Of a DNA stretch of 64,000 nucleotides, positions 1-64,000 are shown in pieces. The notes below the pieces were generated by a model, which searched no databases, was not told where the DNA came from, and saw only the letters and a list, made by a program, of their open reading frames with translations. The position numbers and the translations under genes are program-made. Origin of the DNA: Patescibacteria group bacterium (GTDB lineage Bacteria > Patescibacteriota > Minisyncoccia > Phycocordibacterales > Phycocordibacteraceae). Every line of letters begins with the position of its first letter. Positions within the stretch are counted from its first letter, which is position 1. The stretch spans positions 405,847-469,846 of the forward strand of contig JAZKIU010000001.1 of assembly GCA_040384705.1 (NCBI GenBank), read 5' to 3'.

Positions 1-59
1 GTTCCTCCCGAGAAGAACTCAGGAGAAGGGCGGAGGAAATCGCCGCTGAAGTCTCAGCC

Positions 60-179
60 ATGTCTGATGAAGAGGTGGCCACCTACATCAAGGAGAACGG
101 CCTGGAGAAGTTCATCAATCAGGAGCATACCGATCAGCTCTTGAGGGATGCGCTGGTGACGAGGCGCAATCATCCTTAG
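60..179 (+). CDS. small hypothetical ORF (39 aa) upstream of repeat copy A
   Basis: ATG..TAG ORF found by eye; not in the 60-aa ORF track. No recognisable domain. Lies at the window edge. Confidence 0.15.
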   Translation: MSDEEVATYIKENGLEKFINQEHTDQLLRDALVTRRNHP

Positions 180-227
180 ACCAAGAGGAGCTAGGAGCCA
201 CTCGAGAGGGTGGCTTTTCCTATTGCC

Positions 228-255
228 GTTCCAACATCGTCCCAGACCCCCAGCA
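228..255 (+). repeat. cassette-boundary repeat copy A (cGTTCCAACATCGTCCCAGACCCCCAGCA)
   Basis: Direct sequence match to the family consensus. Followed by a hairpin terminator and the minus-strand alpha-CTD gene. Confidence 0.85.
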
Positions 256-303
256 CTGCTCACCTCCACTAGCGGAAGGGTGTTCGAACCTTTGTAAAAA
301 GTT

Positions 304-330
304 CACCCCGCATTATCCAAATGCGGGGTG
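304..330 (-). terminator. intrinsic terminator of the alpha-CTD-like gene
   Basis: 10-bp perfect stem (caccccgcat / atgcggggtg). It is followed on the minus strand by a T-run (rc of aaaaagtt). It lies just 3' of the stop of ORF 364..756. Confidence 0.6.
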
Positions 331-363
331 ATTAGTGGGATTGAATGTTGCAGAGGTATCGAA

Positions 364-756
364 CTAGCCGGTTCCTCCGACGACCTTCGGCTCGTAGGGA
401 AGTTCGCCGAGGTCATGGCCAATGCTGGCCAACACCTCTTTGACCTCCTGAATACCCTTACGTCCGAAGTTCGGAATTCGGAGCAAAGTCACCTCCGTCT
501 GGCGAACAAGATCACCAACGGTCTTGATGTTCTCGTTCTTGAGGCAGTTCTCAGTCCGAACAGACCATTCCAAATCGTTCAGGGGACGGTCGAGGTCGTC
601 GGTCTTTAGCGCCGGCACGTCTACCCCGCAGATCCCCATGAAGACGGAGAAGTCCTTGCCGTTGAGCTTGGACTTCACAAATGCAATAGCTTCGCAGCTG
701 CGGCACGGACGAAGTGGCGTGCAGCCCTCTTCGTGTTCACTAAACAGAGCGGTCAT
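364..756 (-). CDS. orphan RNA polymerase alpha-subunit C-terminal domain (alpha-CTD) protein with an N-terminal 4-Cys region
   Basis: The C-terminal 70 aa (DLEWSVRTENCLKNENIKTVGDLVRQTEVTLLRIPNFGRKGIQEVKEVLASIGHDLG) matches the canonical alpha-CTD (E. coli: [57 protein letters not shown]). The N-terminus has C12, C18, C21, C43. There is no alpha-NTD. Confidence 0.75.
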   Translation of the reverse strand: MTALFSEHEEGCTPLRPCRSCEAIAFVKSKLNGKDFSVFMGICGVDVPALKTDDLDRPLNDLEWSVRTENCLKNENIKTVGDLVRQTEVTLLRIPNFGRKGIQEVKEVLASIGHDLGELPYEPKVVGGTG

Positions 757-879
757 GAGATGTCCTCACATCATTGATGGGTTATAGGAACAAGGTTCTT
801 CGTACTAAATAAGCATATTAAATGGGATACGTCAAGTTTGCTACGTAAATAGCGTTCGGTCTTGTGTTGGAAATAGCTC

Positions 880-910
880 GGTTCCAACATCGTCCCAGAC
901 CCCCAGCAAT
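880..910 (+). repeat. cassette-boundary repeat copy B (GGTTCCAACATCGTCCCAGACCCCCAGCAAT)
   Basis: Exact consensus copy. It sits 34 bp upstream of ORF 944 and upstream of the divergent minus gene 364..756. Confidence 0.9.
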
Positions 911-943
911 TGAAGCCTATGGACAGGTGGTATTCTTTGTTCA

Positions 944-1495
944 ATGGAATGGCTCGCAAATTTCTTTGTAGGTATTGCGGTTTCGATTGGTAGCCTGTTT
1001 GGTGTAACCTCGACACAGGATGTCCCACCAGTACCTCCCGAAATTCAGGTTGAGGTAGAGACAACGTCCACACCAGAGCCTAAAACGAACGCAATGGTAA
1101 AAGCTCAAACATACCTGGAGACACCCACCTCTACCCAAAAAACTACTCCGACCTCGATACTTGACCCACTAATCGCAGCATCAATACAAAACAAGAAGGG
1201 CGATGATATCATTCCCGATTGTACTCACACCCCAGCCGCATGCGAGCTCAATGTGTCTAAGGAGGTTGCTCTGGAAAAAATCGCAGCCCTCAGAATTAGT
1301 AAGGGTGAGATGAAATCAGAATCAGTCGTGTTGAGGGGTGGCAGTCCCTGGGTGAGTCCTGGCGAGTGCTTCGGGAAAGGTGGCGAGCTCAATCAGTCTG
1401 GTTTTTTCTGGACTTACTGGGATATATGGGGGGTTACTCAGGTAAATGCTACGACCGGAGAGGCAGAGTTTTGTCAGCTCGAAGTGTCGTTTTAA
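944..1495 (+). CDS. hypothetical secreted protein (signal peptide, Thr/Pro-rich linker)
   Basis: ORF with a hydrophobic N-terminus (FFVGIAVSIGSLFGV). No known domain. Flanked by repeat copies B and C. Confidence 0.5.
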   Translation: MEWLANFFVGIAVSIGSLFGVTSTQDVPPVPPEIQVEVETTSTPEPKTNAMVKAQTYLETPTSTQKTTPTSILDPLIAASIQNKKGDDIIPDCTHTPAACELNVSKEVALEKIAALRISKGEMKSESVVLRGGSPWVSPGECFGKGGELNQSGFFWTYWDIWGVTQVNATTGEAEFCQLEVSF

Positions 1496-1505
1496 ATAGA
1501 CATTC

Positions 1506-1536
1506 GGTTCCAACATCGTCCCAGACCCCCAGCAAT
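1506..1536 (+). repeat. cassette-boundary repeat copy C
   Basis: Exact consensus, 10 bp after the stop of ORF 944..1495. Followed by the hairpin at 1541-1562. Confidence 0.9.
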
Positions 1537-1540
1537 TAAG

Positions 1541-1562
1541 AAGAGGCGGTTTCCCGCCTCTT
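1541..1562. terminator. hairpin (aagaggcgg tttc ccgcctctt) between convergent genes
   Basis: 9-bp perfect stem. Weak U-tracts on both strands. Lies between the 3' ends of 944..1495 (+) and 1573..1965 (-). Confidence 0.4.
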
Positions 1563-1572
1563 CGTCGCCGTA

Positions 1573-1965
1573 TCATGCAAACCCATGGAAGCGGACATCC
1601 ATGCCTAATCGAGGGGCCTCTCCTTCAGTCGGTATCCGAAGATGCTTTTGGAAGAGCTCCCGGAACTCCTCCGAAGGAACGAGCGGCGAGATGACATGCG
1701 CCGTCGTTGGAAGACACATCTCGCCGTGCACTGCCACTAAAGCGACTGTCCGGTCGCATGGACTGAAGATCTCGGCGCAACTAAGCAAGTTGTTGTAGCG
1801 CACCCTGAGCCACAACCCAGTCGCTTGCGATAAGTCGCCGGCGAGCGCCTCGAGGTTTTTCTGAAAGTGAGCAACGTACTTATCGCCACTCCCTGCCCAT
1901 GAGCACGTCATGTTGAGTAGATGCGCGACGAATCTGTCACGCGGCCGTTCGAGTGTCCTGAACAT
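1573..1965 (-). CDS. hypothetical protein (130 aa)
   Basis: ORF only. No recognisable motif. Confidence 0.35.
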   Translation of the reverse strand: MFRTLERPRDRFVAHLLNMTCSWAGSGDKYVAHFQKNLEALAGDLSQATGLWLRVRYNNLLSCAEIFSPCDRTVALVAVHGEMCLPTTAHVISPLVPSEEFRELFQKHLRIPTEGEAPRLGMDVRFHGFA

Positions 1966-2009
1966 ATCTGTCTCCGATCTGTGCCTCTAGACAGAAACCT
2001 AACATAGGT

Positions 2010-3065
2010 GTGTGGGGGCTCCAATATAGCCCGAGAATTCTTTCAGGCCCGGGCTTAAGCACAGCTTTGTGGTATAATCCGCAGCATATGGAAACCACAC
2101 CCGCTATGAATGGATCGAAGACGACTCCGAAGGATTTCTTCCTCTGGGCAGGGGCGATGGTAGCGCTCTATCTTTCCGTAATCTCGTTCATCACCCTCCT
2201 CTTCGAGTACATCAACTACACGTTCCCGGACCCTAACGCGTACGCTGGCGACCCGTACTCGAGCGCCATGCGCTTCGCGATGGCCGCGCTCATCGTGCTC
2301 GTGCCGACCACGCTCGTCCTCCTCCGTCTCATCCGGGGCACTATCATGCAGGATTCTGGCAAGGCAATGATCTGGGTGCGTCGCTGGGTCCTCCAGCTCA
2401 CGGTCTTCGTGATGACGGTCACCATCCTCATCGATCTCATCACGCTCGTGAACTACTTCCTCAATGGGGAAGTCACCACCCGCTTCATCCTGAAGATAGT
2501 CGTTGTCCTTCTCGTCGCCGGGTTCCTCTTCATGCACTTCCTTGCTGACCTCAAGGGGTACTGGATAAAGCACCCGAAGAAGGCCGACCTCATTGGCATA
2601 GCTTCCGCAGCAGTGGCCCTTGCCGCCATCGTCGCCGGCTTCTTCATCGTCGGCAGCCCGAGCGCCGCGCGCGACACACGCCTCGATATGCAGCGCGTGA
2701 ATGACCTCATGAGTATCCAAAGCCAGGTCGTGAGCTTCTACCAGCAGAAGGAGGAGCTTCCAGGAACGCTCGCTGAGCTTTCTGACCCGCTCTCGTACTT
2801 CACGCTTCCTAAGGACCCTAAGACCGGCATGGACTACACGTACGAGAAGACCGGTGCGCTCGCCTTCAAGCTTTGCGCTGGCTTCGCACGCGAAGGCAAG
2901 GATATGACGGGACGGGGCGGGTACGCAGGCGACATGGCGGTCTCCTATCCATACCCGGGTCCCGATGGCGGAATAGAGAACTGGAAGCATGGGGCGGGAA
3001 CGGTCTGCTTCGACCGCACCATCGACCCAGAGCGCTATCCTGTATTCGAGAAGCCGCTACGATAA
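2010..3065 (+). CDS. hypothetical polytopic membrane protein (start uncertain, possibly about 2089)
   Basis: Several hydrophobic helices in the N-terminal 220 aa and a soluble C-terminal domain. The opposite-strand ORF 2055..2990 is an Arg/Glu-rich shadow. Confidence 0.5.
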   Translation: MWGLQYSPRILSGPGLSTALWYNPQHMETTPAMNGSKTTPKDFFLWAGAMVALYLSVISFITLLFEYINYTFPDPNAYAGDPYSSAMRFAMAALIVLVPTTLVLLRLIRGTIMQDSGKAMIWVRRWVLQLTVFVMTVTILIDLITLVNYFLNGEVTTRFILKIVVVLLVAGFLFMHFLADLKGYWIKHPKKADLIGIASAAVALAAIVAGFFIVGSPSAARDTRLDMQRVNDLMSIQSQVVSFYQQKEELPGTLAELSDPLSYFTLPKDPKTGMDYTYEKTGALAFKLCAGFAREGKDMTGRGGYAGDMAVSYPYPGPDGGIENWKHGAGTVCFDRTIDPERYPVFEKPLR

Positions 3066-3091
3066 CCAGTGCGCGTTAATCGAGTACCATC

Positions 3092-5974
3092 GTGGCGAAG
3101 GAACGATTCGATCATAAGGCGATAGAGCAGGCCGCCCAGAAGAAATGGGAGGAGCTCGATCTGTACACGACTGACCTCAAGGACGATTCCAAGGACCCGT
3201 ACTATCTCCTCTTCGAGTTCCCGTATCCTTCGGGCGATCTCCATATCGGCCACTGGTACGCATTCGCGCTCACCGACATCTTCGCCAGGTACCAGCGCAT
3301 GCAGGGGAAGAACGTCCTGTTCCCGATAGGGTTCGACGCGTTCGGGCTCCCGGCCGAGAACGCCGCCATCAAGCACGGGATCGATCCCAAGAAATGGACG
3401 TACGAGAACATGGACCGCATGCGCGAGCAGATACGTTCGATGGGAACGTCGGTCGATTGGACCAAGGAAGTCGTAACCTCGGACCCCGCGTACTACAAGT
3501 GGACGCAGTGGCTCTTCCTCAAGTTCTTCGAGCAGGGACTCGCGGAGCGCCGCAACGCTGCGGTGAAGTGGTGTCCGAACGATAAGACGGTGCTTGCGAA
3601 CGAGCAGGTGATGGACGGTCGCTGCGAGCGCTGCGGGCACGAAGTAGAGGAGAAGAATCTCACCCAGTGGTTCCTTACCATAACGAAGTACGCGGATAGG
3701 CTGCTCCGCGACCTTGACCCGCTTCCGTGGCGCGAGGAGATGAAGGAAGCGCAGCGTGCATGGATAGGGGAGTCAGAAGGCGCGAAGCTTTCCTTCCCCC
3801 TCCATTCCTATACTGCAGAAAGCGCAGCAGAGGGTGTCGACATGAACATGGCCATAGAGGTATTCACGACGCGTCCCGACACGCTATACGGTGCAACGTA
3901 TGTCGTGCTCGCTCCCGAGCATCCGCTCGTGGAGACGCTCCTGCCTGCTGCGCTAAACGCCGACGAGATGCGTGCGTACCGCACCGCGACCTCTCGTAAG
4001 ACGGAGCGCGAGCGCCAGGAAGAGAAGGATAAGACGGGGGTGCTAGTGGGCGGCATTATGGCCATCAACCCAGCGACGAACGAGCCCATCCCGGTATACC
4101 TCGCTGACTACGTGCTCGTGTCGTACGGCACGGGTGCGGTGATGGCGGTACCTGCCCACGACGAGCGCGACTTTGAGTTCGCGCAGAAGTTCGGCCTCCC
4201 CATGAAGCAGGTCGTCGTTACCTGCGCAGATGATCCTAATAATCCACCGCAGGAAGGATTCCCGGACGTGAAGCGCGATACCGTAATCGTGCACTTGCGC
4301 GATACGGCGACCGGGAAGTTCGCGCTTCTCGATTGGCATGGCTCGCTCGATGGCATCACCACCGCTATCATGGGCGGCGTCGAGGAGGGTCAGACTCCCG
4401 TAGAGGCAGCGCTCGCCGAGATCAGCGAGGAAGCGGCTATAGAAGGCGTCCGGATAGTGAAGCAGCTTCCTTGGATCACGGCTGCGAAATACTGTGCTTC
4501 GCATAAGAGCCAGAACCGGTGCGCGCACACGTATGCATTTCTTGCTGAAATCGACGGTCTTGAGAGCCAGGGCGAGATACCGGAGAACGAACAGGCGCTC
4601 CACACGCTTGTCTGGGTCGACGAGTCCGCTGTGCTTTCCCGTCTGACGCCTCCGCATCAGAAGCAGATGTGGCAGCTGCTCAATGAAGTCACGGCGCTTA
4701 CCGATGATGGGTATCTCATCAATTCGGGCGTCTTCGATGGCCGCAGCAATCGCGAAGCCCTGTGGGACATCGTCGCTGCAGCGGGCGGAGAACGTGTGAA
4801 GAACTATCGTCTCCGCGATTGGCTCGTGTCCCGCCAGCGATACTGGGGCTGTCCGATACCGGTAGTATATGACCCGGAGGGCATACCGCACGCCATACCG
4901 GCCGAGCACTTGCCGTGGCTCCTTCCGGAAGATGTGGACTTCACGCCCGGCAAGAACGAGAGCCCGCTCGCTTCTTCAACGGAACTCAAGGAGCGCGTCA
5001 CGAACATATTCGGTGAAGGGTGGACGCCCGAATACGATACGCTCGACACGTTCGTGGACTCCTCTTGGTACTACCTCCGATACCTCGACCCCGCCGACGA
5101 CCATGACTTCACTGACCAGAGTCTGCTCAAGAAGTGGCTGCCGGTGGATAGGTACTCGGGCGGCTCCGAGCACACCACAATGCATCTCCTGTACTCACGA
5201 TTCTTCCATAAGGCGCTGTATGACCTCGCGCTCGTACCGACCCCCGAGCCTTTCAACGAGCGATTCAATCGCGGCCTCATCCTCGGACCCGATGGCGCCA
5301 AGATGTCGAAGTCGAAAGGAAACGTCATCAACCCTGACGACTTCGTAGCGAAATACGGAGCTGATGCGGTGCGCATGTACCTCGCGTTCATCGGTCCATA
5401 CAACGAACCGGGGAATTACCCTTGGAACCTGGACGGAGTGGAAGCCATGCGCAAATTCCTCGATCGTATCAATGCGCTCAGCGAGCGCCTCACGGACGCT
5501 CCTGCAAGCGACACGCTCACCCGCGCGCTCGGTATCGCATCGGCGAAGGTAGGCACCGATACCGATCGCTTCAAGTTCAACACCGCGATATCGGCGCTCA
5601 TGGTCGCGCTCAAGGAATTCGAAGCGGCGCCAGAAGTATCGAGGGAAGCGTACCGCGCATACCTCCTAATGCTCGCGCCCTTCGCCCCTCACCTCGCGGA
5701 GCACTTGTACGAAAAGACAGGTGGCGAGGGGAGCGTGCACGAAGGGAGCTGGCCGGAGGCGGTTGTCGCGCAGTCGGATACCGCCACTATCATCGTGCAA
5801 GTCAATGGAAAGAAGCGTGGTGAAATCATGATGGCCCCGGGTGCGACCGAGGAAGAGGCGCTTCATGAAGCCATGAAGATAGAGGCGGTCATCAAAGTGA
5901 TCGGGGAGCAGTCCCCGCAAAGGACCGTGTATGTGCCTGGGCGGATACTGAATATCGTGGTGGCGAAGGCGTAG
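3092..5974 (+). CDS. leuS: leucyl-tRNA synthetase
   Basis: 960 aa. HIGH-type motif (PYPSGDLHIGHWYAF) and KMSKS (KMSKSKGN). Shows the typical LeuRS editing-domain insertion and overall architecture. Confidence 0.95.
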   Translation: MAKERFDHKAIEQAAQKKWEELDLYTTDLKDDSKDPYYLLFEFPYPSGDLHIGHWYAFALTDIFARYQRMQGKNVLFPIGFDAFGLPAENAAIKHGIDPKKWTYENMDRMREQIRSMGTSVDWTKEVVTSDPAYYKWTQWLFLKFFEQGLAERRNAAVKWCPNDKTVLANEQVMDGRCERCGHEVEEKNLTQWFLTITKYADRLLRDLDPLPWREEMKEAQRAWIGESEGAKLSFPLHSYTAESAAEGVDMNMAIEVFTTRPDTLYGATYVVLAPEHPLVETLLPAALNADEMRAYRTATSRKTERERQEEKDKTGVLVGGIMAINPATNEPIPVYLADYVLVSYGTGAVMAVPAHDERDFEFAQKFGLPMKQVVVTCADDPNNPPQEGFPDVKRDTVIVHLRDTATGKFALLDWHGSLDGITTAIMGGVEEGQTPVEAALAEISEEAAIEGVRIVKQLPWITAAKYCASHKSQNRCAHTYAFLAEIDGLESQGEIPENEQALHTLVWVDESAVLSRLTPPHQKQMWQLLNEVTALTDDGYLINSGVFDGRSNREALWDIVAAAGGERVKNYRLRDWLVSRQRYWGCPIPVVYDPEGIPHAIPAEHLPWLLPEDVDFTPGKNESPLASSTELKERVTNIFGEGWTPEYDTLDTFVDSSWYYLRYLDPADDHDFTDQSLLKKWLPVDRYSGGSEHTTMHLLYSRFFHKALYDLALVPTPEPFNERFNRGLILGPDGAKMSKSKGNVINPDDFVAKYGADAVRMYLAFIGPYNEPGNYPWNLDGVEAMRKFLDRINALSERLTDAPASDTLTRALGIASAKVGTDTDRFKFNTAISALMVALKEFEAAPEVSREAYRAYLLMLAPFAPHLAEHLYEKTGGEGSVHEGSWPEAVVAQSDTATIIVQVNGKKRGEIMMAPGATEEEALHEAMKIEAVIKVIGEQSPQRTVYVPGRILNIVVAKA

Positions 5975-5993
5975 GGGCCCGAACTATCCACAT

Positions 5994-6022
5994 TTGACTC
6001 ATTTACACCTATCTGGTATAAG
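5994..6022 (+). promoter_or_regulatory. sigma70-like promoter (TTGACT-17-TATAAG) upstream of 6040 gene
   Basis: -35 TTGACT at 5994-5999, a 17-bp spacer, -10 TATAAG at 6017-6022. Lies in an AT-rich intergenic stretch. Confidence 0.4.
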
Positions 6023-6039
6023 AATACCACATTTACTAT

Positions 6040-7149
6040 ATGCCCAAGAAACCCGTAAGCCCGAAAAAGGCCGTAAAAGCCAAGGTATCCTCGTCCGCCT
6101 CAAAGGCGGTCGCGAAGCGTGCCTCCACCAAGCTATCCTTCGATAGCACGGTTCTCGTGAAGCGCCTCCTGGCCGAAGTGCCGGAGCGCGCCCGCGAAGT
6201 GCTCGTATATCGCTTCGGGCTGGGCGCGTCCGCCGAGCGTGAGACCCTCGAGGCCATCGGCGAACGCTGGGGCATCACCCGCGAGCGCGTCCGCCAGATA
6301 GAGGCGTCGGGCATCGAGGCTATCCGCAACTCCAAGTCCTTCCGCGAGTCCACCGGCTCGTTCGGCGAACTTTCTGCACACATCGAATCTCTAGGAGCTA
6401 TCGTCCCCGAGGACACCCTCCTCAAGGGCCTCGCATCAGATGAGAAGGCGAAGAACCGCTTCCGCTTCCTTCTCGTCGTGGGCTCGGAGTTCTTCCGCGA
6501 GCGCGAGACCGACGAGTTCTACGCGCGCTGGCACGTCGACCACGGCACCGCCGACCTGGTGCACACCGCGCTTACCCGCCTCTATACCGCACTCGATGAC
6601 GAGGAGGTCCTCTCCGAAGGGGAGATAATCAACAAGTTCCTCGACGAGCTCAAGGGCATCAACTCCGCATACCAGCAGGAGGAGATCCTCAAGCGCTGGC
6701 TCTCCATCTCGAAGACCATCGGTGCTAACCCGCTTTCAGAGTGGGGCAAGGCGAACGCGCCCGCTATCCGCACCAAGGGCATCCGCGACTACGCGTACCT
6801 CGTCATCAAGCAGCGCGGCGAGCCTATGCACTTCGCTGATGTTGCCAAGGCCATCGTCGAGGTATTCGGCAAGAAGGCGCACGTCGCTACCACCCACAAC
6901 GAGCTCATCAAGGACTCCCGCTTCGTCCTCGTGGGCCGTGGTCTCTACGCGCTCGCTGAATGGGGCTTCTCACCGGGCGTAGTCCGCGATGTCGTCCGCG
7001 ACGTGCTCAAGAAGAAGCCGCTCACCCGCGATGAGGTCATCACCGAGGTGAAGAAGGTCCGCTACGTGAAGGACAACACCATCCTCGTGAACCTCAACGA
7101 TTCCAAATACTTCAAGCGGCAGAAGGACGGGAAATACACCGCCGTCTAA
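6040..7149 (+). CDS. transcription factor: Lys-rich histone-H1-like tail + sigma-70 region 4 HTH + C-terminal HARE-HTH-like domain
   Basis: The N-terminus is PKKPVSPKKAVKAKV. ETLEAIGERWGITRERVRQIEASGIEAIRN matches the sigma70 r4.2 signature. The C-terminal segment MHFADVAKAIVEVFG...FVLVGRGLYALAEWGF resembles HARE-HTH (RpoE-delta-like). Confidence 0.6.
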   Translation: MPKKPVSPKKAVKAKVSSSASKAVAKRASTKLSFDSTVLVKRLLAEVPERAREVLVYRFGLGASAERETLEAIGERWGITRERVRQIEASGIEAIRNSKSFRESTGSFGELSAHIESLGAIVPEDTLLKGLASDEKAKNRFRFLLVVGSEFFRERETDEFYARWHVDHGTADLVHTALTRLYTALDDEEVLSEGEIINKFLDELKGINSAYQQEEILKRWLSISKTIGANPLSEWGKANAPAIRTKGIRDYAYLVIKQRGEPMHFADVAKAIVEVFGKKAHVATTHNELIKDSRFVLVGRGLYALAEWGFSPGVVRDVVRDVLKKKPLTRDEVITEVKKVRYVKDNTILVNLNDSKYFKRQKDGKYTAV

Positions 7150-7154
7150 GCACC

Positions 7155-7180
7155 AGCGCCTTCGGGCGCTTTTCGCTTTT
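7155..7180 (+). terminator. intrinsic terminator after 6040..7149
   Basis: agcgcc ttcg ggcgct followed by tttcgctttt. Confidence 0.6.
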
Positions 7181-7208
7181 ACTCTCGAGCTCTTGCTATA
7201 CTTCTTCC

Positions 7209-8585
7209 ATGTCATCAGGCGGACACGGCTCGAGTAACGGACTGCCGTTCTTCGATATCGTTGAGGATTTCTTCGTTAAAGCGCATGGCCAAGGCGTGGC
7301 GATGGGTGCGAAGCCGTTCTTCATCGCGGGAGCGGTGATGCTGTTCGCCTTCCTTGTCGTATCGCCCGCGCAGACGCTGCGGAACTTCGAACTGCTCATC
7401 TTCCTCTCTCCCATCTGGATGACCATCGTCCTGGTGCGCTTCGCCGTCCATCGCTTCGTGGAGGCGAACCGAGTGGCATGGCTCTCGAAGCAGGAATACG
7501 TCCTGCTCGAGCTCAAGATGCCGCGCGATATCCGGAAGACGCCGCTCGCGATGGAGACCGTGATAACGAACCTCCATATCGGTCCGAACGAGTCGACCTG
7601 GTACAAGAAGTACATAAACGGTTCGGTGCGGCCGTGGTGGTCGTTCGAGATAGTATCGCTCGGCGGGAAGGTGCATTTCTATATCTGGACGCGCGAGGGA
7701 TTCCGCCGCGCGGTGGAGAGCTTCATATACGCGCAGTACCCGGGCGTGGAGCTTACCGAGGCCATGGACTACAGCCTCCTCTATGACCCTTCGCATCATC
7801 CGAATAAGATGTGGGGCTGCGACTACAAGAAGACGAAGGAGGACCCTATCCCTATCCGCACCTATGCGGAGTTCATAGACCCGACCTCCACGCTCGGGAA
7901 GCCGGAGGAGACCATCGACCCGCTGGCCCAGGTCATCGAGCTGCTCGGCTCCATAGGGCCGAAGGAACAGTTCTGGGTGCAGATAAACTTCCGCATGACG
8001 AAGAAGGAGAAGTATGGCGGCGAGAGGACCTGGAAGGAGGAAGGGCTCGACCTCATCCAGGAGATCCGCGACAAGGCCGTACGCAAGACGTCACGCATGA
8101 ATGCCGCTACAGGAATGATGGTGGAGGAAGAAGGATTCGGTCCGCTCACCAAAGGCCAGCAGGAGGATATCTATGCGATAGAACGCAACGTGAACAAGCC
8201 GGGCTTCGATGTCGGGATGCGCGCGATATACACGGCGCCGGAGGAAGCATTCCAGGGCTCGATGATCAGCTTCCTCATCGGCTTGTGGAAGCCAATGAGC
8301 TCCGAGAATGGTAACGGTATCGGCATCACGCGCTGGGACGCCATCTTCAACGACTATCCCTGGGAGGATAAGAGCGGGGCGCATAAGGCGCACCTCGAGC
8401 ACCAGCTCGTTGATGCGTACCGCAGACGTGCATTTTTCCACGAGCCATACAAGCTCGGATGGGCCATCATGAGCTCCGAGGAGCTTGCCACCCTCTTCCA
8501 TGTGCCGAGCGCGTCGGTGACCGCGCCATCGATACCGCGCATACAATCGTCGACGAAGGAGGCGCCTTCGAACCTCCCGCTGTAA
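7209..8585 (+). CDS. hypothetical membrane-anchored protein (458 aa)
   Basis: Two N-terminal TM helices and a large soluble domain. No known motif. Confidence 0.5.
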   Translation: MSSGGHGSSNGLPFFDIVEDFFVKAHGQGVAMGAKPFFIAGAVMLFAFLVVSPAQTLRNFELLIFLSPIWMTIVLVRFAVHRFVEANRVAWLSKQEYVLLELKMPRDIRKTPLAMETVITNLHIGPNESTWYKKYINGSVRPWWSFEIVSLGGKVHFYIWTREGFRRAVESFIYAQYPGVELTEAMDYSLLYDPSHHPNKMWGCDYKKTKEDPIPIRTYAEFIDPTSTLGKPEETIDPLAQVIELLGSIGPKEQFWVQINFRMTKKEKYGGERTWKEEGLDLIQEIRDKAVRKTSRMNAATGMMVEEEGFGPLTKGQQEDIYAIERNVNKPGFDVGMRAIYTAPEEAFQGSMISFLIGLWKPMSSENGNGIGITRWDAIFNDYPWEDKSGAHKAHLEHQLVDAYRRRAFFHEPYKLGWAIMSSEELATLFHVPSASVTAPSIPRIQSSTKEAPSNLPL

Positions 8586-8593
8586 TAGAAAAA

Positions 8594-8620
8594 GACCGCG
8601 GAATAGGTGCATCCGCGGCC
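8594..8620. terminator. hairpin between convergent genes (gaccgcgga...tccgcggcc)
   Basis: 7-8 bp GC stem between the stop of 7209..8585 and the stop of 8653..8958 (-). Confidence 0.35.
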
Positions 8621-8652
8621 TTGGCCCTTACAGGAACTCATTCGGCTTCCTC

Positions 8653-8958
8653 CTACCCGAATGTCTCGGTATCGGGTCCTGCGGGGTGGATATCCCACGC
8701 TATGACCTTCTTATCCCAGGTGGCGTTCAGAAGCTCTTCCATCGTGAGGCCGCGATTCCCTTGAGCGGGGAAGACGACCCACCATTCGTCCTCGTCATGA
8801 GGAACTTTGACGCCCTTCAGTTCGGCCTCGCCGTGCACCACCAGATGAGGTAGGCCGGCCCCATGGAGCCTCACCGATTTACTCTTGAGGACTTCTACCC
8901 TCATGTTCACGATATGGGTAGCGTCGCACACAGAACTCACCTCCTTTCGTTTCAGCAC
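8653..8958 (-). CDS. hypothetical protein (101 aa)
   Basis: ORF convergent with the upstream gene. No motif. Confidence 0.3.
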   Translation of the reverse strand: MLKRKEVSSVCDATHIVNMRVEVLKSKSVRLHGAGLPHLVVHGEAELKGVKVPHDEDEWWVVFPAQGNRGLTMEELLNATWDKKVIAWDIHPAGPDTETFG

Positions 8959-8997
8959 CTATAGCATTGCAACTTCCAGGATTCTGTCAACGGTGCT

Positions 8998-10041
8998 ATG
9001 ACTTACTTTATGAACGTGGCAGGCAAGCGCATATTCGTCGGGCTTTCAGGCGGCGTCGACTCTGCCGTATCAGCGAAGCTGCTTATTGATGCCGGAGCCG
9101 AAGTCGTCGGCGTATTCATCAAAGGCTGGTATCCGCCAGGAATGCCCTGCACATGGGCCGCTGATCGTCGCGATGCGATGCGTGTCGCTGCGAACCTTCA
9201 TATCCCTTTCCATACGCTCGATGCGAGCGAGGAATATAAGAAAGGAGTCATAGACTACCTGCTCGCCGAGTATAAAGCGGGACGCACGCCGAACCCGGAC
9301 GTCATGTGCAATCGGGAAGTGAAGTTCGGGGCGTTCTATGAGTTCGCAAAGAAGAGCGGTGCGGACTTCATCGCGACTGGGCACTATGCACGGAACGAGG
9401 ACGGAAAGCTTCTCCGTGGCATCGATGAGTCCAAGGACCAGAGCTATTTCCTATGGGCAGTGCCTAAAGAAGCTTTTTCCATGACGGTGTTCCCGCTCGG
9501 AAGCATGCCGAAGAGGGAGACGCGCAGCCTGGCCGAACGGTTCAAGCTCCCAGTCGCCCAGAAGAAGGACAGCCAGGGCATCTGCTTCCTCGGCTCCATT
9601 TCGGTCGATGATTTCCTGCGGCATGAATTCGGGAGCGAGGAAGGGAAGGCGCTCGATACTGCTGGCCAGGAAGTTGGCATGCATGACGGGGCGCTCCTTC
9701 ATACCATCGGGGAGCGCATCGCGCTTAGGAGTGCGTCAGCTGGGCCTTGGTACGTCACTAGTAAGGACATCGAGCGCAATATACTCGTCGTATCCCCTGA
9801 GCAAGGTAGCGGGAGCGGCACAGGCAGCATTGCCATTCGTGACACCAATTGGCTCTCGAAAACTGACGACGAGCCACTGGAGGCGCAGTACCGATACCAT
9901 GGCCCGAGGATAGCAGGACACCTTACCACTGAGCGTGATGCGTTTATCCCGACGGATGCAGTACCCGAACCCATCGCATCCGGTCAGTCGCTCGTGCTGT
10001 ACCGGGGAGAGGAATGCATTGGAGGTGGTATCATCGTGTAA
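8998..10041 (+). CDS. mnmA: tRNA-specific 2-thiouridylase
   Basis: PP-loop SGGVDS (IFVGLSGGVDSAVSAKLL). Length 347 aa. Shows the MnmA central and C-terminal domains. Confidence 0.9.
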   Translation: MTYFMNVAGKRIFVGLSGGVDSAVSAKLLIDAGAEVVGVFIKGWYPPGMPCTWAADRRDAMRVAANLHIPFHTLDASEEYKKGVIDYLLAEYKAGRTPNPDVMCNREVKFGAFYEFAKKSGADFIATGHYARNEDGKLLRGIDESKDQSYFLWAVPKEAFSMTVFPLGSMPKRETRSLAERFKLPVAQKKDSQGICFLGSISVDDFLRHEFGSEEGKALDTAGQEVGMHDGALLHTIGERIALRSASAGPWYVTSKDIERNILVVSPEQGSGSGTGSIAIRDTNWLSKTDDEPLEAQYRYHGPRIAGHLTTERDAFIPTDAVPEPIASGQSLVLYRGEECIGGGIIV

Positions 10042-10878
10042 ATGCAACCGGAGATAATCAAAGCAGATGGGACGATAGAGCCGTTCGATGGGACGAAGCT
10101 CGAGGCGTCGCTCCGCAAGGCAGGGGCGTCCGAGCGCACCGCCGAGCGCATCCGCCACACCATCGAGATGTCGCTCGCTCCCGCAGCGGAATCCAACGAT
10201 ATCTATCGTCGCGCGTTCCAGATGCTCCGCCGCGAAGCGCGCCCTGCAGCCGCACGCTACAGCCTCCGCCGTGCGCTCTTCGAGTTCGGTCCTACCGGGC
10301 ACCCGTTCGAGGACTTCGTGGCAGAGATATTCAAGAAGGAAGGATGGCTTGTGGAAGGACGACAGATGATTCCTGGGAAGTGCGTACCGCATGAGGTGGA
10401 CGTATACGCTACGCGCGGCCAGGAGCGCATCGCGGCCGAGCTCAAGTACCACAACGACCCAGGGTATAAGACCGATGTGAAGGTCGCGCTCTACGTGAAG
10501 GCGCGCTTCGACGATATCTGGCAGTGCGACCCGAAGGCACAGACCTGTCCCGTCGATCAAGGATTCCTCATCACCAACACCAAGTTCACGAGCCATGCGG
10601 TCCAGTACGCGAAGTGCTCGGGGCTCGGCCTCCTCGGATGGAGCTATCCTTCTGAAGGCAATCTCTATGACCGCATAGTCGCGAGCGGGGTGTATCCGGT
10701 CACTGCCCTCACCTCGATAAAGAAGGCGGAGAAGCGGCTCCTCATCGACCAGGGCATCGTCACGTGCGAGCAGGTGACCGAACGCCGGGATGTGCTGCGG
10801 GAGCTCGGGATAACGCCGGAGCGCATAGGAACCATCCTTGCGGAGGCCCGGACCATAATGTCGTCGGAAAGCGTATAA
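10042..10878 (+). CDS. ATP-cone domain fused to Mrr-type PD-(D/E)xK restriction-endonuclease-like domain
   Basis: The N-terminus IIKADGTIEPFDGTKLEASLRKAG matches the ATP-cone consensus (VIKRDGRVEPFD..KI..ai.kAG). The middle FEDFVAEIFKKEGW...HEVDVYATRGQERIAAELKYH matches the Mrr_cat core (FE..v...G ... D.GiDi ... E.K). The C-terminus is HhH-like. Confidence 0.65.
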   Translation: MQPEIIKADGTIEPFDGTKLEASLRKAGASERTAERIRHTIEMSLAPAAESNDIYRRAFQMLRREARPAAARYSLRRALFEFGPTGHPFEDFVAEIFKKEGWLVEGRQMIPGKCVPHEVDVYATRGQERIAAELKYHNDPGYKTDVKVALYVKARFDDIWQCDPKAQTCPVDQGFLITNTKFTSHAVQYAKCSGLGLLGWSYPSEGNLYDRIVASGVYPVTALTSIKKAEKRLLIDQGIVTCEQVTERRDVLRELGITPERIGTILAEARTIMSSESV

Positions 10879-10886
10879 TCAGGGTA

Positions 10887-11666
10887 ATGGAGTTCAAGAA
10901 ATACAATCCTAACCGCAGTCCTGATTGGAACTATGGCGGCAGCAAATGGCGCCTCTCGCGCTCGAAGATAGAGCTTTTCAATGAATGCCCCCGCTGCTTC
11001 TATCTCGATAATAAGCTGGGTACCAAGCGTCCGCAGGGTCCAGCGTTCACGCTCAACATCGCCGTCGATGCTCTCCTGAAGAAGGAGTTCGATGCGCATA
11101 GGGTGGCTGCCACGACGCATCCACTCATGAAGCAGTACGGCATCGACGCGGTGCCGCTCGTGCATAAGAATATGAATACGTGGCGTGAGAACTTCGAGGG
11201 AGTCGAGTTCTTCCATGAGTCCACCGGCTTCACCATCTCGGGCGCGGTGGACGATATCTGGGTAAATCCTGCGGGAGAGCTCATCGTCGTGGACTATAAG
11301 GCGACATCGAAGAACGGGACGATCGTATCGCTCTCTGATTCCTCGTGGGAAGGCTCCTATAAGCGGCAGATGGGCGTGTACCAGTGGCTGCTGCGTAATA
11401 ACGGCTTCACGGTCTCTCCTATGGGCTATTTCGTATACGCAAATGCGAGCTCCGACGGCGAGGCATTCGATGGGAAGCTCGAGTTCGAGGTCACGGTCGT
11501 GCCCTGCGAGGGCGACACGGATTGGATAGACGCTATCCTCCCGAGGATAAAGGAGGCGCTCGATAGCGATGCTATCCCGCCCACCGGAACGGCTTGTGAG
11601 TACTGCCCGTACCGGGAAGCCGCAGGGAAGAAGCTCCAGGCATTGCATAAGGCAGCTAAGAAATAG
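10887..11666 (+). CDS. PD-(D/E)xK nuclease, Cas4/RecB-like, with Cys cluster (CPRC ... C ... CEYC)
   Basis: VVDYKAT is motif III (D/E)xK. QMGVY is a QhxxY motif. CPRCFY at the N-terminus and CEYCPY at the C-terminus suggest an Fe-S-type cluster as in Cas4/AddB. No CRISPR array nearby. Confidence 0.55.
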   Translation: MEFKKYNPNRSPDWNYGGSKWRLSRSKIELFNECPRCFYLDNKLGTKRPQGPAFTLNIAVDALLKKEFDAHRVAATTHPLMKQYGIDAVPLVHKNMNTWRENFEGVEFFHESTGFTISGAVDDIWVNPAGELIVVDYKATSKNGTIVSLSDSSWEGSYKRQMGVYQWLLRNNGFTVSPMGYFVYANASSDGEAFDGKLEFEVTVVPCEGDTDWIDAILPRIKEALDSDAIPPTGTACEYCPYREAAGKKLQALHKAAKK

Positions 11667-11672
11667 CAAAAC

Positions 11673-11700
11673 CCCGGGCGTTTCCGTCCGGGGCTTCTTC
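11673..11700 (+). terminator. intrinsic terminator after Cas4-like gene
   Basis: ccccgggcg tttc cgtccgggg followed by cttcttct. Confidence 0.5.
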
Positions 11701-11715
11701 TGCTATGCGGCATCA

Positions 11716-11988
11716 TCAGGCCGCGTGTTGGCGAGAAGGATCTGCGGAGTAGGGGCTCGTAAAGGGCTCCTCACGTCCCAGATACCGCGCGTCCTCTGCG
11801 CTCACCACATTTCCGCCGAAGCAGAAACGTCCGAACTCCTCACCACGCCGTCGATATAAGCGGCGAGCCTCTTCCATGGTCCTCACGCGTAAGATGGGTT
11901 CGCACCCCTCGCGCGCGAGACGAGCCGCGAACTTCTTCACGCGGTCGTCGTCCTTCTCGACTAGCAAGCCTTTCTTAGTATTCTCCAC
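11716..11988 (-). CDS. hypothetical small protein (90 aa)
   Basis: ORF only. The N-terminus weakly resembles the start of a receiver domain. Confidence 0.25.
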   Translation of the reverse strand: MENTKKGLLVEKDDDRVKKFAARLAREGCEPILRVRTMEEARRLYRRRGEEFGRFCFGGNVVSAEDARYLGREEPFTSPYSADPSRQHAA

Positions 11989-12056
11989 GATTTGTGCCTC
12001 CCCGTGCGCTTCCTAATATATTTCGTATCATTAGTAGGTATGCGTGTCAAAACACT

Positions 12057-12725
12057 ATGAGTGTGCAGATAGAGGCTTCGTGGAGGAAAAATCTCGAAGA
12101 AGAGTTCGGCAAGGACTATTTCAATGAGCTCACCGCCTTCGTAAAGAAGGAATATGCGGAAGGTACGGTGTACCCGCACCCGAAGAACATCTTCAAGGCG
12201 TTCGAGCTCACTCCTTTCGATAAGGTAAAAGTGGTCATTCTCGGCCAAGACCCATATCACGGGCAAGGACAGGCAATAGGGCTATCGTTCGCAGTGAAGG
12301 AGGGGGTGCGCAACCCTCCATCGCTCCAGAACATATTCAAGGAGATAGAGGCGGATCTAGGACAGAAGCCTCATGTCGAGAACGGTGACCTCACCCGCTG
12401 GGCGGAGCAGGGCGTACTCCTCCTTAACGCAACGCTTACGGTGCGCGGAGGCATCGCTGGCTCGCATCAAGGGCGTGGGTGGGAATTGTTCACCGATGCA
12501 GTCATCAAGACGCTCTCGGACGAGCGTGAGCATCTGGTTTTCATACTCTGGGGCAACTATGCGAAGCAGAAGGGGGCGCACATAGACCGCAGCAAGCATC
12601 TCGTCATCGAGTCGGCGCATCCGTCGCCATTCTCGGCAGCTAATGGGTTCTTCGGGAGCAGGCCGTTCACCAGGGCGAATGGGTACCTTGAGTCTCAGGG
12701 TGAGAAGGCGATAGATTGGCGATAG
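12057..12725 (+). CDS. ung: uracil-DNA glycosylase (family 1)
   Basis: Carries the GQDPYH water-activating motif and the HPSPFS leucine-loop motif. Length about 222 aa. The TAG stop at 12723-12725 is the first 3 nt of the anchor repeat. Confidence 0.9.
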   Translation: MSVQIEASWRKNLEEEFGKDYFNELTAFVKKEYAEGTVYPHPKNIFKAFELTPFDKVKVVILGQDPYHGQGQAIGLSFAVKEGVRNPPSLQNIFKEIEADLGQKPHVENGDLTRWAEQGVLLLNATLTVRGGIAGSHQGRGWELFTDAVIKTLSDEREHLVFILWGNYAKQKGAHIDRSKHLVIESAHPSPFSAANGFFGSRPFTRANGYLESQGEKAIDWR

Positions 12726-12750
12726 GTTCGATACCTAGTCTGCCAGCAAT
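12723..12750 (+). repeat. anchor repeat 1 (TAGGTTCGATACCTAGTCTGCCAGCAAT), diverged member of the cassette-boundary family
   Basis: Its first 25 nt are identical to 18659-18683. It shares GGTTC...CCAGCAAT(A)AAA ends with the 30-bp family. It overlaps the ung stop codon. Confidence 0.8.
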
Positions 12751-12783
12751 ATAAAAATCTAGCCCCGCTATTGGATAGCAGGG

Positions 12784-13032
12784 CTAGGGAATAACGATGC
12801 AATCAAAGGTACCGCAGAGTTGGCACTTCTCGCAGACTAGGTAGCTATACGCTTCAGGCTGATCTCCTGTTAATCGCCACTGCCAGAAGATTCCTCCGCA
12901 ACGCCGGTGTTCGCGTCGGAGTCGCACCCACCACGAACGATCGCCATCAAAGTAGTTGCACAGACCCAATTCAACAACGTCGTCGGCTGAAGGGTCCCAT
13001 CGAGTGGAATCAGGCATTCGATCCTCCTTCAA
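12784..13032 (-). CDS. hypothetical Cys-rich small protein (82 aa, putative zinc ribbon)
   Basis: CNYF...C..C...CEKCQLCGTFDC pattern. Lies between the anchor and repeat copy D. Confidence 0.3.
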   Translation of the reverse strand: MKEDRMPDSTRWDPSADDVVELGLCNYFDGDRSWWVRLRREHRRCGGIFWQWRLTGDQPEAYSYLVCEKCQLCGTFDCIVIP

Positions 13033-13063
13033 TCCGGTTAGAGGCTAGCATGCTATGAAGTCT

Positions 13064-13094
13064 GTCTCCAACATCGTCCCAGACCTCCAGCAAT
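13064..13094 (+). repeat. cassette-boundary repeat copy D (GTCTCCAACATCGTCCCAGACCTCCAGCAAT)
   Basis: 29/31 match to consensus. 29 bp beyond the 5' end of the minus gene 12784..13032. Confidence 0.85.
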
Positions 13095-13104
13095 AAAATA
13101 GTCA

Positions 13105-13129
13105 GCCCCGCATCATCGTTGTGCGGGGC
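13105..13129 (-). terminator. intrinsic terminator of 13144..13551
   Basis: gccccgca / tgcggggc stem. On the minus strand it is followed by a T-rich run (rc of caataaaatagtc). Confidence 0.55.
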
Positions 13130-13143
13130 GTTGTCAAGCGTGC

Positions 13144-13551
13144 TCACCTAAGTGCGGCCTTAATTTTCTTCAGCCACGTCGGGCTGTTGTGCTTACTAAG
13201 TTTGTGAGAGCAACCATTTCGGAGAAGTAGCTTCTCCATACGATCATCCGTGGTCGCTGCAAACATCGGACCAGTAAAGCCGGCGGTCCTGAAGTCCGCA
13301 ACGATCTTTTCCGTCGTTGGCTCAGGATCTGTCGAAGACAGATTTCCATCGAAGATTATGGCCACGATGCTTTGGCGATTCGTCTTGAAATAATGCCGAG
13401 CTGCCCTGGAGCAGTCAGCAAAAATCACATCGAACTCTTCGCCCAGAACCTCTCGATACTTGTTCAACTGAAAGGAACTGTCCTCAATAGCAAGGATTGA
13501 ATCCATAGAACCCTCCAATGTTCTTTCGAGACAACTATACCATGTATCCAA
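13144..13551 (-). CDS. response-regulator receiver-domain-like protein (stand-alone, 135 aa)
   Basis: ILAIEDS...DVIFADC...IVAIIFDGNL...K pattern is compatible with a CheY-like fold. No output domain. Confidence 0.45.
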   Translation of the reverse strand: MDTWYSCLERTLEGSMDSILAIEDSSFQLNKYREVLGEEFDVIFADCSRAARHYFKTNRQSIVAIIFDGNLSSTDPEPTTEKIVADFRTAGFTGPMFAATTDDRMEKLLLRNGCSHKLSKHNSPTWLKKIKAALR

Positions 13552-13580
13552 TTTTTGTCAGTCTCATGCTCGAGATCAGA

Positions 13581-13611
13581 GTTCCAACATCGCCCCAGAC
13601 CCCCAGCTAAT
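13581..13611 (+). repeat. cassette-boundary repeat copy E (GTTCCAACATCGCCCCAGACCCCCAGCTAAT)
   Basis: Near-consensus. 28 bp from the 5' end of the minus gene 13144..13551. Confidence 0.85.
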
Positions 13612-13726
13612 GGAAATACGAAACGAGGAGAGTAGCGTGCCCTTAGCATCAAGACAATGAAAGTATTGACATTTCTATCTGAAATGCTATTATACTGCAC
13701 AGGTTTGAAAACAAGGAAACTGGTCC

Positions 13727-14221
13727 ATGCGTCAGGTAGTCGTAATCGCTGCACTGTCACTGCTGGCCGCTGCTTGCGGCGACGACCCAAGTTCGAAATC
13801 TCCAGCTCCACAGTCGGGAGCTGAACTGCTCGACATCAGTCTGCCGCGCACACCAGCGGCTGATGCCAAAGAGAACGATGCTGTTGCTGAACTTCAGATT
13901 CGGATCGGCACGAGCTACCAAGGCACCACCTACAGCTGTCAGTACGTCGACGAGGGTGTCGCCCTGCTGCGCGGTAGGGACGGTACGCTGTACCGCATCA
14001 AGAGTACCGAATTCGAGCGCTTCGGCAAAAGTTCCCGTCGCTACAAGAGCTACACGCTCGAGCCCTGGTGGGGAAGCGACACTGAACTCAGACTGTCGAC
14101 CGAGGAAACGGATGCGCTGCGGTGGAACAACTTCACCGGCGTGCTATGTCCCGAGGATGGCGAAAAATACGATCGCGCATGGCGGACCTACCGCTTCCGA
14201 GATCTCAATCGCCTCCCGTAA
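13727..14221 (+). CDS. hypothetical lipoprotein (164 aa)
   Basis: Signal peptide with a lipobox (LLAAACGDD). Confidence 0.5.
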   Translation: MRQVVVIAALSLLAAACGDDPSSKSPAPQSGAELLDISLPRTPAADAKENDAVAELQIRIGTSYQGTTYSCQYVDEGVALLRGRDGTLYRIKSTEFERFGKSSRRYKSYTLEPWWGSDTELRLSTEETDALRWNNFTGVLCPEDGEKYDRAWRTYRFRDLNRLP

Positions 14222-14239
14222 CTCATCGTCTTTTCGACT

Positions 14240-14274
14240 GGGCGCCGCACAATCTGCGGCGCCCCTCTTTTATT
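14240..14274 (+). terminator. intrinsic terminator after lipoprotein gene
   Basis: gggcgccgca caatc tgcggcgccc followed by ctcttttatt. Confidence 0.65.
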
Positions 14275-14309
14275 AGGGGAGACTCATGGAGAGTAAGTCA
14301 CACTAGCCC

Positions 14310-14339
14310 GGTCCAATCTCGCCCCAGGCCCCCAGCTAA
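14310..14339 (+). repeat. cassette-boundary repeat copy F (degenerate: GGTCCAATCTCGCCCCAGGCCCCCAGCTAA)
   Basis: About 22/30 match. Same position logic as other copies (between cassettes). Confidence 0.6.
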
Positions 14340-14385
14340 CTTTAGGCGGTTCTGGGTAGCGCTGGTACTGGGTTCACGTGTCGGC

Positions 14386-16377
14386 TTACCACACCATCTC
14401 GCGGTCCTTCGGCGCACGGTACATCTTATCGCTCTTCTTAACCTCATATGCCTCATAGAAGGCATCGAAGTTCGAGACCGGGCCATTGATGCGGAACTTG
14501 CCCGGAGCATGCGGGTCTGTGAGTACCTGCATCTTCTCGTATTCTGGGCGCACATTCTCGCGCTCGAAGAGGGCGAAGCCAAGGAAGAAGCGCTGCTCCG
14601 GTGTATACCCGCCGACATCCTTGCGGCCCGTGCGTGCGAGCTGGAGCTGGTACGCGTCGTATGCGATAGAGATGCCTCCGAGGTCAGCGATATTCTCGCC
14701 TAGAGTGAGCTTGCCGTTCACTTTCACGCCGTCGGCCACGACATACTTATCGAACTGCTTGCGTACCTTCTCGGCCTTCGCTTCGAAGCGCTTGCGGTCA
14801 GTCGCGGTCCACCAGCTCTTCAGGTTGCCCTTGGCGTCGTATTGCGAACCCTCGTCATCGAATCCGTGGGTTATCTCATGCCCTATGACTGTGCCTATCG
14901 CGCCATAATTAAGGGCATCATCCGCGGACATATCGAAGAAGGGAGCCTGGAGGATTCCAGCGGGGAACACTATGTCGTTCAGGTTCGGCGAGAAGTATGC
15001 ATTCACGGTCTGCGGATACATGTGCCACTCCGTTCGGTCGATGGGTCCATTGAGCTTCTTTATCTCCCGCTTATGCTCGAACTCGTTTGAGCGCAGTACA
15101 TTTCCTACATAGTCATCGCTCGTTATCGCGAGACCTTTGTACGATTTCCATTTGTCCGGGTACCCTATCTTGCGATTGAGCGCAGCAAGCTTCTTGAGCG
15201 CCTTCTTCTTCGTGGGAGGCGTCATCCAATCGAGGGACTTGAGCCTCGCTTCGTATGCGGTGAAGAGATCCTCTACCAAGATGCCCATCTTCTTCTTTGC
15301 CTCCGCAGGAAAATACTTCTTTACATAGATCTGGCCCAGAAGCTCTCCTACATGCCCGTTGACGTTCCCCAGCACGCGCCTCCAGAGCGGCTTCATCTGC
15401 TTCGTGCCGGTGAGCGCGGTTCCGTAGAAGGAGAAGCTCTGCTTCACGAATGCGTTCGAGAGAAGGCCGGCGAAATCATTCACCAGGTGCCATTCCGTAT
15501 ACGTCTTGAGGTCTTCAAGAGCTGCGCTAGCAAGGAGTTTCGATACTGCCTTCAGGAAGTCCGGCTGCATGACTATCACCTCCTTCACCTCCGCGCCTTG
15601 CTGAGTGAAATACCGCTTCCAATCGAGTTCGGGCGAGAGCTTCATGAGCCCTGCTACGGTCATCTTGTGATAGGTCTTCTCGGGATCTCGGCGGTCCTCT
15701 TTCTTCATGGAAGCCTTCGCGAGCGCTGTCTCTACGCGCATGAGCGTTTCCGTCGCGGCTTTCGCTTCAGCTGGTGTGCGGCCCATAAGACGGAACAATG
15801 CCGCGGCATGCTTTAGGTATGCGGAACGTACCCGCACCGACTCCGCATCATCCTTCAAATAGTAGTCCCGGTCAGGCATGCCGAGCCCATCCTGCGCCAT
15901 GTGCAAGATATACCGCTCGCTGTTCTTCGAGTCCTGGCCGATTCCCGAGCCGAAGAATACGCCTACACCGATGCGATGCAGCTCTCCGATAAGGCCCTTG
16001 AGCGCCGTTGTGTCCTTCGCATTCGTTATCTTCTTGCGGAGCGCGTCCAGGGGCTTTATGCCGAGTTCGTTCCGGCGCTTCATATCCATGCCGGAGCGCT
16101 GGAAGTCCCGGATTATCTGCTCCGGGCTACCCTTGGGAAGCGAGCGCTTGCTCTCGAGCTCAGTGAGGATGTCCCGGAGCTGGTGATCGGTCTTGTAGCG
16201 AAGCTCATTGAATGAGCCCCATCTCGATTCTGCAGGTGGAATGGGATGCGCCTTCATCCATCCCCCGTTCGCATGATGGAAGAAGTCATCCTGCGGACGA
16301 ACCTTCATATCCATACCTTTCGTATCGAACCCCCATCCTTTTTTAGTCATATCAGCGATTATATCCGAATTGAGCAC
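14386..16377 (-). CDS. pepO: M13 family zinc metalloendopeptidase (PepO/neprilysin-like)
   Basis: 663 aa. HEITHGFDD (HExxH), GENIADLGG and NAYY motifs typical of peptidase M13. Confidence 0.9.
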   Translation of the reverse strand: MLNSDIIADMTKKGWGFDTKGMDMKVRPQDDFFHHANGGWMKAHPIPPAESRWGSFNELRYKTDHQLRDILTELESKRSLPKGSPEQIIRDFQRSGMDMKRRNELGIKPLDALRKKITNAKDTTALKGLIGELHRIGVGVFFGSGIGQDSKNSERYILHMAQDGLGMPDRDYYLKDDAESVRVRSAYLKHAAALFRLMGRTPAEAKAATETLMRVETALAKASMKKEDRRDPEKTYHKMTVAGLMKLSPELDWKRYFTQQGAEVKEVIVMQPDFLKAVSKLLASAALEDLKTYTEWHLVNDFAGLLSNAFVKQSFSFYGTALTGTKQMKPLWRRVLGNVNGHVGELLGQIYVKKYFPAEAKKKMGILVEDLFTAYEARLKSLDWMTPPTKKKALKKLAALNRKIGYPDKWKSYKGLAITSDDYVGNVLRSNEFEHKREIKKLNGPIDRTEWHMYPQTVNAYFSPNLNDIVFPAGILQAPFFDMSADDALNYGAIGTVIGHEITHGFDDEGSQYDAKGNLKSWWTATDRKRFEAKAEKVRKQFDKYVVADGVKVNGKLTLGENIADLGGISIAYDAYQLQLARTGRKDVGGYTPEQRFFLGFALFERENVRPEYEKMQVLTDPHAPGKFRINGPVSNFDAFYEAYEVKKSDKMYRAPKDREMVW

Positions 16378-16424
16378 GGCAACCTACCGGGATTATTGAC
16401 AGACTACAAATAGTATGTATACTC

Positions 16425-16676
16425 TTGTCTAGGAAGAACGCTTGCGACTGCATGCATCAGGGGAGCCTCATGAAAGGCGTACGACTCACGACGAGCGAGG
16501 AAAGCCGGCTTCGGCGGGAACTCCATCAACTCGAGAACGAACCATGGCGTTGGCCGAGCGAGAAGGACCAGAAGAAGATTCCTGACCGCATCGCCACCGT
16601 CAAAGGCCAACTTCAGCGCAACCACACCGCGCAGATGCGCGACCAGCAGAAAGGACGGCATCAGCGCGTCCGATAA
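16425..16676 (+). CDS. hypothetical small basic protein
   Basis: ORF only (start may be 16452 or later). Confidence 0.25.
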   Translation: MSRKNACDCMHQGSLMKGVRLTTSEESRLRRELHQLENEPWRWPSEKDQKKIPDRIATVKGQLQRNHTAQMRDQQKGRHQRVR

Positions 16677-16711
16677 GTCCCGAAGGAGTCCCTCCGCTCG
16701 GGGCTTCTTCA

Positions 16712-16730
16712 TATCACTGCGTCTGTGATA
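16712..16730 (+). promoter_or_regulatory. palindrome TATCAC-N7-GTGATA immediately upstream of alaS start
   Basis: Perfect 6-bp inverted arms ending 12 bp before the alaS ATG. AlaRS is known to autoregulate via palindromic operators in E. coli. Confidence 0.3.
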
Positions 16731-16741
16731 TCTTCATATTT

Positions 16742-18661
16742 ATGACCGTTTCAGAAGTACGCAAGCGTTTCCTCGACTTCTATGCCGCTCGCGGGCATAC
16801 CGTCATCCCTTCTGCCCCTATCGTGCCCGGGAACGACCCGACCACGCTCTTCACGTCGTCCGGCATGCAGCCGCTCGTTCCGTACCTGCTCGGAAAGGAC
16901 CATCCGTCAGGTAACCGGCTGGTGAACTCGCAGATGAGCTTCCGTGCGGGCGATATAGAAGAAGTGGGGGATAACCGTCACACGACGTTCTTCGAGATGC
17001 TCGGGAACTGGTCGCTTGGCGACTATTTCAAGGCAGAGCAGCTTCCGTGGGTGTTCGAATACCTCACGAGCGAAAGCGAAGGCCTCGGCCTCGATCCCTC
17101 AAAGCTGTATGTCACGGTATTCGCGGGCGACGAGACGACGAAGATGGATGCGGACATGGAGGCAGTCGGCATATGGACCGAACTGTTCAAGAGCAAGGGC
17201 GTCCATGCGGAGTTCGCGAACATCGGCTCGGAAGCGGATGGATACGAGCATGGCATGAACGGCAACGAGCGCATCTTCGCGTATGACGCCAAGAAGAACT
17301 GGTGGAGCCGTGCGGGCGTGCCTTCCAATATGCCAGTGGGTGAGCCGGGCGGCCCCGATTCCGAGGTCTTCTATGACTTCGGCCTTCCGCATGACACGAA
17401 GTGGGGTCCTAAGTGCCACCCGAACTGCGATTGCGGCCGGTTCGTCGAGATAGGGAACTCGGTGTTCATGCAGTTCGTGAAGAGCGAGGATGGTAGCTTC
17501 CCCGAGCTCCCCAAGCGCAACGTCGACTTCGGCGGAGGTCTCGAGCGTCTTACCTTCGCAACCATCGGTATACCCGACGCCTTTCTTATAGACGTGTTCG
17601 CTGCTCCTCTTTCAATACTTGAGACGCGTTCAGGAAAGAAGTATGGAGATGATGAAGCGACTACCCGTGCCTTCCGCATCATCCTCGACCACATGCGCGC
17701 TGCAGCGTTCATGCTCGCGGAGAGCGTCGTTCCTTCGAACACCGAAGCGGGGTATGTGCTTCGCCGTCTCATCCGCCGCTCGATACGCGAAGCGGATAGG
17801 CTCGGCATCAAGGATGCGGTGCTTGCTGATGTGGCTAAGGGATACGGCGAGGTTTACGCCGACCACTATCCGCACGTGCTCGCGGCAGCTAGCAAGATCC
17901 ACGATGAGCTCGCGCAAGAGGAGGAACGTTTCCGTAAGACCCTTACGCAGGGGCTCAAGGAATTCGAGAAGCTCGCCGGCAAGCGCGAAGTGAGCGCCGA
18001 CGATGCCTTCGTCCTCTTTACTACCTACGGCTTCCCCATAGAGCTCACCGCGGAGCTTGCGCAGGAACGCGGTATCGCGCTCGATATGGATGCGGTCGGA
18101 GCGAAGATGAAAGAGCACCAGGATACCTCACGCGCAGGAGGCGCGCAGCGCTTCGCAGGAGGCCTAGCTGATCATGCGGAACAGACGGTGCGGTATCACA
18201 CGACGCACCACATCCTCCTTAAGGCGCTCCAGATGGTGCTCGGGACGGAGGTGAAGCAGAGGGGCTCCAATATCACTTCGGAGCGGTTGCGCATCGACTT
18301 CGCGTCGCCCGGGAAGATGACGGACGAGCAGAAGGCGGAAGTAGAGAAGATTGTGAACGACATCATCTATCAGGACCTTCCGGTGTCGCGCACCACGATG
18401 GCACGAGAGGAGGCGGAGAAGCTCGGTGCAGAGATGGAATTCGGCGTGAAGTATCCGGATATGGTGACGGTGTATTCAGTTGGACCGGCCACTGCTACTG
18501 AGGAGAACCCTGATATCCCGAACGCATTCTCGCTCGAGTTCTGCGGCGGTCCGCATGTGAACAATACGAGCGAGATACACGAAGGAGGAAAGAAGTTCAA
18601 GATACAGAAGGAAGAGGCGGTGGCGGCTGGTATTCGCCGTATAAAGGCGGTGTTGGTGTAG
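16742..18661 (+). CDS. alaS: alanyl-tRNA synthetase, short form lacking C-terminal C-Ala/DHHA1 domain
   Basis: Class II catalytic core and editing domain (HxxxH...CGGPH) present. Ends at GIRRIKAVLV, which corresponds to about residue 700 of E. coli AlaRS. The TAG stop at 18659-18661 is the first 3 nt of anchor repeat 2. Confidence 0.85.
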   Translation: MTVSEVRKRFLDFYAARGHTVIPSAPIVPGNDPTTLFTSSGMQPLVPYLLGKDHPSGNRLVNSQMSFRAGDIEEVGDNRHTTFFEMLGNWSLGDYFKAEQLPWVFEYLTSESEGLGLDPSKLYVTVFAGDETTKMDADMEAVGIWTELFKSKGVHAEFANIGSEADGYEHGMNGNERIFAYDAKKNWWSRAGVPSNMPVGEPGGPDSEVFYDFGLPHDTKWGPKCHPNCDCGRFVEIGNSVFMQFVKSEDGSFPELPKRNVDFGGGLERLTFATIGIPDAFLIDVFAAPLSILETRSGKKYGDDEATTRAFRIILDHMRAAAFMLAESVVPSNTEAGYVLRRLIRRSIREADRLGIKDAVLADVAKGYGEVYADHYPHVLAAASKIHDELAQEEERFRKTLTQGLKEFEKLAGKREVSADDAFVLFTTYGFPIELTAELAQERGIALDMDAVGAKMKEHQDTSRAGGAQRFAGGLADHAEQTVRYHTTHHILLKALQMVLGTEVKQRGSNITSERLRIDFASPGKMTDEQKAEVEKIVNDIIYQDLPVSRTTMAREEAEKLGAEMEFGVKYPDMVTVYSVGPATATEENPDIPNAFSLEFCGGPHVNNTSEIHEGGKKFKIQKEEAVAAGIRRIKAVLV

Positions 18662-18687
18662 GTTCGATACCTAGTCTGCCAGCCAAT
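18659..18687 (+). repeat. anchor repeat 2 (TAGGTTCGATACCTAGTCTGCCAGCCAAT)
   Basis: First 25 nt identical to 12723-12747. Overlaps the alaS stop codon. Upstream similarity extends about 8 more nt (TTGGYG.TAGG). Confidence 0.8.
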
Positions 18688-18910
18688 CAAAGTATGCAAA
18701 AAAAAGGCCGCTCACTGCCTTTCCAACCACGCTTACCACGGGTCAGTCGGCATAAAATCGGGCGTTGAGTACAAGAGACGATGCGCGCAAACGCCTCCCC
18801 GATGTGAGCGACCTAGAGCAAACTCCTTGCTTTGAAACCGAAGTCTCGCACTACGGACCCTGCTCCAAGGGTACCGGGAGCTGCATAAAGACTAGCCTAG
18901 TTCTAAAGAA

Positions 18911-18938
18911 GTTCCAACATCGTCTCAAACCCCAGTAA
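18911..18938 (+). repeat. cassette-boundary repeat copy G (GTTCCAACATCGTCTCAAACCCCAGTAAT)
   Basis: About 24/29 match to consensus. Confidence 0.7.
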
Positions 18939-18949
18939 TAAAACAAAAA

Positions 18950-18986
18950 GCCGCCCAACAAAGTCAGGCGACTTTCGTTAGGCGGC
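18950..18986 (-). terminator. long imperfect hairpin + T-run, terminator of minus small genes
   Basis: gccgcc caacaaagtc aggc gactttcgtt aggcggc. On the minus strand it is followed by ctttttgtttt. Confidence 0.5.
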
Positions 18987-18996
18987 AGGCTATTGT

Positions 18997-19197
18997 CTAG
19001 TTACCGCGATCGGGCTTCGTTCGCCAATCATCCTGATGGCGTGACATTTCGGCCGTGCGTTCACCGTGTCGTCTGCGCTGTTCATAGGAATCGTTGATTG
19101 TGTGATCGAACGCACCTTGTCGCGACATTTCCGCCATCTGTTCGCCGGCATGCTGTCTTGCGCGACGATCTTCTTCATCTCTCCAGTGTCGAGGCAT
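18997..19197 (-). CDS. hypothetical small highly charged protein (66 aa; alternative overlapping frame 18990..19178)
   Basis: Repeated AEMSR motif. Two overlapping frames, so which is real is unclear. Confidence 0.25.
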   Translation of the reverse strand: MPRHWRDEEDRRARQHAGEQMAEMSRQGAFDHTINDSYEQRRRHGERTAEMSRHQDDWRTKPDRGN

Positions 19198-19251
19198 TAC
19201 GTTTCTCCTTCGGGGTTCGAGTCTGGACAGAACCTATCACGATTGGATAAG

Positions 19252-19279
19252 GGTTCCAACATCGTCCCAGCCCCCAGTC
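19252..19279 (+). repeat. cassette-boundary repeat copy H (GGTTCCAACATCGTCCCAGCCCCCAGTCA)
   Basis: About 25/28 match. Followed by hairpin agccg..cggct + gtttt. Confidence 0.8.
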
Positions 19280-19296
19280 ACGCTCAGACAAAAAGA

Positions 19297-19320
19297 AGCC
19301 GCCCTGAGGACGGCTGTTTT
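19297..19320. terminator. hairpin with U-tracts on both strands (bidirectional terminator)
   Basis: agccg ccctgagga cggct gtttt on the plus strand. The minus strand has tctttttgtct after the stem. It lies 3' of minus gene 19340..19669. Confidence 0.5.
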
Positions 19321-19339
19321 GATCACGAGGGATCGAGTA

Positions 19340-19669
19340 TCAGGGCGGACTGAGGTGGGATTTCTCCCGGTAGTAGCGGGCCAGGGAAACTCCCTTCCAT
19401 CCGTACGGCGTGTAGCCGAGGAGATCGCCGATGGGGTAGTAGTGAAGGCTGCCGACGGGATAATCCACAAGGTAGGACTCTATTCCTTCCATGCAGTGCT
19501 CGACGATGTACCACACCCACCAGACGCGAACGACTTTGCCGTCGCGCTCGCCGAGAGCCCTGGGCATCCAGGCGAATTCATAGTTCTTGCCTCGTTCCAG
19601 CGGTTCGGCTGGGCGAGAGGGACGTATATTAATCTTCATCGTCACACTTCCTTTGTTCGATACCGCCAC
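19340..19669 (-). CDS. hypothetical protein (about 100 aa)
   Basis: ORF only. Confidence 0.35.
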   Translation of the reverse strand: MAVSNKGSVTMKINIRPSRPAEPLERGKNYEFAWMPRALGERDGKVVRVWWVWYIVEHCMEGIESYLVDYPVGSLHYYPIGDLLGYTPYGWKGVSLARYYREKSHLSPP

Positions 19670-19714
19670 GTCCTGTGGCAGAACTCTAGACAGAAGCTAG
19701 CATATGTTGCAGGG

Positions 19715-19745
19715 GGGTTCCAACATAGTCCCAAACTATCCACCA
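19715..19745 (+). repeat. cassette-boundary repeat copy I (degenerate: GGTTCCAACATAGTCCCAAACTATCCACCAT)
   Basis: First 20 nt near-consensus, 3' half diverged. 43 bp upstream of ORF 19788. Confidence 0.6.
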
Positions 19746-19787
19746 TAAAGTATGGAATCCCCAATTTGCTAATATGAGAATAAGCCC

Positions 19788-20078
19788 ATGCTTGATTTCA
19801 AATCCGCATATAATGACCTGCGCGAGAATCTTAAGACCCGGAAGCGGGTACTCATCGCGTGCATCGCTCTCGTGTTTCTAGCAGTTGCTGTGATTGGTCT
19901 ACTTATCCCCCTACTACCAACGAGCCTCATCGCCATACCAGGGCTCATTCTTCTCTCGCTCTATTCCCCGACGGTATATGCCTTTTTGAAGCAGAAGACG
20001 CAGAGTCACCCCAAGCTGCAGAGCAGGATGGATCGCATACGTAATGCTTTCATAAACTTCATTCACCCGTCTTCGTAG
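19788..20078 (+). CDS. YbaN/DUF454-family small inner-membrane protein
   Basis: IGLLIPLLPTSLIAIPGLILLSL matches the DUF454 signature (GxxLPLLPTTPFLLLA). Confidence 0.5.
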   Translation: MLDFKSAYNDLRENLKTRKRVLIACIALVFLAVAVIGLLIPLLPTSLIAIPGLILLSLYSPTVYAFLKQKTQSHPKLQSRMDRIRNAFINFIHPSS

Positions 20079-20348
20079 ATAGAAGTCGCGACGATCGTTA
20101 GAAACAGAAAACCGCCTAGCGGAGGTCTTCCTTCGCACGGAGCATACAAATTCCAACTCCTTGAGCTCCACTTGTGCCGCCGCCTCGCAGGTGTACGCTT
20201 GTTCTGGGTTGGTCTTCGGAGACGGAGCTTGGGTTATTCCCTTGGATGCCGAGCGATGGATCGTGCGATTATCGCTGCCTCGTTCACAAGCGGACTCTTG
20301 CTCCGTGTAAGCTCGGGGAGGAGCTGGCATCACCAACTCACTTCGTAG

Positions 20349-20372
20349 CCCGGACACGGTCCGGGTTTTTTG
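20349..20372 (+). terminator. intrinsic terminator/attenuator 18 bp upstream of PilM-like gene
   Basis: cccgga cacg gtccggg followed by tttttt. Confidence 0.55.
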
Positions 20373-20389
20373 CTTTATACTCAGAACGT

Positions 20390-21562
20390 ATGGGTTTCCT
20401 ATCATTCAATAAGAAGAACGCGCATAACGTCGTGCTCATCGACGTGAGCTCCGCTTCCGTGCGGGGCGCGTATGCTCGCATAGAGGAAGGGAAGCCGCCC
20501 ACCATCTGCTATACCGCGCACATTTCCATAGAACCGCAGACCGGTACCCCGGAAGTCGCAACACCGCTCGCAGGCGACATGCTCCGGGCCCTTGAGGAGC
20601 TCGTAGGGATACTGCAGAAGGAAGGGGCGGCTGCGCTTCGCGAGGCGACCGGCTCCGCGCACGTGAAGCATGTCTTCGTTTCCATAGGTGCGCCCTGGCA
20701 GGAGTCGAACGTGCGCGTGGAAAGCTTCGAGAAGGAGACCCCATTCGTATTCACGCGCGCGCTTCTTGAGGAGGCGACCAAGAGGAACGAGCTTCCCGAG
20801 GGCATGGTCGAGTCCAGCGAGGCGGTCATCGCCACCATCCTCAACGGATACGAGTCACGGCAGCCGCTCGGCAAGCGAGTGAAGCATGCCGATCTCGTCA
20901 TACTGTCCTCCATGCTGAACGAGGAAGTGATGCGCTCGGTGGAGAAGACGCTCCGTCACGCATACCATACGCATGAGGTGACCATCGCCGCGTTCGCTCC
21001 TGTGGCGTTCGAGATATTGCGTGACCAATACCCGCACCAGAAGGACTTTCTCATCCTCGACGTGGCGGGGACGGCGACCGATATCGCGGTCGTGAAGGGC
21101 GGGCTCCTGGTGGACGTGAAGACCATCGGAAACGGCGTCCATGACCTATTGCGCGCTGCCCGCACTTCAGGAGTCACCGGTACGGGCCTTACCGGCCTCG
21201 GCGATGGGGCGGGCGGCATCATCGATCCGGCGAGGAACGCGCAGTTTGCAAGCAAGGTGACGGAGGTCCAGGCGCTCTGGCTCGAGAACCTGCGGGCGGT
21301 ACTGTCCGACTTCTCGGGGCGGCACCCGCTCCCGCGCACCATATTCCTGCTCGCTGACACCGAGACCCGCGACTTCCTTAAGCGCCTGCTCGATACCGAT
21401 ACGCTCCGCTCGCTGTGGTTATCTGATGTCCCGTTCTCAATCATCCCCGTGCTCGCGGAGCAATTCGCGGGACCGGTCGTGACCAAGCCGCCCGCAGGAG
21501 GGGACGCGTATATCGCCATGCTCGCCCTGTATTACGTGAAGCGAGTGGCTCATTCAGCTTAA
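20390..21562 (+). CDS. actin-like ATPase, PilM/FtsA-like (putative type IV pilus assembly protein)
   Basis: N-terminal VVLIDVSSASVRGAY (phosphate-1-like). LILDVAGTATDIAVV (phosphate-2-like). Confidence 0.45.
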   Translation: MGFLSFNKKNAHNVVLIDVSSASVRGAYARIEEGKPPTICYTAHISIEPQTGTPEVATPLAGDMLRALEELVGILQKEGAAALREATGSAHVKHVFVSIGAPWQESNVRVESFEKETPFVFTRALLEEATKRNELPEGMVESSEAVIATILNGYESRQPLGKRVKHADLVILSSMLNEEVMRSVEKTLRHAYHTHEVTIAAFAPVAFEILRDQYPHQKDFLILDVAGTATDIAVVKGGLLVDVKTIGNGVHDLLRAARTSGVTGTGLTGLGDGAGGIIDPARNAQFASKVTEVQALWLENLRAVLSDFSGRHPLPRTIFLLADTETRDFLKRLLDTDTLRSLWLSDVPFSIIPVLAEQFAGPVVTKPPAGGDAYIAMLALYYVKRVAHSA

Positions 21563-21657
21563 TATCCTATCCACAGAACCCTCGGGGCGCTTTGCCCGGG
21601 CCCTGCGCGCTCTGTATACTTGGGAACATATCCCTTTCGGCTATTTAGACGCGCTTT

Positions 21658-22956
21658 ATGCAAAAAAACCTCAACGACATCATCCCGCCCTCACGACGCC
21701 GCGCGATGATGGGTGAAGACTCAGGAGCAGTTCCTGTTACGCTCACGCCGGACCTTCCACCACCCCCTCCTCGGATGGACTCTACCCCTCCCCAGATGCC
21801 GCGCAGGCCCGACCCTATTCGTACGCCTCGCCGCTTCCCGATGGGCACGCTCGTCATCGCGCTCCTGGTCATCGCAGGCTCGGTAGGCGCGCTCTTCGTG
21901 TTCTCGGGAGCAAGGGTCGAAGTAACCCCAACGGCGAATCCGGTCAGCGTCACCGGCACGTTCGCTTCTACTCTTGGTACGGGCGACCTCCCATTCGATA
22001 TCGTCACGGTCGAGAAGACCGCGACCGCGTCCATCGCTGCCGAGAGCACCGAGAATGTGACCCAGGCAGCCCAGGGCACCATCGTCGTATCGAACACCCA
22101 GGACGCTCCCCAGGCTCTCATCAAGAACACCCGCTTCGAGACCGAGGGCGGGCTTATCTTCCGTATCCGGGACTCCATAACGGTACCGAAGGCCGCTAAC
22201 GGCCAGCCAGGGACCCTTACGGTCACCGTATACGCAGATGAGGCAGGGGAGCGGTACAACGTACCCGCTACCTCCTTCACCCTTCCGGGCCTTGCCGGCA
22301 CTGATACCTTCACCAAGGTGACCGCACGCTCCGCTGACGCTATGCGCGGTGGGTTCTCGGGCGCGCGCCCTACCGTGTCGGACGCTACCAAGGAGGCGGA
22401 GTATGCGAAGCTCCAGGCTACGCTCGATACCGAGCTCAAGGCCGCAATTGCTGCCGAAGTCGCGAAGCGCCCTGGCTTCGTGCTGGTGCCGGGAGCTACC
22501 GCTTCCACGTTCGAAGAGCAGCCTGACACCGCAGGAGCGGGCAACACGGTCGAGATAGGGAACAAGGGCTCGATACGCGGGGTCATCTTCCCCGAGGAAG
22601 CGCTCGCACGCACCATCGCGTACCAGTCGGTCGGTACCTATTCAGGCCAGCCGCTCAAGTTCAAGGATCTCGCGGGTCTCGCACTCGCTCCAGCCGAAGG
22701 ACTCATCCCAACGGTAGGCGAGGAGACCTTCTCCTTCACCCTTACGGGCAACACCACCCTCGTGTGGAAGGTTGATACGAGCAAAATAGCGGGTGCGGTG
22801 GCCGGAAAGACCCGGGACGCAGCCGAGGTAATGCTTCAGGGATTCCCCGAGGTAGATAGCGCTCTGCTCGTACTTAAGCCGTTCTGGGTAGGTTCATTCC
22901 CCCAGGATCCGGAGAAGATAACGGTCACGGTGGCGGGTGAAGAGGAGGTTAAATAG
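21658..22956 (+). CDS. hypothetical single-pass membrane protein with Pro-rich cytoplasmic N-terminus
   Basis: TM helix LVIALLVIAGSVGALFVF. No known domain. Confidence 0.5.
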   Translation: MQKNLNDIIPPSRRRAMMGEDSGAVPVTLTPDLPPPPPRMDSTPPQMPRRPDPIRTPRRFPMGTLVIALLVIAGSVGALFVFSGARVEVTPTANPVSVTGTFASTLGTGDLPFDIVTVEKTATASIAAESTENVTQAAQGTIVVSNTQDAPQALIKNTRFETEGGLIFRIRDSITVPKAANGQPGTLTVTVYADEAGERYNVPATSFTLPGLAGTDTFTKVTARSADAMRGGFSGARPTVSDATKEAEYAKLQATLDTELKAAIAAEVAKRPGFVLVPGATASTFEEQPDTAGAGNTVEIGNKGSIRGVIFPEEALARTIAYQSVGTYSGQPLKFKDLAGLALAPAEGLIPTVGEETFSFTLTGNTTLVWKVDTSKIAGAVAGKTRDAAEVMLQGFPEVDSALLVLKPFWVGSFPQDPEKITVTVAGEEEVK

Positions 22957-23039
22957 GCTTCCGGGCCGCAGCTATGCCCTCAAATTGCGGAGGGTAGTTG
23001 ACGCTGATTACTAATATTGTTAATGTAGCTAGGCATCAC

Positions 23040-23258
23040 ATGGCAGAAGGAAAAGGGGTAGATACAGTAACCGGCACCGTTGAAGAGGTGCTTCCTAATT
23101 CGTTATTTCGAGTAAGGATGCCGACCGGAGAACTACTACTCGCATACCTCGCCGGTAAAATGCGGTTGCACCGTATCCGCGTGCTCGTTGGTGACCAGGT
23201 CGAACTGGTCACTGACCCGTATGGGGGACGTGCCCGTATCGTGAGGCGTTTGTCGTAA
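23040..23258 (+). CDS. infA: translation initiation factor IF-1
   Basis: TGTVEEVLPNSLFRVRMPTGELLLAYLAGKMR matches the IF-1 S1-like fold consensus. Confidence 0.9.
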   Translation: MAEGKGVDTVTGTVEEVLPNSLFRVRMPTGELLLAYLAGKMRLHRIRVLVGDQVELVTDPYGGRARIVRRLS

Positions 23259-23264
23259 CAAAAA

Positions 23265-23381
23265 ATGAAAGTCCGCGCATCAATCAAGGTCCAGCAGCCT
23301 GGAGATATCATCGTCCGCCGTCGCGGACGCTTGTACCGTATCAACAAGCGCAATCCACGTCGCAAGGCTCGTCAGGGGTAA
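23265..23381 (+). CDS. rpmJ: ribosomal protein L36, cysteine-less (non-zinc) form
   Basis: 38 aa, MKVRASIKV...[21 protein letters not shown]. Position is between infA and rpsM. None of the 4 Zn ligands are present. Confidence 0.75.
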
Positions 23382-23412
23382 TTTCAGTATTTAAACTTTC
23401 CATTTCATTCCT

Positions 23413-23793
23413 ATGCGTATCGCCGGTGTAACACTTCCTGATGACAAGCAGCTGCTCTATGCGCTGCCGCTTATCTATGGCATCGGCCCAGCTCGCTCAC
23501 GCGACATTTTGAAGGAGGCAGGCATCGCGGAGAACGCGAAGGGTAAGGATCTTTCCGCCGACGAGGAGCAGAAGATCCGTCTTCTTGCAGAAGCCTTCAC
23601 CATCGAAGGTGAGCTCCGTCGCCAGGTCGGCACCGACATCAAGCGCTTGAAGGATATCCGTTCCGCACGTGGCATCCGTCATGAGCGCCGTCTCCCGGTC
23701 CGCAACCAGCGTACCAAGACCAACTCCCGCACCGTCCGTGGGAACACCCGTAAGACTATGGGTTCTGGTCGCCGTACGCTCGAGAAGACCTAA
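23413..23793 (+). CDS. rpsM: ribosomal protein S13
   Basis: MRIAGV.LP..K....AL..IYGIG consensus. Confidence 0.95.
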   Translation: MRIAGVTLPDDKQLLYALPLIYGIGPARSRDILKEAGIAENAKGKDLSADEEQKIRLLAEAFTIEGELRRQVGTDIKRLKDIRSARGIRHERRLPVRNQRTKTNSRTVRGNTRKTMGSGRRTLEKT

Positions 23794-23817
23794 TCCTGTC
23801 TACTTCACTAAATTCCT

Positions 23818-24252
23818 ATGGGTAAGAAACGTATCATCAAGAAGTCGGGTAGGGGCATGGACCAGGGCCGCAAGGAGCGCGCTCTCGGCAAGTCCGTCAA
23901 GAAGCGCCTCGAGCGCGGTGTGCTCCATGTCGAGGCTACTTTCAACAACACCAAGGCAGTGCTCACCGACGAGAAGGGCAACACCTTCATTACCTCGTCC
24001 GCAGGCGCGCTCGGCTTCTCCGGCGCCCGCAAGTCCACTCCTTACGCAGCCGCTAAGGTGGGCGAGCTCATCGGAGAGCGCGCTGTCGCCATTGGCCTTA
24101 AGGAGGCATCCGTTGTTATTCGTGGTATCGGCGCCGGACGCGAGAGCGCACTCCGCGCATTCGCCGGCAAGGGCATCGCTATCCGCGCTATCAAGGACGC
24201 AACGCCGGTGCCGCACAACGGCCCGCGCCCTAAGAAGGCACGTCGCGTCTAA
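23818..24252 (+). CDS. rpsK: ribosomal protein S11
   Basis: Sequence and position. Confidence 0.95.
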   Translation: MGKKRIIKKSGRGMDQGRKERALGKSVKKRLERGVLHVEATFNNTKAVLTDEKGNTFITSSAGALGFSGARKSTPYAAAKVGELIGERAVAIGLKEASVVIRGIGAGRESALRAFAGKGIAIRAIKDATPVPHNGPRPKKARRV

Positions 24253-24258
24253 ACCAGT

Positions 24259-24876
24259 ATGAAACTAGGACCAAAATACAAAATCGCTAAGCGCCTCGGT
24301 GCTTCCGTATTCCCGAAGACCCAGACGCAGAAATTCGCGCTCGCGGAGGAGCGTGCCGCCATGAACAAGAAGCGTGGCCGCCGCAACAACCAGACCGAGT
24401 TCGGCAAGCAGCTCCTCGAGAAGCAGAAGGTACGTATGACGTACGGCATCAGCGAGCGCCAGTTCTCCAACTACGTCGCGCAGGCGACCTCAACGCACGG
24501 CGTCGTGCCATCCGAATTGCTCCACCGCCTCCTCGAGCTCCGTCTTGATAACGTGGTGTACCGCCTCGGGCTTGCTCCGAGCCGCCGTGCCGCTCGCCAG
24601 ATGACGTCGCACGGGCACATCACCGTGAACGGCGTGAAGACCACCATCCCTTCGAGGATGATGCGTCCTGGCGACAAGATAGCCGTCCGTGAGGGTTCAA
24701 AGTCAGCGGTGCTCTTCGAGAACTTCGCGGAGAAGTTCGCAGAGCGTCCGACCCTTTCGTCGTGGCTCATGTGGGATCCTAAGAAGATGGAAGGCGGCAT
24801 CAACGAACTGCCGACCGAAGCTTCGGCGGAGACCGCAGGGGACCTGGTCGCGGTGCTCTCGTTCTACAGCCGATAG
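24259..24876 (+). CDS. rpsD: ribosomal protein S4
   Basis: Sequence. S4 domain LDNVVYRLGLA. Confidence 0.95.
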   Translation: MKLGPKYKIAKRLGASVFPKTQTQKFALAEERAAMNKKRGRRNNQTEFGKQLLEKQKVRMTYGISERQFSNYVAQATSTHGVVPSELLHRLLELRLDNVVYRLGLAPSRRAARQMTSHGHITVNGVKTTIPSRMMRPGDKIAVREGSKSAVLFENFAEKFAERPTLSSWLMWDPKKMEGGINELPTEASAETAGDLVAVLSFYSR

Positions 24877-24911
24877 TTCGTTTTATTACCCATTGGTTAA
24901 TCGATTGCGTC

Positions 24912-25871
24912 ATGGAATACCACATCACCCTCCCGTCTAAGCCTCGTGTCGTCACTGAAGAAGGTCTTCAGGGCATCTACGAGATAGATTCGCTTTATCC
25001 CGGCTACGGCCACACGCTCGGCAACTCGCTTCGCCGTATCATCCTTTCGTCCCTTCCGGGAGCGACCGTTACGGCCGTTAAGATAGATGGCGTCTCTCAC
25101 GAGTTCGCCACCATCGAAGGCGTCCGCGAGACCGTCATGGAAGTGCTCCTCAACCTCAAGCGCGTGCACTTCACGCTTCAGGGTGACGAGCCGCAGACCA
25201 TCAGCATTTCAGTAAAGGGCCCGAAGCAGGTGACTGCAGCGGACTTCAACCTTCCTTCGCAGGTGGAGATAGCGAACCCGGGCCAGCACATCGCTGACAT
25301 CGCGGGCAAGATATCGTTCGACCTCGAGGCTACCATCGAGCGCGGCCTCGGCTACGTGCCGCGCGAGGTCCTTACCAAGGAGAAGGTGGACATCGGCACC
25401 ATCGCGCTCGATGCGACCTTCACCCCTATCCGCCGCGTGAACTACGAGGTTGAGGACATGCGTGTCGGTGACCGCACCAACTTCAACCGCCTCCGCATCC
25501 TCATCGAGACGAACGGAACCATCACACCTCGTGAGGCGCTCGAGCGTTCGATAGAGATAATGATCCACCAGCTCAAGTCCGTTGTGGGCTTCCAGGAGGA
25601 GAATGAGCAGGTTTCCGTCTCATCTTCCGAGCCTAAGGCGCTTGGTGGCGAGAAGGCAGCAGGAAAGGACCCAGCCAAGGTTAAGCTCGATGAGCTCGGC
25701 CTTCCTGCACGCATCGTCACGGCGCTCGAGGAGGGTGGCATCAAGTCCGTAGCAGGTCTCGTCCGCAAGACCGCGTCTTCTCTTAAGGAGCTCGACGGGG
25801 TCGGCGACAAGGCGGTCGTAGAGATAGTCGAGGCGCTCGACGCGCTCGGACTCGAGCTCAAAGGCGAGTAA
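24912..25871 (+). CDS. rpoA: DNA-directed RNA polymerase alpha subunit (divergent CTD)
   Basis: The N-terminal dimerisation domain is conserved. The C-terminal about 80 aa are HhH-like but only weakly similar to the canonical alpha-CTD. Confidence 0.95.
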   Translation: MEYHITLPSKPRVVTEEGLQGIYEIDSLYPGYGHTLGNSLRRIILSSLPGATVTAVKIDGVSHEFATIEGVRETVMEVLLNLKRVHFTLQGDEPQTISISVKGPKQVTAADFNLPSQVEIANPGQHIADIAGKISFDLEATIERGLGYVPREVLTKEKVDIGTIALDATFTPIRRVNYEVEDMRVGDRTNFNRLRILIETNGTITPREALERSIEIMIHQLKSVVGFQEENEQVSVSSSEPKALGGEKAAGKDPAKVKLDELGLPARIVTALEEGGIKSVAGLVRKTASSLKELDGVGDKAVVEIVEALDALGLELKGE

Positions 25872-25910
25872 TTCGACGTATTCATCAGAAAGTGGTAAAA
25901 GAAAGGACGT

Positions 25911-26261
25911 ATGCGGCATCAACATAAAGGACGGACATTCGGGAGGACCCACGATCAGCGCACCGCGCTGATGAAGGGCCTCATGCGCTCGCTCATCATC
26001 CATGAGCGTATTTCGACGACCGAGGCCAAGGCCAAGGAGCTCCGCCCTATCATGGAGAAGCTCGTCTCCCATGCCCGCAAGGACACGGTAGCGGCCCGCC
26101 GCCTCGTCACTGCGCGCCTCGGCGACGACGAGGCCGTCGTGAAGCTCTTCACCACCATCGCTCCTCGCTACACGGAGCGCCCAGGCGGGTACACCCGTAT
26201 CGTGAAGCGTGCAGCCTCGGCTACCGACGGCCGCAAGCAGGCCTACATCGCCTTCGTATAA
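25911..26261 (+). CDS. rplQ: ribosomal protein L17
   Basis: MRHQHKGRTFGR... Confidence 0.9.
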   Translation: MRHQHKGRTFGRTHDQRTALMKGLMRSLIIHERISTTEAKAKELRPIMEKLVSHARKDTVAARRLVTARLGDDEAVVKLFTTIAPRYTERPGGYTRIVKRAASATDGRKQAYIAFV

Positions 26262-26265
26262 TCCT

Positions 26266-26640
26266 ATGACTACCAAGACACAAAAAGGCGAGCGCACGCT
26301 CTACACCATCGACGCAAGCGGAGGCCACCTCGGCCGCGTGGCTTCTGAAGCTGCATCCGTACTCCTCGGCAAGAAGTCGGTGAACTTCGTTAAGAACGAG
26401 GTCCTTCCGGTTGAGGTCGAGATAGTGAACGCCTCGAAGCTCGTCATGAGCGAGAAGCGCATCGCCGGCAAGGAGTACACACGCTACACCGGGTACCCAG
26501 GCGGTCTCCGCATCACCTCGCTTGCTGCCCTCATCGAGAAGAAGGGTGTCGGGGAAGCGCTCCGCAAGGCAGTCGACGGCATGATCCCTCGCAACAAGCT
26601 CCGCAAGGAACGCATGAAGCGCCTTACTATCACCGATTAA
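26266..26640 (+). CDS. rplM: ribosomal protein L13
   Basis: Sequence (IDASGGHLGRVASEAA...). Confidence 0.9.
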   Translation: MTTKTQKGERTLYTIDASGGHLGRVASEAASVLLGKKSVNFVKNEVLPVEVEIVNASKLVMSEKRIAGKEYTRYTGYPGGLRITSLAALIEKKGVGEALRKAVDGMIPRNKLRKERMKRLTITD

Positions 26641-26648
26641 TCTTCGTT

Positions 26649-27050
26649 ATGGCTGAAACCAACAACTACACCACCGCTGTCGGACGCAGGAAGACTGCAT
26701 CCGCACGCGTGAAGCTCACGCCAGCAGAGAAGAACTCGGTGACCGTGAATGGCAAGCCGTCGCTCGAGTATTTCAAGACGAAGGAGCGCGACGCAGTCAC
26801 CATGGACGTCTTCAAGACCGTGGAGACGAAGCAGAACTATGCGGTTGAGGCCAAGGTAGCGGGAGGAGGCGTTGCCGCTCAGGCAGGGGCTGTCCGCCAT
26901 GCTATCGCCCGCGCCATCACCGTAGCGGAAGAGGGGAGCCGGGGCACCCTTAAGGCCGCAGGACTTCTCACTCGCGACCCTCGCTCGAAGGAGCGCAAGA
27001 AGCCGGGTCTTCTCAAGGCTCGCAAGCGACCGCAGTGGTCGAAGCGTTAG
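26649..27050 (+). CDS. rpsI: ribosomal protein S9
   Basis: C-terminal ...KKPGLLKARKRPQWSKR. Confidence 0.9.
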   Translation: MAETNNYTTAVGRRKTASARVKLTPAEKNSVTVNGKPSLEYFKTKERDAVTMDVFKTVETKQNYAVEAKVAGGGVAAQAGAVRHAIARAITVAEEGSRGTLKAAGLLTRDPRSKERKKPGLLKARKRPQWSKR

Positions 27051-27053
27051 AGC

Positions 27054-27092
27054 AAAACAATGGACGCCGCATCTGCGGCGTCCATTGTTTTA
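27054..27092 (+). terminator. strong intrinsic terminator after rpsI
   Basis: 14-bp perfect stem (acaatggacgccgc / gcggcgtccattgt) followed by ttt. Confidence 0.8.
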
Positions 27093-27154
27093 GGGCCTTG
27101 CATCTGCATCATTTTAGCCGCACTCTAATACAGTAACCACCCTAATCCGAATGC

Positions 27155-27616
27155 ATGCGCATATTTGTACCTAGCCGAATGGCTCGTGACTTGGGAGAGG
27201 AGAAGATAGGCAAGGGAGAATTCTACGCCTATGTCACTGTCTTTGTGGCAGCGAATCTCTTCTTCGTTGCTTTCCTAGTCGGATTAGAGCCTCTTATCTA
27301 CGTCCCCGCTTGGCTTGAATTAGCCGATAAGGGTCTCGCGATACTCTTTATCTTGGCGACACTCGCTCTTGGATATCAAGAGAACAAGCGAGGAGATGGA
27401 AAGCGATTCTGGTACCGCTTCATCTCGCTTGGTTTCCCAATCGCAATCATCACCACGGTGCCGTTGATTATCGCCATTTCCATCTTCGTCATCATGGGTC
27501 TTATCGATATTAATGCATTCGGATATATCGATCTGCTCCTCGCTATCCCGTTCTACATCCTCGGGTTGTACCTCACCGTTAAGTATATGCGTGTCGCTGC
27601 AGGCGGAACCGCGTAA
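27155..27616 (+). CDS. hypothetical membrane protein (153 aa)
   Basis: 4 predicted TM helices. Confidence 0.4.
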   Translation: MRIFVPSRMARDLGEEKIGKGEFYAYVTVFVAANLFFVAFLVGLEPLIYVPAWLELADKGLAILFILATLALGYQENKRGDGKRFWYRFISLGFPIAIITTVPLIIAISIFVIMGLIDINAFGYIDLLLAIPFYILGLYLTVKYMRVAAGGTA

Positions 27617-27659
27617 GTCATTTTGACTACCCGCATCATTTCCGGCATATTCTTTATAT

Positions 27660-28217
27660 ATGGATAGAGATGATGACATCACCGTCGAGCGTGACGGCCA
27701 CGAAGAGGATGGCGTAAGCGAAGTCGAGCTCGAGGAGCGCGAATCTAAGGTCGATAATAAGCTCGCTAAAGTTAAGAAGGAACTCGAAGTGGCTAAGGCC
27801 GAGAGTAAGGAACACCTTGATGGCTGGCAGCGCTCCAAAGCCGACTATGTGAATGCGCTCAAGCGGTTCGAGGCGGAGAAGGCTGCTGCCAAGGATTCTG
27901 GTGTCGTGAAGGCCATCAGCGCACTCCTCCCGGCATATGATGCGCTTGAACGCGCTAAGGAGCATGGCGAGCTTCCGGAAGGGTTCGAGAGCATTGTGAA
28001 GCAGATAGAGAGCGCATTTACAGCACTCGGCGTGACCACGCTCGGAGTAGTGGGCGAACCATTCGACCCGATGCGCCACGAGGCGCTCGGTACCGATATG
28101 ACCGAGGACCCGAAGGCGGACGACCACGTGACCAGCATCCTCGAAAAAGGATACATGGTGGGGCAGTCGGTGCTGCGTCCTGCCCGCGTGCGTGTGGCTC
28201 ATTACGAGGGCGCGTAG
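27660..28217 (+). CDS. grpE: nucleotide exchange factor GrpE
   Basis: Coiled-coil N-terminus. The C-terminal segment PFDPMRHEALGTDMTED...GYMVGQSVLRPARV resembles the GrpE C-terminal beta-domain consensus. Confidence 0.85.
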   Translation: MDRDDDITVERDGHEEDGVSEVELEERESKVDNKLAKVKKELEVAKAESKEHLDGWQRSKADYVNALKRFEAEKAAAKDSGVVKAISALLPAYDALERAKEHGELPEGFESIVKQIESAFTALGVTTLGVVGEPFDPMRHEALGTDMTEDPKADDHVTSILEKGYMVGQSVLRPARVRVAHYEGA

Positions 28218-28231
28218 CAGCTACTTGAAGC

Positions 28232-28245
28232 CTTCATTCATGAAG
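28232..28245 (+). promoter_or_regulatory. palindrome CTTCAT-TC-ATGAAG between grpE and dnaK
   Basis: Perfect 6-2-6 inverted repeat next to a TAAAAT -10-like box. Not CIRCE. Confidence 0.25.
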
Positions 28246-28318
28246 CGTAAAATGAGCGTACTTGGGTGACTTTAGGGCTTCCTTTCACCTGTAGCTTTAC
28301 TAATTTCAGCATTCACCT

Positions 28319-30235
28319 ATGGCAAAGATACTCGGTATTGATCTTGGAACGACCAACTCGGCGATGGCCATCATGGAGGGCGGCGAAGCACGCGTGCTCG
28401 AGAACGCTGAAGGCCAGCGCACGACCCCATCCGTTGTCGCAATCGCCAAGAACGGCGAGCGCCTCGTGGGTACGCTCGCGAAGCGCCAAGCGGTCACGAA
28501 CCCGAAGAACACCATATATGGCATCAAGCGCTTCATGGGTCACGCGTTCAAGGACGATGTGGTGCAGAAGGATAAGGATGTCGTGCCATACGAGATAAAG
28601 GCGGGGCCTGACGGAGGTGTCGTCGTGCATCTCGGCGAGAAGGACTACCGTCCCGAGGAAGTCTCCGCAATGATACTCGCGAAGCTGAAGGCTGACGCTG
28701 AGACCAAGCTCGGCGAGAAGATAACGGAAGCGGTCATCACCGTTCCTGCGTACTTCGACGACGCCCAGCGCGCGGCCACCAAGGCCGCGGGCCAGGTCGC
28801 AGGCCTCAACGTGCTCCGCATCATCAACGAACCAACCGCAGCGGCGCTCGCGTACGGTTTCAATAAGAAGAAGGACGAGAAGATAGTCGTGTACGACTTC
28901 GGTGGCGGTACCTTCGATGTGTCCGTGCTCGAGGTCGCCATGGGTGACGCGGGCGAGCTCACTATCGAGGTGCGCTCAACTGATGGCGATAGCCACATGG
29001 GCGGTCGCGACATCGACCAGAAGATAGTCCGGTACCTCGCCGACGAGTTCAAGAAGCAGAGCGGGCTGGACGTCACGAAGGACCCGCTCGCGCTCCAGCG
29101 CCTCGATGAGGGAGCGGAGAAGGCCAAGCATGAGCTCTCGACCGGTAGCGAGACGGAGGTGAACATCCCGTTCATCACGGTGGGTTCTGACGGCACTCCC
29201 CAACACCTCCTCGTGAAGCTCTCCCGCTCCACGCTCGAGACGCTCGCCGAGGAATACGTCACTCGCTCCATCGACATCACCAAGCGTGCGCTCGAGGCGT
29301 CCGGTATGAGCGCCAGCGAGATAGGGGAAGTGATACTGGTCGGTGGCCAGACCCGCATGCCGCTCATCCAGGCGGAAGTGGAGAAGCTCTTCGGCAAGAA
29401 GCCGCACATGGACGTGAATCCGGATGAGGTGGTCGCTATCGGCGCCGCTATCCAGGCGGGCGTGCTCCAGGGCGATGTGAAGGACATCCTTCTCGTGGAC
29501 GTCATCCCGCTCTCTCTTTCTATCGAGACCATGGGCGGCGTCGCCACCAAGCTCATCGAGCGAAACACCGCCATCCCGACTTCAAGGAGCCAGACCTTCT
29601 CGACGGCGTCTGATAACCAGACGAACGTGGAGATACACATCACCCAGGGCGAGCGCGCCATGGCAGCTGACAACAAGTCGCTCGGCCGGTTCATGCTCGA
29701 GGGTATTCCGCCCGCTCCTCGTGGCCTTCCGCAGGTTGAGGTCACCTTCGATGTGGACGCCAACGGCATCCTCACCGTGAAGGCCAAGGAGAAGACTACC
29801 GGCAAAGAGCAGTCTATCCGCATCGAGGGCTCCACCGGGCTCTCCAAGGAAGACATCGAGAAGATGCAGGCAGACGCTGAAGTGCATGCAGCAGAGGACG
29901 CCAAGCGCCGCGAGCTCGTCGAGGCGAAGAACCTCGCAGAGCAACTCATATACACCGCCGAGAAGGCAGTGAAGGATAACGGAGAGAAGGCGGGAACCGA
30001 GGTCGTCACTGAAGTGAACGAGAAGATAGCGGCTCTCCGCACCGCGCGCGAAGGCGAAGATATGGAAGCCATCAAGTCGGCTTCTGAGGCACTTTCCGTA
30101 TCGCTCTCGAAGATTGGCGAGGCTATGATGAAGAACGAGCCTGGTGCGCCAACTGAAGGCGCTGCACCGGAAGGGAACACGGATACCCCGCCTGAGGCAG
30201 GTGCGACGGACGCCGAGTTCACCGAGAAGCCATAG
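28319..30235 (+). CDS. dnaK: chaperone DnaK (Hsp70)
   Basis: [18 protein letters not shown], and full-length 638 aa homology. Confidence 0.97.
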
Positions 30236-30253
30236 CGGGAGTTAGTGGTTGAA

Positions 30254-30288
30254 GCAAACAGCGGCCCTCGGTCGCTGTTTGCTTTTCC
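30254..30288 (+). terminator. intrinsic terminator after dnaK
   Basis: gcaaacagcg ... cgctgtttgc + tttt. Confidence 0.7.
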
Positions 30289-30334
30289 CTCAAATGTACG
30301 TATATTCCTCACAGACTCATTGAAAGGGGTTGTC

Positions 30335-30655
30335 ATGCCAGTCGATCATCTCGCTCTCATCAGTGCCTTCGGGGCGCTCTTCGTATTCACGCTTGCCGCG
30401 CTCGCGGGAGCCTGGTGCAAATACCATCTCGCCCTGGCGACTGCGAACTGGACGGACACGCTCCAGTTCGATGCCGGCTTCCTCAGCTCCCTGATCCTCC
30501 TGCTCGCACTCGCTGCGATCGCGCTCACGCCGAGCGGGCTCGTGATGTTCGGGAAGGTCGGCCAGTTCCTCCTCGTGTTCCTGGTCTTCCTGGTGCTGGG
30601 GAGCGTACTGCTTCTCTGGGTGAACAGGCCGCGCAATCATCGAGGGAGTGGATGA
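30335..30655 (+). CDS. hypothetical small membrane protein
   Basis: 3 hydrophobic helices. Lies between dnaK and dnaJ. Confidence 0.35.
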
Positions 30656-30658
30656 GTC

Positions 30659-30910
30659 ATGGCGACACACTGGTTCTTCACTGAGGGCGACCTCGTCGCC
30701 CTCAAAGCCGATGCAGAAGGATATCCTTCTGTGCTTGCCGATGAGGCATGGCCGCTGCGGGCCGTGAGGGTGACGCGCGTGCCGGAGTATCTCGCCGACA
30801 TCACTCCTCACCCGCAGTACTTCTGCCTGCTGCGAGCTGACGACACATACATCGAACGAGGGCCAGGTGATCCCATGCGGGTGAATGGCTCCTGGTTCGA
30901 GAAGGCGTGA
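30659..30910 (+). CDS. hypothetical protein (83 aa)
   Basis: ORF only. Confidence 0.3.
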
Positions 30911-30990
30911 CAGAGGGCGGTCCGGAACATAACCGGGCCGCCCTTTCTCTTTTGCCCTCAAAAATCAGTGGGTGTACTATGGGAATAAAT

Positions 30991-32061
30991 ATGGCTAAGA
31001 ACTATTACGAAGTGCTCGGCGTCGACAAGAAGGCCACCAAGGACGACATCAAGAAGGCGTTCCGGAAGCTCGCGCAGAAGCATCACCCAGACAAGGGTGG
31101 TGATGAGGCGAAGTTCAAGGAGATAACGGAGGCGTACGCGACCTTGGCGGACGAGAAGCGCCGCCGCGAATACGATTCATACGGCCAGAGCTTCGGGGCA
31201 GGCGGGGGACCGGGAGCGGGGCCCGGCGGCTTCGACTTCAATGGGTTCCAGAACGGGAACATCGAGTTCGATCTCTCGGACCTTTTCGAGGGCTTCGGAG
31301 ACATATTCGGTGGGCAGTCCCAGGGACGCGGGCGCATGAAGCGCGGGCGCGACATTTCAATAGATATAGAGGTCTCGTTCAAGGAGTCGGTGCTCGGTGC
31401 CAAGCGCCAGGTGCTACTCACGAAAGTCAGCAAGTGCGATATCTGCGCGGGTTCGGGAGCCAAGCCCGGGACAGAGATGCTCTCCTGCACGACCTGCAAC
31501 GGTGCAGGGAGGGTGCATGAGACGCGCAACACGCCGTTCGGCCAGATGTCGAGCGTGCGCAACTGCCCGCAGTGCGAAGGCACAGGGAAGATTCCGAAGG
31601 AGAAGTGCGCTACCTGCAGCGGTCACGGCGTCCTCAAGAAAGAAGAGGAGATAAAGATAACTATCCCGGCCGGTATCGATGGCGGGGAGATGATACGCAT
31701 GCCAGGGCTCGGCGAGGCGGTTAAGGGTGGCACACCCGGCGACCTCTACGTAAAAGTGCATGTGAAGCCGCACGCCGTCTTCAAGAAACAGGGACTCAAC
31801 CTCATCATGAACATGCCGGTGAAGCTGACCGACTCGCTTCTGGGCACTACTGCCACGATCGAGACCATCGAAGGCAAGAAGCTCGAGGTGAAGGTCCCTC
31901 CCATGGAGGCTCCCGAGGAGACGCTTCGTATCCGGGGGAAGGGCGTGAACATCGACGGGACACACGGCGACCTCCTTATTAAGCTTTCGGTCACCCTTCC
32001 GAAGAAGCTTTCCACCAAAGCAAAGAAGGCAATTGAGGAACTCAAGTCCGAGGGTCTCTAG
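30991..32061 (+). CDS. dnaJ: chaperone DnaJ
   Basis: J-domain (YYEVLGV...HPDK). Gly-rich linker. Four CxxCxGxG repeats. Confidence 0.9.
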
Positions 32062-32082
32062 GAAGGAGTTATACTAGAACCT

Positions 32083-32610
32083 ATGGACGTTAACTCCGTA
32101 GCGGTGCAGGTATCCGACTTCGCGACGAGCGGTATCTCGGACATCTGGCTGTGGGTGGGGAACTTCGTGGTTCTGCTCGTGCTCACCGTCGTGATGCTCC
32201 TCTTTTCGTACAAGGGAGGGAGAGGAGGCATTATCTCGCTCATCCTCGCGCTTTACGTGGGGTACGCCATCTATATCGTCTTCCCGTATACGGACCAGAT
32301 AATAGCGGCAGGAGGGACGACGATGATAAAGGCGGTCATCAGCGTCATCATCTACGGCATCTCCACCTTCATACCATTCATATTCATCCAGCGGCTCACG
32401 GGCGGTGGGTTCGGCGTCCTTTCGGTCGTACCGCGCTTCGCGCTCTCGTTCCTCGCAGCAGCGTTCCTGCTCGCGCTTTCGTACCATGTCTTTGATATCA
32501 GCAATATCTATACGTTCCCAGCTCCGCTCGATACGCTCTTCGCTCCGCAGGGATACTTCTTCTGGTGGTTCATTGCGCCGCTTGCGGGTCTCATCTTCTT
32601 GGTTCACTAG
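32083..32610 (+). CDS. hypothetical membrane protein (175 aa)
   Basis: 5 hydrophobic helices. Confidence 0.4.
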   Translation: MDVNSVAVQVSDFATSGISDIWLWVGNFVVLLVLTVVMLLFSYKGGRGGIISLILALYVGYAIYIVFPYTDQIIAAGGTTMIKAVISVIIYGISTFIPFIFIQRLTGGGFGVLSVVPRFALSFLAAAFLLALSYHVFDISNIYTFPAPLDTLFAPQGYFFWWFIAPLAGLIFLVH

Positions 32611-32657
32611 GCTAGTTTTTTCGCGGCTGTAAAGTCGTTATGTTAGAATGGTTTCTT

Positions 32658-34445
32658 ATGTCGAAAATCGACGAGACAAAGAAGACGCGTATAGCGCCCG
32701 TCCTGCGGGCGTATTTCAAGGTAGCTATACAGTATCCATGGCTGCTTGCGCTCATATTCCTCGGTGGCGCCATCATCGAAGGAGCAGGAGTGTGGTCCGC
32801 GCTCGTCATCAAGGATTTCGCGGACCTGATTTCGCAAGGAACACCAACCGCTGACGTCGTCACGAGCCTCTTCTGGGTTCTCGCGCTCTTCGCAGGGGTT
32901 TCGTTCCTTGGCTGGTGTGGCCAGCGCATGCGCCAGCTCGGTCTCGTGTATATCGAGCCGAAAGCGATGAACGACCTCTCCCGCTCTGCGTTCACGTACT
33001 TGATAGGGCACTCGCATGATTTCTTCGCATCCAACTTCGCTGGCTCCTTGAGCCGTCGCGTGACGCGCTACGCCCGCTCATTCGAGAGCGTGCTGGATAA
33101 CATATCCTTCAATTTCTATTCCACACTCCTGTATACGGTGGGCATCCTCGTCGTGCTTTCCATGAAGAGCCTAGTGCTCGGTGCAATAGTGCTCGCATGG
33201 ACCATTTTCTTCATATACCTGCAGATAGCGATGGCGAAGTGGCGCCAACCGCTACGCATCCTCCGTGCGGAAGAGGACAGCAAGGTCACGGGCGTGCTCT
33301 CGGATGCGATAGGGAACCACTCTGCCATAAGCCAGTTCGCAGCCGAGAAGCATGAGATCTCGATATTCGATAAGACGCTCGATAGCTGGAAGGCTGCGAC
33401 GCTCAAGTCGTGGCTCGCCGATAACTGGATATGGGCCGTCCAGGGGTTGTTCGTGCTCTTCATTGAAGTGGCGATACTCGCCGCGAGCATACTGCTATGG
33501 GAACGTGGGCTCTTCACGGTGGGCGACTTCGTGCTCATCCAGATCTATATCATCGGTCTTATCGATAAGGTCTGGAACATCGGGCACGCTATGAAGAACC
33601 TGTACTCCGCATTCGCGGAGGCGTACGAGATGGTGGAGATATTCGAGAAGCCGCACGCGATTCAGGATGTTGCGGACGCAAAGCCGCTCATACTCACCAA
33701 GGGGCAGGTGGACTTCAATGACGTGACCTTCAGGTTTAATGAGGACCGGGTCATCCTTGAGAAATTCAATCTCACGATACACGGCGGGGAGAAGGTGGCG
33801 CTTGTGGGTCCGTCCGGAGCCGGCAAATCGACGCTGACACGACTCCTTCTGCGCCTGTATGACGTGAGTGATGGAGCGGTGCGTATCGATGGCCAGGACG
33901 TGCGAACACTCACCCAGGCAAGCCTGCGCGAGAACATCTCCTTCGTACCGCAGGAGCCGGTCCTTTTCCATCGAACGCTGCGTGAGAACATCGCGTATGG
34001 GAGGCCGGACGCCACGCTCGAGGAGATCATCATCGCAGCGAAGAAGGCGCACTGCCATGAGTTCATCGATTCGCTCCCGCAGAAGTACGAGACGTATGTG
34101 GGTGAGCGGGGGATAAAGCTATCAGGAGGCGAGCGCCAGCGCGTCGCTATCGCGCGCGCCATTCTCAAGAACGCTCCTGTGCTTATACTCGACGAGGCGA
34201 CTTCGAGCCTGGATTCCGAGTCCGAAGCTCTCATCCAGGACGCGCTCCGTGTCCTCATGGAAGGGAAGACGGTCATTGTCGTGGCGCACCGCCTCTCTAC
34301 CATCATGAGCATGGACCGTATCCTTGTTATCGAGGGTGGCCGTATAGCGGCTGAGGGTACGCATGACCAACTACTAGACGAGAAGGATGGACTCTATCAC
34401 AAGCTGTGGAGTATTCAGGCGGGTGGGTTTCTTTCCGAAAACTAG
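32658..34445 (+). CDS. ABC transporter, fused permease/ATP-binding (MsbA/exporter type)
   Basis: Six N-terminal TM helices. Walker A GPSGAGKST. Signature LSGGERQRVAIARA. Walker B ILDEATS. Confidence 0.9.
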   Translation: MSKIDETKKTRIAPVLRAYFKVAIQYPWLLALIFLGGAIIEGAGVWSALVIKDFADLISQGTPTADVVTSLFWVLALFAGVSFLGWCGQRMRQLGLVYIEPKAMNDLSRSAFTYLIGHSHDFFASNFAGSLSRRVTRYARSFESVLDNISFNFYSTLLYTVGILVVLSMKSLVLGAIVLAWTIFFIYLQIAMAKWRQPLRILRAEEDSKVTGVLSDAIGNHSAISQFAAEKHEISIFDKTLDSWKAATLKSWLADNWIWAVQGLFVLFIEVAILAASILLWERGLFTVGDFVLIQIYIIGLIDKVWNIGHAMKNLYSAFAEAYEMVEIFEKPHAIQDVADAKPLILTKGQVDFNDVTFRFNEDRVILEKFNLTIHGGEKVALVGPSGAGKSTLTRLLLRLYDVSDGAVRIDGQDVRTLTQASLRENISFVPQEPVLFHRTLRENIAYGRPDATLEEIIIAAKKAHCHEFIDSLPQKYETYVGERGIKLSGGERQRVAIARAILKNAPVLILDEATSSLDSESEALIQDALRVLMEGKTVIVVAHRLSTIMSMDRILVIEGGRIAAEGTHDQLLDEKDGLYHKLWSIQAGGFLSEN

Positions 34446-34508
34446 TTTTGGAGATTTAATTTTATAGACACTTTCTAAAAATAAGATATATTCATTAATA
34501 ATCTAGTA

Positions 34509-35630
34509 ATGGAAAAGAGGCCAAAATCACAGCAGATAGAAGCACCTTCATTCTCGAAGTCGATTCGCAATGCCTTGGAACGAGTACACCAAGAAGAATC
34601 CCTGGATATTGATGTAAGGGCTGCGGACCCATTGGAAGCCGATAGTTTTTTCAAGGACTCGCTGCCGCAGCTAAATAAGAAAGATTCTTCCGAAGAAGTG
34701 ATTAAGCAAATTCGTATACTTATTCCGGATGCAGAGAAAATTGAAGTTTATACATTGGTCGAGGCGCGAGCTGCGCTCCGGGATTTAGGACATATTGCTG
34801 CGTCATTACGTAAAAAGAATACTGCGATCTCGAAAGTGCCCGAGCTCGAAGATGCACTTCTGGCGATTGGCCTTAAAATTAATGAGGTGCCACGCGATAC
34901 TGTTTTCAGCTATGGCCCAAGAAACCCATTGGATGAACGTGAGAGAACATTCACTGGGCTTGAGGCGGAGAAGCTTTTTATCCGCAGCTTCAGGGAAGGT
35001 ATGAGTGAGTTATACGCAGGTGTAGATGCTCTTATATCTGCATATGAAGCAGGACCAGAAAGCGAGATTTGGGAAAGGGAGTGCAGAAAAGCTACAACAG
35101 CATTCGAACGGATGGTGGAGGCAATTAGGAGCATACGAAAGAATTTACCTCCCGAGACGTTTACCTACGAATTGCGGCCATATTTTGATCCAATTGAGCT
35201 GGAAGGCAAAACCTATTACGCCCCGGGTGGCGCACAAATGCCCGTTCTTCTCTACGATCAATTGCTTTGGGGTTCAGATTCAAATGATGAAAGCTACAAA
35301 GCTTATAAAGAAGATAATATCGCTTATAGTCCGCCTGCTGTACGCGAATTATCCGCATCGCTCGATGGGGCACCAAGCATGCTGACGAAGTTGCTCAATG
35401 CAAGTAATGGAGGGGATCCGGAGCAGACGCGAAAAAGTGCGGCCGCTCTTCTACAGCTGTCAAACAGTCTTCTTCGTTTTCGTGCGCCACACCAAAAAGT
35501 AGCAGCTGACAATTTTGCACTGCGATCTGAACACTCCCTAGGAAGCGGCGGATATACCCCTGAAATTCTGCAAAGATTGTCCGACCACGTTCAAGAAGTG
35601 CGCGCGCAAATCGTGCAGCTAGCAAACTAA
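34509..35630 (+). CDS. hypothetical protein (373 aa), first gene of low-GC island
   Basis: AT-rich codon usage unlike its neighbours. No confident domain. Confidence 0.55.
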   Translation: MEKRPKSQQIEAPSFSKSIRNALERVHQEESLDIDVRAADPLEADSFFKDSLPQLNKKDSSEEVIKQIRILIPDAEKIEVYTLVEARAALRDLGHIAASLRKKNTAISKVPELEDALLAIGLKINEVPRDTVFSYGPRNPLDERERTFTGLEAEKLFIRSFREGMSELYAGVDALISAYEAGPESEIWERECRKATTAFERMVEAIRSIRKNLPPETFTYELRPYFDPIELEGKTYYAPGGAQMPVLLYDQLLWGSDSNDESYKAYKEDNIAYSPPAVRELSASLDGAPSMLTKLLNASNGGDPEQTRKSAAALLQLSNSLLRFRAPHQKVAADNFALRSEHSLGSGGYTPEILQRLSDHVQEVRAQIVQLAN

Positions 35631-35633
35631 CTT

Positions 35634-36716
35634 ATGGAAGCATTGAAGACTATCCCGGTTGGACTGGTGCGTTCCGTAGTGGAGGAGAATATTCCGACGG
35701 GCTCTGTTCCTAAGTATTCTAAAGTTTACATGAGTTATCCAATGCGGCTCGAAGCAATGGCTCTTGATCCAAGCAAGATCGAAATTCGAGAGGATGCCTC
35801 GTATGCAGCTGGTCAAATCAACTTTAAACTTGGCGCTTTTAGAAATGTAACAGTCAAGAATAATAACAATTCGAATGAGTTAATCATTAGGGCATTGCCG
35901 GCACGAATAGCCCTAGTGCGCCATTCAGCAGAGCTGCTGCGACAAGCCTTAGGCTATGCTGGCGGTTTGATAATTGACGTTGAAAGCGAAATTGATGAAT
36001 TGAGGCATTGCGGCCTGGGCTCAAGTAGCAACACAATCGCGTGCGTTGGCTATGCTATCAACGAATTTTTTGGGAATCCAATTTCTCCTATAGCCCTGAT
36101 GAGATACCTCGCTAGGAATCACGGCGAGGAGATAGATGCGAACCCAAAAGTACTATCCCCTGTTCAATGCATCGGCGGCTCGGCAGCGGCCGGAATCACG
36201 GATGGAGGGGTATTTGTTATTGCCGGATCCCAGACTGTAATTGCTACGCAGCTAGTACCTGATGATTTCACTATTGTACTTGGTATTCCTACGGACTTCG
36301 AGTATCCGGACGCAGAGTATCTCCTTAAGAAGGAGGCCGAGGCAATGCCGAAATTTCTGCACACCGGCAGACAATATGGACCTGAGATTGCTTATCGACT
36401 AGTGCATGAAGGGTTGCCGGACCTGGTCGAGGGTCGCCTAAGCGGTATCGGTAGACTTATCTACGATTACAGATTCAAAATGGGCAGCATCGATAACTGC
36501 TCATTTGTATATCCTCGTATGAATGAGATAGCGCAGGATATTTCTCCTCTATTTGAAGAACATCATGCTGAGATTTTGGCATTGTCGTCCGTGGGTCCGG
36601 GTTTTTTTGCGGTTACAAGAGAGTCAAGCTACTGTGAAGAAATTTTCTCGGCGAGCGGCCTCACTACCTATTCGTTTAAACCTCATAACGGGAAGTACAA
36701 TATAGTATATGGATAA
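35634..36716 (+). CDS. GHMP-kinase-fold enzyme, beta-ribofuranosylaminobenzene-5-phosphate (beta-RFAP) synthase-like
   Basis: The Gly/Ser-rich loop HCGLGSSSNTIACVGYA resembles the GHMP/beta-RFAP synthase motif. About 360 aa. Adjacent and translationally coupled to the neighbours. Confidence 0.45.
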   Translation: MEALKTIPVGLVRSVVEENIPTGSVPKYSKVYMSYPMRLEAMALDPSKIEIREDASYAAGQINFKLGAFRNVTVKNNNNSNELIIRALPARIALVRHSAELLRQALGYAGGLIIDVESEIDELRHCGLGSSSNTIACVGYAINEFFGNPISPIALMRYLARNHGEEIDANPKVLSPVQCIGGSAAAGITDGGVFVIAGSQTVIATQLVPDDFTIVLGIPTDFEYPDAEYLLKKEAEAMPKFLHTGRQYGPEIAYRLVHEGLPDLVEGRLSGIGRLIYDYRFKMGSIDNCSFVYPRMNEIAQDISPLFEEHHAEILALSSVGPGFFAVTRESSYCEEIFSASGLTTYSFKPHNGKYNIVYG

Positions 36717-37368
36717 TTTCATTATCAGTAACGAGTATTGGAATACGGGGGAGACCGTTGAATATTTTGGAACCAAGCCTCCTGATCCACGAATCGTTAA
36801 ACGAGCGAAAGCATTGCTATTAGCGAATCCCGGTATAGCGTTGCGGGCACTTGATCTTGGCTGTGGAGGTGGAAGGCATACACGTATGCTGCGAGATCTT
36901 GGATTTGATGTAGATGCCTGTGATGTAAATCCAGCAATGCTTGAGGCAACGCGATCCATCGCGCCTGAACTCGCTGGACAGGTTGTGGAGGCATCCATAT
37001 TGTCATTGCCATACGCAGACCGAACATTCGACATGATAGTTTCAACGGGTGTGCTGCATCAAGTGTATTCCATAGAGGAGTATGGTCGAGCAACTAAAGA
37101 AATAGCACGCGTCATGAAGCCTGGTGCGATATTTTGCATGAACGTTTTCACCTCCAAGACTATCGATTCTAGACTGCAGAAAATGCGGACTGACGAGCCG
37201 GTCTACCTGACCAATGAGGGATTGCCTATGACGTTATTGAGCAGCACCGAAGTGTGTGAGCTACTGGAGCGACAAGGTATTAGGCTTGAAGGAAAGCCAG
37301 AAGAATCCGATAAGCAAGAACCCACTGGAATCCGCACTGTGTTCCGAGCTATCTTTAAACGAGATTAG
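36709..37368 (+). CDS. class I SAM-dependent methyltransferase
   Basis: Motif I ALDLGCGGGRHT. Motif post-I DVDACD. MTase fold length. Confidence 0.7.
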   Translation: MDNFIISNEYWNTGETVEYFGTKPPDPRIVKRAKALLLANPGIALRALDLGCGGGRHTRMLRDLGFDVDACDVNPAMLEATRSIAPELAGQVVEASILSLPYADRTFDMIVSTGVLHQVYSIEEYGRATKEIARVMKPGAIFCMNVFTSKTIDSRLQKMRTDEPVYLTNEGLPMTLLSSTEVCELLERQGIRLEGKPEESDKQEPTGIRTVFRAIFKRD

Positions 37369-37910
37369 CGGGTTGCGAGAAAGTCGGCTATCTCTTCGAA
37401 ATTCTTGCTCCACACGCCGGAGCGCTCGCTTTCGGGATATTCCGTAAACGCTCTAGTCTCGCCCGCGAGTGCAAGCACGCCATTCCATCCGCCGCGCGGA
37501 TCACCGATAACTTCTTCTGTTTTAATATGGATTTCTACACGATAACTGTACTCTTTTAGGAATCCGTCCGGCTCCGCATAGGCGGCGGCTATTTCAAAAT
37601 AGCCTGTTCGGTCGAGGACTCCTTGCAAAAGCATTAATAACTTTGCTGCAGGCACTTGGCGTTCTACGTATTGCGTATAGGGACCAGGAAGACCGAGATG
37701 CCGTATGAAAAGACTGTGGTCCTCTCGAATCGCAGGCGCCCCGTAGTCCTTAGCTGCTTGAAGAGCCGTCGTACGCGCAATCTCGGCACTCGTATCGGCT
37801 TGGATTTCGGGATAGTCCCGATCAACCGGAAACAGCTCGACACCGTATTTCCCGAAGCTTTCACTCGCTGCACGAACCTTTCCTGGGTTTTGTGTAACTA
37901 GATAAATCAT
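37365..37910 (-). CDS. Ham1/RdgB-family non-canonical NTP pyrophosphatase-like
   Basis: The N-terminus IYLVTQNPGKVRAASE resembles the RdgB LATGNxGKVxE motif. About 180 aa. Confidence 0.5.
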   Translation of the reverse strand: MIYLVTQNPGKVRAASESFGKYGVELFPVDRDYPEIQADTSAEIARTTALQAAKDYGAPAIREDHSLFIRHLGLPGPYTQYVERQVPAAKLLMLLQGVLDRTGYFEIAAAYAEPDGFLKEYSYRVEIHIKTEEVIGDPRGGWNGVLALAGETRAFTEYPESERSGVWSKNFEEIADFLATR

Positions 37911-37969
37911 GCTATAATAATAGCAGACGATAGCAGTTCGTCACAACACCATGTGGATGGAGCACGGAA

Positions 37970-38554
37970 ATGATATTTCTTACCGGCCCGCATGGATCGG
38001 GCAAGACCACAGGAAGCAAGTTGCTTGAGCAATACGGATTCAAAGTCATTGATTTGGGACCGACACTTCGTCGCCTCCACACCGAGAGCGATTCCTCGCT
38101 GTCCTTCGGGGAATGGTGCAGAGCCGGGGAAGCAGATCAAGGAGCGAACTTCACGGATAACCTGCTCATCAACGAGATTAATAAGAGGTTCAGCGCAGTC
38201 GGAGGATCTTCTTCTGATTTCCTGGATCTATTGATTGTGGGTAGTCGTTCCGCTGAGGGCATCCAATATCTTCGGACGCGCGCAAAATGCGAAACAGCAT
38301 ACACCGATTCGATCATCTTTCTGGATGCCCCGTTCGAGATACTTCTGCGCAATTACAGTGAGCGTGAGGGATCACGATATTCGCGAGGTACGTTTCAAGT
38401 TATTCTGGAGCGTGATCGCGAGATGGGTCTGGAATCAATTCGATCGATCGCAAACTATGTGGTCAGAAACGATGGGTCGCTAGAGCTTCTTGCCGCCAAT
38501 TTGGAGGCGTTAATCTTTGTGACGCTTAAATATCGAAGGAGGGTCGTTGAATGA
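37970..38554 (+). CDS. P-loop NTPase / small nucleotide kinase-like
   Basis: Walker A GPHGSGKTT at the N-terminus. 194 aa. Confidence 0.5.
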   Translation: MIFLTGPHGSGKTTGSKLLEQYGFKVIDLGPTLRRLHTESDSSLSFGEWCRAGEADQGANFTDNLLINEINKRFSAVGGSSSDFLDLLIVGSRSAEGIQYLRTRAKCETAYTDSIIFLDAPFEILLRNYSEREGSRYSRGTFQVILERDREMGLESIRSIANYVVRNDGSLELLAANLEALIFVTLKYRRRVVE

Positions 38555-39015
38555 CCAGATCAGATGTACTGGATGCCTGGGAAGCTTTTTTGAAAGGAAA
38601 GCTGACGGAGCAGGAGGCCTCGCTGGACGATGCCGAGAGTACCGCTCGCGATGCTCCAGGATCAAATGTAACGCGATCGGACCAGAGCCGCGAGCAATAC
38701 AGCAACCTGGCACTCGGCCTTCAACAAGTCATCGCGGCAACGAAGGATGCGCTTGGGTTCGTCCAGAAGATTCGACTACAACCGCGCACAACGAACATAA
38801 TCCGACCAGGTTCTCTTGTCAGGACGAGTTCGCCGAACTCGGCGGTTAGTTTCCTTGTCATTCCATTCGCGCAAGGTGACAAACTTACCATCGGCCACGA
38901 AGAAATTCTTGTGATTTCGCCTGAAAGCCCTATCGGCGCTCAGTTAATCGGAAAGGAGGTGGGCGACGAGCTGCGGTATAAGAGTGAAGAGCTAGATATC
39001 GACGAGATTCTCTAG
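38551..39015 (+). CDS. GreA/GreB C-terminal-domain-like protein (Rnk-like)
   Basis: The C-terminal segment VISPESPIGAQLIGKEVGDEL resembles GreA (SPIARGLIGKEEDD). Confidence 0.5.
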   Translation: MTRSDVLDAWEAFLKGKLTEQEASLDDAESTARDAPGSNVTRSDQSREQYSNLALGLQQVIAATKDALGFVQKIRLQPRTTNIIRPGSLVRTSSPNSAVSFLVIPFAQGDKLTIGHEEILVISPESPIGAQLIGKEVGDELRYKSEELDIDEIL

Positions 39016-39047
39016 AGGGTTCCGAAGCGCAGATATTGACCCAAGCC

Positions 39048-39076
39048 AAGGGCCCGCCATGCGGGCCCTTTTCTTT
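39048..39076. terminator. bidirectional intrinsic terminator
   Basis: aagggcccgc cat gcgggccctt + ttcttt. Lies between convergent genes. Confidence 0.7.
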
Positions 39077-39094
39077 ACGGATAAGCCGAAGGCC

Positions 39095-39556
39095 TTACCA
39101 GGCTGAAGTGATCGCTCTTTTGTCCAGCCATTCTTCAATCCTCCGACGTGTCCCGGACGATACGCAATCAGGTAAGTCGCACGGGTCGAAGAAAGACCAT
39201 TGCCCGATTTCAAAGTGTCCGGTTGGGGCAAATGTGAAGGCCTTGATAACGAAAACGGTGATTGTATCCTTCTTATGCTCATACTGATTCAAATACTCGC
39301 TGAGCTCGGCGGCATAGGAAAATTCCGAGATGCCAAGTTCTTCCCTTAATTCGCGACGTAAAGTAGCCTCAGCAGCCTCATCCCGCTTGCCTGCTCCTCC
39401 AGGCAGATACCATCTCTCGTCGTATCGGTGTCGGACAAGTAGGACTTGACCTTGCGGATTAACCAGAATCGCCCTCGCGCCTATTGTGACCGGTCGGGCC
39501 AACCGCCAATACAGTTTCCTTATAATAGTCGCGAGTTTGAGAATGATTTCAAGCAT
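39095..39556 (-). CDS. NUDIX hydrolase
   Basis: Nudix box GGAGKRDEAAEATLRRELREELGI. Confidence 0.8.
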   Translation of the reverse strand: MLEIILKLATIIRKLYWRLARPVTIGARAILVNPQGQVLLVRHRYDERWYLPGGAGKRDEAAEATLRRELREELGISEFSYAAELSEYLNQYEHKKDTITVFVIKAFTFAPTGHFEIGQWSFFDPCDLPDCVSSGTRRRIEEWLDKRAITSAW

Positions 39557-39708
39557 GTTTGCCTCTATTCTAACTGCTACCCAAATAGCGGGTGGCAGGG
39601 GGATACTTGCAAAATATATAAGATATGCTATAGTATATTACAGTGGTTGGATACGACTCATTTGAGCCATATCCCGCCTGAACCTTCAATCTGCAGAGGA
39701 GGCGAGCG

Positions 39709-40341
39709 ATGCTCGTATATATCATCGCCGTGCTTGCGTACGGCGCCGCTATCGCCGCTACCACTGCGGCCTACTGGCACTACGATCGCGACCACCAAGC
39801 GGGCCATACGGTTCCGAATCGCTGGTCCTGGCTCATCTGGGGCGTCACCACCATCGTGGAGGCCCTCACGTTCCAGGCTATCAGCGAGGGTGCGACGGTG
39901 ATCGAGAACGTGCTGAAGACTTCGGTCTTCTACGTTTCAGGCATCTGTTGCATCCTGGTCACCATCCGCATCTGGCGGAAGGCCGAATGGAAGATGCCGC
40001 AGTGGAACGAGGTGATATCCGTTATCGCCTCTCTCGCCGCCATCGTCCTCTGGGTCATCTACCATGAAGCGTGGTGGGCCCACGTGGTCGCCATCGTCGC
40101 CATCCCAGTCTCGTTCATTCCGAGCTGGATCGATGCGCGAAGGAACCCGGAAGCTGAGCAAAGTCGTGCGTGGGGCCTTTGGACCCTCGGTGACGCGCTC
40201 ACTTTCGGCGGCATTCTGCTTCTCATCGACACCGATAAGGAGCTTCCGTACATCATCACTGAGTTCGGGTGCCATGCGGCCATGTGGCTGCTGGTCTGGC
40301 GCACGCGGCTATGCGCTACAGCAAAACGGCTATTGGCCTAG
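39709..40341 (+). CDS. hypothetical membrane protein (210 aa)
   Basis: 6 hydrophobic helices. Confidence 0.4.
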   Translation: MLVYIIAVLAYGAAIAATTAAYWHYDRDHQAGHTVPNRWSWLIWGVTTIVEALTFQAISEGATVIENVLKTSVFYVSGICCILVTIRIWRKAEWKMPQWNEVISVIASLAAIVLWVIYHEAWWAHVVAIVAIPVSFIPSWIDARRNPEAEQSRAWGLWTLGDALTFGGILLLIDTDKELPYIITEFGCHAAMWLLVWRTRLCATAKRLLA

Positions 40342-40448
40342 AGCTAGTAGCCGCGCCCACGGGGGACAGCGCGTACCGCTGTCCCCTTTATTGTTTTCCT
40401 CTGTCTTTCAATTCTGGTTATCAGCACGGTATATAATCCAATCAACCT

Positions 40449-41009
40449 ATGAAGGTGCTCGTCCTCAATAATTTCGCCATTGGGCAAACACATCTCGGAC
40501 AATCCGTCTTCGCTGCGCGTACCTTCAAGAAGGGGGACGTCATTACGAAGTTCACCGGCCCCATACTTCATAAATCGGAGATACCGAAGCGCTATAAGGG
40601 CGAAGCGGATCGCTACGTGCAGATAGGGGCGGATGAGTTCATGGGACCCTCGGGCGAAATAGACGATTTGATAAACCACTCGTGCGAGCCCAACGCCGGC
40701 CTTAAATTCTCCAAGGCAGGAATTCTTCTAGTCGCTATACACCCAATCGAAGAGGGGGAGGAAATTACGTGGGATTACTCTACTACCATGTTCGAGAATG
40801 CCTGGAAGATGAAGTGTGACTGCAGAAAAGGCACCTGTCGCAAGATAATTGGGGACTTCATGCTCCTCGATACACCCCTCCAGCAGATGTACCGCCGCTT
40901 AAACATTATTCCCAAGTACTTGAAAAACTACATGGATAGTGCGGAATATAATGTATATACTGAAGGCATTCAGCAACTACGCAAGCATGCCGCAACAAAA
41001 GGGAAATAA
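40449..41009 (+). CDS. SET-domain protein (lysine methyltransferase-like)
   Basis: NHSCEPN and a Y-containing C-terminal motif (ITWDY). Post-SET-like Cys (CDCRKGTC). Confidence 0.7.
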   Translation: MKVLVLNNFAIGQTHLGQSVFAARTFKKGDVITKFTGPILHKSEIPKRYKGEADRYVQIGADEFMGPSGEIDDLINHSCEPNAGLKFSKAGILLVAIHPIEEGEEITWDYSTTMFENAWKMKCDCRKGTCRKIIGDFMLLDTPLQQMYRRLNIIPKYLKNYMDSAEYNVYTEGIQQLRKHAATKGK

Positions 41010-41165
41010 GCTGTTCTGGGGAGTCGCCATCACTTGCTACGCGCTTGTCGTATTAGCCACGTACTTCCGCATGTACGTCTATCACGCATACCCCATTTAC
41101 TATACGGAGGATGAGATACCTGACGCAGCAGGCGAGATCTGGACTGCCATTAGCGAACTCGGCCT

Positions 41166-42800
41166 ATGATGTGCGAGTGGGATGTCGCGCAGTTTCTTAT
41201 CTTCTCGACGAACGGTGAGCCGCTTATATACTACTCGCATCTTACGTCGATAGTCATATTCCTTGCGCTCCTCGGTTTCACCCTCCTTAAGCTCAAGCAG
41301 TGGCCGCGTGGCGCTTTCCGCCTCATGGCTATCGCCTACATCGTATGGCTGTTCTGCGACTTAGTGCTGTGGGCGAACGACAACATCGAGCATGTATTGT
41401 TCTTCTGGACGCTCATCAACCTCGTTGAGCCACTCATATTCGTCGCGGCATTCGCGTATTGTATCCAGTTCATCGATAACCGTACGCTTTCCTCCAAGAG
41501 CCGGTGGGCGATCTTCGCGCTTCTTTTCCCCACACTGGTCATGGCACCCATGGGCCTCTCGGTCGTCGGCTTTGACTACACCACGTGCGACCGCAATGTT
41601 GTGGAGGGAATTGCTGCGTACTACAACTATTTCCTCGAAGCGCTCTTTGTATTCCTACTCCTACTTAAGACCGGTAGCATCCTTATATACAAGCGATATG
41701 CAGGACGTCGCGTCAGGCTTACGCTGGTCGTCGTTGGAACATCCCTACTCCTCTTCTCGTTCCTCATAGCTAACTTCCTGGGGACGTTCACGGGCGATTA
41801 TGTAACAAGCCAGTACGGACACATTGCCGTACCGATATTCGCTGCCTTCCTGGCATATATCACCATTAAGTACGAGTCGTTCGAGCCGCGCATTCTCCTC
41901 GTGGATACACTGGTCGTTGCGCTGTTTATCCTTCTCCTCTCTCTTCTCTTCGTCGAAGAGAATAACTACCAGATATATGCGAATGCTCTCGCGTTCGCGA
42001 TAATGATCCCACTCGGCTACACCCTCGTGACAAGTATCCGCAAGGAGGTGAAGACAAGGAAAGAGATTCAGCAACTCGCTACCAATCTCGAGTCTGCGAA
42101 CGGAAAGCTGAAGGAACTAGATCAGCTCAAGAGTGAATTCCTCTCGGTCGCGACGCACCAGTTGCGTGCACCGCTCACGGCAATACGCGGCTACGCAGCC
42201 AATATTAGCGAAGGCAGCTACGGTGCGGTCCCAGAATATCTGAACGATCCACTGCATGTCATCCAGGAATCCACCCGGCTTATGGTCAACTCCATCGAGG
42301 ACTACCTCAACATCTCCCGTATCGAGCAGGGACGCATGAAGTATGAGAAGAGCGACTTCGATATCTCCGATATATCGAAGCGAGTCATCGAGGAACTCCT
42401 GCCGGTGGCAACCAAGAAGGGCCTTGCTCTTACCCTCACCGCAAACGAGCCGATAACGGTCAATGCGGATATCGGCAAGATAAAGCAAGTGCTGACGAAT
42501 CTCGTCGATAACGCCATCAAGTACACGGAGAAGGGGAGCATTGCTGTGACTGTAGAGAAGAAGGAGAAGGTCGCACGAGTAACCATCACCGATAGTGGTG
42601 TGGGCATAGCCGCTGATGAGATAGATAAGCTCTTCTCCAAGTTCACTCGAGCGCGTGCTGCGAACGAAGTGAACACGACCGGTACCGGCCTCGGACTCTA
42701 CGTAGCGAAGCAGCTCGTCGAGGGTAATGGTGGAAAGGTGTGGGTGGAATCAGACGGACTTGGTAAGGGTTCTCGGTTCGTCGTTGAGCTTCCGGTATAA
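41166..42800 (+). CDS. membrane sensor histidine kinase (orphan)
   Basis: About 7 TM helices. HisKA (LSVATHQLRAPLTAIRGY). HATPase_c N/G1/G2 boxes (DNAIKYT, DSGVGI, GTGLGLY). Confidence 0.85.
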   Translation: MMCEWDVAQFLIFSTNGEPLIYYSHLTSIVIFLALLGFTLLKLKQWPRGAFRLMAIAYIVWLFCDLVLWANDNIEHVLFFWTLINLVEPLIFVAAFAYCIQFIDNRTLSSKSRWAIFALLFPTLVMAPMGLSVVGFDYTTCDRNVVEGIAAYYNYFLEALFVFLLLLKTGSILIYKRYAGRRVRLTLVVVGTSLLLFSFLIANFLGTFTGDYVTSQYGHIAVPIFAAFLAYITIKYESFEPRILLVDTLVVALFILLLSLLFVEENNYQIYANALAFAIMIPLGYTLVTSIRKEVKTRKEIQQLATNLESANGKLKELDQLKSEFLSVATHQLRAPLTAIRGYAANISEGSYGAVPEYLNDPLHVIQESTRLMVNSIEDYLNISRIEQGRMKYEKSDFDISDISKRVIEELLPVATKKGLALTLTANEPITVNADIGKIKQVLTNLVDNAIKYTEKGSIAVTVEKKEKVARVTITDSGVGIAADEIDKLFSKFTRARAANEVNTTGTGLGLYVAKQLVEGNGGKVWVESDGLGKGSRFVVELPV

Positions 42801-42807
42801 TTTCCGA

Positions 42808-43845
42808 ATGGAGTTCCAGAAGCTTCCGAAGCTATTGCCGGGCGACAAGGTGGCTGTCCTTTCGCCGTCGTTCGCTGCGCCAGGAAAATGGCCGCATATA
42901 CACGACCTTGGACTGAAGCGCCTCCGCGAAATATTCGAGCTCGAGCCGGTCGAATTCTCAGCGACCAGGAAGCTGGGCGCTTCGGGCGCGGAGCGGAGTG
43001 CCGATCTCGTCGCAGCATTCGAGGACCCGAGCATCAAGGGTGTCATAGCATCGCTTGGTGGTGATGATCAGATCACGTATATAAAGAACTTGCCACCCAC
43101 GCCTTTCGTACAGAATCCGAAGCCTTTCTTCGGCTTCAGTGACAACACACACTTCGCTAACTTTCTCTGGTTGAACGGCGTACCTTCATATTACGGTGGC
43201 GCTCTCTTTACGCAGTTCGCTATGCAAAAGGAAATGGATGCCTTCACTACGGAGTATCTTCGGGTAGCGCTTTTCGAGGAGAGCGAGTATGAACTCAAGG
43301 CAAGCGACTATTTCAAGGAGGTTGGGCTCGGGTGGGATGATCCGGCAAACATGGATAGAGAGCGTGAGCGACGCCCGAATGCTGGTTGGCGATGGGACGG
43401 TGAAGAAAACGTTGAAGGAGTGACGTGGGGCGGCTGCCTGGAGTCCATCGATGAGCTTCTGCGGCATGGAGTAGCGATTCCGACTCTCGAGCAGTTCTCC
43501 AGTGTCGTCCTCATGACAGAAACGTCAGAGGAACTGCCTTCTGCAGATTATGTCAGACGGGTATATCGCGCTCTCGGCGAGCGCGGTATCCTCGCCCGCG
43601 TCCGTGCGATTCTTGTTGGACGTCCGAAAGCATGGGAATTCGATAAGCCTAATTCTATCGAGGAACGAGATATTTATAGACAACGTCAGCAAGAAATCAT
43701 TCTCGCTACAGTGCGTCACTATAACTCCACTGTCCCGGTTATCCAGAATCTTGACTTTGGCCATACGGACCCTCAAATACCGATGCCGTACGGTCGACAT
43801 ATACGCATCGACTCGGCGAAGAGAAGTGTCAGTGCGGAATTTTGA
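42808..43845 (+). CDS. LD-carboxypeptidase (peptidase S66, LdcA/MccF-like)
   Basis: GDKVAVLSPS...SLGGDD matches the S66 N-terminal consensus. Confidence 0.75.
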   Translation: MEFQKLPKLLPGDKVAVLSPSFAAPGKWPHIHDLGLKRLREIFELEPVEFSATRKLGASGAERSADLVAAFEDPSIKGVIASLGGDDQITYIKNLPPTPFVQNPKPFFGFSDNTHFANFLWLNGVPSYYGGALFTQFAMQKEMDAFTTEYLRVALFEESEYELKASDYFKEVGLGWDDPANMDRERERRPNAGWRWDGEENVEGVTWGGCLESIDELLRHGVAIPTLEQFSSVVLMTETSEELPSADYVRRVYRALGERGILARVRAILVGRPKAWEFDKPNSIEERDIYRQRQQEIILATVRHYNSTVPVIQNLDFGHTDPQIPMPYGRHIRIDSAKRSVSAEF

Positions 43846-43857
43846 TATAGTCAGCTC

Positions 43858-44490
43858 ATGAAAACCATCTACTTCGTTCGGCACGGAGAGAGCGAGGGAA
43901 ATATCGGTACGCATTATCAGGAAGAGAGCACGCCCCTAAGCGAGAACGGGCGTGCTCAGGCTGAGGCCATGGCTGATCGAGCGAAACGGCTTACGTTGGA
44001 TGGCATCGTAGCGAGCACGATGGTGCGTGCGCAGGAGACTGCTGCTGCTATCTCGCTGGCCACCGGTATTCCAGTTGTGTCGACCGATCTGCTCATCGAA
44101 CGCCGGCGTCCGTCCGAACAGGTGAATCAATTGAAAGTCAGTCCGGCAGCCGTGCTTGCCGAGGAGGAGATCATCAAGAACTCGGGCATTCCTGGCTATA
44201 GATATTCCGACGAAGAGAACTTCGATGAGCTCATGGAGCGAGCGGCGCTAGCGCTTTCGTATTTGCGGGATCATCCAGGACAGGACCTTCTTGTCGTGAC
44301 GCACGGCGTGTTCCTGCGGGTGCTGGTCACCTACGCAATTTTCGGAGAGGGAACCACCGAGCGTGAATTCAAGGGCATACTGAACGCACTTACCTGCTCG
44401 AATACCGGCCTCACTGTCCTGAAGCACGACGCTTCGCGGGAATGCCCATGGTCGCTCCTGACCTGGAACGACCACGCTCATCTGGGATAG
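43858..44490 (+). CDS. histidine phosphatase (phosphoglycerate mutase family)
   Basis: RHGESEGN motif. Confidence 0.8.
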   Translation: MKTIYFVRHGESEGNIGTHYQEESTPLSENGRAQAEAMADRAKRLTLDGIVASTMVRAQETAAAISLATGIPVVSTDLLIERRRPSEQVNQLKVSPAAVLAEEEIIKNSGIPGYRYSDEENFDELMERAALALSYLRDHPGQDLLVVTHGVFLRVLVTYAIFGEGTTEREFKGILNALTCSNTGLTVLKHDASRECPWSLLTWNDHAHLG

Positions 44491-44509
44491 GGTTTGATAT
44501 ACTCCTTTC

Positions 44510-45757
44510 ATGAACCTCGCTGAAGACCTGACGAAACGCGGGCTGGTGGAGCATTCGTCCGCCCCCATCGAGAAGATTCTTGAGAAGAAGCGCACTATAT
44601 ACCTCGGCATAGACCCGACCGCGGACTCGATGCACGTAGGGCACCTCGTTCCGCTCACCACGATGAAGCGGCTCGCGTCCGACGGCCACCGGATAGTGCT
44701 CCTGGTCGGCGGCGGCACCGGCATGATAGGGGACCCGAAGGAGAAGGGCGAACGCATCTTGCTCGACGCGAGGACCATCAATCGGAACAAGAAAGCGCTC
44801 AAGGCGCAGATGCAGAAGTTCATCGGCGCCCGGATAACGGTCGTCGATAACGCCGACTGGCTCGCCAAGGTGAAGCTCATCGATTTCCTCCGCGATATCG
44901 GGAAGTACTTCACGGTGAACGAGCTCATCAAGCGCGACCTGATAAAGCGCCGTCTCGAGACCCCGGACGAGAGCATCTCGTACACGGAGTTCGCCTATGC
45001 GCTCCTGCAGGGCTATGATTTCCTCGAACTCTATAAGAAGAAGGGTGTCGACGTGCAGCTCGGGAGCTCCGACCAATGGACGAACATCCTTTCCGGCGTC
45101 GAACTCATCCGCCGCAAGCTCGGGAAGGAAGCATTCGCGCTCGCTGGCCCCCTCATAACAGACGCGAACGGCAAGAAGTTCGGTAAGTCCGAAGGGAACG
45201 CCGTTTGGCTCGACCCTAAGAAGACCTCGCCCTATCAGTTCTATCAGTTCTGGCTTGGCCTTCCCGACATAGGGCTGGAGAAGTATTTCCGTGCCTACAC
45301 GTTCCTCGACGTGGACGAGATAGACGCGCTCATCACCACGCACATTCAGAACCCAGGCGCGCGCGAGGCGCAGGAGACGCTTGCGCGCGTCGTGACCGAG
45401 CTCGTGCATGGCCCGGCTGCCGCAGCCACTGCCGCAGCAGCCTCAAGCGCTCTCTTCGGGGGATCGCTCGCTGACCTTCCGCGTGAGGCTCATGCCGTCA
45501 TCCTCAACGAAGCGCCCTCCCTGCGCATATCGAGGTCAAATCTCGATATGGATAACGGAGTGCTCGACGCGCTCGTGGAGAGCAAGCTCGCAGCTTCCAA
45601 GTCCGATGCTCGTCGGCTTATCGAGTCGAAAGGAGTGAGCGTGAACGGGAAGACGGTTGAATCGGTAGAGCAGAAGCTTGCGGGGACTGACTTCGTGAAT
45701 GGGCTCGCGCTCCTTAAGAAGGGGAGGCGTGATATCGTCGTACTGGTTCTTAAATAG
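44510..45757 (+). CDS. tyrS: tyrosyl-tRNA synthetase
   Basis: HIGH (MHVGHLV). KFGKS. C-terminal S4-like domain. Confidence 0.95.
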   Translation: MNLAEDLTKRGLVEHSSAPIEKILEKKRTIYLGIDPTADSMHVGHLVPLTTMKRLASDGHRIVLLVGGGTGMIGDPKEKGERILLDARTINRNKKALKAQMQKFIGARITVVDNADWLAKVKLIDFLRDIGKYFTVNELIKRDLIKRRLETPDESISYTEFAYALLQGYDFLELYKKKGVDVQLGSSDQWTNILSGVELIRRKLGKEAFALAGPLITDANGKKFGKSEGNAVWLDPKKTSPYQFYQFWLGLPDIGLEKYFRAYTFLDVDEIDALITTHIQNPGAREAQETLARVVTELVHGPAAAATAAAASSALFGGSLADLPREAHAVILNEAPSLRISRSNLDMDNGVLDALVESKLAASKSDARRLIESKGVSVNGKTVESVEQKLAGTDFVNGLALLKKGRRDIVVLVLK

Positions 45758-45760
45758 GCC

Positions 45761-46348
45761 ATGCAAACCGAATACGAAGCAACCTTCTGGCCAATCGACA
45801 AGGCTGATATGCGCCAGAAGCTCGCTAGGCTTGAAGCGCACAGAGAGTATCCCGAACGGCTCATGCACCGCATCGCCTATAACCTCCCTGAGAGCAAGGC
45901 AATCGGCGACCCGAGCCGTACATGGGGTCGCGTACGGGCCGAAGGCGACCAGGTGACCATGAGCATAAAGAGCGTCACGGGACCGAATATCGAGGACCAG
46001 AAGGAGGCGCAGGTGACTATTGATACATTCGAGAACGGACGTGCCTTTATGGATTCCATGGGGTGCGTGGAGAAGTCGTACCAGGAGAGCAAACGTGAGC
46101 TATGGAAGCTCGACGGTGTGGAGATTATGATCGATGAGTGGCCTTTTCTCGACCCCTTCGTGGAGATAGAAGGAGTCACCGAAGAGGCAGTACGTGCGGT
46201 TGCCCAGAAGCTCGGATTCGATTGGTCTGAGGCGCACTTTGGAAATGTGGGCGCTTTCTATATTTCGAAATACGGGATAACGGAGGATCGTATCTACAAT
46301 CACACGCCACGCCTTGTTTTTGGGGATGCGCTTCCGTTCGAGCAGTAG
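45761..46348 (+). CDS. hypothetical protein, possible CYTH-like fold
   Basis: N-terminal EYEATF resembles the CYTH ExExK start, but K is missing. Weak call. Confidence 0.3.
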   Translation: MQTEYEATFWPIDKADMRQKLARLEAHREYPERLMHRIAYNLPESKAIGDPSRTWGRVRAEGDQVTMSIKSVTGPNIEDQKEAQVTIDTFENGRAFMDSMGCVEKSYQESKRELWKLDGVEIMIDEWPFLDPFVEIEGVTEEAVRAVAQKLGFDWSEAHFGNVGAFYISKYGITEDRIYNHTPRLVFGDALPFEQ

Positions 46349-46389
46349 GATTTTATCTTTCCATCATCTTCCTTCGCCATACTGCAGAT

Positions 46390-47028
46390 ATGGCGATGCT
46401 TTCAGCCGGACAGAGAATTCAGGCCGCCAATCTCTATCGGAGCGGGCTTAGCGTCCAGCAAGTCGCTGACCACTTTGGAGTAACACTGGACGCAACATTC
46501 TATGCGCTTCGCAAGTTAGGGGTTCCAAGACGGACGGCCCAAGAATCGAATAGGATACGGTTCGAGAATAAGCCTCTTTCCTATAGCATCAAGGATTACC
46601 TGACGCAGGAGGAAGAGGACTTGAAGCTAGCTGCGGTGATGCTGTACTGGGCGGAGGGTTACAAAGTCGGGAAAACCATTGACTTCACGAACTCCGACCC
46701 CGACATGGTTATCATATTCAGACGTTTCCTAAGGGAAATATGTCGAGTAGATGAGAGTCGTATCCGTGCAAGCCTGTATTGCTATGAGGGTCAGGATATC
46801 GAGAGCCTGCATGTTTTCTGGAGTGAGCTCCTAGGCATACCTCGCTCCCAGTTTATTAAGCCCTATATAAAAGCAGCGGCGCCTGGCCCTCGAGGCCCCC
46901 GAATGATTCACGGTCTTGTTCATGTCCGATACTGTGATACAAAGTTACTTACGCAGATACTTCGTTGGATAGATGAATATCGGCAGAAATGCGTCGGTGG
47001 CAGAGTGGTCAATTGCGACTGGCTGTAA
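46390..47028 (+). CDS. HTH + LAGLIDADG-like putative endonuclease; 3' 38 nt overlap tRNA-Tyr
   Basis: N-terminal HTH (LSVQQVADHFGV). LKLAAVMLYWAEGYK resembles LAGLIDADG. The last 12 codons read through the tRNA, so the true end is uncertain. Confidence 0.3.
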   Translation: MAMLSAGQRIQAANLYRSGLSVQQVADHFGVTLDATFYALRKLGVPRRTAQESNRIRFENKPLSYSIKDYLTQEEEDLKLAAVMLYWAEGYKVGKTIDFTNSDPDMVIIFRRFLREICRVDESRIRASLYCYEGQDIESLHVFWSELLGIPRSQFIKPYIKAAAPGPRGPRMIHGLVHVRYCDTKLLTQILRWIDEYRQKCVGGRVVNCDWL

Positions 47029-47073
47029 CCCAGTTGACTTAGGTCTACGAAGGTTCGAATCCTTCCCGGCGCA
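46991..47073 (+). tRNA. tRNA-Tyr (anticodon GUA), type II long variable arm
   Basis: Acceptor gcgtcgg/ccggcgc. D-stem gcag/ttgc. Anticodon stem actgg/ccagt with loop cuGUAac. 14-nt variable arm. T-arm gaagg-ttcgaat-ccttc. Discriminator A. No encoded CCA. Confidence 0.85.
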
Positions 47074-47076
47074 CAA

Positions 47077-47118
47077 ACGAAAGTCGCCCTAAGCGAAAGC
47101 TTGGGGCGACTTTCGTTA
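47077..47118 (+). terminator. 13-bp perfect hairpin 3' of tRNA-Tyr
   Basis: acgaaagtcgccc ... gggcgactttcgt. No strong U-tract. Confidence 0.4.
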
Positions 47119-47138
47119 CACTAGCGTTCGGGTGCAAA

Positions 47139-49415
47139 GTGCCACATACTATTCCCATTGCTATGAAGAAGCTGATGGGGCGCTACCTGGCCGCTTTCCT
47201 CATCCTCGGACTCGCGTTCGGGCCTTTTTCAGTCATTGCTGACGAGGAGCCTGCCTTCGAGCCTCCACAAGAGGCGGAAGCGGTAGAGATGACTCCTCCC
47301 GTTATAGTCGATGAGCCAGTACCAGTTGCGGACGCGACAAGCACACCTCCTATCGAGCCCGGCGAACCTGCTGCGGAAGCTGCCATTGAAGAAGCCTCGG
47401 TTCCCGTAGAGGCTGCGCCGGAATTTACGGAACCGGTTGAAGCAATCGCTCCCATCGATCCGGACACCTATGTCCCAGGCGAAGTCATCGTGAAGTTCAA
47501 GGAGCAGCATATCGACCTTGAAGAAGAGCAGGGAGTCGAGGAGAGCGAGGCGCTTATAGAGAAGCTCGACCTTACGACCGAGAATCTCATCGAGGGCCAG
47601 AACGTAGCGGTGCTGGGGACTGAAACCTCCATAGAACGCACGATCGCGCTCCTGGAAGCGAATCCGGAAGTCGAGTATGCGGAGCCGAATTACATTCGCA
47701 CTGTTGACGTCGCTACGACCGATACTCATATAACAAAGCAGTGGGCTCTCGATAATATCGGCCAAATATTCGCGACTGATGCTTCGGGAACGGCCGATGC
47801 TGACATAGATGCACCGGAGGCATGGGCACTATCGAAGGGAACCGGCATCGTTATTGCCGTGATCGACACAGGTATCGATTACGAGCATCCGGACCTGATG
47901 GATAATATGTGGGACGGTAGCGCCTGCATAGCATCCTCAACACCGCTCGGTGGCTGTATTCACGGGTACGATTTCTACGAGCAAGATGTCAACCCTGAGC
48001 AGGCAGGAGACCAGGAACTCCACGGAACTCACGTCTCCGGAATCATCGCGGCCGAGATGAATAACAGCATGGGAGTAGCAGGCGTTGCTCCGGAGGCGAA
48101 GATAATGGCGCTTCGCGTCGGTACGACCACATTCAGCACTTCTGCAATCGTCCGAGCAATAAATTTCGCTACAGAAAACGGCGCGGACATCATAAACGCC
48201 AGTTATAGCGGAGCAGGATTTTCGGACGCTGAGAAGGCGGCAATGCAGCGATTCGAGGACGCAGGAGGCATCTTCGTCACCGCAGCGGCAAATAGCGGCA
48301 ATGATATAGACAGTACGCCCGCATACCCCGCAAGCTATGACTTAGCTAGCATCATCAGCGTCGCTGCGACCGACGAGAATGACAACCTTGCAGAATTTTC
48401 TAACTACGGAGAAGAATCAGTCGATATCGGGGCGCCGGGTAATTCGATACTAAGTACGATACCTGCTGGATATGGCTATCTTGATGGAACCTCTATGGCG
48501 ACACCTCACGTCGCGGGCGTTGCGGCGCTCGTAAAGTCGTATCAGCCATCATTCACGGCCGCCCAGATAAAAGCAGCGTTGCTCGACACCGGAGATGCGC
48601 TCGATGGACTTTGCGAGAAGACGGTATCGGGGAAGCGCCTGAATGCACACAATGCATTGCTTGGCTCCACCACACCTGTATGCGATATCCAGCCTCCGAG
48701 CATCTCTCTCAATGGGCCTGATCCACTCACGCTCACAATCGGTGACACGTTCGTAGATCCGGGAGTTACCGTTATCGATAATCTGGATCCATCGCCATCG
48801 ATGATCGTGACGGGGAGTGTGGATACCTCAAGCGCAACGACGATGATCCTTATTTACACGGCGACCGACGCAAACAGCAATTCTGCTTCCACGACTCGTA
48901 CAGTCGTTGTGAGCGCTGCCGCTCCACCGCCGGTCTCAAGTGGTGGCGGTGGGGGAGGCGGAGGTGGCGGAGGTAGCACCAAGAAAAAGAGCGAGCCCGC
49001 AAAGCCTGTCGTGAAGCCTAAGGTGACCCCTAAGCTGGTACCCATGCCAGAACCGTCCGTCCCACGATTCCCACAGGCGGAAGTTCTCGGCGCCTCTACC
49101 TCATATACATTCACGCTCACTCTTTCCCTTGGCTCAACGGGTCAGGAAGTCACCGAACTCCAGAAGAAGCTCAAGGAGCTCGGGTTCTTCAGCGGGGAAG
49201 CGACTGGGTACTTCGGTCCACTGACCGAGACCGCAGTTAAGGCATTTCAATCCTCGAAGGGACTGGCGCCAGTGGGTACCGTAGGTCCGGAGACACGCGC
49301 TGCCCTTAATGGAACGGTATCGTTGCCAGCTTCGACTGATATCGCCTCGCTCAAGGCGCAGATAGCGGTGCTCCAGGCACAATTGGCGCTTCTTCTTGCG
49401 CAGGTGAAAAAGTAG
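47139..49415 (+). CDS. secreted subtilisin-like serine protease (S8) with poly-Gly linker and C-terminal peptidoglycan-binding domain
   Basis: Signal peptide. D/H/S catalytic triad motifs (VIDTGID, HGTHVSG, GTSMATPH). G11 run. PG_binding_1-like GYFGPLTETAVKAFQ. Terminal coiled coil. Confidence 0.9.
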   Translation: MPHTIPIAMKKLMGRYLAAFLILGLAFGPFSVIADEEPAFEPPQEAEAVEMTPPVIVDEPVPVADATSTPPIEPGEPAAEAAIEEASVPVEAAPEFTEPVEAIAPIDPDTYVPGEVIVKFKEQHIDLEEEQGVEESEALIEKLDLTTENLIEGQNVAVLGTETSIERTIALLEANPEVEYAEPNYIRTVDVATTDTHITKQWALDNIGQIFATDASGTADADIDAPEAWALSKGTGIVIAVIDTGIDYEHPDLMDNMWDGSACIASSTPLGGCIHGYDFYEQDVNPEQAGDQELHGTHVSGIIAAEMNNSMGVAGVAPEAKIMALRVGTTTFSTSAIVRAINFATENGADIINASYSGAGFSDAEKAAMQRFEDAGGIFVTAAANSGNDIDSTPAYPASYDLASIISVAATDENDNLAEFSNYGEESVDIGAPGNSILSTIPAGYGYLDGTSMATPHVAGVAALVKSYQPSFTAAQIKAALLDTGDALDGLCEKTVSGKRLNAHNALLGSTTPVCDIQPPSISLNGPDPLTLTIGDTFVDPGVTVIDNLDPSPSMIVTGSVDTSSATTMILIYTATDANSNSASTTRTVVVSAAAPPPVSSGGGGGGGGGGGSTKKKSEPAKPVVKPKVTPKLVPMPEPSVPRFPQAEVLGASTSYTFTLTLSLGSTGQEVTELQKKLKELGFFSGEATGYFGPLTETAVKAFQSSKGLAPVGTVGPETRAALNGTVSLPASTDIASLKAQIAVLQAQLALLLAQVKK
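48946..48978 (+). repeat. GGN/GGT codon run encoding Gly11 linker
   Basis: ggtggcggtgggggaggcggaggtggcggaggt. Confidence 0.9.
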
Positions 49416-49484
49416 TTGCCTTTTAAGAACGCAGGTATAGAGTGAAAAGGACCGCCATGTGGGGGTCAATTGTCGTTAATCTAG

Positions 49485-49781
49485 ATGGGGGACGTTGCGA
49501 TGAGCACGTCAAAGATCACACCGCCGACCGTGACCAGCAAGCTCAAGAGGGGCTCGGTGGTGCAAATCGAGGTCATCCTCGGAGAAGCCTGTACGAAGAA
49601 GAAGACGGCGTTCAATTGGACGGTCGAGATGCGGGCAGCCTTCCTGGCCGCCTACCGCGCCGGCCTCGCCATCGCCCAAGAGATCAAGGATCGCTTCGGC
49701 ATTACCGCCAAGCTCATCGGAGATTGGGCGAAGAACGCCGGCGTGATCGCGAAACGCGACCAATACTTCGTTCCTGCCTAG
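49485..49781 (+). CDS. hypothetical protein (98 aa)
   Basis: ORF only. Confidence 0.3.
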   Translation: MGDVAMSTSKITPPTVTSKLKRGSVVQIEVILGEACTKKKTAFNWTVEMRAAFLAAYRAGLAIAQEIKDRFGITAKLIGDWAKNAGVIAKRDQYFVPA

Positions 49782-49818
49782 GAACGGGACCGGGCAGAAC
49801 GCCCGGATATAGACCGCA

Positions 49819-49850
49819 GAGCCGCACCATCTGGTGCGGCTCATTGTTTT
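49819..49850 (+). terminator. intrinsic terminator upstream of trpS
   Basis: gagccgcacca ... tggtgcggctc + attgtttt. Confidence 0.65.
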
Positions 49851-49885
49851 CCACCCTCGCCCATGCGGTATGGTATCGTACGCAT

Positions 49886-50839
49886 ATGAACCAGAAGCCC
49901 GTCCTCCTCTCCGGCATGAAGCCGACCGGTATCGCGCATATCGGCAACTATTTCGGTGCGCTCAAGCAGTGGGTCGACCTCCAGGAAGCAGGGGAGCACG
50001 AGTGCTTCCTTATGATTGCCGACTACCACGCGCTCAATTTCATACAGGACGCAGGCCAGATGCATGCGCTTACGCGCGAGCTTGCACGCACCCTCCTTGC
50101 GATAGGCCTCGACCCCGAGAAGGTCACCATCTTCAAGCAATCGAGTGTGCAGGCGCACACCGAGCTTGCCTGGGTGTTCGACACCATCACCACGATGCCG
50201 TACCTCATGCGCGCGCATGCCTTCAAGGATGCTGAAGCGAAGGATAAGGAGATAAACGTCGGGACGTTCAACTATCCGATGCTCATGGCGGCCGATATCC
50301 TTCTGTATGACGCTGCGGTCGTGCCGGTGGGCCAGGACCAGAAGCAGCACATCGAATACGCCCGCGATACCGCGGAGAAGTTCAATCGCATCTTCGGCGA
50401 GACCTTCATGCTTCCTGAGCCTTTGATAATGCCGGAGGTCGCGGTCGTTCCGGGAGTGGATGGCCAGAAGATGTCCAAGAGCTATAGCAATACCATCCCA
50501 CTCTTCGCTTCAAGGGAGGAACTCACCAAGGCGGTCATGAGCATCGTGACCGATTCCTCGGGAGGCCGCCCAGAGAACGTATATGCGATTCATAAGCTGG
50601 TGCGTAGCGAGTCGGAGCTTGAAGCCCTGTACAAGGATAACGAGGGCCAGTACAAGGCGCTCAAGGATGCGCTCATCGAAGACCTCGATGCACTCATTGC
50701 TCCTATGCGAGCTCGATACCAGGAGCTCGAACAGGACCCGAATGCTATCGATGCAGTACTTATGAAGGGCGGGGAGAAAGCATGCGAGCGTGCCGAGGCG
50801 AAGATGGCGGAGGTGCGCAAGGCTATTGGGGTGAACTAG
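49886..50839 (+). CDS. trpS: tryptophanyl-tRNA synthetase
   Basis: TGIAHIGNY (HIGH-like). KMSKS. 317 aa. The long ORF start at 49442 is an upstream read-through. Confidence 0.9.
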   Translation: MNQKPVLLSGMKPTGIAHIGNYFGALKQWVDLQEAGEHECFLMIADYHALNFIQDAGQMHALTRELARTLLAIGLDPEKVTIFKQSSVQAHTELAWVFDTITTMPYLMRAHAFKDAEAKDKEINVGTFNYPMLMAADILLYDAAVVPVGQDQKQHIEYARDTAEKFNRIFGETFMLPEPLIMPEVAVVPGVDGQKMSKSYSNTIPLFASREELTKAVMSIVTDSSGGRPENVYAIHKLVRSESELEALYKDNEGQYKALKDALIEDLDALIAPMRARYQELEQDPNAIDAVLMKGGEKACERAEAKMAEVRKAIGVN

Positions 50840-50882
50840 GCACTCGCGCAGCTTTTGCGCGGGCGTGCTAATTTATAGGGAT

Positions 50883-52214
50883 ATGACCGAACGAACGCTT
50901 ATTTCCGACCTCGCAGGCAAGGCAGGCGAGATTGTTTCCATACAGGGCTGGGTGGACGTGAGGCGCGATCAGGGGAAGCTCGTCTTCTTCGATTTCCGTG
51001 ACCGTTCGGGCACTGTCCAGGGCGTGGTGCTTCCGGGAGACGAAGCGCTCATGACCGCTGCAAAGGAAGTCCGTAACGAGTTCGTGGTGTCGGTCGAGGG
51101 CATCGTAAACAATCGTCCCGAGAAGAATATCCAGGAAGGGAAGCTGAACGGAGCTATCGAGCTCGAGATAAAGGGCATCGAGGTGCTCGCGAAGGCGCAG
51201 GAGCTTCCGTTCGATAAGGATACGGACCTCAACATCGAGACACGCTTCGACTATCGTCCGTTCACGCTTCGCAGCGAACGCGATCGCGACATCTTCCTCG
51301 TGCAAGCGACTGCCGTTGCCGCATACCGCAATGCACTCGCAAGCCGTGGATTCACTGACTTCCAGGCACCAGCACTCGTAGGTGGCGACGCCGAAGGAGG
51401 CGCGGCCGTCTTCAAGGTCCAGTACTACAACGACCAGACCGCATACCTCGCGACCAGCCCGCAGCTGTACAAGCAGATAATGGTCGGGGCGTTCGAGCGC
51501 GTGTTCACCATTGCGAAGATATTCCGAGCCGAGAAGAGTGCCACCACCCGCCACCTCTCCGAACTCACCCAGATGGACTTCGAGATGGGCTTCATCAACG
51601 ACGAGCACGATGTCATGAACACGCTCGAGGCGGTCATCCGCGACACGGTGCGCGAGGTGGCGGCTAAGCATGGTGACGTGTTCGTCCGTATGAACGTCGA
51701 GACTCCTGCGCTCGGCGAGAAGTTCCCGGTACTTACGCTCGCGGAGGCCCATGCGACGCTCGGCGTGGAGCCCGAGGACGATATGACCCCCGAGCATGAA
51801 CGCGCCATCTGCGAGTGGGCGAAGAAGGAGCATAACTGCGACTTCGTATTCATTACCCGATTCCCGACAGCAGCCCGCGCGTTCTATACGATGGCGGATA
51901 GCGAGGACCCAACCTTCAGTAAGGGATTCGATCTTCTGTTCCGCGGCCTTGAGATAAACAGCGGGGCGCAGCGCATCCATGACTACGATGAGATGGTCGC
52001 CCGCATCGAGGAACGCGGCATGGATCCCAAGAAGTTCGACTTCTACCTCCAGGCTTTCAAGTATGGACTTCCTCCCCACGGCGGCTGCTCAACTGGTCTT
52101 GAGCGCTTCACCGCCCGCATGCTCGAGCTCGCGAACGTGAAGGAGGCGAGCCCATTCCCGCGCGATATGAACCGCATCGATACCTTCCTCTCCAAGAATG
52201 AAGCTGACGTTTAG
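50883..52214 (+). CDS. aspS: aspartyl/asparaginyl-tRNA synthetase, archaeal/eukaryal-type short class IIb (AspRS or AsnRS)
   Basis: OB-fold N-terminus. Motif 3 GLPPHGGCSTGLERFTARM. About 440 aa. Confidence 0.8.
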   Translation: MTERTLISDLAGKAGEIVSIQGWVDVRRDQGKLVFFDFRDRSGTVQGVVLPGDEALMTAAKEVRNEFVVSVEGIVNNRPEKNIQEGKLNGAIELEIKGIEVLAKAQELPFDKDTDLNIETRFDYRPFTLRSERDRDIFLVQATAVAAYRNALASRGFTDFQAPALVGGDAEGGAAVFKVQYYNDQTAYLATSPQLYKQIMVGAFERVFTIAKIFRAEKSATTRHLSELTQMDFEMGFINDEHDVMNTLEAVIRDTVREVAAKHGDVFVRMNVETPALGEKFPVLTLAEAHATLGVEPEDDMTPEHERAICEWAKKEHNCDFVFITRFPTAARAFYTMADSEDPTFSKGFDLLFRGLEINSGAQRIHDYDEMVARIEERGMDPKKFDFYLQAFKYGLPPHGGCSTGLERFTARMLELANVKEASPFPRDMNRIDTFLSKNEADV

Positions 52215-53613
52215 CACCAGCGGAATCGATGCAGCTCCGAAAGGATACGTCCGCGTACGGCTGACGCAGGAGCCGAAATCGGTGCGCCGATTCGTGCGGG
52301 ACAATGGGGTTGAGTGGCTCGAGATAGGGGCAGGGAAGCCGGGCGAGATGAACAACCGCCAGTTCATCATCCTCTGCCGCGCGATCGTGAACGCAGCGAA
52401 GACGAACAAGATAAAGAAGGTAGCGGTTCAGTTCGACATAACGCCGGAGCTTTGGGAGAAGCTCGTCTTCACCACGCCCGAGCAGCCGTGCGAGATAGCG
52501 GCTACCAACTTCGAGATGGCGAACTTCGAGTTCCGCACGTTCAAGACGAAGCCCAAGGAAGGGTGGAACGAGGTCGAAGAGATACTCATCTGCGACAAGG
52601 CATCCAAGGCCATGAAGGATGGCCTTGCTCGCGGCCAAGCGATAGGGCGCGCAGTGAACGCGTGCCGCGAGCTCGCGAACACGCCGGGGGGCGACATGAC
52701 GCCGAAGAGGCTCGCGAGCGAAGCGAAGAAGGCTGCTACAGGCCTTCCCATCACCGTCACGACGATTGGGCGCGCGCAGATGCAGAAGCTCTCCATGGGC
52801 GCCCTGCTCGGCGTCGCGAAGGGATCGTCGGAGGAGCCGACATTCACCATCATGGAGTACAAGGGCGGGAAGGGCGCGCCCATCGTACTTGCAGGAAAAG
52901 GCATCACCTTCGACTCGGGCGGCTTGAACCTGAAGTCTTCCGACCACATCTACGAAATGCACATGGATATGTCGGGCGCGGCTGCCGTGATCCACAGCGT
53001 CGCGCTCGCTGCTCGCCTCAAGCTTAAGAAGAATGTCATTGGTCTCATTCCTGCGGCGGAGAACATGCCGGGCAATAACGCGGTGCGTCCTGGCGATATC
53101 CTTACCTCGCTCTCGGGGAAGACCATCGAGATCACCGACACGGACGCTGAAGGGAGGTTGATACTCGCGGACGCGATAACGTACGCGAAGCGCTTCAAGC
53201 CGTCCGTTGTGCTCGATGTGGCGACGTTGACCGGAGCCGCCATGTCCGCGCTCGGCCTCTTCGCTTCCGGCCTTCTGACGCGTGACGATGCGCTCGCCGA
53301 GGAGCTGCTCGCGCGCGGCGAGGAGAGCGGTGACTATCTCTGGCGGCTTCCGCTCTGGGATGAGTATGAGAAGGGGACTGAGAGCGATTTCGCCGACCTC
53401 GCGAATTATCCTAGCAACAGGAGCTTCCGGTACGGAGGCGCCTCGAACGGCGGCATCTTCCTCTGGCAGTTCGCCAAGGAGCTCGACTGCCCCTGGGCGC
53501 ACCTCGACATAGCGCCGAGGATGACCGCGGCGCCAGGAGACGAGCTCGCCAAGGGCGCGGCCGGAACGCCCGTGCGGCTCTTGCTATCATTCATAGAGTC
53601 ATGGAAGGCGTAG
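52198..53613 (+). CDS. pepA: leucyl aminopeptidase (M17)
   Basis: NTDAEGRL. GKGITFDSGG. M17 C-terminal domain. Confidence 0.9.
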   Translation: MKLTFSTSGIDAAPKGYVRVRLTQEPKSVRRFVRDNGVEWLEIGAGKPGEMNNRQFIILCRAIVNAAKTNKIKKVAVQFDITPELWEKLVFTTPEQPCEIAATNFEMANFEFRTFKTKPKEGWNEVEEILICDKASKAMKDGLARGQAIGRAVNACRELANTPGGDMTPKRLASEAKKAATGLPITVTTIGRAQMQKLSMGALLGVAKGSSEEPTFTIMEYKGGKGAPIVLAGKGITFDSGGLNLKSSDHIYEMHMDMSGAAAVIHSVALAARLKLKKNVIGLIPAAENMPGNNAVRPGDILTSLSGKTIEITDTDAEGRLILADAITYAKRFKPSVVLDVATLTGAAMSALGLFASGLLTRDDALAEELLARGEESGDYLWRLPLWDEYEKGTESDFADLANYPSNRSFRYGGASNGGIFLWQFAKELDCPWAHLDIAPRMTAAPGDELAKGAAGTPVRLLLSFIESWKA

Positions 53614-54335
53614 CTACCCGTTTTCATATAAAGACGGAGTCCTATGAAGGACCGTTCGAGCTTATCCTCGATCTAATCGAGCGGCGCCAGCTTTCCATAA
53701 ACGAGCTTTCGCTCGCGCAGGTCACCGATGACTACATACAGCACGTGCGTGGGCACGGAACCTTTCCGATGGAGGATGCCGCCCAGTTCATCGGTATTGC
53801 CGCGACCCTGCTCCTCATCAAGTCGAAGTCCCTCATCCCTGACCTCGAGCTCACCGGAGAGGAAGAAGAGGACATGGACGACCTCAAGCGCCGGCTCGCG
53901 GAATACGAGCGTGTGCGCGAGATGATGCGTGAGCTCTCCCGCATATTCGGGAAGAATGTCATGGTGTCTGCTGGCGAGCGTGCCCCGGAAGTCGTGTTCG
54001 CTCCAGCGCGTGACCTTACGCTCGCCAAGCTTGAGAGCGCGCTTGCTGACGCGCTTGCGGCCCTTGAGAAGGAAGAGAAGCTGCCTGAAGCGAGAGTGCG
54101 CCCCTTGGTGACCATCGAAGAGATGATGGACACCCTCCTTACACGCGTGCAGAAGGCGATGACAATCTCGTTTAAAGAGTTCTCGGGAACCGCCAAGGAG
54201 AAGGTGGAAGTCATCGTATCGTTCCTGGCACTCCTTGAGCTCGTGAAGGAGGGGGCGGTGGAGGCGCTCCAGAGCGGCTCGTTCTCGGACATCAGCATTA
54301 CGAATACGTCGTCGAGCGTTCCGCATTATGGCTAA
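53601..54335 (+). CDS. scpA: segregation and condensation protein A
   Basis: ScpA kleisin N/C motifs. Pairs with scpB downstream. Confidence 0.8.
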   Translation: MEGVATRFHIKTESYEGPFELILDLIERRQLSINELSLAQVTDDYIQHVRGHGTFPMEDAAQFIGIAATLLLIKSKSLIPDLELTGEEEEDMDDLKRRLAEYERVREMMRELSRIFGKNVMVSAGERAPEVVFAPARDLTLAKLESALADALAALEKEEKLPEARVRPLVTIEEMMDTLLTRVQKAMTISFKEFSGTAKEKVEVIVSFLALLELVKEGAVEALQSGSFSDISITNTSSSVPHYG

Positions 54336-54930
54336 GCAGATAGTCATCATTCATGGAGGCAGTGCGCAGAACTCGTACGAAGAGTATGTGGAGCGACTGA
54401 GGACCAGGGAGGTAACCATTGATGACTTCAAAAAGCATAAGGGGTGGAAGGACTTCATCGTTAGTGAACTCGGTAATGACTGGGAGATGCTCACTCCGGA
54501 AATGCCCAGCAAGAAGAATGCGAAATACCTTGAGTGGAAGATCTGGTTCGAACGAATGCTCCCATTCATAGAGGATGGGGCTGTATTCATTGGGCATTCG
54601 CTTGGCGGTCTCTTCTTGGCTAAATACCTCTCGGAGGAAACGTACCCGAAGTCAATACGAGCCACCATTCTCGTGGCTGCCCCATACAATACGCTGACCG
54701 AACACCCACGCGCTGATTTCAATATCACCAAACCCCTGCGCGGCCTCGAGGAGCAGGGAGGAGAGGTATTCCTCTATCACAGCCCTGATGACACTGTGGT
54801 TCCGCTCTCGAACTTCGAGCATTACCGCAATGATTTACCGGGAGCGCACGCGATCGTGCTTGAGGGTCGTGGTCATTTCAACGAGCCGACATTCCCAGAG
54901 CTTGTAGAAAAGATCCTGGAAATGGATTGA
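54328..54930 (+). CDS. alpha/beta hydrolase, YdeN/RBBP9-like serine hydrolase
   Basis: GHSLGG nucleophile elbow. 200 aa. Confidence 0.6.
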   Translation: MAKQIVIIHGGSAQNSYEEYVERLRTREVTIDDFKKHKGWKDFIVSELGNDWEMLTPEMPSKKNAKYLEWKIWFERMLPFIEDGAVFIGHSLGGLFLAKYLSEETYPKSIRATILVAAPYNTLTEHPRADFNITKPLRGLEEQGGEVFLYHSPDDTVVPLSNFEHYRNDLPGAHAIVLEGRGHFNEPTFPELVEKILEMD

Positions 54931-55189
54931 CAGGCAGCTCCGACACGTTAGTATCGTCAGGCCGCCAGATTGTGGGGTAATCGAGGGAGAAGACGGATTA
55001 TGTCCGCCAATAAAAGTACCGGGAAGCACAGCAAGAAGTCGAACGCCGAGGGCCGCCGGACCTTTCCGAGCAGGAAGCCCAGGACTCGTTCCAAGGACGC
55101 GGGGAACCCCGCCACGACTCGCTGACACCCAGTCAGCCTGAAATACCGCGTCCCGTTGCTCGCGCAACGGGACGTATTTCTTTAGTACG

Positions 55190-55993
55190 CTAGAACAAGA
55201 TCACGAAGAAGAATAGGAGCGCGATGGCGATGCGGTACACGCCGAACGGGATGAACGTGTAGCGCTTCACGATGCGCAGGAGGAATTTCATGGAAACGAG
55301 GGCGACTACGAGCGACACTATAAATCCAACGGCCATAAACTGGACATCAGCGGAGGCGAACGTGTGTGCGCTCTTCAGGAGGTCGTATCCGGTTGCTGCG
55401 ACCATGGTAGGCACCGCGAGCAGGAAGGAGAACTCGACGATGGAGATGCGGCGCATGCCAGCGAGCAGACCCCCCACGATGGTAGCAGCTGAGCGCGAGA
55501 CGCCCGGGATGATGGCGATGGATTGGAAGAGGCCGACCAGTATCGCTTGCTTATACGTGATGGATTTCGCATCGAGGGACGCGTCCTCCCGCTCCTTATG
55601 CAGTAGCTCGAACACGATGAGGGCGATACCACCCACGAAGAGAGATATGACCACCACCGTTGAGTTACCTAGCAGATATCCCTTTACGTATGGATACACC
55701 AGGAAGCCTACGAGCCCCGTTGGTAGGAAGGCCACAAAGAGCTTCTTCAAGAGCCCGATATCGAGGAATGAGCGCCAGTAGAGGATGACCACGGCTGCAA
55801 TAGCGCCGAGCTGGACTGCTATCTGGAAGGACTTGAGGAACTCGGTGGAGGGGAGCCCAAGAAGCTCGCTCGCGAGAATTAGATGCCCTGTAGAGGAGAT
55901 GGGGAGGAATTCGGTGAATCCTTCGAGGGCGCCGAGGATAATGCTATCGAGCAACGTCATGATAGCGCTAGTGTAGCATTCGGAGGAGGGCAT
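55190..55993 (-). CDS. uppP: undecaprenyl-diphosphate phosphatase
   Basis: FLPISSTGH and PGVSRSAATI motifs. Confidence 0.9.
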   Translation of the reverse strand: MPSSECYTSAIMTLLDSIILGALEGFTEFLPISSTGHLILASELLGLPSTEFLKSFQIAVQLGAIAAVVILYWRSFLDIGLLKKLFVAFLPTGLVGFLVYPYVKGYLLGNSTVVVISLFVGGIALIVFELLHKEREDASLDAKSITYKQAILVGLFQSIAIIPGVSRSAATIVGGLLAGMRRISIVEFSFLLAVPTMVAATGYDLLKSAHTFASADVQFMAVGFIVSLVVALVSMKFLLRIVKRYTFIPFGVYRIAIALLFFFVILF

Positions 55994-56028
55994 CCGTTGA
56001 CCACAAAAAGAGGGTTGTAGTCCAGTCT

Positions 56029-56607
56029 TTGAGCGGGTATTCTAGAGATACTATGGGACTCGCTACTGACGCCCGTCTTGAGGCTGTATTGTTCGCAGCC
56101 GGTGAGCCGCTCACCAAGAAAAGGCTTTCCGCCCTTCTCGATATTCCGTATGCCGTGCTCGATGAGGCGGTTGCTGTTCTGCGTGACTCACTTTCAGAAA
56201 GGGGCCTCACGCTCATCGAGACCGATACGGAAGTCGAGCTGCGCACGAGCGCGGAAGCTGCGGACGATATCAAGAAGCTCCGTGAGAGCGAGCTTTCGCG
56301 CGACCTCGGAAAAGCGAGCCTCGAGACGCTCGCTATGGTCGTGTATAGAGGAGGAGCGACGCGAGGGGAGATAGATTTCGTACGTGGAGTGAATTCCGCT
56401 GCTGCAGTGCGCACGCTCCTTCTTCGGGGCCTTATAGAGCGCACCGAGGACCCGGGCGATAAGCGACGCGCGCGCTACCTTCCGACCGTGGACGCGCTTG
56501 CGCACCTGGGAGTAGGGAAGAGGGAGGAGCTGCCGCGCTATGCTGAGTTCACCGCAACGCTTATGGAACAGGAAGGGAAAGCCCAGCTCGCCGAAGAACC
56601 CGCATGA
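56029..56607 (+). CDS. scpB: segregation and condensation protein B
   Basis: Tandem winged-helix ScpB pattern (EAVLFAAGEPL...). Confidence 0.85.
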   Translation: MSGYSRDTMGLATDARLEAVLFAAGEPLTKKRLSALLDIPYAVLDEAVAVLRDSLSERGLTLIETDTEVELRTSAEAADDIKKLRESELSRDLGKASLETLAMVVYRGGATRGEIDFVRGVNSAAAVRTLLLRGLIERTEDPGDKRRARYLPTVDALAHLGVGKREELPRYAEFTATLMEQEGKAQLAEEPA

Positions 56608-57551
56608 ACGACAAACGAGAACTCCAAGCCCTCATAAAACGCTACCAAGCGCGGCAGAGCCGCCAGATGGGAGTAGCGATACTTGCGGGCACGCTAGTGC
56701 TCGCGCTTGCCGTGTTCTTGGCACCGAAACCCGATACTGAAGAGGCAGTAGTCGCTGAGTTGCCTGCGGTAGTCGCACCGAATGCGTACGAGGACGTGAC
56801 GCTTATAGGTAAGGCAGCCATTGTCTACGATCTTAAGACTGGGGAAGTATTGTTCGAACGCAACGCGAAAGCGCAGCTGCCGCTCGCGTCACTGACCAAG
56901 CTCCTTACCGTCTATGCGGCCGCTTCCGCGCTTTCACCAACCACGCCCGTCACCATTACCGAGAGCGCGCTACTCGCTGACGGGGAGAGCGGGTTCATGG
57001 CTGGTGAGACATTCGCCTTTGCCGATCTTGCGCGTCTCGCACTCGTCTCCTCGAGCAATGACGCGACGCAAGCTATCGCGGAGACGACAGGGAACAAGCG
57101 TGCGCAGTCAGGCCCTAATCTTCTTGCGAGCGCGGCTGCAGCTGCCGGCCTCTCTCAGACCTATGCGCTTAACGGTACCGGACTCGACGAGAGCACCTCG
57201 GTATCGGGCGGCTATGGCTCGGCTACCGACGTTGCGAAGCTCGCAGGAGCGCTCCTCACTACCGCACCCGATATTGCGCATGCCAGCACGCAGTCCTCGC
57301 TCACCATAAACTCCGTTTCGGGAGTCCCTCATACGCTCAAGAACACGAACCCGAACGTCATCCATGTGCCGAACATCCTGCTTTCCAAGACCGGGTTCAC
57401 CGATCTTGCGGGAGGGAACCTCGTTGTGGTGTTCGATGCAGCCATAGGGCACCCGGTCGCTATCGTGGTGCTCGGCTCCACCGTTGACGGGCGCTTCAGT
57501 GATGTCGATAGGCTGCTCACGAAGACACTGGAGCACTTCGCTGGTATATAA
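56604..57551 (+). CDS. dacA: D-alanyl-D-alanine carboxypeptidase (S11, PBP5-like)
   Basis: SLTK (SxxK). SSN (SxN). KTGFT (KTG). Confidence 0.8.
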   Translation: MNDKRELQALIKRYQARQSRQMGVAILAGTLVLALAVFLAPKPDTEEAVVAELPAVVAPNAYEDVTLIGKAAIVYDLKTGEVLFERNAKAQLPLASLTKLLTVYAAASALSPTTPVTITESALLADGESGFMAGETFAFADLARLALVSSSNDATQAIAETTGNKRAQSGPNLLASAAAAAGLSQTYALNGTGLDESTSVSGGYGSATDVAKLAGALLTTAPDIAHASTQSSLTINSVSGVPHTLKNTNPNVIHVPNILLSKTGFTDLAGGNLVVVFDAAIGHPVAIVVLGSTVDGRFSDVDRLLTKTLEHFAGI

Positions 57552-57553
57552 CC

Positions 57554-58615
57554 ATGATCCTCGACGCCGCAACCGTACTCATCCCGTTCGTCATCGCCTT
57601 CGTCATAGGTATCGCGCTGTCGCCCATCCTCACCCACTACCTGTATAAGTATCGGGCATGGAAGAAGAAGGGAGGGAAGGAGAAGGGAATGGGGGACGAT
57701 GGCGGCACACCCCTCTTCAATGAGCTGCATAAGGAGCGGGAGGTATCGACTCCGCGCATGGGAGGCATCATCGTCTGGGCCTCGGTCATCATCACCGCTA
57801 TCGGCACCTCGCTCCTTGCGGCGTTCTTCGGGGAGCCGTTCGCATCGTTCGACTTCGTGAACCGTGAGCAGACCTGGCTTCCGCTCGTGGCGCTCATGGT
57901 GGGCGCACTCGTAGGGCTTGTGGATGACGTTCTGGAGGTGACCCGCTCGGCCGGCGGATTGTCGCTGCGCTGGCGCCTTCTCGTGGTGGCGGCCCTGGGT
58001 GCGTTCTCCGGCTGGTGGTTCTATGCGAAGCTCGGTGTCTCCGCTATCGGCATACCGTTTGTGGGCGTGCTTCCGCTCGGCGGATTTTTCATACTGTTCT
58101 TCGTCCTGGTGACGCTCGCGCTGTACGCGGGCGGCATCATCGATGGCATCGATGGGCTTGCAGGAGGCATCTTCGCCATCGTGTTCATGGCGTATGCAGG
58201 TATCGCGTTCGCGCAGGAACAGTACTCGCTCGCAGCGTTCGCGGCTACCGTTGCAGGAGCCCTCTTCGCGTTCCTTTGGTTCAATATCCCGCCTGCCAGA
58301 TTCTACTTATCCGAGACGGGGAGCATGGCGCTGACCTGTGCGCTTGCGGTGACGGCGTTCTCAACCGATGTGCTCGGTGAGGGAGTGGGCGTGTCCGTGC
58401 TTCCCATCATCGCCCTTCCGCTTACGGTGACGGTCGTGACGAGCGCGATACAGGTCGTCTCCAAGCGTGTATTCAAGAAGAAGGTGTTCCGCATCGCTCC
58501 TATCCATCATCACTTCGAGGCTATCGGATGGCCTGCGTACAAGGTTACCATGCGGTATTGGGTCATCACTATCATCGCGAGTATCTTTGGGTTGGCGATT
58601 GCGTTATTGAAATAA
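57554..58615 (+). CDS. mraY: phospho-N-acetylmuramoyl-pentapeptide transferase
   Basis: 10-TM MraY topology and conserved Asp/His motifs (DDxxD-like VDDVLEV, HHHFE). Confidence 0.9.
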   Translation: MILDAATVLIPFVIAFVIGIALSPILTHYLYKYRAWKKKGGKEKGMGDDGGTPLFNELHKEREVSTPRMGGIIVWASVIITAIGTSLLAAFFGEPFASFDFVNREQTWLPLVALMVGALVGLVDDVLEVTRSAGGLSLRWRLLVVAALGAFSGWWFYAKLGVSAIGIPFVGVLPLGGFFILFFVLVTLALYAGGIIDGIDGLAGGIFAIVFMAYAGIAFAQEQYSLAAFAATVAGALFAFLWFNIPPARFYLSETGSMALTCALAVTAFSTDVLGEGVGVSVLPIIALPLTVTVVTSAIQVVSKRVFKKKVFRIAPIHHHFEAIGWPAYKVTMRYWVITIIASIFGLAIALLK

Positions 58616-58705
58616 TTCGGTTACGAGCGATACGCATATTTGACGCGAACCCTGGAAAGAGGTTAGCTGTGGCTAGAATAAGCCAGTTTGATCTAGGAGA
58701 TTGCC

Positions 58706-59146
58706 ATGAATACGACGTTAGCGTCGCGCGCAGATCTGGTTCGCCAAGCGTCGGATTGCGTTGCGGCAAGAACGCGCGCTACCCGTTATCACGAGCTCGC
58801 AGCGCAGCGGCGATTCGAACTTGCTATTGATGCGGAGGTGAGGACCTCGATCGCGGCTATCTATCAGGAGCGCTGCGCTGAAGCCATCACGGAAGCGGTG
58901 ACCGCGAACCAGAGATTGGTCCTCATCGACATTCCCACCTACTATGGAGATGCGGAGCCTGCTTACCGAGAATACTGGTGGAAGGCAGGGGTACGCTGCA
59001 AAGCGATAGTCAGGCACCTCTCGGCGTATCTTCGCCATGAGGGATTCACTGTTCTTGAGGGAGAACAATACTACACACGGACCTATCGCGGAGCCAAAAG
59101 GGGCAACATCGGCCTCCACGCCATTCCGCTGACCATCCTCTGGTAA
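58706..59146 (+). CDS. hypothetical protein (146 aa) in the position normally occupied by murD
   Basis: ORF only. Lies between mraY and ftsW. Confidence 0.35.
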   Translation: MNTTLASRADLVRQASDCVAARTRATRYHELAAQRRFELAIDAEVRTSIAAIYQERCAEAITEAVTANQRLVLIDIPTYYGDAEPAYREYWWKAGVRCKAIVRHLSAYLRHEGFTVLEGEQYYTRTYRGAKRGNIGLHAIPLTILW

Positions 59147-59256
59147 TTAGCTGTGCGGCAACCATGGAATCGCAGGAGAGCAATGCTCTCCTGTTTTCAT
59201 ATCCAAGGGCCGTTAGCGCCCCAACCAACAGGGGTTGTTCGGCGCGGTATTATAGA

Positions 59257-60375
59257 ATGAACGCTATGCACATCTCCGGGGACCGAGCCTTCGCCATCAT
59301 CGTCACTATGCTCGTGGTGGGTGGGGCGGGAATCTTCCTTTCTGCTGCGCTCGGCCTCCTTGCGCGCGAGAATGTGTCGCTTGGTCACATTGCGGTGACG
59401 CAGCTTCTCTTGGGTCTCGTTCCTGGGCTCATCGCGCTCGCGATACTCCGCTTCATGCCTCCCGTATGGCTCATGAAGCTCATCGTACCGCTGTATATAG
59501 GAGCAATTGCTCTGACCTGTCTCGTGTTCATTCCGGGTATCGGAGTGCACGCAGGAGGGGCGACACGTTGGATAGACCTGGGGCCGTTCACGGTGCAGCC
59601 GGCCGAGTTCCTGAAGATAGGGGTGGTGCTGATGTTCGCGCTGTATCTCGCGAAGACGAAGGACAAGATAAAGGAATGGCGGTATGGGCTTCTTGGGTAC
59701 GGACTCATCGTCGGTATCCCCGCGTTCATACTGCTCATGCAGCCAAATACCTCCACCGTGCTCATTCTGGGAGCTACGACTGCAGCGCTCTATTTCCTTG
59801 CAGGCGCTCCGTGGCGTGACTTCGCCATACTCGCGCTCATCGCTATCATCGCATTGGGAGCGCTCGTCATGACGCGCCCATATCTCATGCATCGCGTGAC
59901 GACATTCATCAATCCCGCAGGAGACTCACTTGGGAAGGGGTACCAGATACAGCAGTCGCTTATTGCGATAGGTTCGGGAGGATTGCTTGGGCGCGGGTTC
60001 GGGCAGAGCGTGCAGAAGTTCAACTATCTGCCGGAACCGGTGGGCGATTCGGTATTCGCCGTGTACGGAGAGGAGTTCGGGTTCCTCGGCACCGTATTCC
60101 TTGTACTTCTGTTCACTGCCTTTGCCGCGCGAGGGTTCACGATAGCGTCGCAGGCCAAGGATTCCTTCGGTTCATACGCTGCGGCCGGGCTTACACTCAT
60201 CATCACGCTCTCCGCTCTCATGAATATCGGGGCCATGCTCGGCGTCCTCCCCTTAACGGGGCTTCCGCTGCCGTTCGTGTCGCATGGGGGCACGGCGCTC
60301 CTGTGCGCTCTAGCTTCGGTGGGCATCATTCTGAATGTTGCGGCGCATAGGACGAAGAAGCGTGCGCTTGCCTAG
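59257..60375 (+). CDS. ftsW: peptidoglycan glycosyltransferase FtsW/RodA (SEDS)
   Basis: SEDS family 10-TM pattern. Conserved C-terminal LP..G.PLPF.S.GG. Confidence 0.85.
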   Translation: MNAMHISGDRAFAIIVTMLVVGGAGIFLSAALGLLARENVSLGHIAVTQLLLGLVPGLIALAILRFMPPVWLMKLIVPLYIGAIALTCLVFIPGIGVHAGGATRWIDLGPFTVQPAEFLKIGVVLMFALYLAKTKDKIKEWRYGLLGYGLIVGIPAFILLMQPNTSTVLILGATTAALYFLAGAPWRDFAILALIAIIALGALVMTRPYLMHRVTTFINPAGDSLGKGYQIQQSLIAIGSGGLLGRGFGQSVQKFNYLPEPVGDSVFAVYGEEFGFLGTVFLVLLFTAFAARGFTIASQAKDSFGSYAAAGLTLIITLSALMNIGAMLGVLPLTGLPLPFVSHGGTALLCALASVGIILNVAAHRTKKRALA

Positions 60376-60376
60376 T

Positions 60377-60727
60377 ATGCGGAAGGTATCAGTAGGCGAA
60401 GCGGAGGAATTCAAGAGCGGGACGGTTATGACGGCCTGTGAGTACGGACTCGGTGACGAGACTATCAATACCGCAAAGATAGAGGTGCATGGACGGTACC
60501 CAGAGACCGGATGGGCCATGAACGAGGAGTCGAAACAGCTCTGCTACATCCTCGAGGGAGCGGGTTCGCTCTTCGTGGAAGGGGAGGAATATACGATAGC
60601 TCCGGAGGATACCTTTCTAATACAGCCAGGCGAGCGCTTTTACTGGGAAGCGAATATAGGTATGCTGGTAACATGCACGCCAGCGTGGACTCCCGAGCAA
60701 TATAAGCATCTAGAACAATACTCATGA
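60377..60727 (+). CDS. cupin-domain small protein
   Basis: Two beta-barrel motifs. About 116 aa. Confidence 0.45.
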   Translation: MRKVSVGEAEEFKSGTVMTACEYGLGDETINTAKIEVHGRYPETGWAMNEESKQLCYILEGAGSLFVEGEEYTIAPEDTFLIQPGERFYWEANIGMLVTCTPAWTPEQYKHLEQYS

Positions 60728-61878
60728 AAGTCGTATTCGCAGGCTCGGGCTCCGGTGGCCATTTCTATCCCCTCATCGCGGTCGCCGAGGCTATCCAGGA
60801 AGTGGTGGCTGAGCGCCGTCTCGTGGCGCCCCAGCTCTACTTCATGGCGCCCAACGCCTTCGATGAGGACTCGCTCTTCCAGAACAGCATCGTGTTCGTG
60901 AAGGTCCCGGCCGGGAAGGTGCGTCGGTATTTCAGCCTCCAGAACTTCTTCGATATCTTCGTCACCATATATGGCTTCTTCGTCGCCTTCGGCCTCCTCC
61001 TCAAGATCTATCCGGACGTCATATTCTCGAAAGGCGGCTACGCGAGCGTACCGGTTGTCGCTGCCGCATGGGTGCTCCGTATCCCTATCATCATCCATGA
61101 GTCTGACGCGAAGCCCGGTCGCGCGAATCTCTTCGCTGCACCGCTCGCGTACAGGATAGCGGTGGCATTCGAGAGCGCGACGACTATGTTCCCGCCAAAG
61201 ACTCGAGGGAAGATAGCGCGTATCGGTATCCCGGTGCGTAGGGAAGTCGCGCACATAGAGCGCGAGGGAGCGCGCGAGCTTCTCGGTCTCGATACCTCTG
61301 TCCCTACCGTCGTCATCTTCGGCGGCTCGCTCGGGAGCATGCGCATCAACGAGACCGTGCTCTCTGCACTCCCTGACCTCGTGTCGTTCGCGAACGTCAT
61401 CCATCAGACCGGTAAGGACCACTTCGAAGGAGTGCGTCAGACCGCATCCGTTGCGCTCAAGGAAAGCCCTCAAGCCTCCCGCTATCATCCGTTTCCGTAC
61501 CTCAACGCAGAGAGCATCCGTCGCGCCGCCGGAGCTGCGAACGTCATCATCTCTCGCGCAGGCTCTACCGCAATCACCGAGATATCGCTCTGGAAGGTCC
61601 CGGCCATCCTCATCCCTATCCCTGAGAGCGTGAGCCATGATCAGCGCACGAACGCGTATGCATATGCACATACGGGAGCTGCAGTAGTGCTCGAAGAAGG
61701 GAATCTCACCCCGCACGTGCTCGTGTCCGAAGCGAAGCGGCTTGCGACCGATACGGAAGTTGCAAGCAAGATGAGCGCGGCCGCAGCGACATTCACCACA
61801 CCTGACGCTGCCCGTATCATTGCGGACGAGATAGCGAACATCGCCATCTCGCACGACCCTATCCCTCCTGCCGTATGA
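60724..61878 (+). CDS. murG: UDP-GlcNAc:lipid I N-acetylglucosaminyltransferase
   Basis: GGSGGHFYP N-terminus. GT28 C-terminal GG(S)LG...A...E. Confidence 0.9.
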   Translation: MKVVFAGSGSGGHFYPLIAVAEAIQEVVAERRLVAPQLYFMAPNAFDEDSLFQNSIVFVKVPAGKVRRYFSLQNFFDIFVTIYGFFVAFGLLLKIYPDVIFSKGGYASVPVVAAAWVLRIPIIIHESDAKPGRANLFAAPLAYRIAVAFESATTMFPPKTRGKIARIGIPVRREVAHIEREGARELLGLDTSVPTVVIFGGSLGSMRINETVLSALPDLVSFANVIHQTGKDHFEGVRQTASVALKESPQASRYHPFPYLNAESIRRAAGAANVIISRAGSTAITEISLWKVPAILIPIPESVSHDQRTNAYAYAHTGAAVVLEEGNLTPHVLVSEAKRLATDTEVASKMSAAAATFTTPDAARIIADEIANIAISHDPIPPAV

Positions 61879-63197
61879 TTCGGACCCGTATAGCACCATC
61901 GCCGACCGGAAGGCTCCACATAGGTACGGTTCGTACCGCGCTCTTCAACTATCTGTACGCCAAGCATCATGGCGGGGTGTACGCGATGCGTATCGAGGAC
62001 ACGGATAGGGCGCGGAGCAAGAAGGAGCATGAGGAGGAGATAGTCGAAGGCCTCGCATGGCTCGGTATCAAGCATGAGGAATTCGTACGCCAGAGCGAAC
62101 GGTTGCCACGCCACCAAGAACTCCTTGAGAAGCTTGTCGCTGAGGACAAGGCATACATCTCCGAAGAGGAGAGTAAGCTTGAGCCTGGGAAGACCGTGTC
62201 AGTGGTGCGCCTGCGTAACCCGAGCCGGGATGTGACGTTCAACGACATCGTGCGCGGCGATATTACTTTTCATACAGGCGAGCTCGGCGACTTCGTCATC
62301 GCACGCGCGATAGACGATCCGCTCTACCACTTCGCGGTCGTTACCGATGACTGGGACATGGAAGTCACGCACGTCATACGCGGGGAGGACCATATCTCGA
62401 ACACCACGCGCCAGATACTCATCCAGGAAGCGCTCGGCGCTCCTCGACCTCTGTACGCGCACCTTCCACTCATTCTTGCTAGCGATCGCTCCAAGCTCTC
62501 GAAACGAAACGGCGCAACCTCGCTCATCGAGTACCGTGACGAAGGATTTCTTCCTGAAGCCATCGTCAACTATCTCGCACTCCTCGGCTGGAACCCGGGC
62601 GGTAACGAGGAGCACTATTCGCTCGATGACCTCGTGCGTCTCTTCGATCTAGATGGGGTGCAGAAGGGAGGAGCGGTATGGGACCGCGAGAAGCTGCTTT
62701 CGGTGAACCAGCGCTGGATGCGTACCTTGAGCGATGAGGAGTTCCTAACGCGCGCCGGATTCGAGGGGTACGACAGAGAGATGCTCAAGAAAGCTGCGCC
62801 GCTCCTCAAGGAACGAGCTCGGACTCTCACTGAAGCTAAAGCCATGCTCGAGGGTGAGCTTTCGGGACTATTCCGAGCTCCAGAATTGATCAGGGAAACC
62901 TTGGTCGCCAAGGAGCCGGTAGAGCGTGGAGGAGCCACCAAAAGCGCCCTGGAAGCTGTTCTCGGGCTCCTGGAAGCCCTTGCCGGTGACGTTACGGCAG
63001 AGTCCGCCAAAGAAGCCCTTATGCCGCTCGCAGACGCCGAGGAAGCAAAAGGGAAGGGAGGCAGGGGATCGGTCCTTTGGCCTTTGCGATATGCACTTTC
63101 AGGCCAGGAGAAATCACCGGACCCCTTCACGCTCGTCGCAGTCCTGGGTGTTCATGAAGCTGCTTCGCGCGTACGGACGGCGCTTGATATACTCTAG
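61875..63197 (+). CDS. gltX: glutamyl-tRNA synthetase
   Basis: RIAPSPTGRLHIGT (HIGH). KLSKR. 440 aa. Confidence 0.9.
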   Translation: MIRTRIAPSPTGRLHIGTVRTALFNYLYAKHHGGVYAMRIEDTDRARSKKEHEEEIVEGLAWLGIKHEEFVRQSERLPRHQELLEKLVAEDKAYISEEESKLEPGKTVSVVRLRNPSRDVTFNDIVRGDITFHTGELGDFVIARAIDDPLYHFAVVTDDWDMEVTHVIRGEDHISNTTRQILIQEALGAPRPLYAHLPLILASDRSKLSKRNGATSLIEYRDEGFLPEAIVNYLALLGWNPGGNEEHYSLDDLVRLFDLDGVQKGGAVWDREKLLSVNQRWMRTLSDEEFLTRAGFEGYDREMLKKAAPLLKERARTLTEAKAMLEGELSGLFRAPELIRETLVAKEPVERGGATKSALEAVLGLLEALAGDVTAESAKEALMPLADAEEAKGKGGRGSVLWPLRYALSGQEKSPDPFTLVAVLGVHEAASRVRTALDIL

Positions 63198-63200
63198 TTA

Positions 63201-64000
63201 ATGGTATCGGTTCGTACGTACGTATTCTTTTTCATACTAGCCGCGTGCGTGCTTGGCAGTGTTTCTCCGTATACCTCTCACGCAGAGACCGAAGCGGAGA
63301 TAAAAGCACGGATAGAGCAGCACAATAGCGCCATCAAGACGCTCGAGAGCGAGATAGCGACATACCAGAAGGAATTGAACGTGCTCGGCGGCCAGAAGCA
63401 GACGCTGCAATCAGCGATACAGACGCTCGACGTATCGCGCCAGCAGACGAGCACGCAGATCCGCGTTACGGAGAACAAGATAGGGGCGACGAACCTGAAG
63501 CTCCAGGAGCTCTCAGGGGAGATTAGCCGGAAGGAATACCTCATCGAGCTCGACAAGCGGACGGTGGCGCAGTCGCTCCGCGATATATATAACGAGGGCG
63601 ATAACACGCTCATCGAGCAGCTGTTCGCCTCGGTCTCGCTCGCCGACGCATGGGAGAACATGGACTCGAAGGCGTCGGTCAGTGAAGCGCTCCGCGCGAA
63701 CGCGAACATGCTCTCAAAGGACAAGCAGGAGCTCACCGTTAAGAAGACTGAGGAGGACGGGAAGAAGAAGGAGCTCTCGAGCCACAGTTCGACGCTGCAG
63801 AACCAGAAGAAGACGCTTGACGTGCAGAAGTCGGAGAAGGATAAGCTGCTCACGCAGACCAAGAACCAGGAGACGACGTACCAGAGCATCATCGCGCAGA
63901 AGCAGGCGCAGCGGAAGGCGTTCGAAGCCGAGCTCTCGGCGCTTGAGAATAGCCTCACGTCGGTTGGTTCTGCTGCGGTGCCGAAGGTGGGTTCGGGAAT
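63201..64000 (+). CDS. partial: secreted coiled-coil protein (EnvC-like murein hydrolase activator / M23 peptidase N-terminal region), continues beyond window
   Basis: ATG at 63201. Signal peptide. About 230 aa of heptad-rich coiled coil (Q/K/E/L rich). Not in the ORF track because there is no in-window stop. The minus-strand ORF 63278..63958 is its shadow. Confidence 0.6.
   Translation, partial: MVSVRTYVFFFILAACVLGSVSPYTSHAETEAEIKARIEQHNSAIKTLESEIATYQKELNVLGGQKQTLQSAIQTLDVSRQQTSTQIRVTENKIGATNLKLQELSGEISRKEYLIELDKRTVAQSLRDIYNEGDNTLIEQLFASVSLADAWENMDSKASVSEALRANANMLSKDKQELTVKKTEEDGKKKELSSHSSTLQNQKKTLDVQKSEKDKLLTQTKNQETTYQSIIAQKQAQRKAFEAELSALENSLTSVGSAAVPKVGSG

What the first reader, a model, noticed from the sequence alone, without database searches (positions are those of the whole stretch)
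34450..38560. Low-GC acquired island encoding a beta-RFAP-synthase-like enzyme, a methyltransferase, a Ham1-like pyrophosphatase and a P-loop kinase, a candidate C-riboside or modified-nucleotide pathway
The composition drops sharply and becomes AT-rich between the ABC transporter and the GreA-like/NUDIX genes. Three translationally coupled genes are present: a 373-aa unknown, a GHMP-fold protein with a GLGSSSN loop of the beta-RFAP synthase type, and a class I SAM methyltransferase. They are flanked by a divergent Ham1/ITPase-like gene and a P-loop kinase. Enzymes of the beta-RFAP synthase family are the C-glycoside synthases that couple PRPP to aromatic or heterocyclic acids, both in methanopterin biosynthesis and in C-nucleoside antibiotic pathways (formycin/pyrazofurin type). 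Combining one with a house-cleaning NTP pyrophosphatase and a kinase is reminiscent of a self-protected nucleoside-analogue pathway. The pathway link is inference.
Basis: partly seen in the sequence, partly recalled or inferred. Interest (0 to 1): 0.7.

Follow-up and report, generated by a model that had tools for sequence, protein, structure and literature searches.

The report
Conserved tryptophan-to-ribonucleotide gene cassette, uncharacterised
This is not a random acquired island but an uncharacterised gene cassette shared by ultra-small CPR bacteria, gut Firmicutes and Streptomyces that most likely converts tryptophan into an unusual methylated nucleotide, using a heme oxygenase in some lineages and, in others, a different enzyme predicted to work without oxygen.

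Summary
The ORFs and the GC dip are real. The three core genes have the lowest GC3 of 64 ORFs in the window, but nothing marks a recently acquired island. The same cassette, with the same flanks (DnaJ; TM210/SET/HisKA), occurs in distant Patescibacteria.

The "373-aa unknown" is a full-length PrnB-family heme enzyme; its heme-His and amino-acid-binding residues are invariant. The GHMP protein fails the curated beta-RFAP synthase model (17.8 bits vs cutoff 328). It is a separate subfamily on the RFAP-synthase/ForT branch: ForT is the top Foldseek hit, the nearest sequence neighbours are RFAP-like, and the PxRL..D motif, the His-x-G-x-G-S loop and the ForT Glu211 equivalent are invariant.

Across 80 genomes (CPR, Actinomycetes, Firmicutes):
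- GHMP is linked to the methyltransferase in about 65 loci and to Ham1 in 53. PrnB-GHMP, GHMP-MTase and PrnB-Ham1 fusions exist.
- PrnB (41 loci) and a U32 Fe-S hydroxylase-like protein (22 loci) never co-occur. U32 comes with a HisC/CobD-like PLP enzyme or an amino-acid racemase.
- Five loci have TrpB instead, and no methyltransferase.

Best reading (about 0.45): a tryptophan-derived, oxygenated, methylated aryl-ribonucleotide pathway, with an NMP-kinase-like protein, Ham1, NUDIX and a Gre paralogue managing its phosphorylated forms. No paper in the searchable library describes it.

The parts
34465..34492 (+). Promoter-like site upstream of the PrnB-like gene
   Evidence: Best sigma-70-type match in the region (10 of 12; TAGACA-16-TATATT), 17 nt upstream of the ORF1 start. 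This is a consensus match only.
34509..35630 (+). PrnB-family heme enzyme (373 aa), IDO/TDO-like fold. Predicted to bind an alpha-amino acid, most likely L-tryptophan, and oxidise it.
   Evidence: Pfam PF08933: 121.5 bits vs cutoff 27. PDB PrnB 2v7i E 8e-48 and 9dfg E 1e-41, both full length. H328 aligns with the PfPrnB proximal His313. G240-G241-A-Q and S346 align with FbPrnB Gly210/211 and Ser319, which bind the substrate carboxylate (PMC11791213). All are invariant in 29 family members.
35634..36716 (+). GHMP-fold protein (360 aa) of a distinct subfamily on the beta-RFAP-synthase/ForT branch. Predicted to be a PRPP-dependent aryl (C- or N-) ribotide synthase.
   Evidence: - AF2 model: pLDDT 93.
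- Foldseek top hit ForT 8aoz, E 1.7e-15, TM 0.68/0.75.
- Only 324 relatives among 1.84e9 representatives; the tail hits are RFAP-like.
- hhalign to that neighbour family: probability 100%, E 9e-51.
- Invariant P36-x-R38-L39...D45, H125-x-G127-x-G129-S130 and E234 align with ForT P17/R19/L20/D28, H99/G101/G103/S104 and E211.
36709..37368 (+). Class I SAM-dependent methyltransferase (219 aa)
   Evidence: Pfam Methyltransf_11 E 1.7e-20, with UbiE/UbiG-like weak hits. Immediately downstream of GHMP in most loci, and fused to GHMP in P0010, P0111 and L050. Present in 59 of 63 oxygenase-type loci and 0 of 5 TrpB-type loci.
37365..37910 (-). Divergent Ham1/ITPase-family NTP pyrophosphatase (181 aa)
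   Evidence: Pfam PF01725: 64 bits vs cutoff 22.5. NCBIfam XTP/dITP diphosphatase: 88.9 bits vs cutoff 203, so it is not an equivalog. Adjacent to GHMP in 43 of 49 CPR/MAG loci and 10 of 13 Firmicute loci. A PrnB-Ham1 fusion, P0154, exists.
37917..37946 (-). Promoter-like site for Ham1 in the 59-bp divergent intergenic region
   Evidence: 9 of 12 match with an extended -10 TG. This is a consensus match only.
37970..38554 (+). NMP-kinase-like P-loop protein (194 aa)
   Evidence: Walker A motif GPHGSGKT. Pfam AAA_18/AAA_17. A profile of 6 orthologues vs PDB gives AdkA-like 3lw7 and UPF0200 SSO1041 at E 1e-11 over the full length, then UMP, adenylate and UMP-CMP kinases. Found in 31 of 49 CPR/MAG and 9 of 13 Firmicute loci.
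38551..39015 (+). Diverged Gre-factor paralogue (154 aa), translationally coupled to the P-loop gene
   Evidence: Pfam GreA_GreB C-terminal domain: 27.5 bits vs cutoff 26.9. Two-domain Gre architecture in the alignment. Recurs beside the cassette in 16 CPR/MAG and 4 Firmicute loci. The Firmicute copy also weakly matches the NDP-kinase regulator Rnk.
39048..39070 (.). GC-rich hairpin placed as a bidirectional terminator between the Gre-like and NUDIX genes
   Evidence: 10-bp stem, 8 GC pairs, followed by a T-run. Inverted repeat I11.
39095..39556 (-). NUDIX hydrolase (153 aa), a possible accessory member
   Evidence: Pfam NUDIX E 1.4e-14. GC3 0.53, below the window mean. NUDIX genes also lie beside the cassette in Saccharibacteria L001 and Streptomyces L009. 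However, no orthologue of this particular protein was detected in the 80 loci by tblastn, so the link is weak.

Best explanation
The region is a conserved operon-like cassette for making, and controlling the pool of, an unusual ribonucleotide whose base derives from tryptophan.

Proposed steps (all chemistry is inferred; none was assayed):
1. The PrnB-family heme enzyme binds L-tryptophan through its amine and carboxylate and oxidises the indole with O2. The reaction is either an aromatic or 2-oxindole-type oxygenation, or the PrnB-type rearrangement to an aminophenyl-pyrrole.
2. The GHMP-fold enzyme, a new subfamily related to beta-RFAP synthase and ForT, couples that electron-rich aromatic compound to C1' of PRPP. 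This gives an aryl ribonucleoside 5'-phosphate, C- or N-linked.
3. The class I methyltransferase methylates it, most likely on the oxygen that the oxygenase introduced.
4. The NMP-kinase-like P-loop protein phosphorylates the monophosphate further. The divergent Ham1 pyrophosphatase, and perhaps NUDIX, return the triphosphate to the monophosphate. This sets the active form and keeps the analogue out of RNA and DNA synthesis.
5. The dedicated Gre paralogue may rescue RNA polymerase from the analogue or mediate its effect.

In anaerobic lineages step 1 is done by a U32-family Fe-S protein (prephenate-type hydroxylase) together with a HisC/CobD-like PLP enzyme or an amino-acid racemase. In mammal-associated Saccharibacteria a TrpB supplies tryptophan from indole, and the oxygenation and methylation steps are missing.

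The cassette is long-resident in this chromosomal position, not a recent island.
For: SHOWN
(a) Identities:
- PrnB family, with the heme-His and amino-acid-binding residues invariant (residue roles from PMC11791213).
- GHMP fold at high confidence.

(b) RFAP/ForT affinity of the GHMP protein:
- Top Foldseek hit is ForT.
- 8 of 10 nearest sequence neighbours score best against the BetaRFA-P_synth model.
- That neighbour family's best PDB relative is ForT, E 4e-10, ahead of homoserine kinase at 2.5e-8. It aligns to our family at E 9e-51.
- ForT P17/R19/L20/D28, H99-x-G101-x-G-S and the essential E211 (PMC9832568) align with invariant P36/R38/L39/D45, H125-x-G127-x-G-S and E234. ForT's acceptor-binding S21/K263/Q266 are not conserved.

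(c) Functional linkage:
- Of 80 genome loci, MTase is present in 63-65, Ham1 in 50-53, and the P-loop protein in 37-40.
- Fusions: PrnB+GHMP (P0218, P0216), GHMP+MTase (P0010, P0111, L050), PrnB+Ham1 (P0154), HAD+PrnB (P0195), and a GHMP C-terminus plus racemase fragment (P0280).

(d) Module swap:
- PrnB (41 loci) and U32 (22 loci) never co-occur, p 2e-9.
- 21 of 22 U32 loci, and 0 of 41 PrnB loci, carry a HisC/CobD-like or racemase gene, p 8e-16.
- The U32 proteins keep invariant Cys186/Cys190/His196/Cys213.
- All 18 actinomycete loci are PrnB-type. All gut or anaerobic Firmicute loci that have a module are U32-type.
- The GHMP invariant residues are the same in PrnB-type and U32-type loci.

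(e) Tryptophan link:
- The PrnB ligand mode.
- A bona fide TrpB (475 bits vs cutoff 392) sits inside the cassette in 5 loci.
- Those loci lack the MTase (0 of 5 vs 59 of 63, p 1e-5), and their GHMP carries 9 coordinated substitutions.
- GHMP persists where no hydroxylase exists, which argues against a kinase acting on the new hydroxyl group.

(f) Nucleotide link:
- The P-loop protein is NMP-kinase-like.
- Neighbours in various loci include Ham1, NUDIX, NDK, nucleoside 2-deoxyribosyltransferase, a uridine-kinase-like protein and NT5C/HAD.

(g) Residence:
- DnaJ 48%, GHMP 45%, PrnB 42% and Ham1 53% identity to Vogelbacteria locus L003, which shares the DnaJ/DnaK and HisKA flanks.
- The U32-type Paceibacterota locus L044 shares the TM210/SET/HisKA flank.

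ESTABLISHED KNOWLEDGE
- RFAP synthase and ForT perform PRPP-dependent electrophilic aromatic substitution (PMC6787355, PMC9832568).
- U32 proteins are O2-independent, prephenate-dependent aromatic hydroxylases (PMC6747719, PMC10990095, PMC6599085, PMC5727448).
Against: - No enzyme here has been assayed. The aglycone, the order of steps and the type of glycosidic bond are all inferred.
- The ForT residue mapping rests on a sequence alignment of fragments at about 15% identity, not on a structural superposition.
- HisC/CobD-family enzymes typically act on phosphorylated substrates. That would fit a kinase product.
- The roles of the HisC/CobD-like enzyme and the racemase are unexplained.
- Characterised PrnB catalyses a ring rearrangement, not a simple hydroxylation. 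A U32 enzyme plus a PLP enzyme is not an obvious chemical equivalent.
- CPR bacteria are generally thought to lack heme biosynthesis (own knowledge), so the heme source is unclear.
- Actinomycete loci lack Ham1 and the P-loop kinase entirely (0 of 18), so the nucleotide-handling module is not universal.
- The loci counted are phylogenetically non-independent, so the p-values overstate the evidence.
Confidence: 0.45

Rival explanations
1. The GHMP protein is a true ATP-dependent kinase, analogous to homoserine kinase/ThrB or L-threonine kinase/PduX. It phosphorylates an amino-acid-derived intermediate, which PLP enzymes (HisC/CobD-like, TrpB-like) then process. The nucleotide enzymes nearby would be only loosely related.
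For: - The A1 profile's best PDB sequence hit is homoserine kinase, E 2.6e-6, at motif II.
- Homoserine-kinase HMMs hit all 32 family members.
- It has a GLGSSS loop.
- It co-occurs with CobD/HisC-like enzymes, whose characterised relatives use phosphorylated substrates (established knowledge of PduX-CobD and ThrB-ThrC).
- A hydroxylase upstream could create the hydroxyl group to be phosphorylated.
Against: - The nearest sequence neighbours are RFAP-synthase-like, not kinases.
- The N-terminal PxRL..D motif, the His two residues before the G-x-G-S loop and the Glu211 equivalent are ForT/RFAP features.
- Foldseek ranks ForT first, with the best TM-score and rmsd.
- GHMP is retained, with most of its invariant residues, in TrpB-type loci that have no hydroxylase.
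- PrnB-type CPR and actinomycete loci have no HisC/CobD-like partner (0 of 41).
- The tight coupling to Ham1 and an NMP-kinase-like protein, including the PrnB-Ham1 fusion, would be unexplained.
Confidence: 0.2
2. The chemistry is as in the best explanation, but the product is an exported toxic nucleoside or nucleotide antimetabolite used against hosts or competitors. Ham1, NUDIX and the Gre paralogue would be purely self-resistance devices.
For: - In Streptomyces the triad sits in biosynthetic-cluster-like contexts with GT2, a large PLP decarboxylase, APH-type kinases, HAD, NUDIX, GNAT and MFS/ABC genes.
- Distribution across phyla is patchy.
- Codon composition here is atypical.
- An MsbA-like ABC exporter lies directly upstream in the window.
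- Gre factors are known to remove misincorporated nucleotides (established knowledge).
- Cultivated Saccharibacteria live on Actinobacteria (PMC10633639).
Against: - The cassette has been kept at one chromosomal position over deep divergence in very small genomes, alongside housekeeping neighbours. That fits an endogenous function at least as well.
- The ABC exporter is not conserved with the cassette.
- The NMP-kinase-like gene would activate rather than detoxify the compound.
- There are no PADLOC, plasmid or viral associations.
Confidence: 0.2
3. The region is a recently acquired foreign genomic island whose genes are merely co-transferred, with no common pathway.
For: The block has the lowest GC3 in the window, z down to -2.3. 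The cassette occurs in unrelated phyla.
Against: - There is no tRNA, integrase or flanking repeat.
- There are no plasmid or viral copies.
- Flanks and cassette co-diverge with Vogelbacteria and Paceibacterota loci.
- Multiple independent gene fusions and strict co-occurrence patterns show functional coupling.
Confidence: 0.05
4. ORF2 is an ordinary beta-RFAP synthase working in methanopterin-type cofactor synthesis, or ORF1 marks a pyrrolnitrin cluster.
For: Weak HMM hits to BetaRFA-P_synth. A strong PrnB family hit.
Against: - The RFAP score is 17.8 bits vs cutoff 328; the best family member reaches only E 1.5e-12.
- No other methanopterin genes appear in any of the loci inspected.
- No prnA/prnC halogenase or prnD was found beside any PrnB homologue inspected.
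- The partner genes are completely different from either known pathway.
Confidence: 0.03

Closest known systems
ForT / PrfT C-nucleoside synthases (formycin and pyrazofurin) and archaeal beta-RFAP synthase (MptG; COG1907 branch of the GHMP superfamily)
   Same: - GHMP fold.
- ForT is the best Foldseek match.
- Shared N-terminal PxRL..D motif, a His preceding the G-x-G-S phosphate loop, an SSVGP-type motif III, and an invariant Glu aligned with the essential ForT Glu211.
- The nearest sequence neighbours are RFAP-like.
- Presumed chemistry: PRPP plus an electron-rich aromatic compound gives an aryl ribotide plus PPi.
   Different: - About 14-17% identity to ForT.
- Fails both NCBIfam RFAP models by a wide margin.
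- ForT's acceptor-binding residues (S21, K263, Q266) are replaced.
- The partner enzymes (PrnB or U32, MTase, Ham1) are unlike those of the formycin, pyrazofurin or methanopterin pathways.
- The acceptor is probably Trp-derived rather than pABA or an aminopyrazole dicarboxylate.
PrnB, monodechloroaminopyrrolnitrin synthase (pyrrolnitrin pathway; IDO/TDO superfamily)
   Same: Full-length homology (E 8e-48). The proximal His and the Gly-Gly/Ser carboxylate-binding residues are conserved (PMC11791213).
   Different: - About 35-40% identity.
- No prnA, prnC or prnD neighbours.
- Always paired, and sometimes fused, with the GHMP-fold enzyme.
- Replaceable by a U32 protein plus a PLP enzyme or racemase, which suggests a simpler oxygenation than the PrnB rearrangement. 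This last point is inference.
Aerobic/anaerobic hydroxylase pairs: UbiH/F/I vs UbiU/UbiV, and TrhO vs TrhP (U32 family)
   Same: Mutually exclusive use of an O2-dependent enzyme or a U32 Fe-S protein for one step, followed by a SAM methyltransferase with UbiE/UbiG-like features. Conserved Cys/His cluster in the U32 proteins (PMC6747719, PMC6599085, PMC10990095).
   Different: - The O2-dependent partner is a heme IDO-fold protein, not a flavin or rhodanese-type enzyme.
- The U32 proteins here match no curated NCBIfam model and match Pfam U32 only weakly.
- They need an extra HisC/CobD-like or racemase partner.
- The substrate is neither a quinone precursor nor RNA.
House-cleaning NTP pyrophosphatases in nucleotide-analogue pathways (RdgB/ITPase; MazZ/DatZ logic of phage Z-genomes)
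   Same: A Ham1-family enzyme and an NMP-kinase-like enzyme are genetically tied to a base-modifying pathway.
   Different: The Ham1 protein is divergent (88.9 bits vs cutoff 203) and is fused to PrnB in some organisms. No phage association was found.

Membership tests
beta-RFAP synthase (NCBIfam NF040726 / TIGR00144) | Scores above the curated family cutoff | tested here: not met
   17.8 bits vs cutoff 328. Across 32 family members the best E-values are 1.5e-12 (NF040726) and 2.3e-9 (TIGR00144), far below the level expected at those cutoffs.
beta-RFAP synthase / ForT branch (COG1907-like) | GHMP fold with ForT or RFAP synthase as the nearest structural and sequence relatives | tested here: inconclusive
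beta-RFAP synthase / ForT branch | N-terminal PxRL(H/S)...D motif and a His two residues before the G-x-G-S phosphate loop (ForT H99/G101; MTH0830 H98, D19) | tested here: met
   P36, R38, L39, D45, H125, G127, G129 and S130 are invariant in the family and aligned to the ForT residues (PMC9832568, PMC6787355).
ForT C-nucleoside synthase | Catalytically essential Glu211 | tested here: met
   Invariant E234 aligns with ForT E211 in a fragment alignment. This is alignment-based only, at moderate reliability.
ForT C-nucleoside synthase | Acceptor-binding residues S21, K263 and Q266 for aminopyrazole dicarboxylate | tested here: not met
   These align to E/N/D40, M283 and I286. A different acceptor is expected.
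beta-RFAP synthase / ForT | PRPP-dependent C-C bond formation with release of PPi (and CO2) | not testable with these tools
   Requires an enzyme assay.
GHMP kinases (homoserine kinase ThrB) | Scores above the curated cutoff, with kinase motif I and motif II (PxGSGLGSSAA) | tested here: not met
   19.3 bits vs cutoff 194. Only the GLGSS core of motif II matches. The N-terminal motif is of the RFAP/ForT type.
PrnB family (Pfam PF08933) | Pfam gathering score, proximal heme His, and Gly-Gly/Ser amino-acid-binding residues | tested here: met
   121.5 bits vs cutoff 27. H328, G240/G241 and S346 are conserved and invariant in 29 homologues.
Pyrrolnitrin biosynthetic cluster | prnA and prnC halogenases and the prnD oxygenase next to prnB | tested here: not met
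   None is present in the window or in any locus whose neighbours were annotated.
Ham1/ITPase (RdgB equivalog) | Pfam Ham1p_like, plus the NCBIfam equivalog cutoff | tested here: inconclusive
   The Pfam domain is met (64 bits vs cutoff 22.5). The equivalog models are not met (88.9 vs 203; 64 vs 145). It is a family member of uncertain specificity.
Peptidase U32 hydroxylases (UbiU/V, TrhP, RlhA), for the proteins that replace PrnB in other genomes | U32 domain with a conserved Cys cluster for [4Fe-4S] | tested here: inconclusive
   Pfam U32 hits are weak (E 5e-6 to 4e-11). No NCBIfam model matches. Three Cys and one His are invariant in 22 sequences. The exact equivalence to the UbiU/V ligands was not established.
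Mobile genomic island | Atypical composition, plus integrase, tRNA or direct repeats, plus absence from related genomes | tested here: not met
   The composition is atypical. There is no tRNA, repeat or integrase, and the cassette is present at a syntenic locus in related lineages.

The most novel reading that the evidence does not exclude
The cassette makes a previously unknown, widely distributed natural nucleotide. It would be a tryptophan-derived, purine-shaped aryl C-ribonucleotide, built by an O2-dependent heme route or an O2-independent U32 route. CPR bacteria, gut Firmicutes and actinomycetes would use it as an endogenous effector acting on transcription, for example as a non-canonical initiating nucleotide/RNA cap or as an RNA-polymerase secondary-channel ligand. 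It would work together with its dedicated Gre-factor paralogue, with Ham1 and NUDIX as the turnover or decapping enzymes.
Probability: 0.1. Interest if true: 0.9.

Novelty: new variant of a known kind. Interest (0 to 1): 0.7.

Why it matters
- **A retained pathway in minimal genomes.** CPR/Patescibacteria have shed nearly all biosynthesis, yet many lineages keep this 5-7 gene cassette at a stable locus. Whatever it makes is likely to matter for their biology.
- **Experimental routes already exist.** The same core is present in cultivable organisms (Streptomyces spp., Eubacterium ramulus ATCC 29099, Lachnotalea glycerini DSM 28816), so the product can be sought now.
- **Enzymology.** If confirmed, the finding would add a third substrate class to the very small set of PRPP-dependent aryl C-glycoside synthases. 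It would give the PrnB family a role outside pyrrolnitrin. It would also add a new, small-molecule substrate to the mostly uncharacterised U32 'anaerobic hydroxylase' family, in a textbook-style aerobic/anaerobic enzyme swap.
- **Natural products.** It would flag an unexplored family of Streptomyces clusters that probably encode a new nucleoside natural product.

Tried and rejected
- Single-sequence phmmer of ORF2 against PDB found nothing useful. A family profile reached only the kinase motif II and a weak ForT hit. A bridging neighbour family was needed.
- P0350 alone against PDB was uninformative.
- The AF2 model of the P-loop protein, run without an alignment, failed (pLDDT 41). I should have supplied an alignment. 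No fold search was run on it. A profile-versus-PDB sequence search replaced it.
- The exact look-up of the NCBI GHMP protein P0001 failed. The PrnB protein located the source contig instead.
- The PADLOC scan gave only generic methyltransferase and NUDIX matches, so there is no known defence system.
- Viral contigs and plasmids hold no copy of the GHMP family. I therefore rejected a phage DNA-hypermodification reading and a plasmid-borne reading.
- Literature searches found no paper on the cassette: PrnB+GHMP, DUF1864, PrnB+CPR, PrnB-like, U32+GHMP+Ham1, and RFAP+CPR. The Saccharibacteria Tn-seq paper has no mention in its main text; its supplements were not searched.
- The upstream ABC exporter was considered as part of the unit and rejected. 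It has normal GC3 (0.72) and is not conserved with the cassette.
- I considered and did not adopt three ideas:
  - A kynurenine/NAD-like route to a pyridine nucleotide. One PrnB-like enzyme cannot supply quinolinate.
  - A tRNA ho5U/mo5U-type modification system. The amino-acid-binding residues are conserved, and the small-molecule enzymes are fused to one another.
  - A melatonin-like methoxyindole pathway. It gives no role to the universally present GHMP enzyme.

Full report
**1. The observation**

All five ORFs exist at the stated coordinates. An independent assembly's gene calls give the same products, plus a 154-aa Gre-like protein and a 153-aa NUDIX protein.

- ORF1, ORF2 and ORF3 are coupled: a 3-nt gap and an 8-nt overlap.
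- MTase and Ham1 converge with a 4-nt overlap.
- Ham1 and the P-loop gene diverge across 59 bp.
- The P-loop and Gre-like genes overlap by 4 nt.
- A strong hairpin at 39048-39070 closes the unit.

GC drops to 0.47-0.50, against about 0.57 elsewhere in the window. GC3 of the three core genes (0.42-0.45) is the lowest of 64 ORFs, at z -2.0 to -2.3. The flanking Ham1, P-loop, Gre-like and NUDIX genes are intermediate. So the compositional anomaly is real but modest. The region is not AT-rich.

**2. What the proteins are**

*ORF1.* It is not an unknown. It is a full-length PrnB-family heme protein.
- Pfam PF08933 scores 121.5 bits. PDB PrnB 2v7i gives E 8e-48 and 9dfg gives E 1e-41.
- H328 aligns with the proximal His313.
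- The G240-G241-A-Q and G-S346-G motifs correspond to the residues that hold the tryptophan carboxylate while the amine ligates the iron (PMC11791213).
- All of these are invariant in 29 CPR and actinomycete homologues.

*ORF2.* It folds with high confidence (pLDDT 93) as a GHMP-superfamily protein.
- It is far below the curated cutoffs for beta-RFAP synthase (17.8 vs 328) and for homoserine kinase (19.3 vs 194).
- All 32 family members hit both kinds of model about equally.
- An exhaustive profile search finds only 324 relatives among 1.84 billion representatives. For 8 of the 10 full-length hits inspected at the tail of the 150 listed, the best-scoring curated model is BetaRFA-P_synth.
- That neighbour family aligns to ours at 100% probability, E 9e-51. 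Its best solved relative is ForT (E 4e-10), ahead of homoserine kinase (2.5e-8).
- At residue level: ForT P17/R19/L20/D28 align with invariant P36/R38/L39/D45. ForT H99-S-G101-F-G-S aligns with invariant H125-C-G127-L-G-S. The only ForT residue whose mutation abolishes activity, E211 (PMC9832568), aligns with invariant E234.
- ForT's acceptor-binding residues S21, K263 and Q266 are not conserved.

ORF2 is therefore a distinct subfamily on the RFAP-synthase/ForT branch. It has a conserved PRPP/catalytic scaffold and a different acceptor pocket. This is inference from alignment, not a demonstration.

*The other ORFs.*
- ORF3 is a class I SAM methyltransferase.
- ORF4 is a divergent Ham1 protein.
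- ORF5 is NMP-kinase-like: AdkA-like/UPF0200 at E 1e-11, then UMP and adenylate kinases.
- The next gene is a diverged two-domain Gre paralogue.

**3. Comparative genomics**

The GHMP family is widespread in Patescibacteria, including Saccharibacteria, Vogelbacteria, Minisyncoccia, Paceibacterota, Microgenomates and CPR2. It also occurs in Streptomyces, Micromonospora, Nocardia and Dactylosporangium, in anaerobic Firmicutes (Eubacterium ramulus ATCC 29099, Lachnotalea glycerini DSM 28816, gut Clostridia MAGs), and in some MAGs labelled archaeal.

Within 7 kb of GHMP in 80 genome loci:

| Neighbour | Loci with it |
|---|---|
| Methyltransferase | 63-65 (usually directly downstream) |
| Ham1 | 50-53 |
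| P-loop protein | 37-40 |
| Gre-like protein | 15-20 |

The two figures in each range come from the single-query and multi-query tblastn runs.

Gene fusions tie the enzymes together:
- PrnB+GHMP (P0218, P0216)
- GHMP+MTase (P0010, P0111, L050)
- PrnB+Ham1 (P0154)
- HAD+PrnB (P0195)
- A GHMP C-terminus plus racemase fragment (P0280)

*A module swap.*
- PrnB is present in 41 loci and a Peptidase_U32-family protein in 22. They never occur together (p 2e-9).
- 21 of 22 U32 loci, and none of 41 PrnB loci, also encode either a HisC/CobD-family PLP enzyme or a bona fide amino-acid racemase (p 8e-16).
- The U32 proteins share invariant Cys186, Cys190, His196 and Cys213.
- Characterised U32 proteins are O2-independent, prephenate-dependent aromatic hydroxylases with Fe-S clusters (PMC6747719, PMC10990095, PMC6599085, PMC5727448).
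- All 18 actinomycete loci use PrnB. The gut and anaerobic Firmicutes use U32.
- The invariant residues of GHMP are the same in PrnB-type and U32-type loci.

Together this points to one substrate reached by an aerobic or an anaerobic route.

*A third variant.* Five mammal-associated Saccharibacteria-type loci, including Candidatus Nanosyncoccus alces, have neither oxygenase.
- They have a bona fide TrpB inside the cassette instead: GHMP-Ham1-TrpB-P-loop, with TIGR00263 scoring 475 bits against a cutoff of 392.
- They lack the methyltransferase (0 of 5, against 59 of 63 oxygenase-type loci; p 1e-5).
- Their GHMP carries nine coordinated substitutions at otherwise invariant positions.

These p-values treat related loci as independent and are therefore optimistic.

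**4. Is it an acquired island?**

No tRNA, integrase or flanking repeat marks the borders. No plasmid or viral copy exists in the collections searched.

In a Vogelbacteria MAG (L003) the cassette lies between the same DnaJ/DnaK and HisKA neighbours. Identities there are DnaJ 48%, GHMP 45%, PrnB 42% and Ham1 53%, which is consistent with co-divergence. In a U32-type Paceibacterota MAG (L044) the same TM210/SET/HisKA flank is present.

So the cassette is long-resident at this locus, and the oxygenase module has been exchanged in place. Ancient inter-phylum transfer is likely, given the patchy distribution. The low GC3 could reflect a xenologous replacement of the triad or weak expression. I could not distinguish these two.

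**5. Mechanism (inferred)**

The tryptophan link rests on the PrnB ligand-binding residues and on the embedded TrpB. The ribose-phosphate link rests on the RFAP/ForT-type features of the GHMP enzyme and on the nucleotide-handling neighbours: Ham1, the NMP-kinase-like protein, NUDIX, and elsewhere NDK, nucleoside 2-deoxyribosyltransferase, a uridine-kinase-like protein and NT5C.

The proposed sequence is:
1. An oxygenase (PrnB with O2, or U32 without) activates tryptophan.
2. The GHMP enzyme couples the electron-rich ring to PRPP.
3. The methyltransferase caps the new oxygen. This explains why the methyltransferase disappears together with the oxygenase in the TrpB-type loci.
4. The kinase and Ham1 pair sets the phosphorylation state and protects nucleic-acid synthesis.

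GHMP persists where there is no hydroxylase. That argues against the rival in which it merely phosphorylates the newly installed hydroxyl group.

In Streptomyces the triad is embedded with a large MfnA/histidine-decarboxylase-like PLP enzyme, GT2, APH-type kinases, HAD, NUDIX and GNAT genes. This suggests elaboration into a secreted nucleoside natural product.

Unexplained points:
- The exact role of the HisC/CobD-like enzyme and the racemase. One possibility for the aminotransferase is recycling of the phenylpyruvate co-product of U32 chemistry (PMC10990095). That is speculation, and it does not cover the racemase.
- The source of heme in CPR.
- Whether the PrnB homologue hydroxylates or rearranges its substrate.
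- Whether the glycosidic bond is C- or N-linked.

**6. Comparison and novelty**

The nearest known systems are:
- The RFAP synthase and ForT/PrfT aryl C-glycoside synthases.
- PrnB of the pyrrolnitrin pathway.
- The aerobic/anaerobic hydroxylase pairs of ubiquinone biosynthesis and tRNA ho5U formation.

The cassette is a member of none of these pathways. It fails the RFAP and ForT family tests on score and on acceptor residues. It has no pyrrolnitrin partner genes. Its U32 proteins match no curated model.

No paper in the searchable library connects PrnB homologues with GHMP, U32 or CPR. I rate it a new variant of a known kind: a PRPP-dependent aryl-ribotide pathway with a new subfamily, a new precursor and a new oxygenase swap.

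**7. Verdict**

The enzyme branch and the nucleotide-pathway idea are right. 'Unknown ORF', 'RFAP synthase type' as family membership, and 'acquired island' are wrong.
- Interest is 0.7. A specialist would find the conservation in minimal genomes, the PrnB/U32 swap and the cross-phylum distribution surprising.
- The hypothesis can be tested directly in cultivable carriers.

Noticed in passing
window 35634-35756 (N-terminus of ORF2): The NCBI protein for this gene (P0001) is only 319 aa and covers 89% of the 360-aa ORF, so it evidently starts near M42. That start would remove the invariant G10, P36 and R38, which form the ForT/RFAP-type N-terminal motif. The deposited start is probably wrong. 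The Logan gene call gives 360 aa.
   Followed up: partly
window 39709-42800: A 210-aa membrane protein with no Pfam match, a bacterial SET-domain protein (40449-41009) and a HisKA sensor kinase (41166-42800) follow the cassette. The same trio flanks the U32-type cassette in Paceibacterota MAG L044. The function of the SET protein in a CPR genome is unknown.
   Followed up: partly
proteins P0339-P0360 (alignment A2): There is an uncharacterised sister family of RFAP-synthase-like GHMP proteins. Its motifs are PxRIHxTxID, a GGGG loop, HxGLGST and SSVGP. It is below the NCBIfam RFAP cutoffs, and ForT is its best solved relative. Its genomic context was not examined.
   Followed up: no
L060 4627-13437 (Eubacterium ramulus ATCC 29099): A cultured gut anaerobe carries an extended version of the cassette: MfnA-like decarboxylase, U32, GHMP, CobD/HisC-like enzyme, Cof-type HAD phosphatase, methyltransferase, a MiaB/RimO-like methylthiotransferase and a B12-binding radical SAM enzyme. 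This suggests further tailoring (methylthiolation or C-methylation) of the product. Lachnotalea glycerini (L064) shares at least the decarboxylase-U32-GHMP-PLP enzyme-methyltransferase core.
   Followed up: partly
protein P0216 (883 aa): A large fusion protein carries an N-terminal HEPN/Toprim-N fragment, a partial PrnB domain and a full GHMP domain. It may be a gene-calling artefact or a real multidomain protein. It was not examined.
   Followed up: no
window 32640-34445: An MsbA-like ABC exporter lies 63 nt upstream of the cassette. It has normal GC3 (0.72) and is not found beside the cassette elsewhere. It is probably unrelated, although Streptomyces loci also have transporters nearby.
   Followed up: yes
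window 30907-32061: The mechanical ORF for DnaJ starts at a GTG and gives 384 aa, whereas the independent gene call gives 360 aa. The true start is probably the internal ATG.
   Followed up: no
L005 (1.46-Mb JGI contig), 3771-10539: In this larger genome the PrnB-GHMP pair sits with an APS-kinase-like P-loop protein, a PRK/uridine-kinase-family protein, a glycosyltransferase, a sulfotransferase and NT5C/HAD phosphatases. The methyltransferase is on the opposite strand. This is another context variant hinting at nucleoside tailoring.
   Followed up: no
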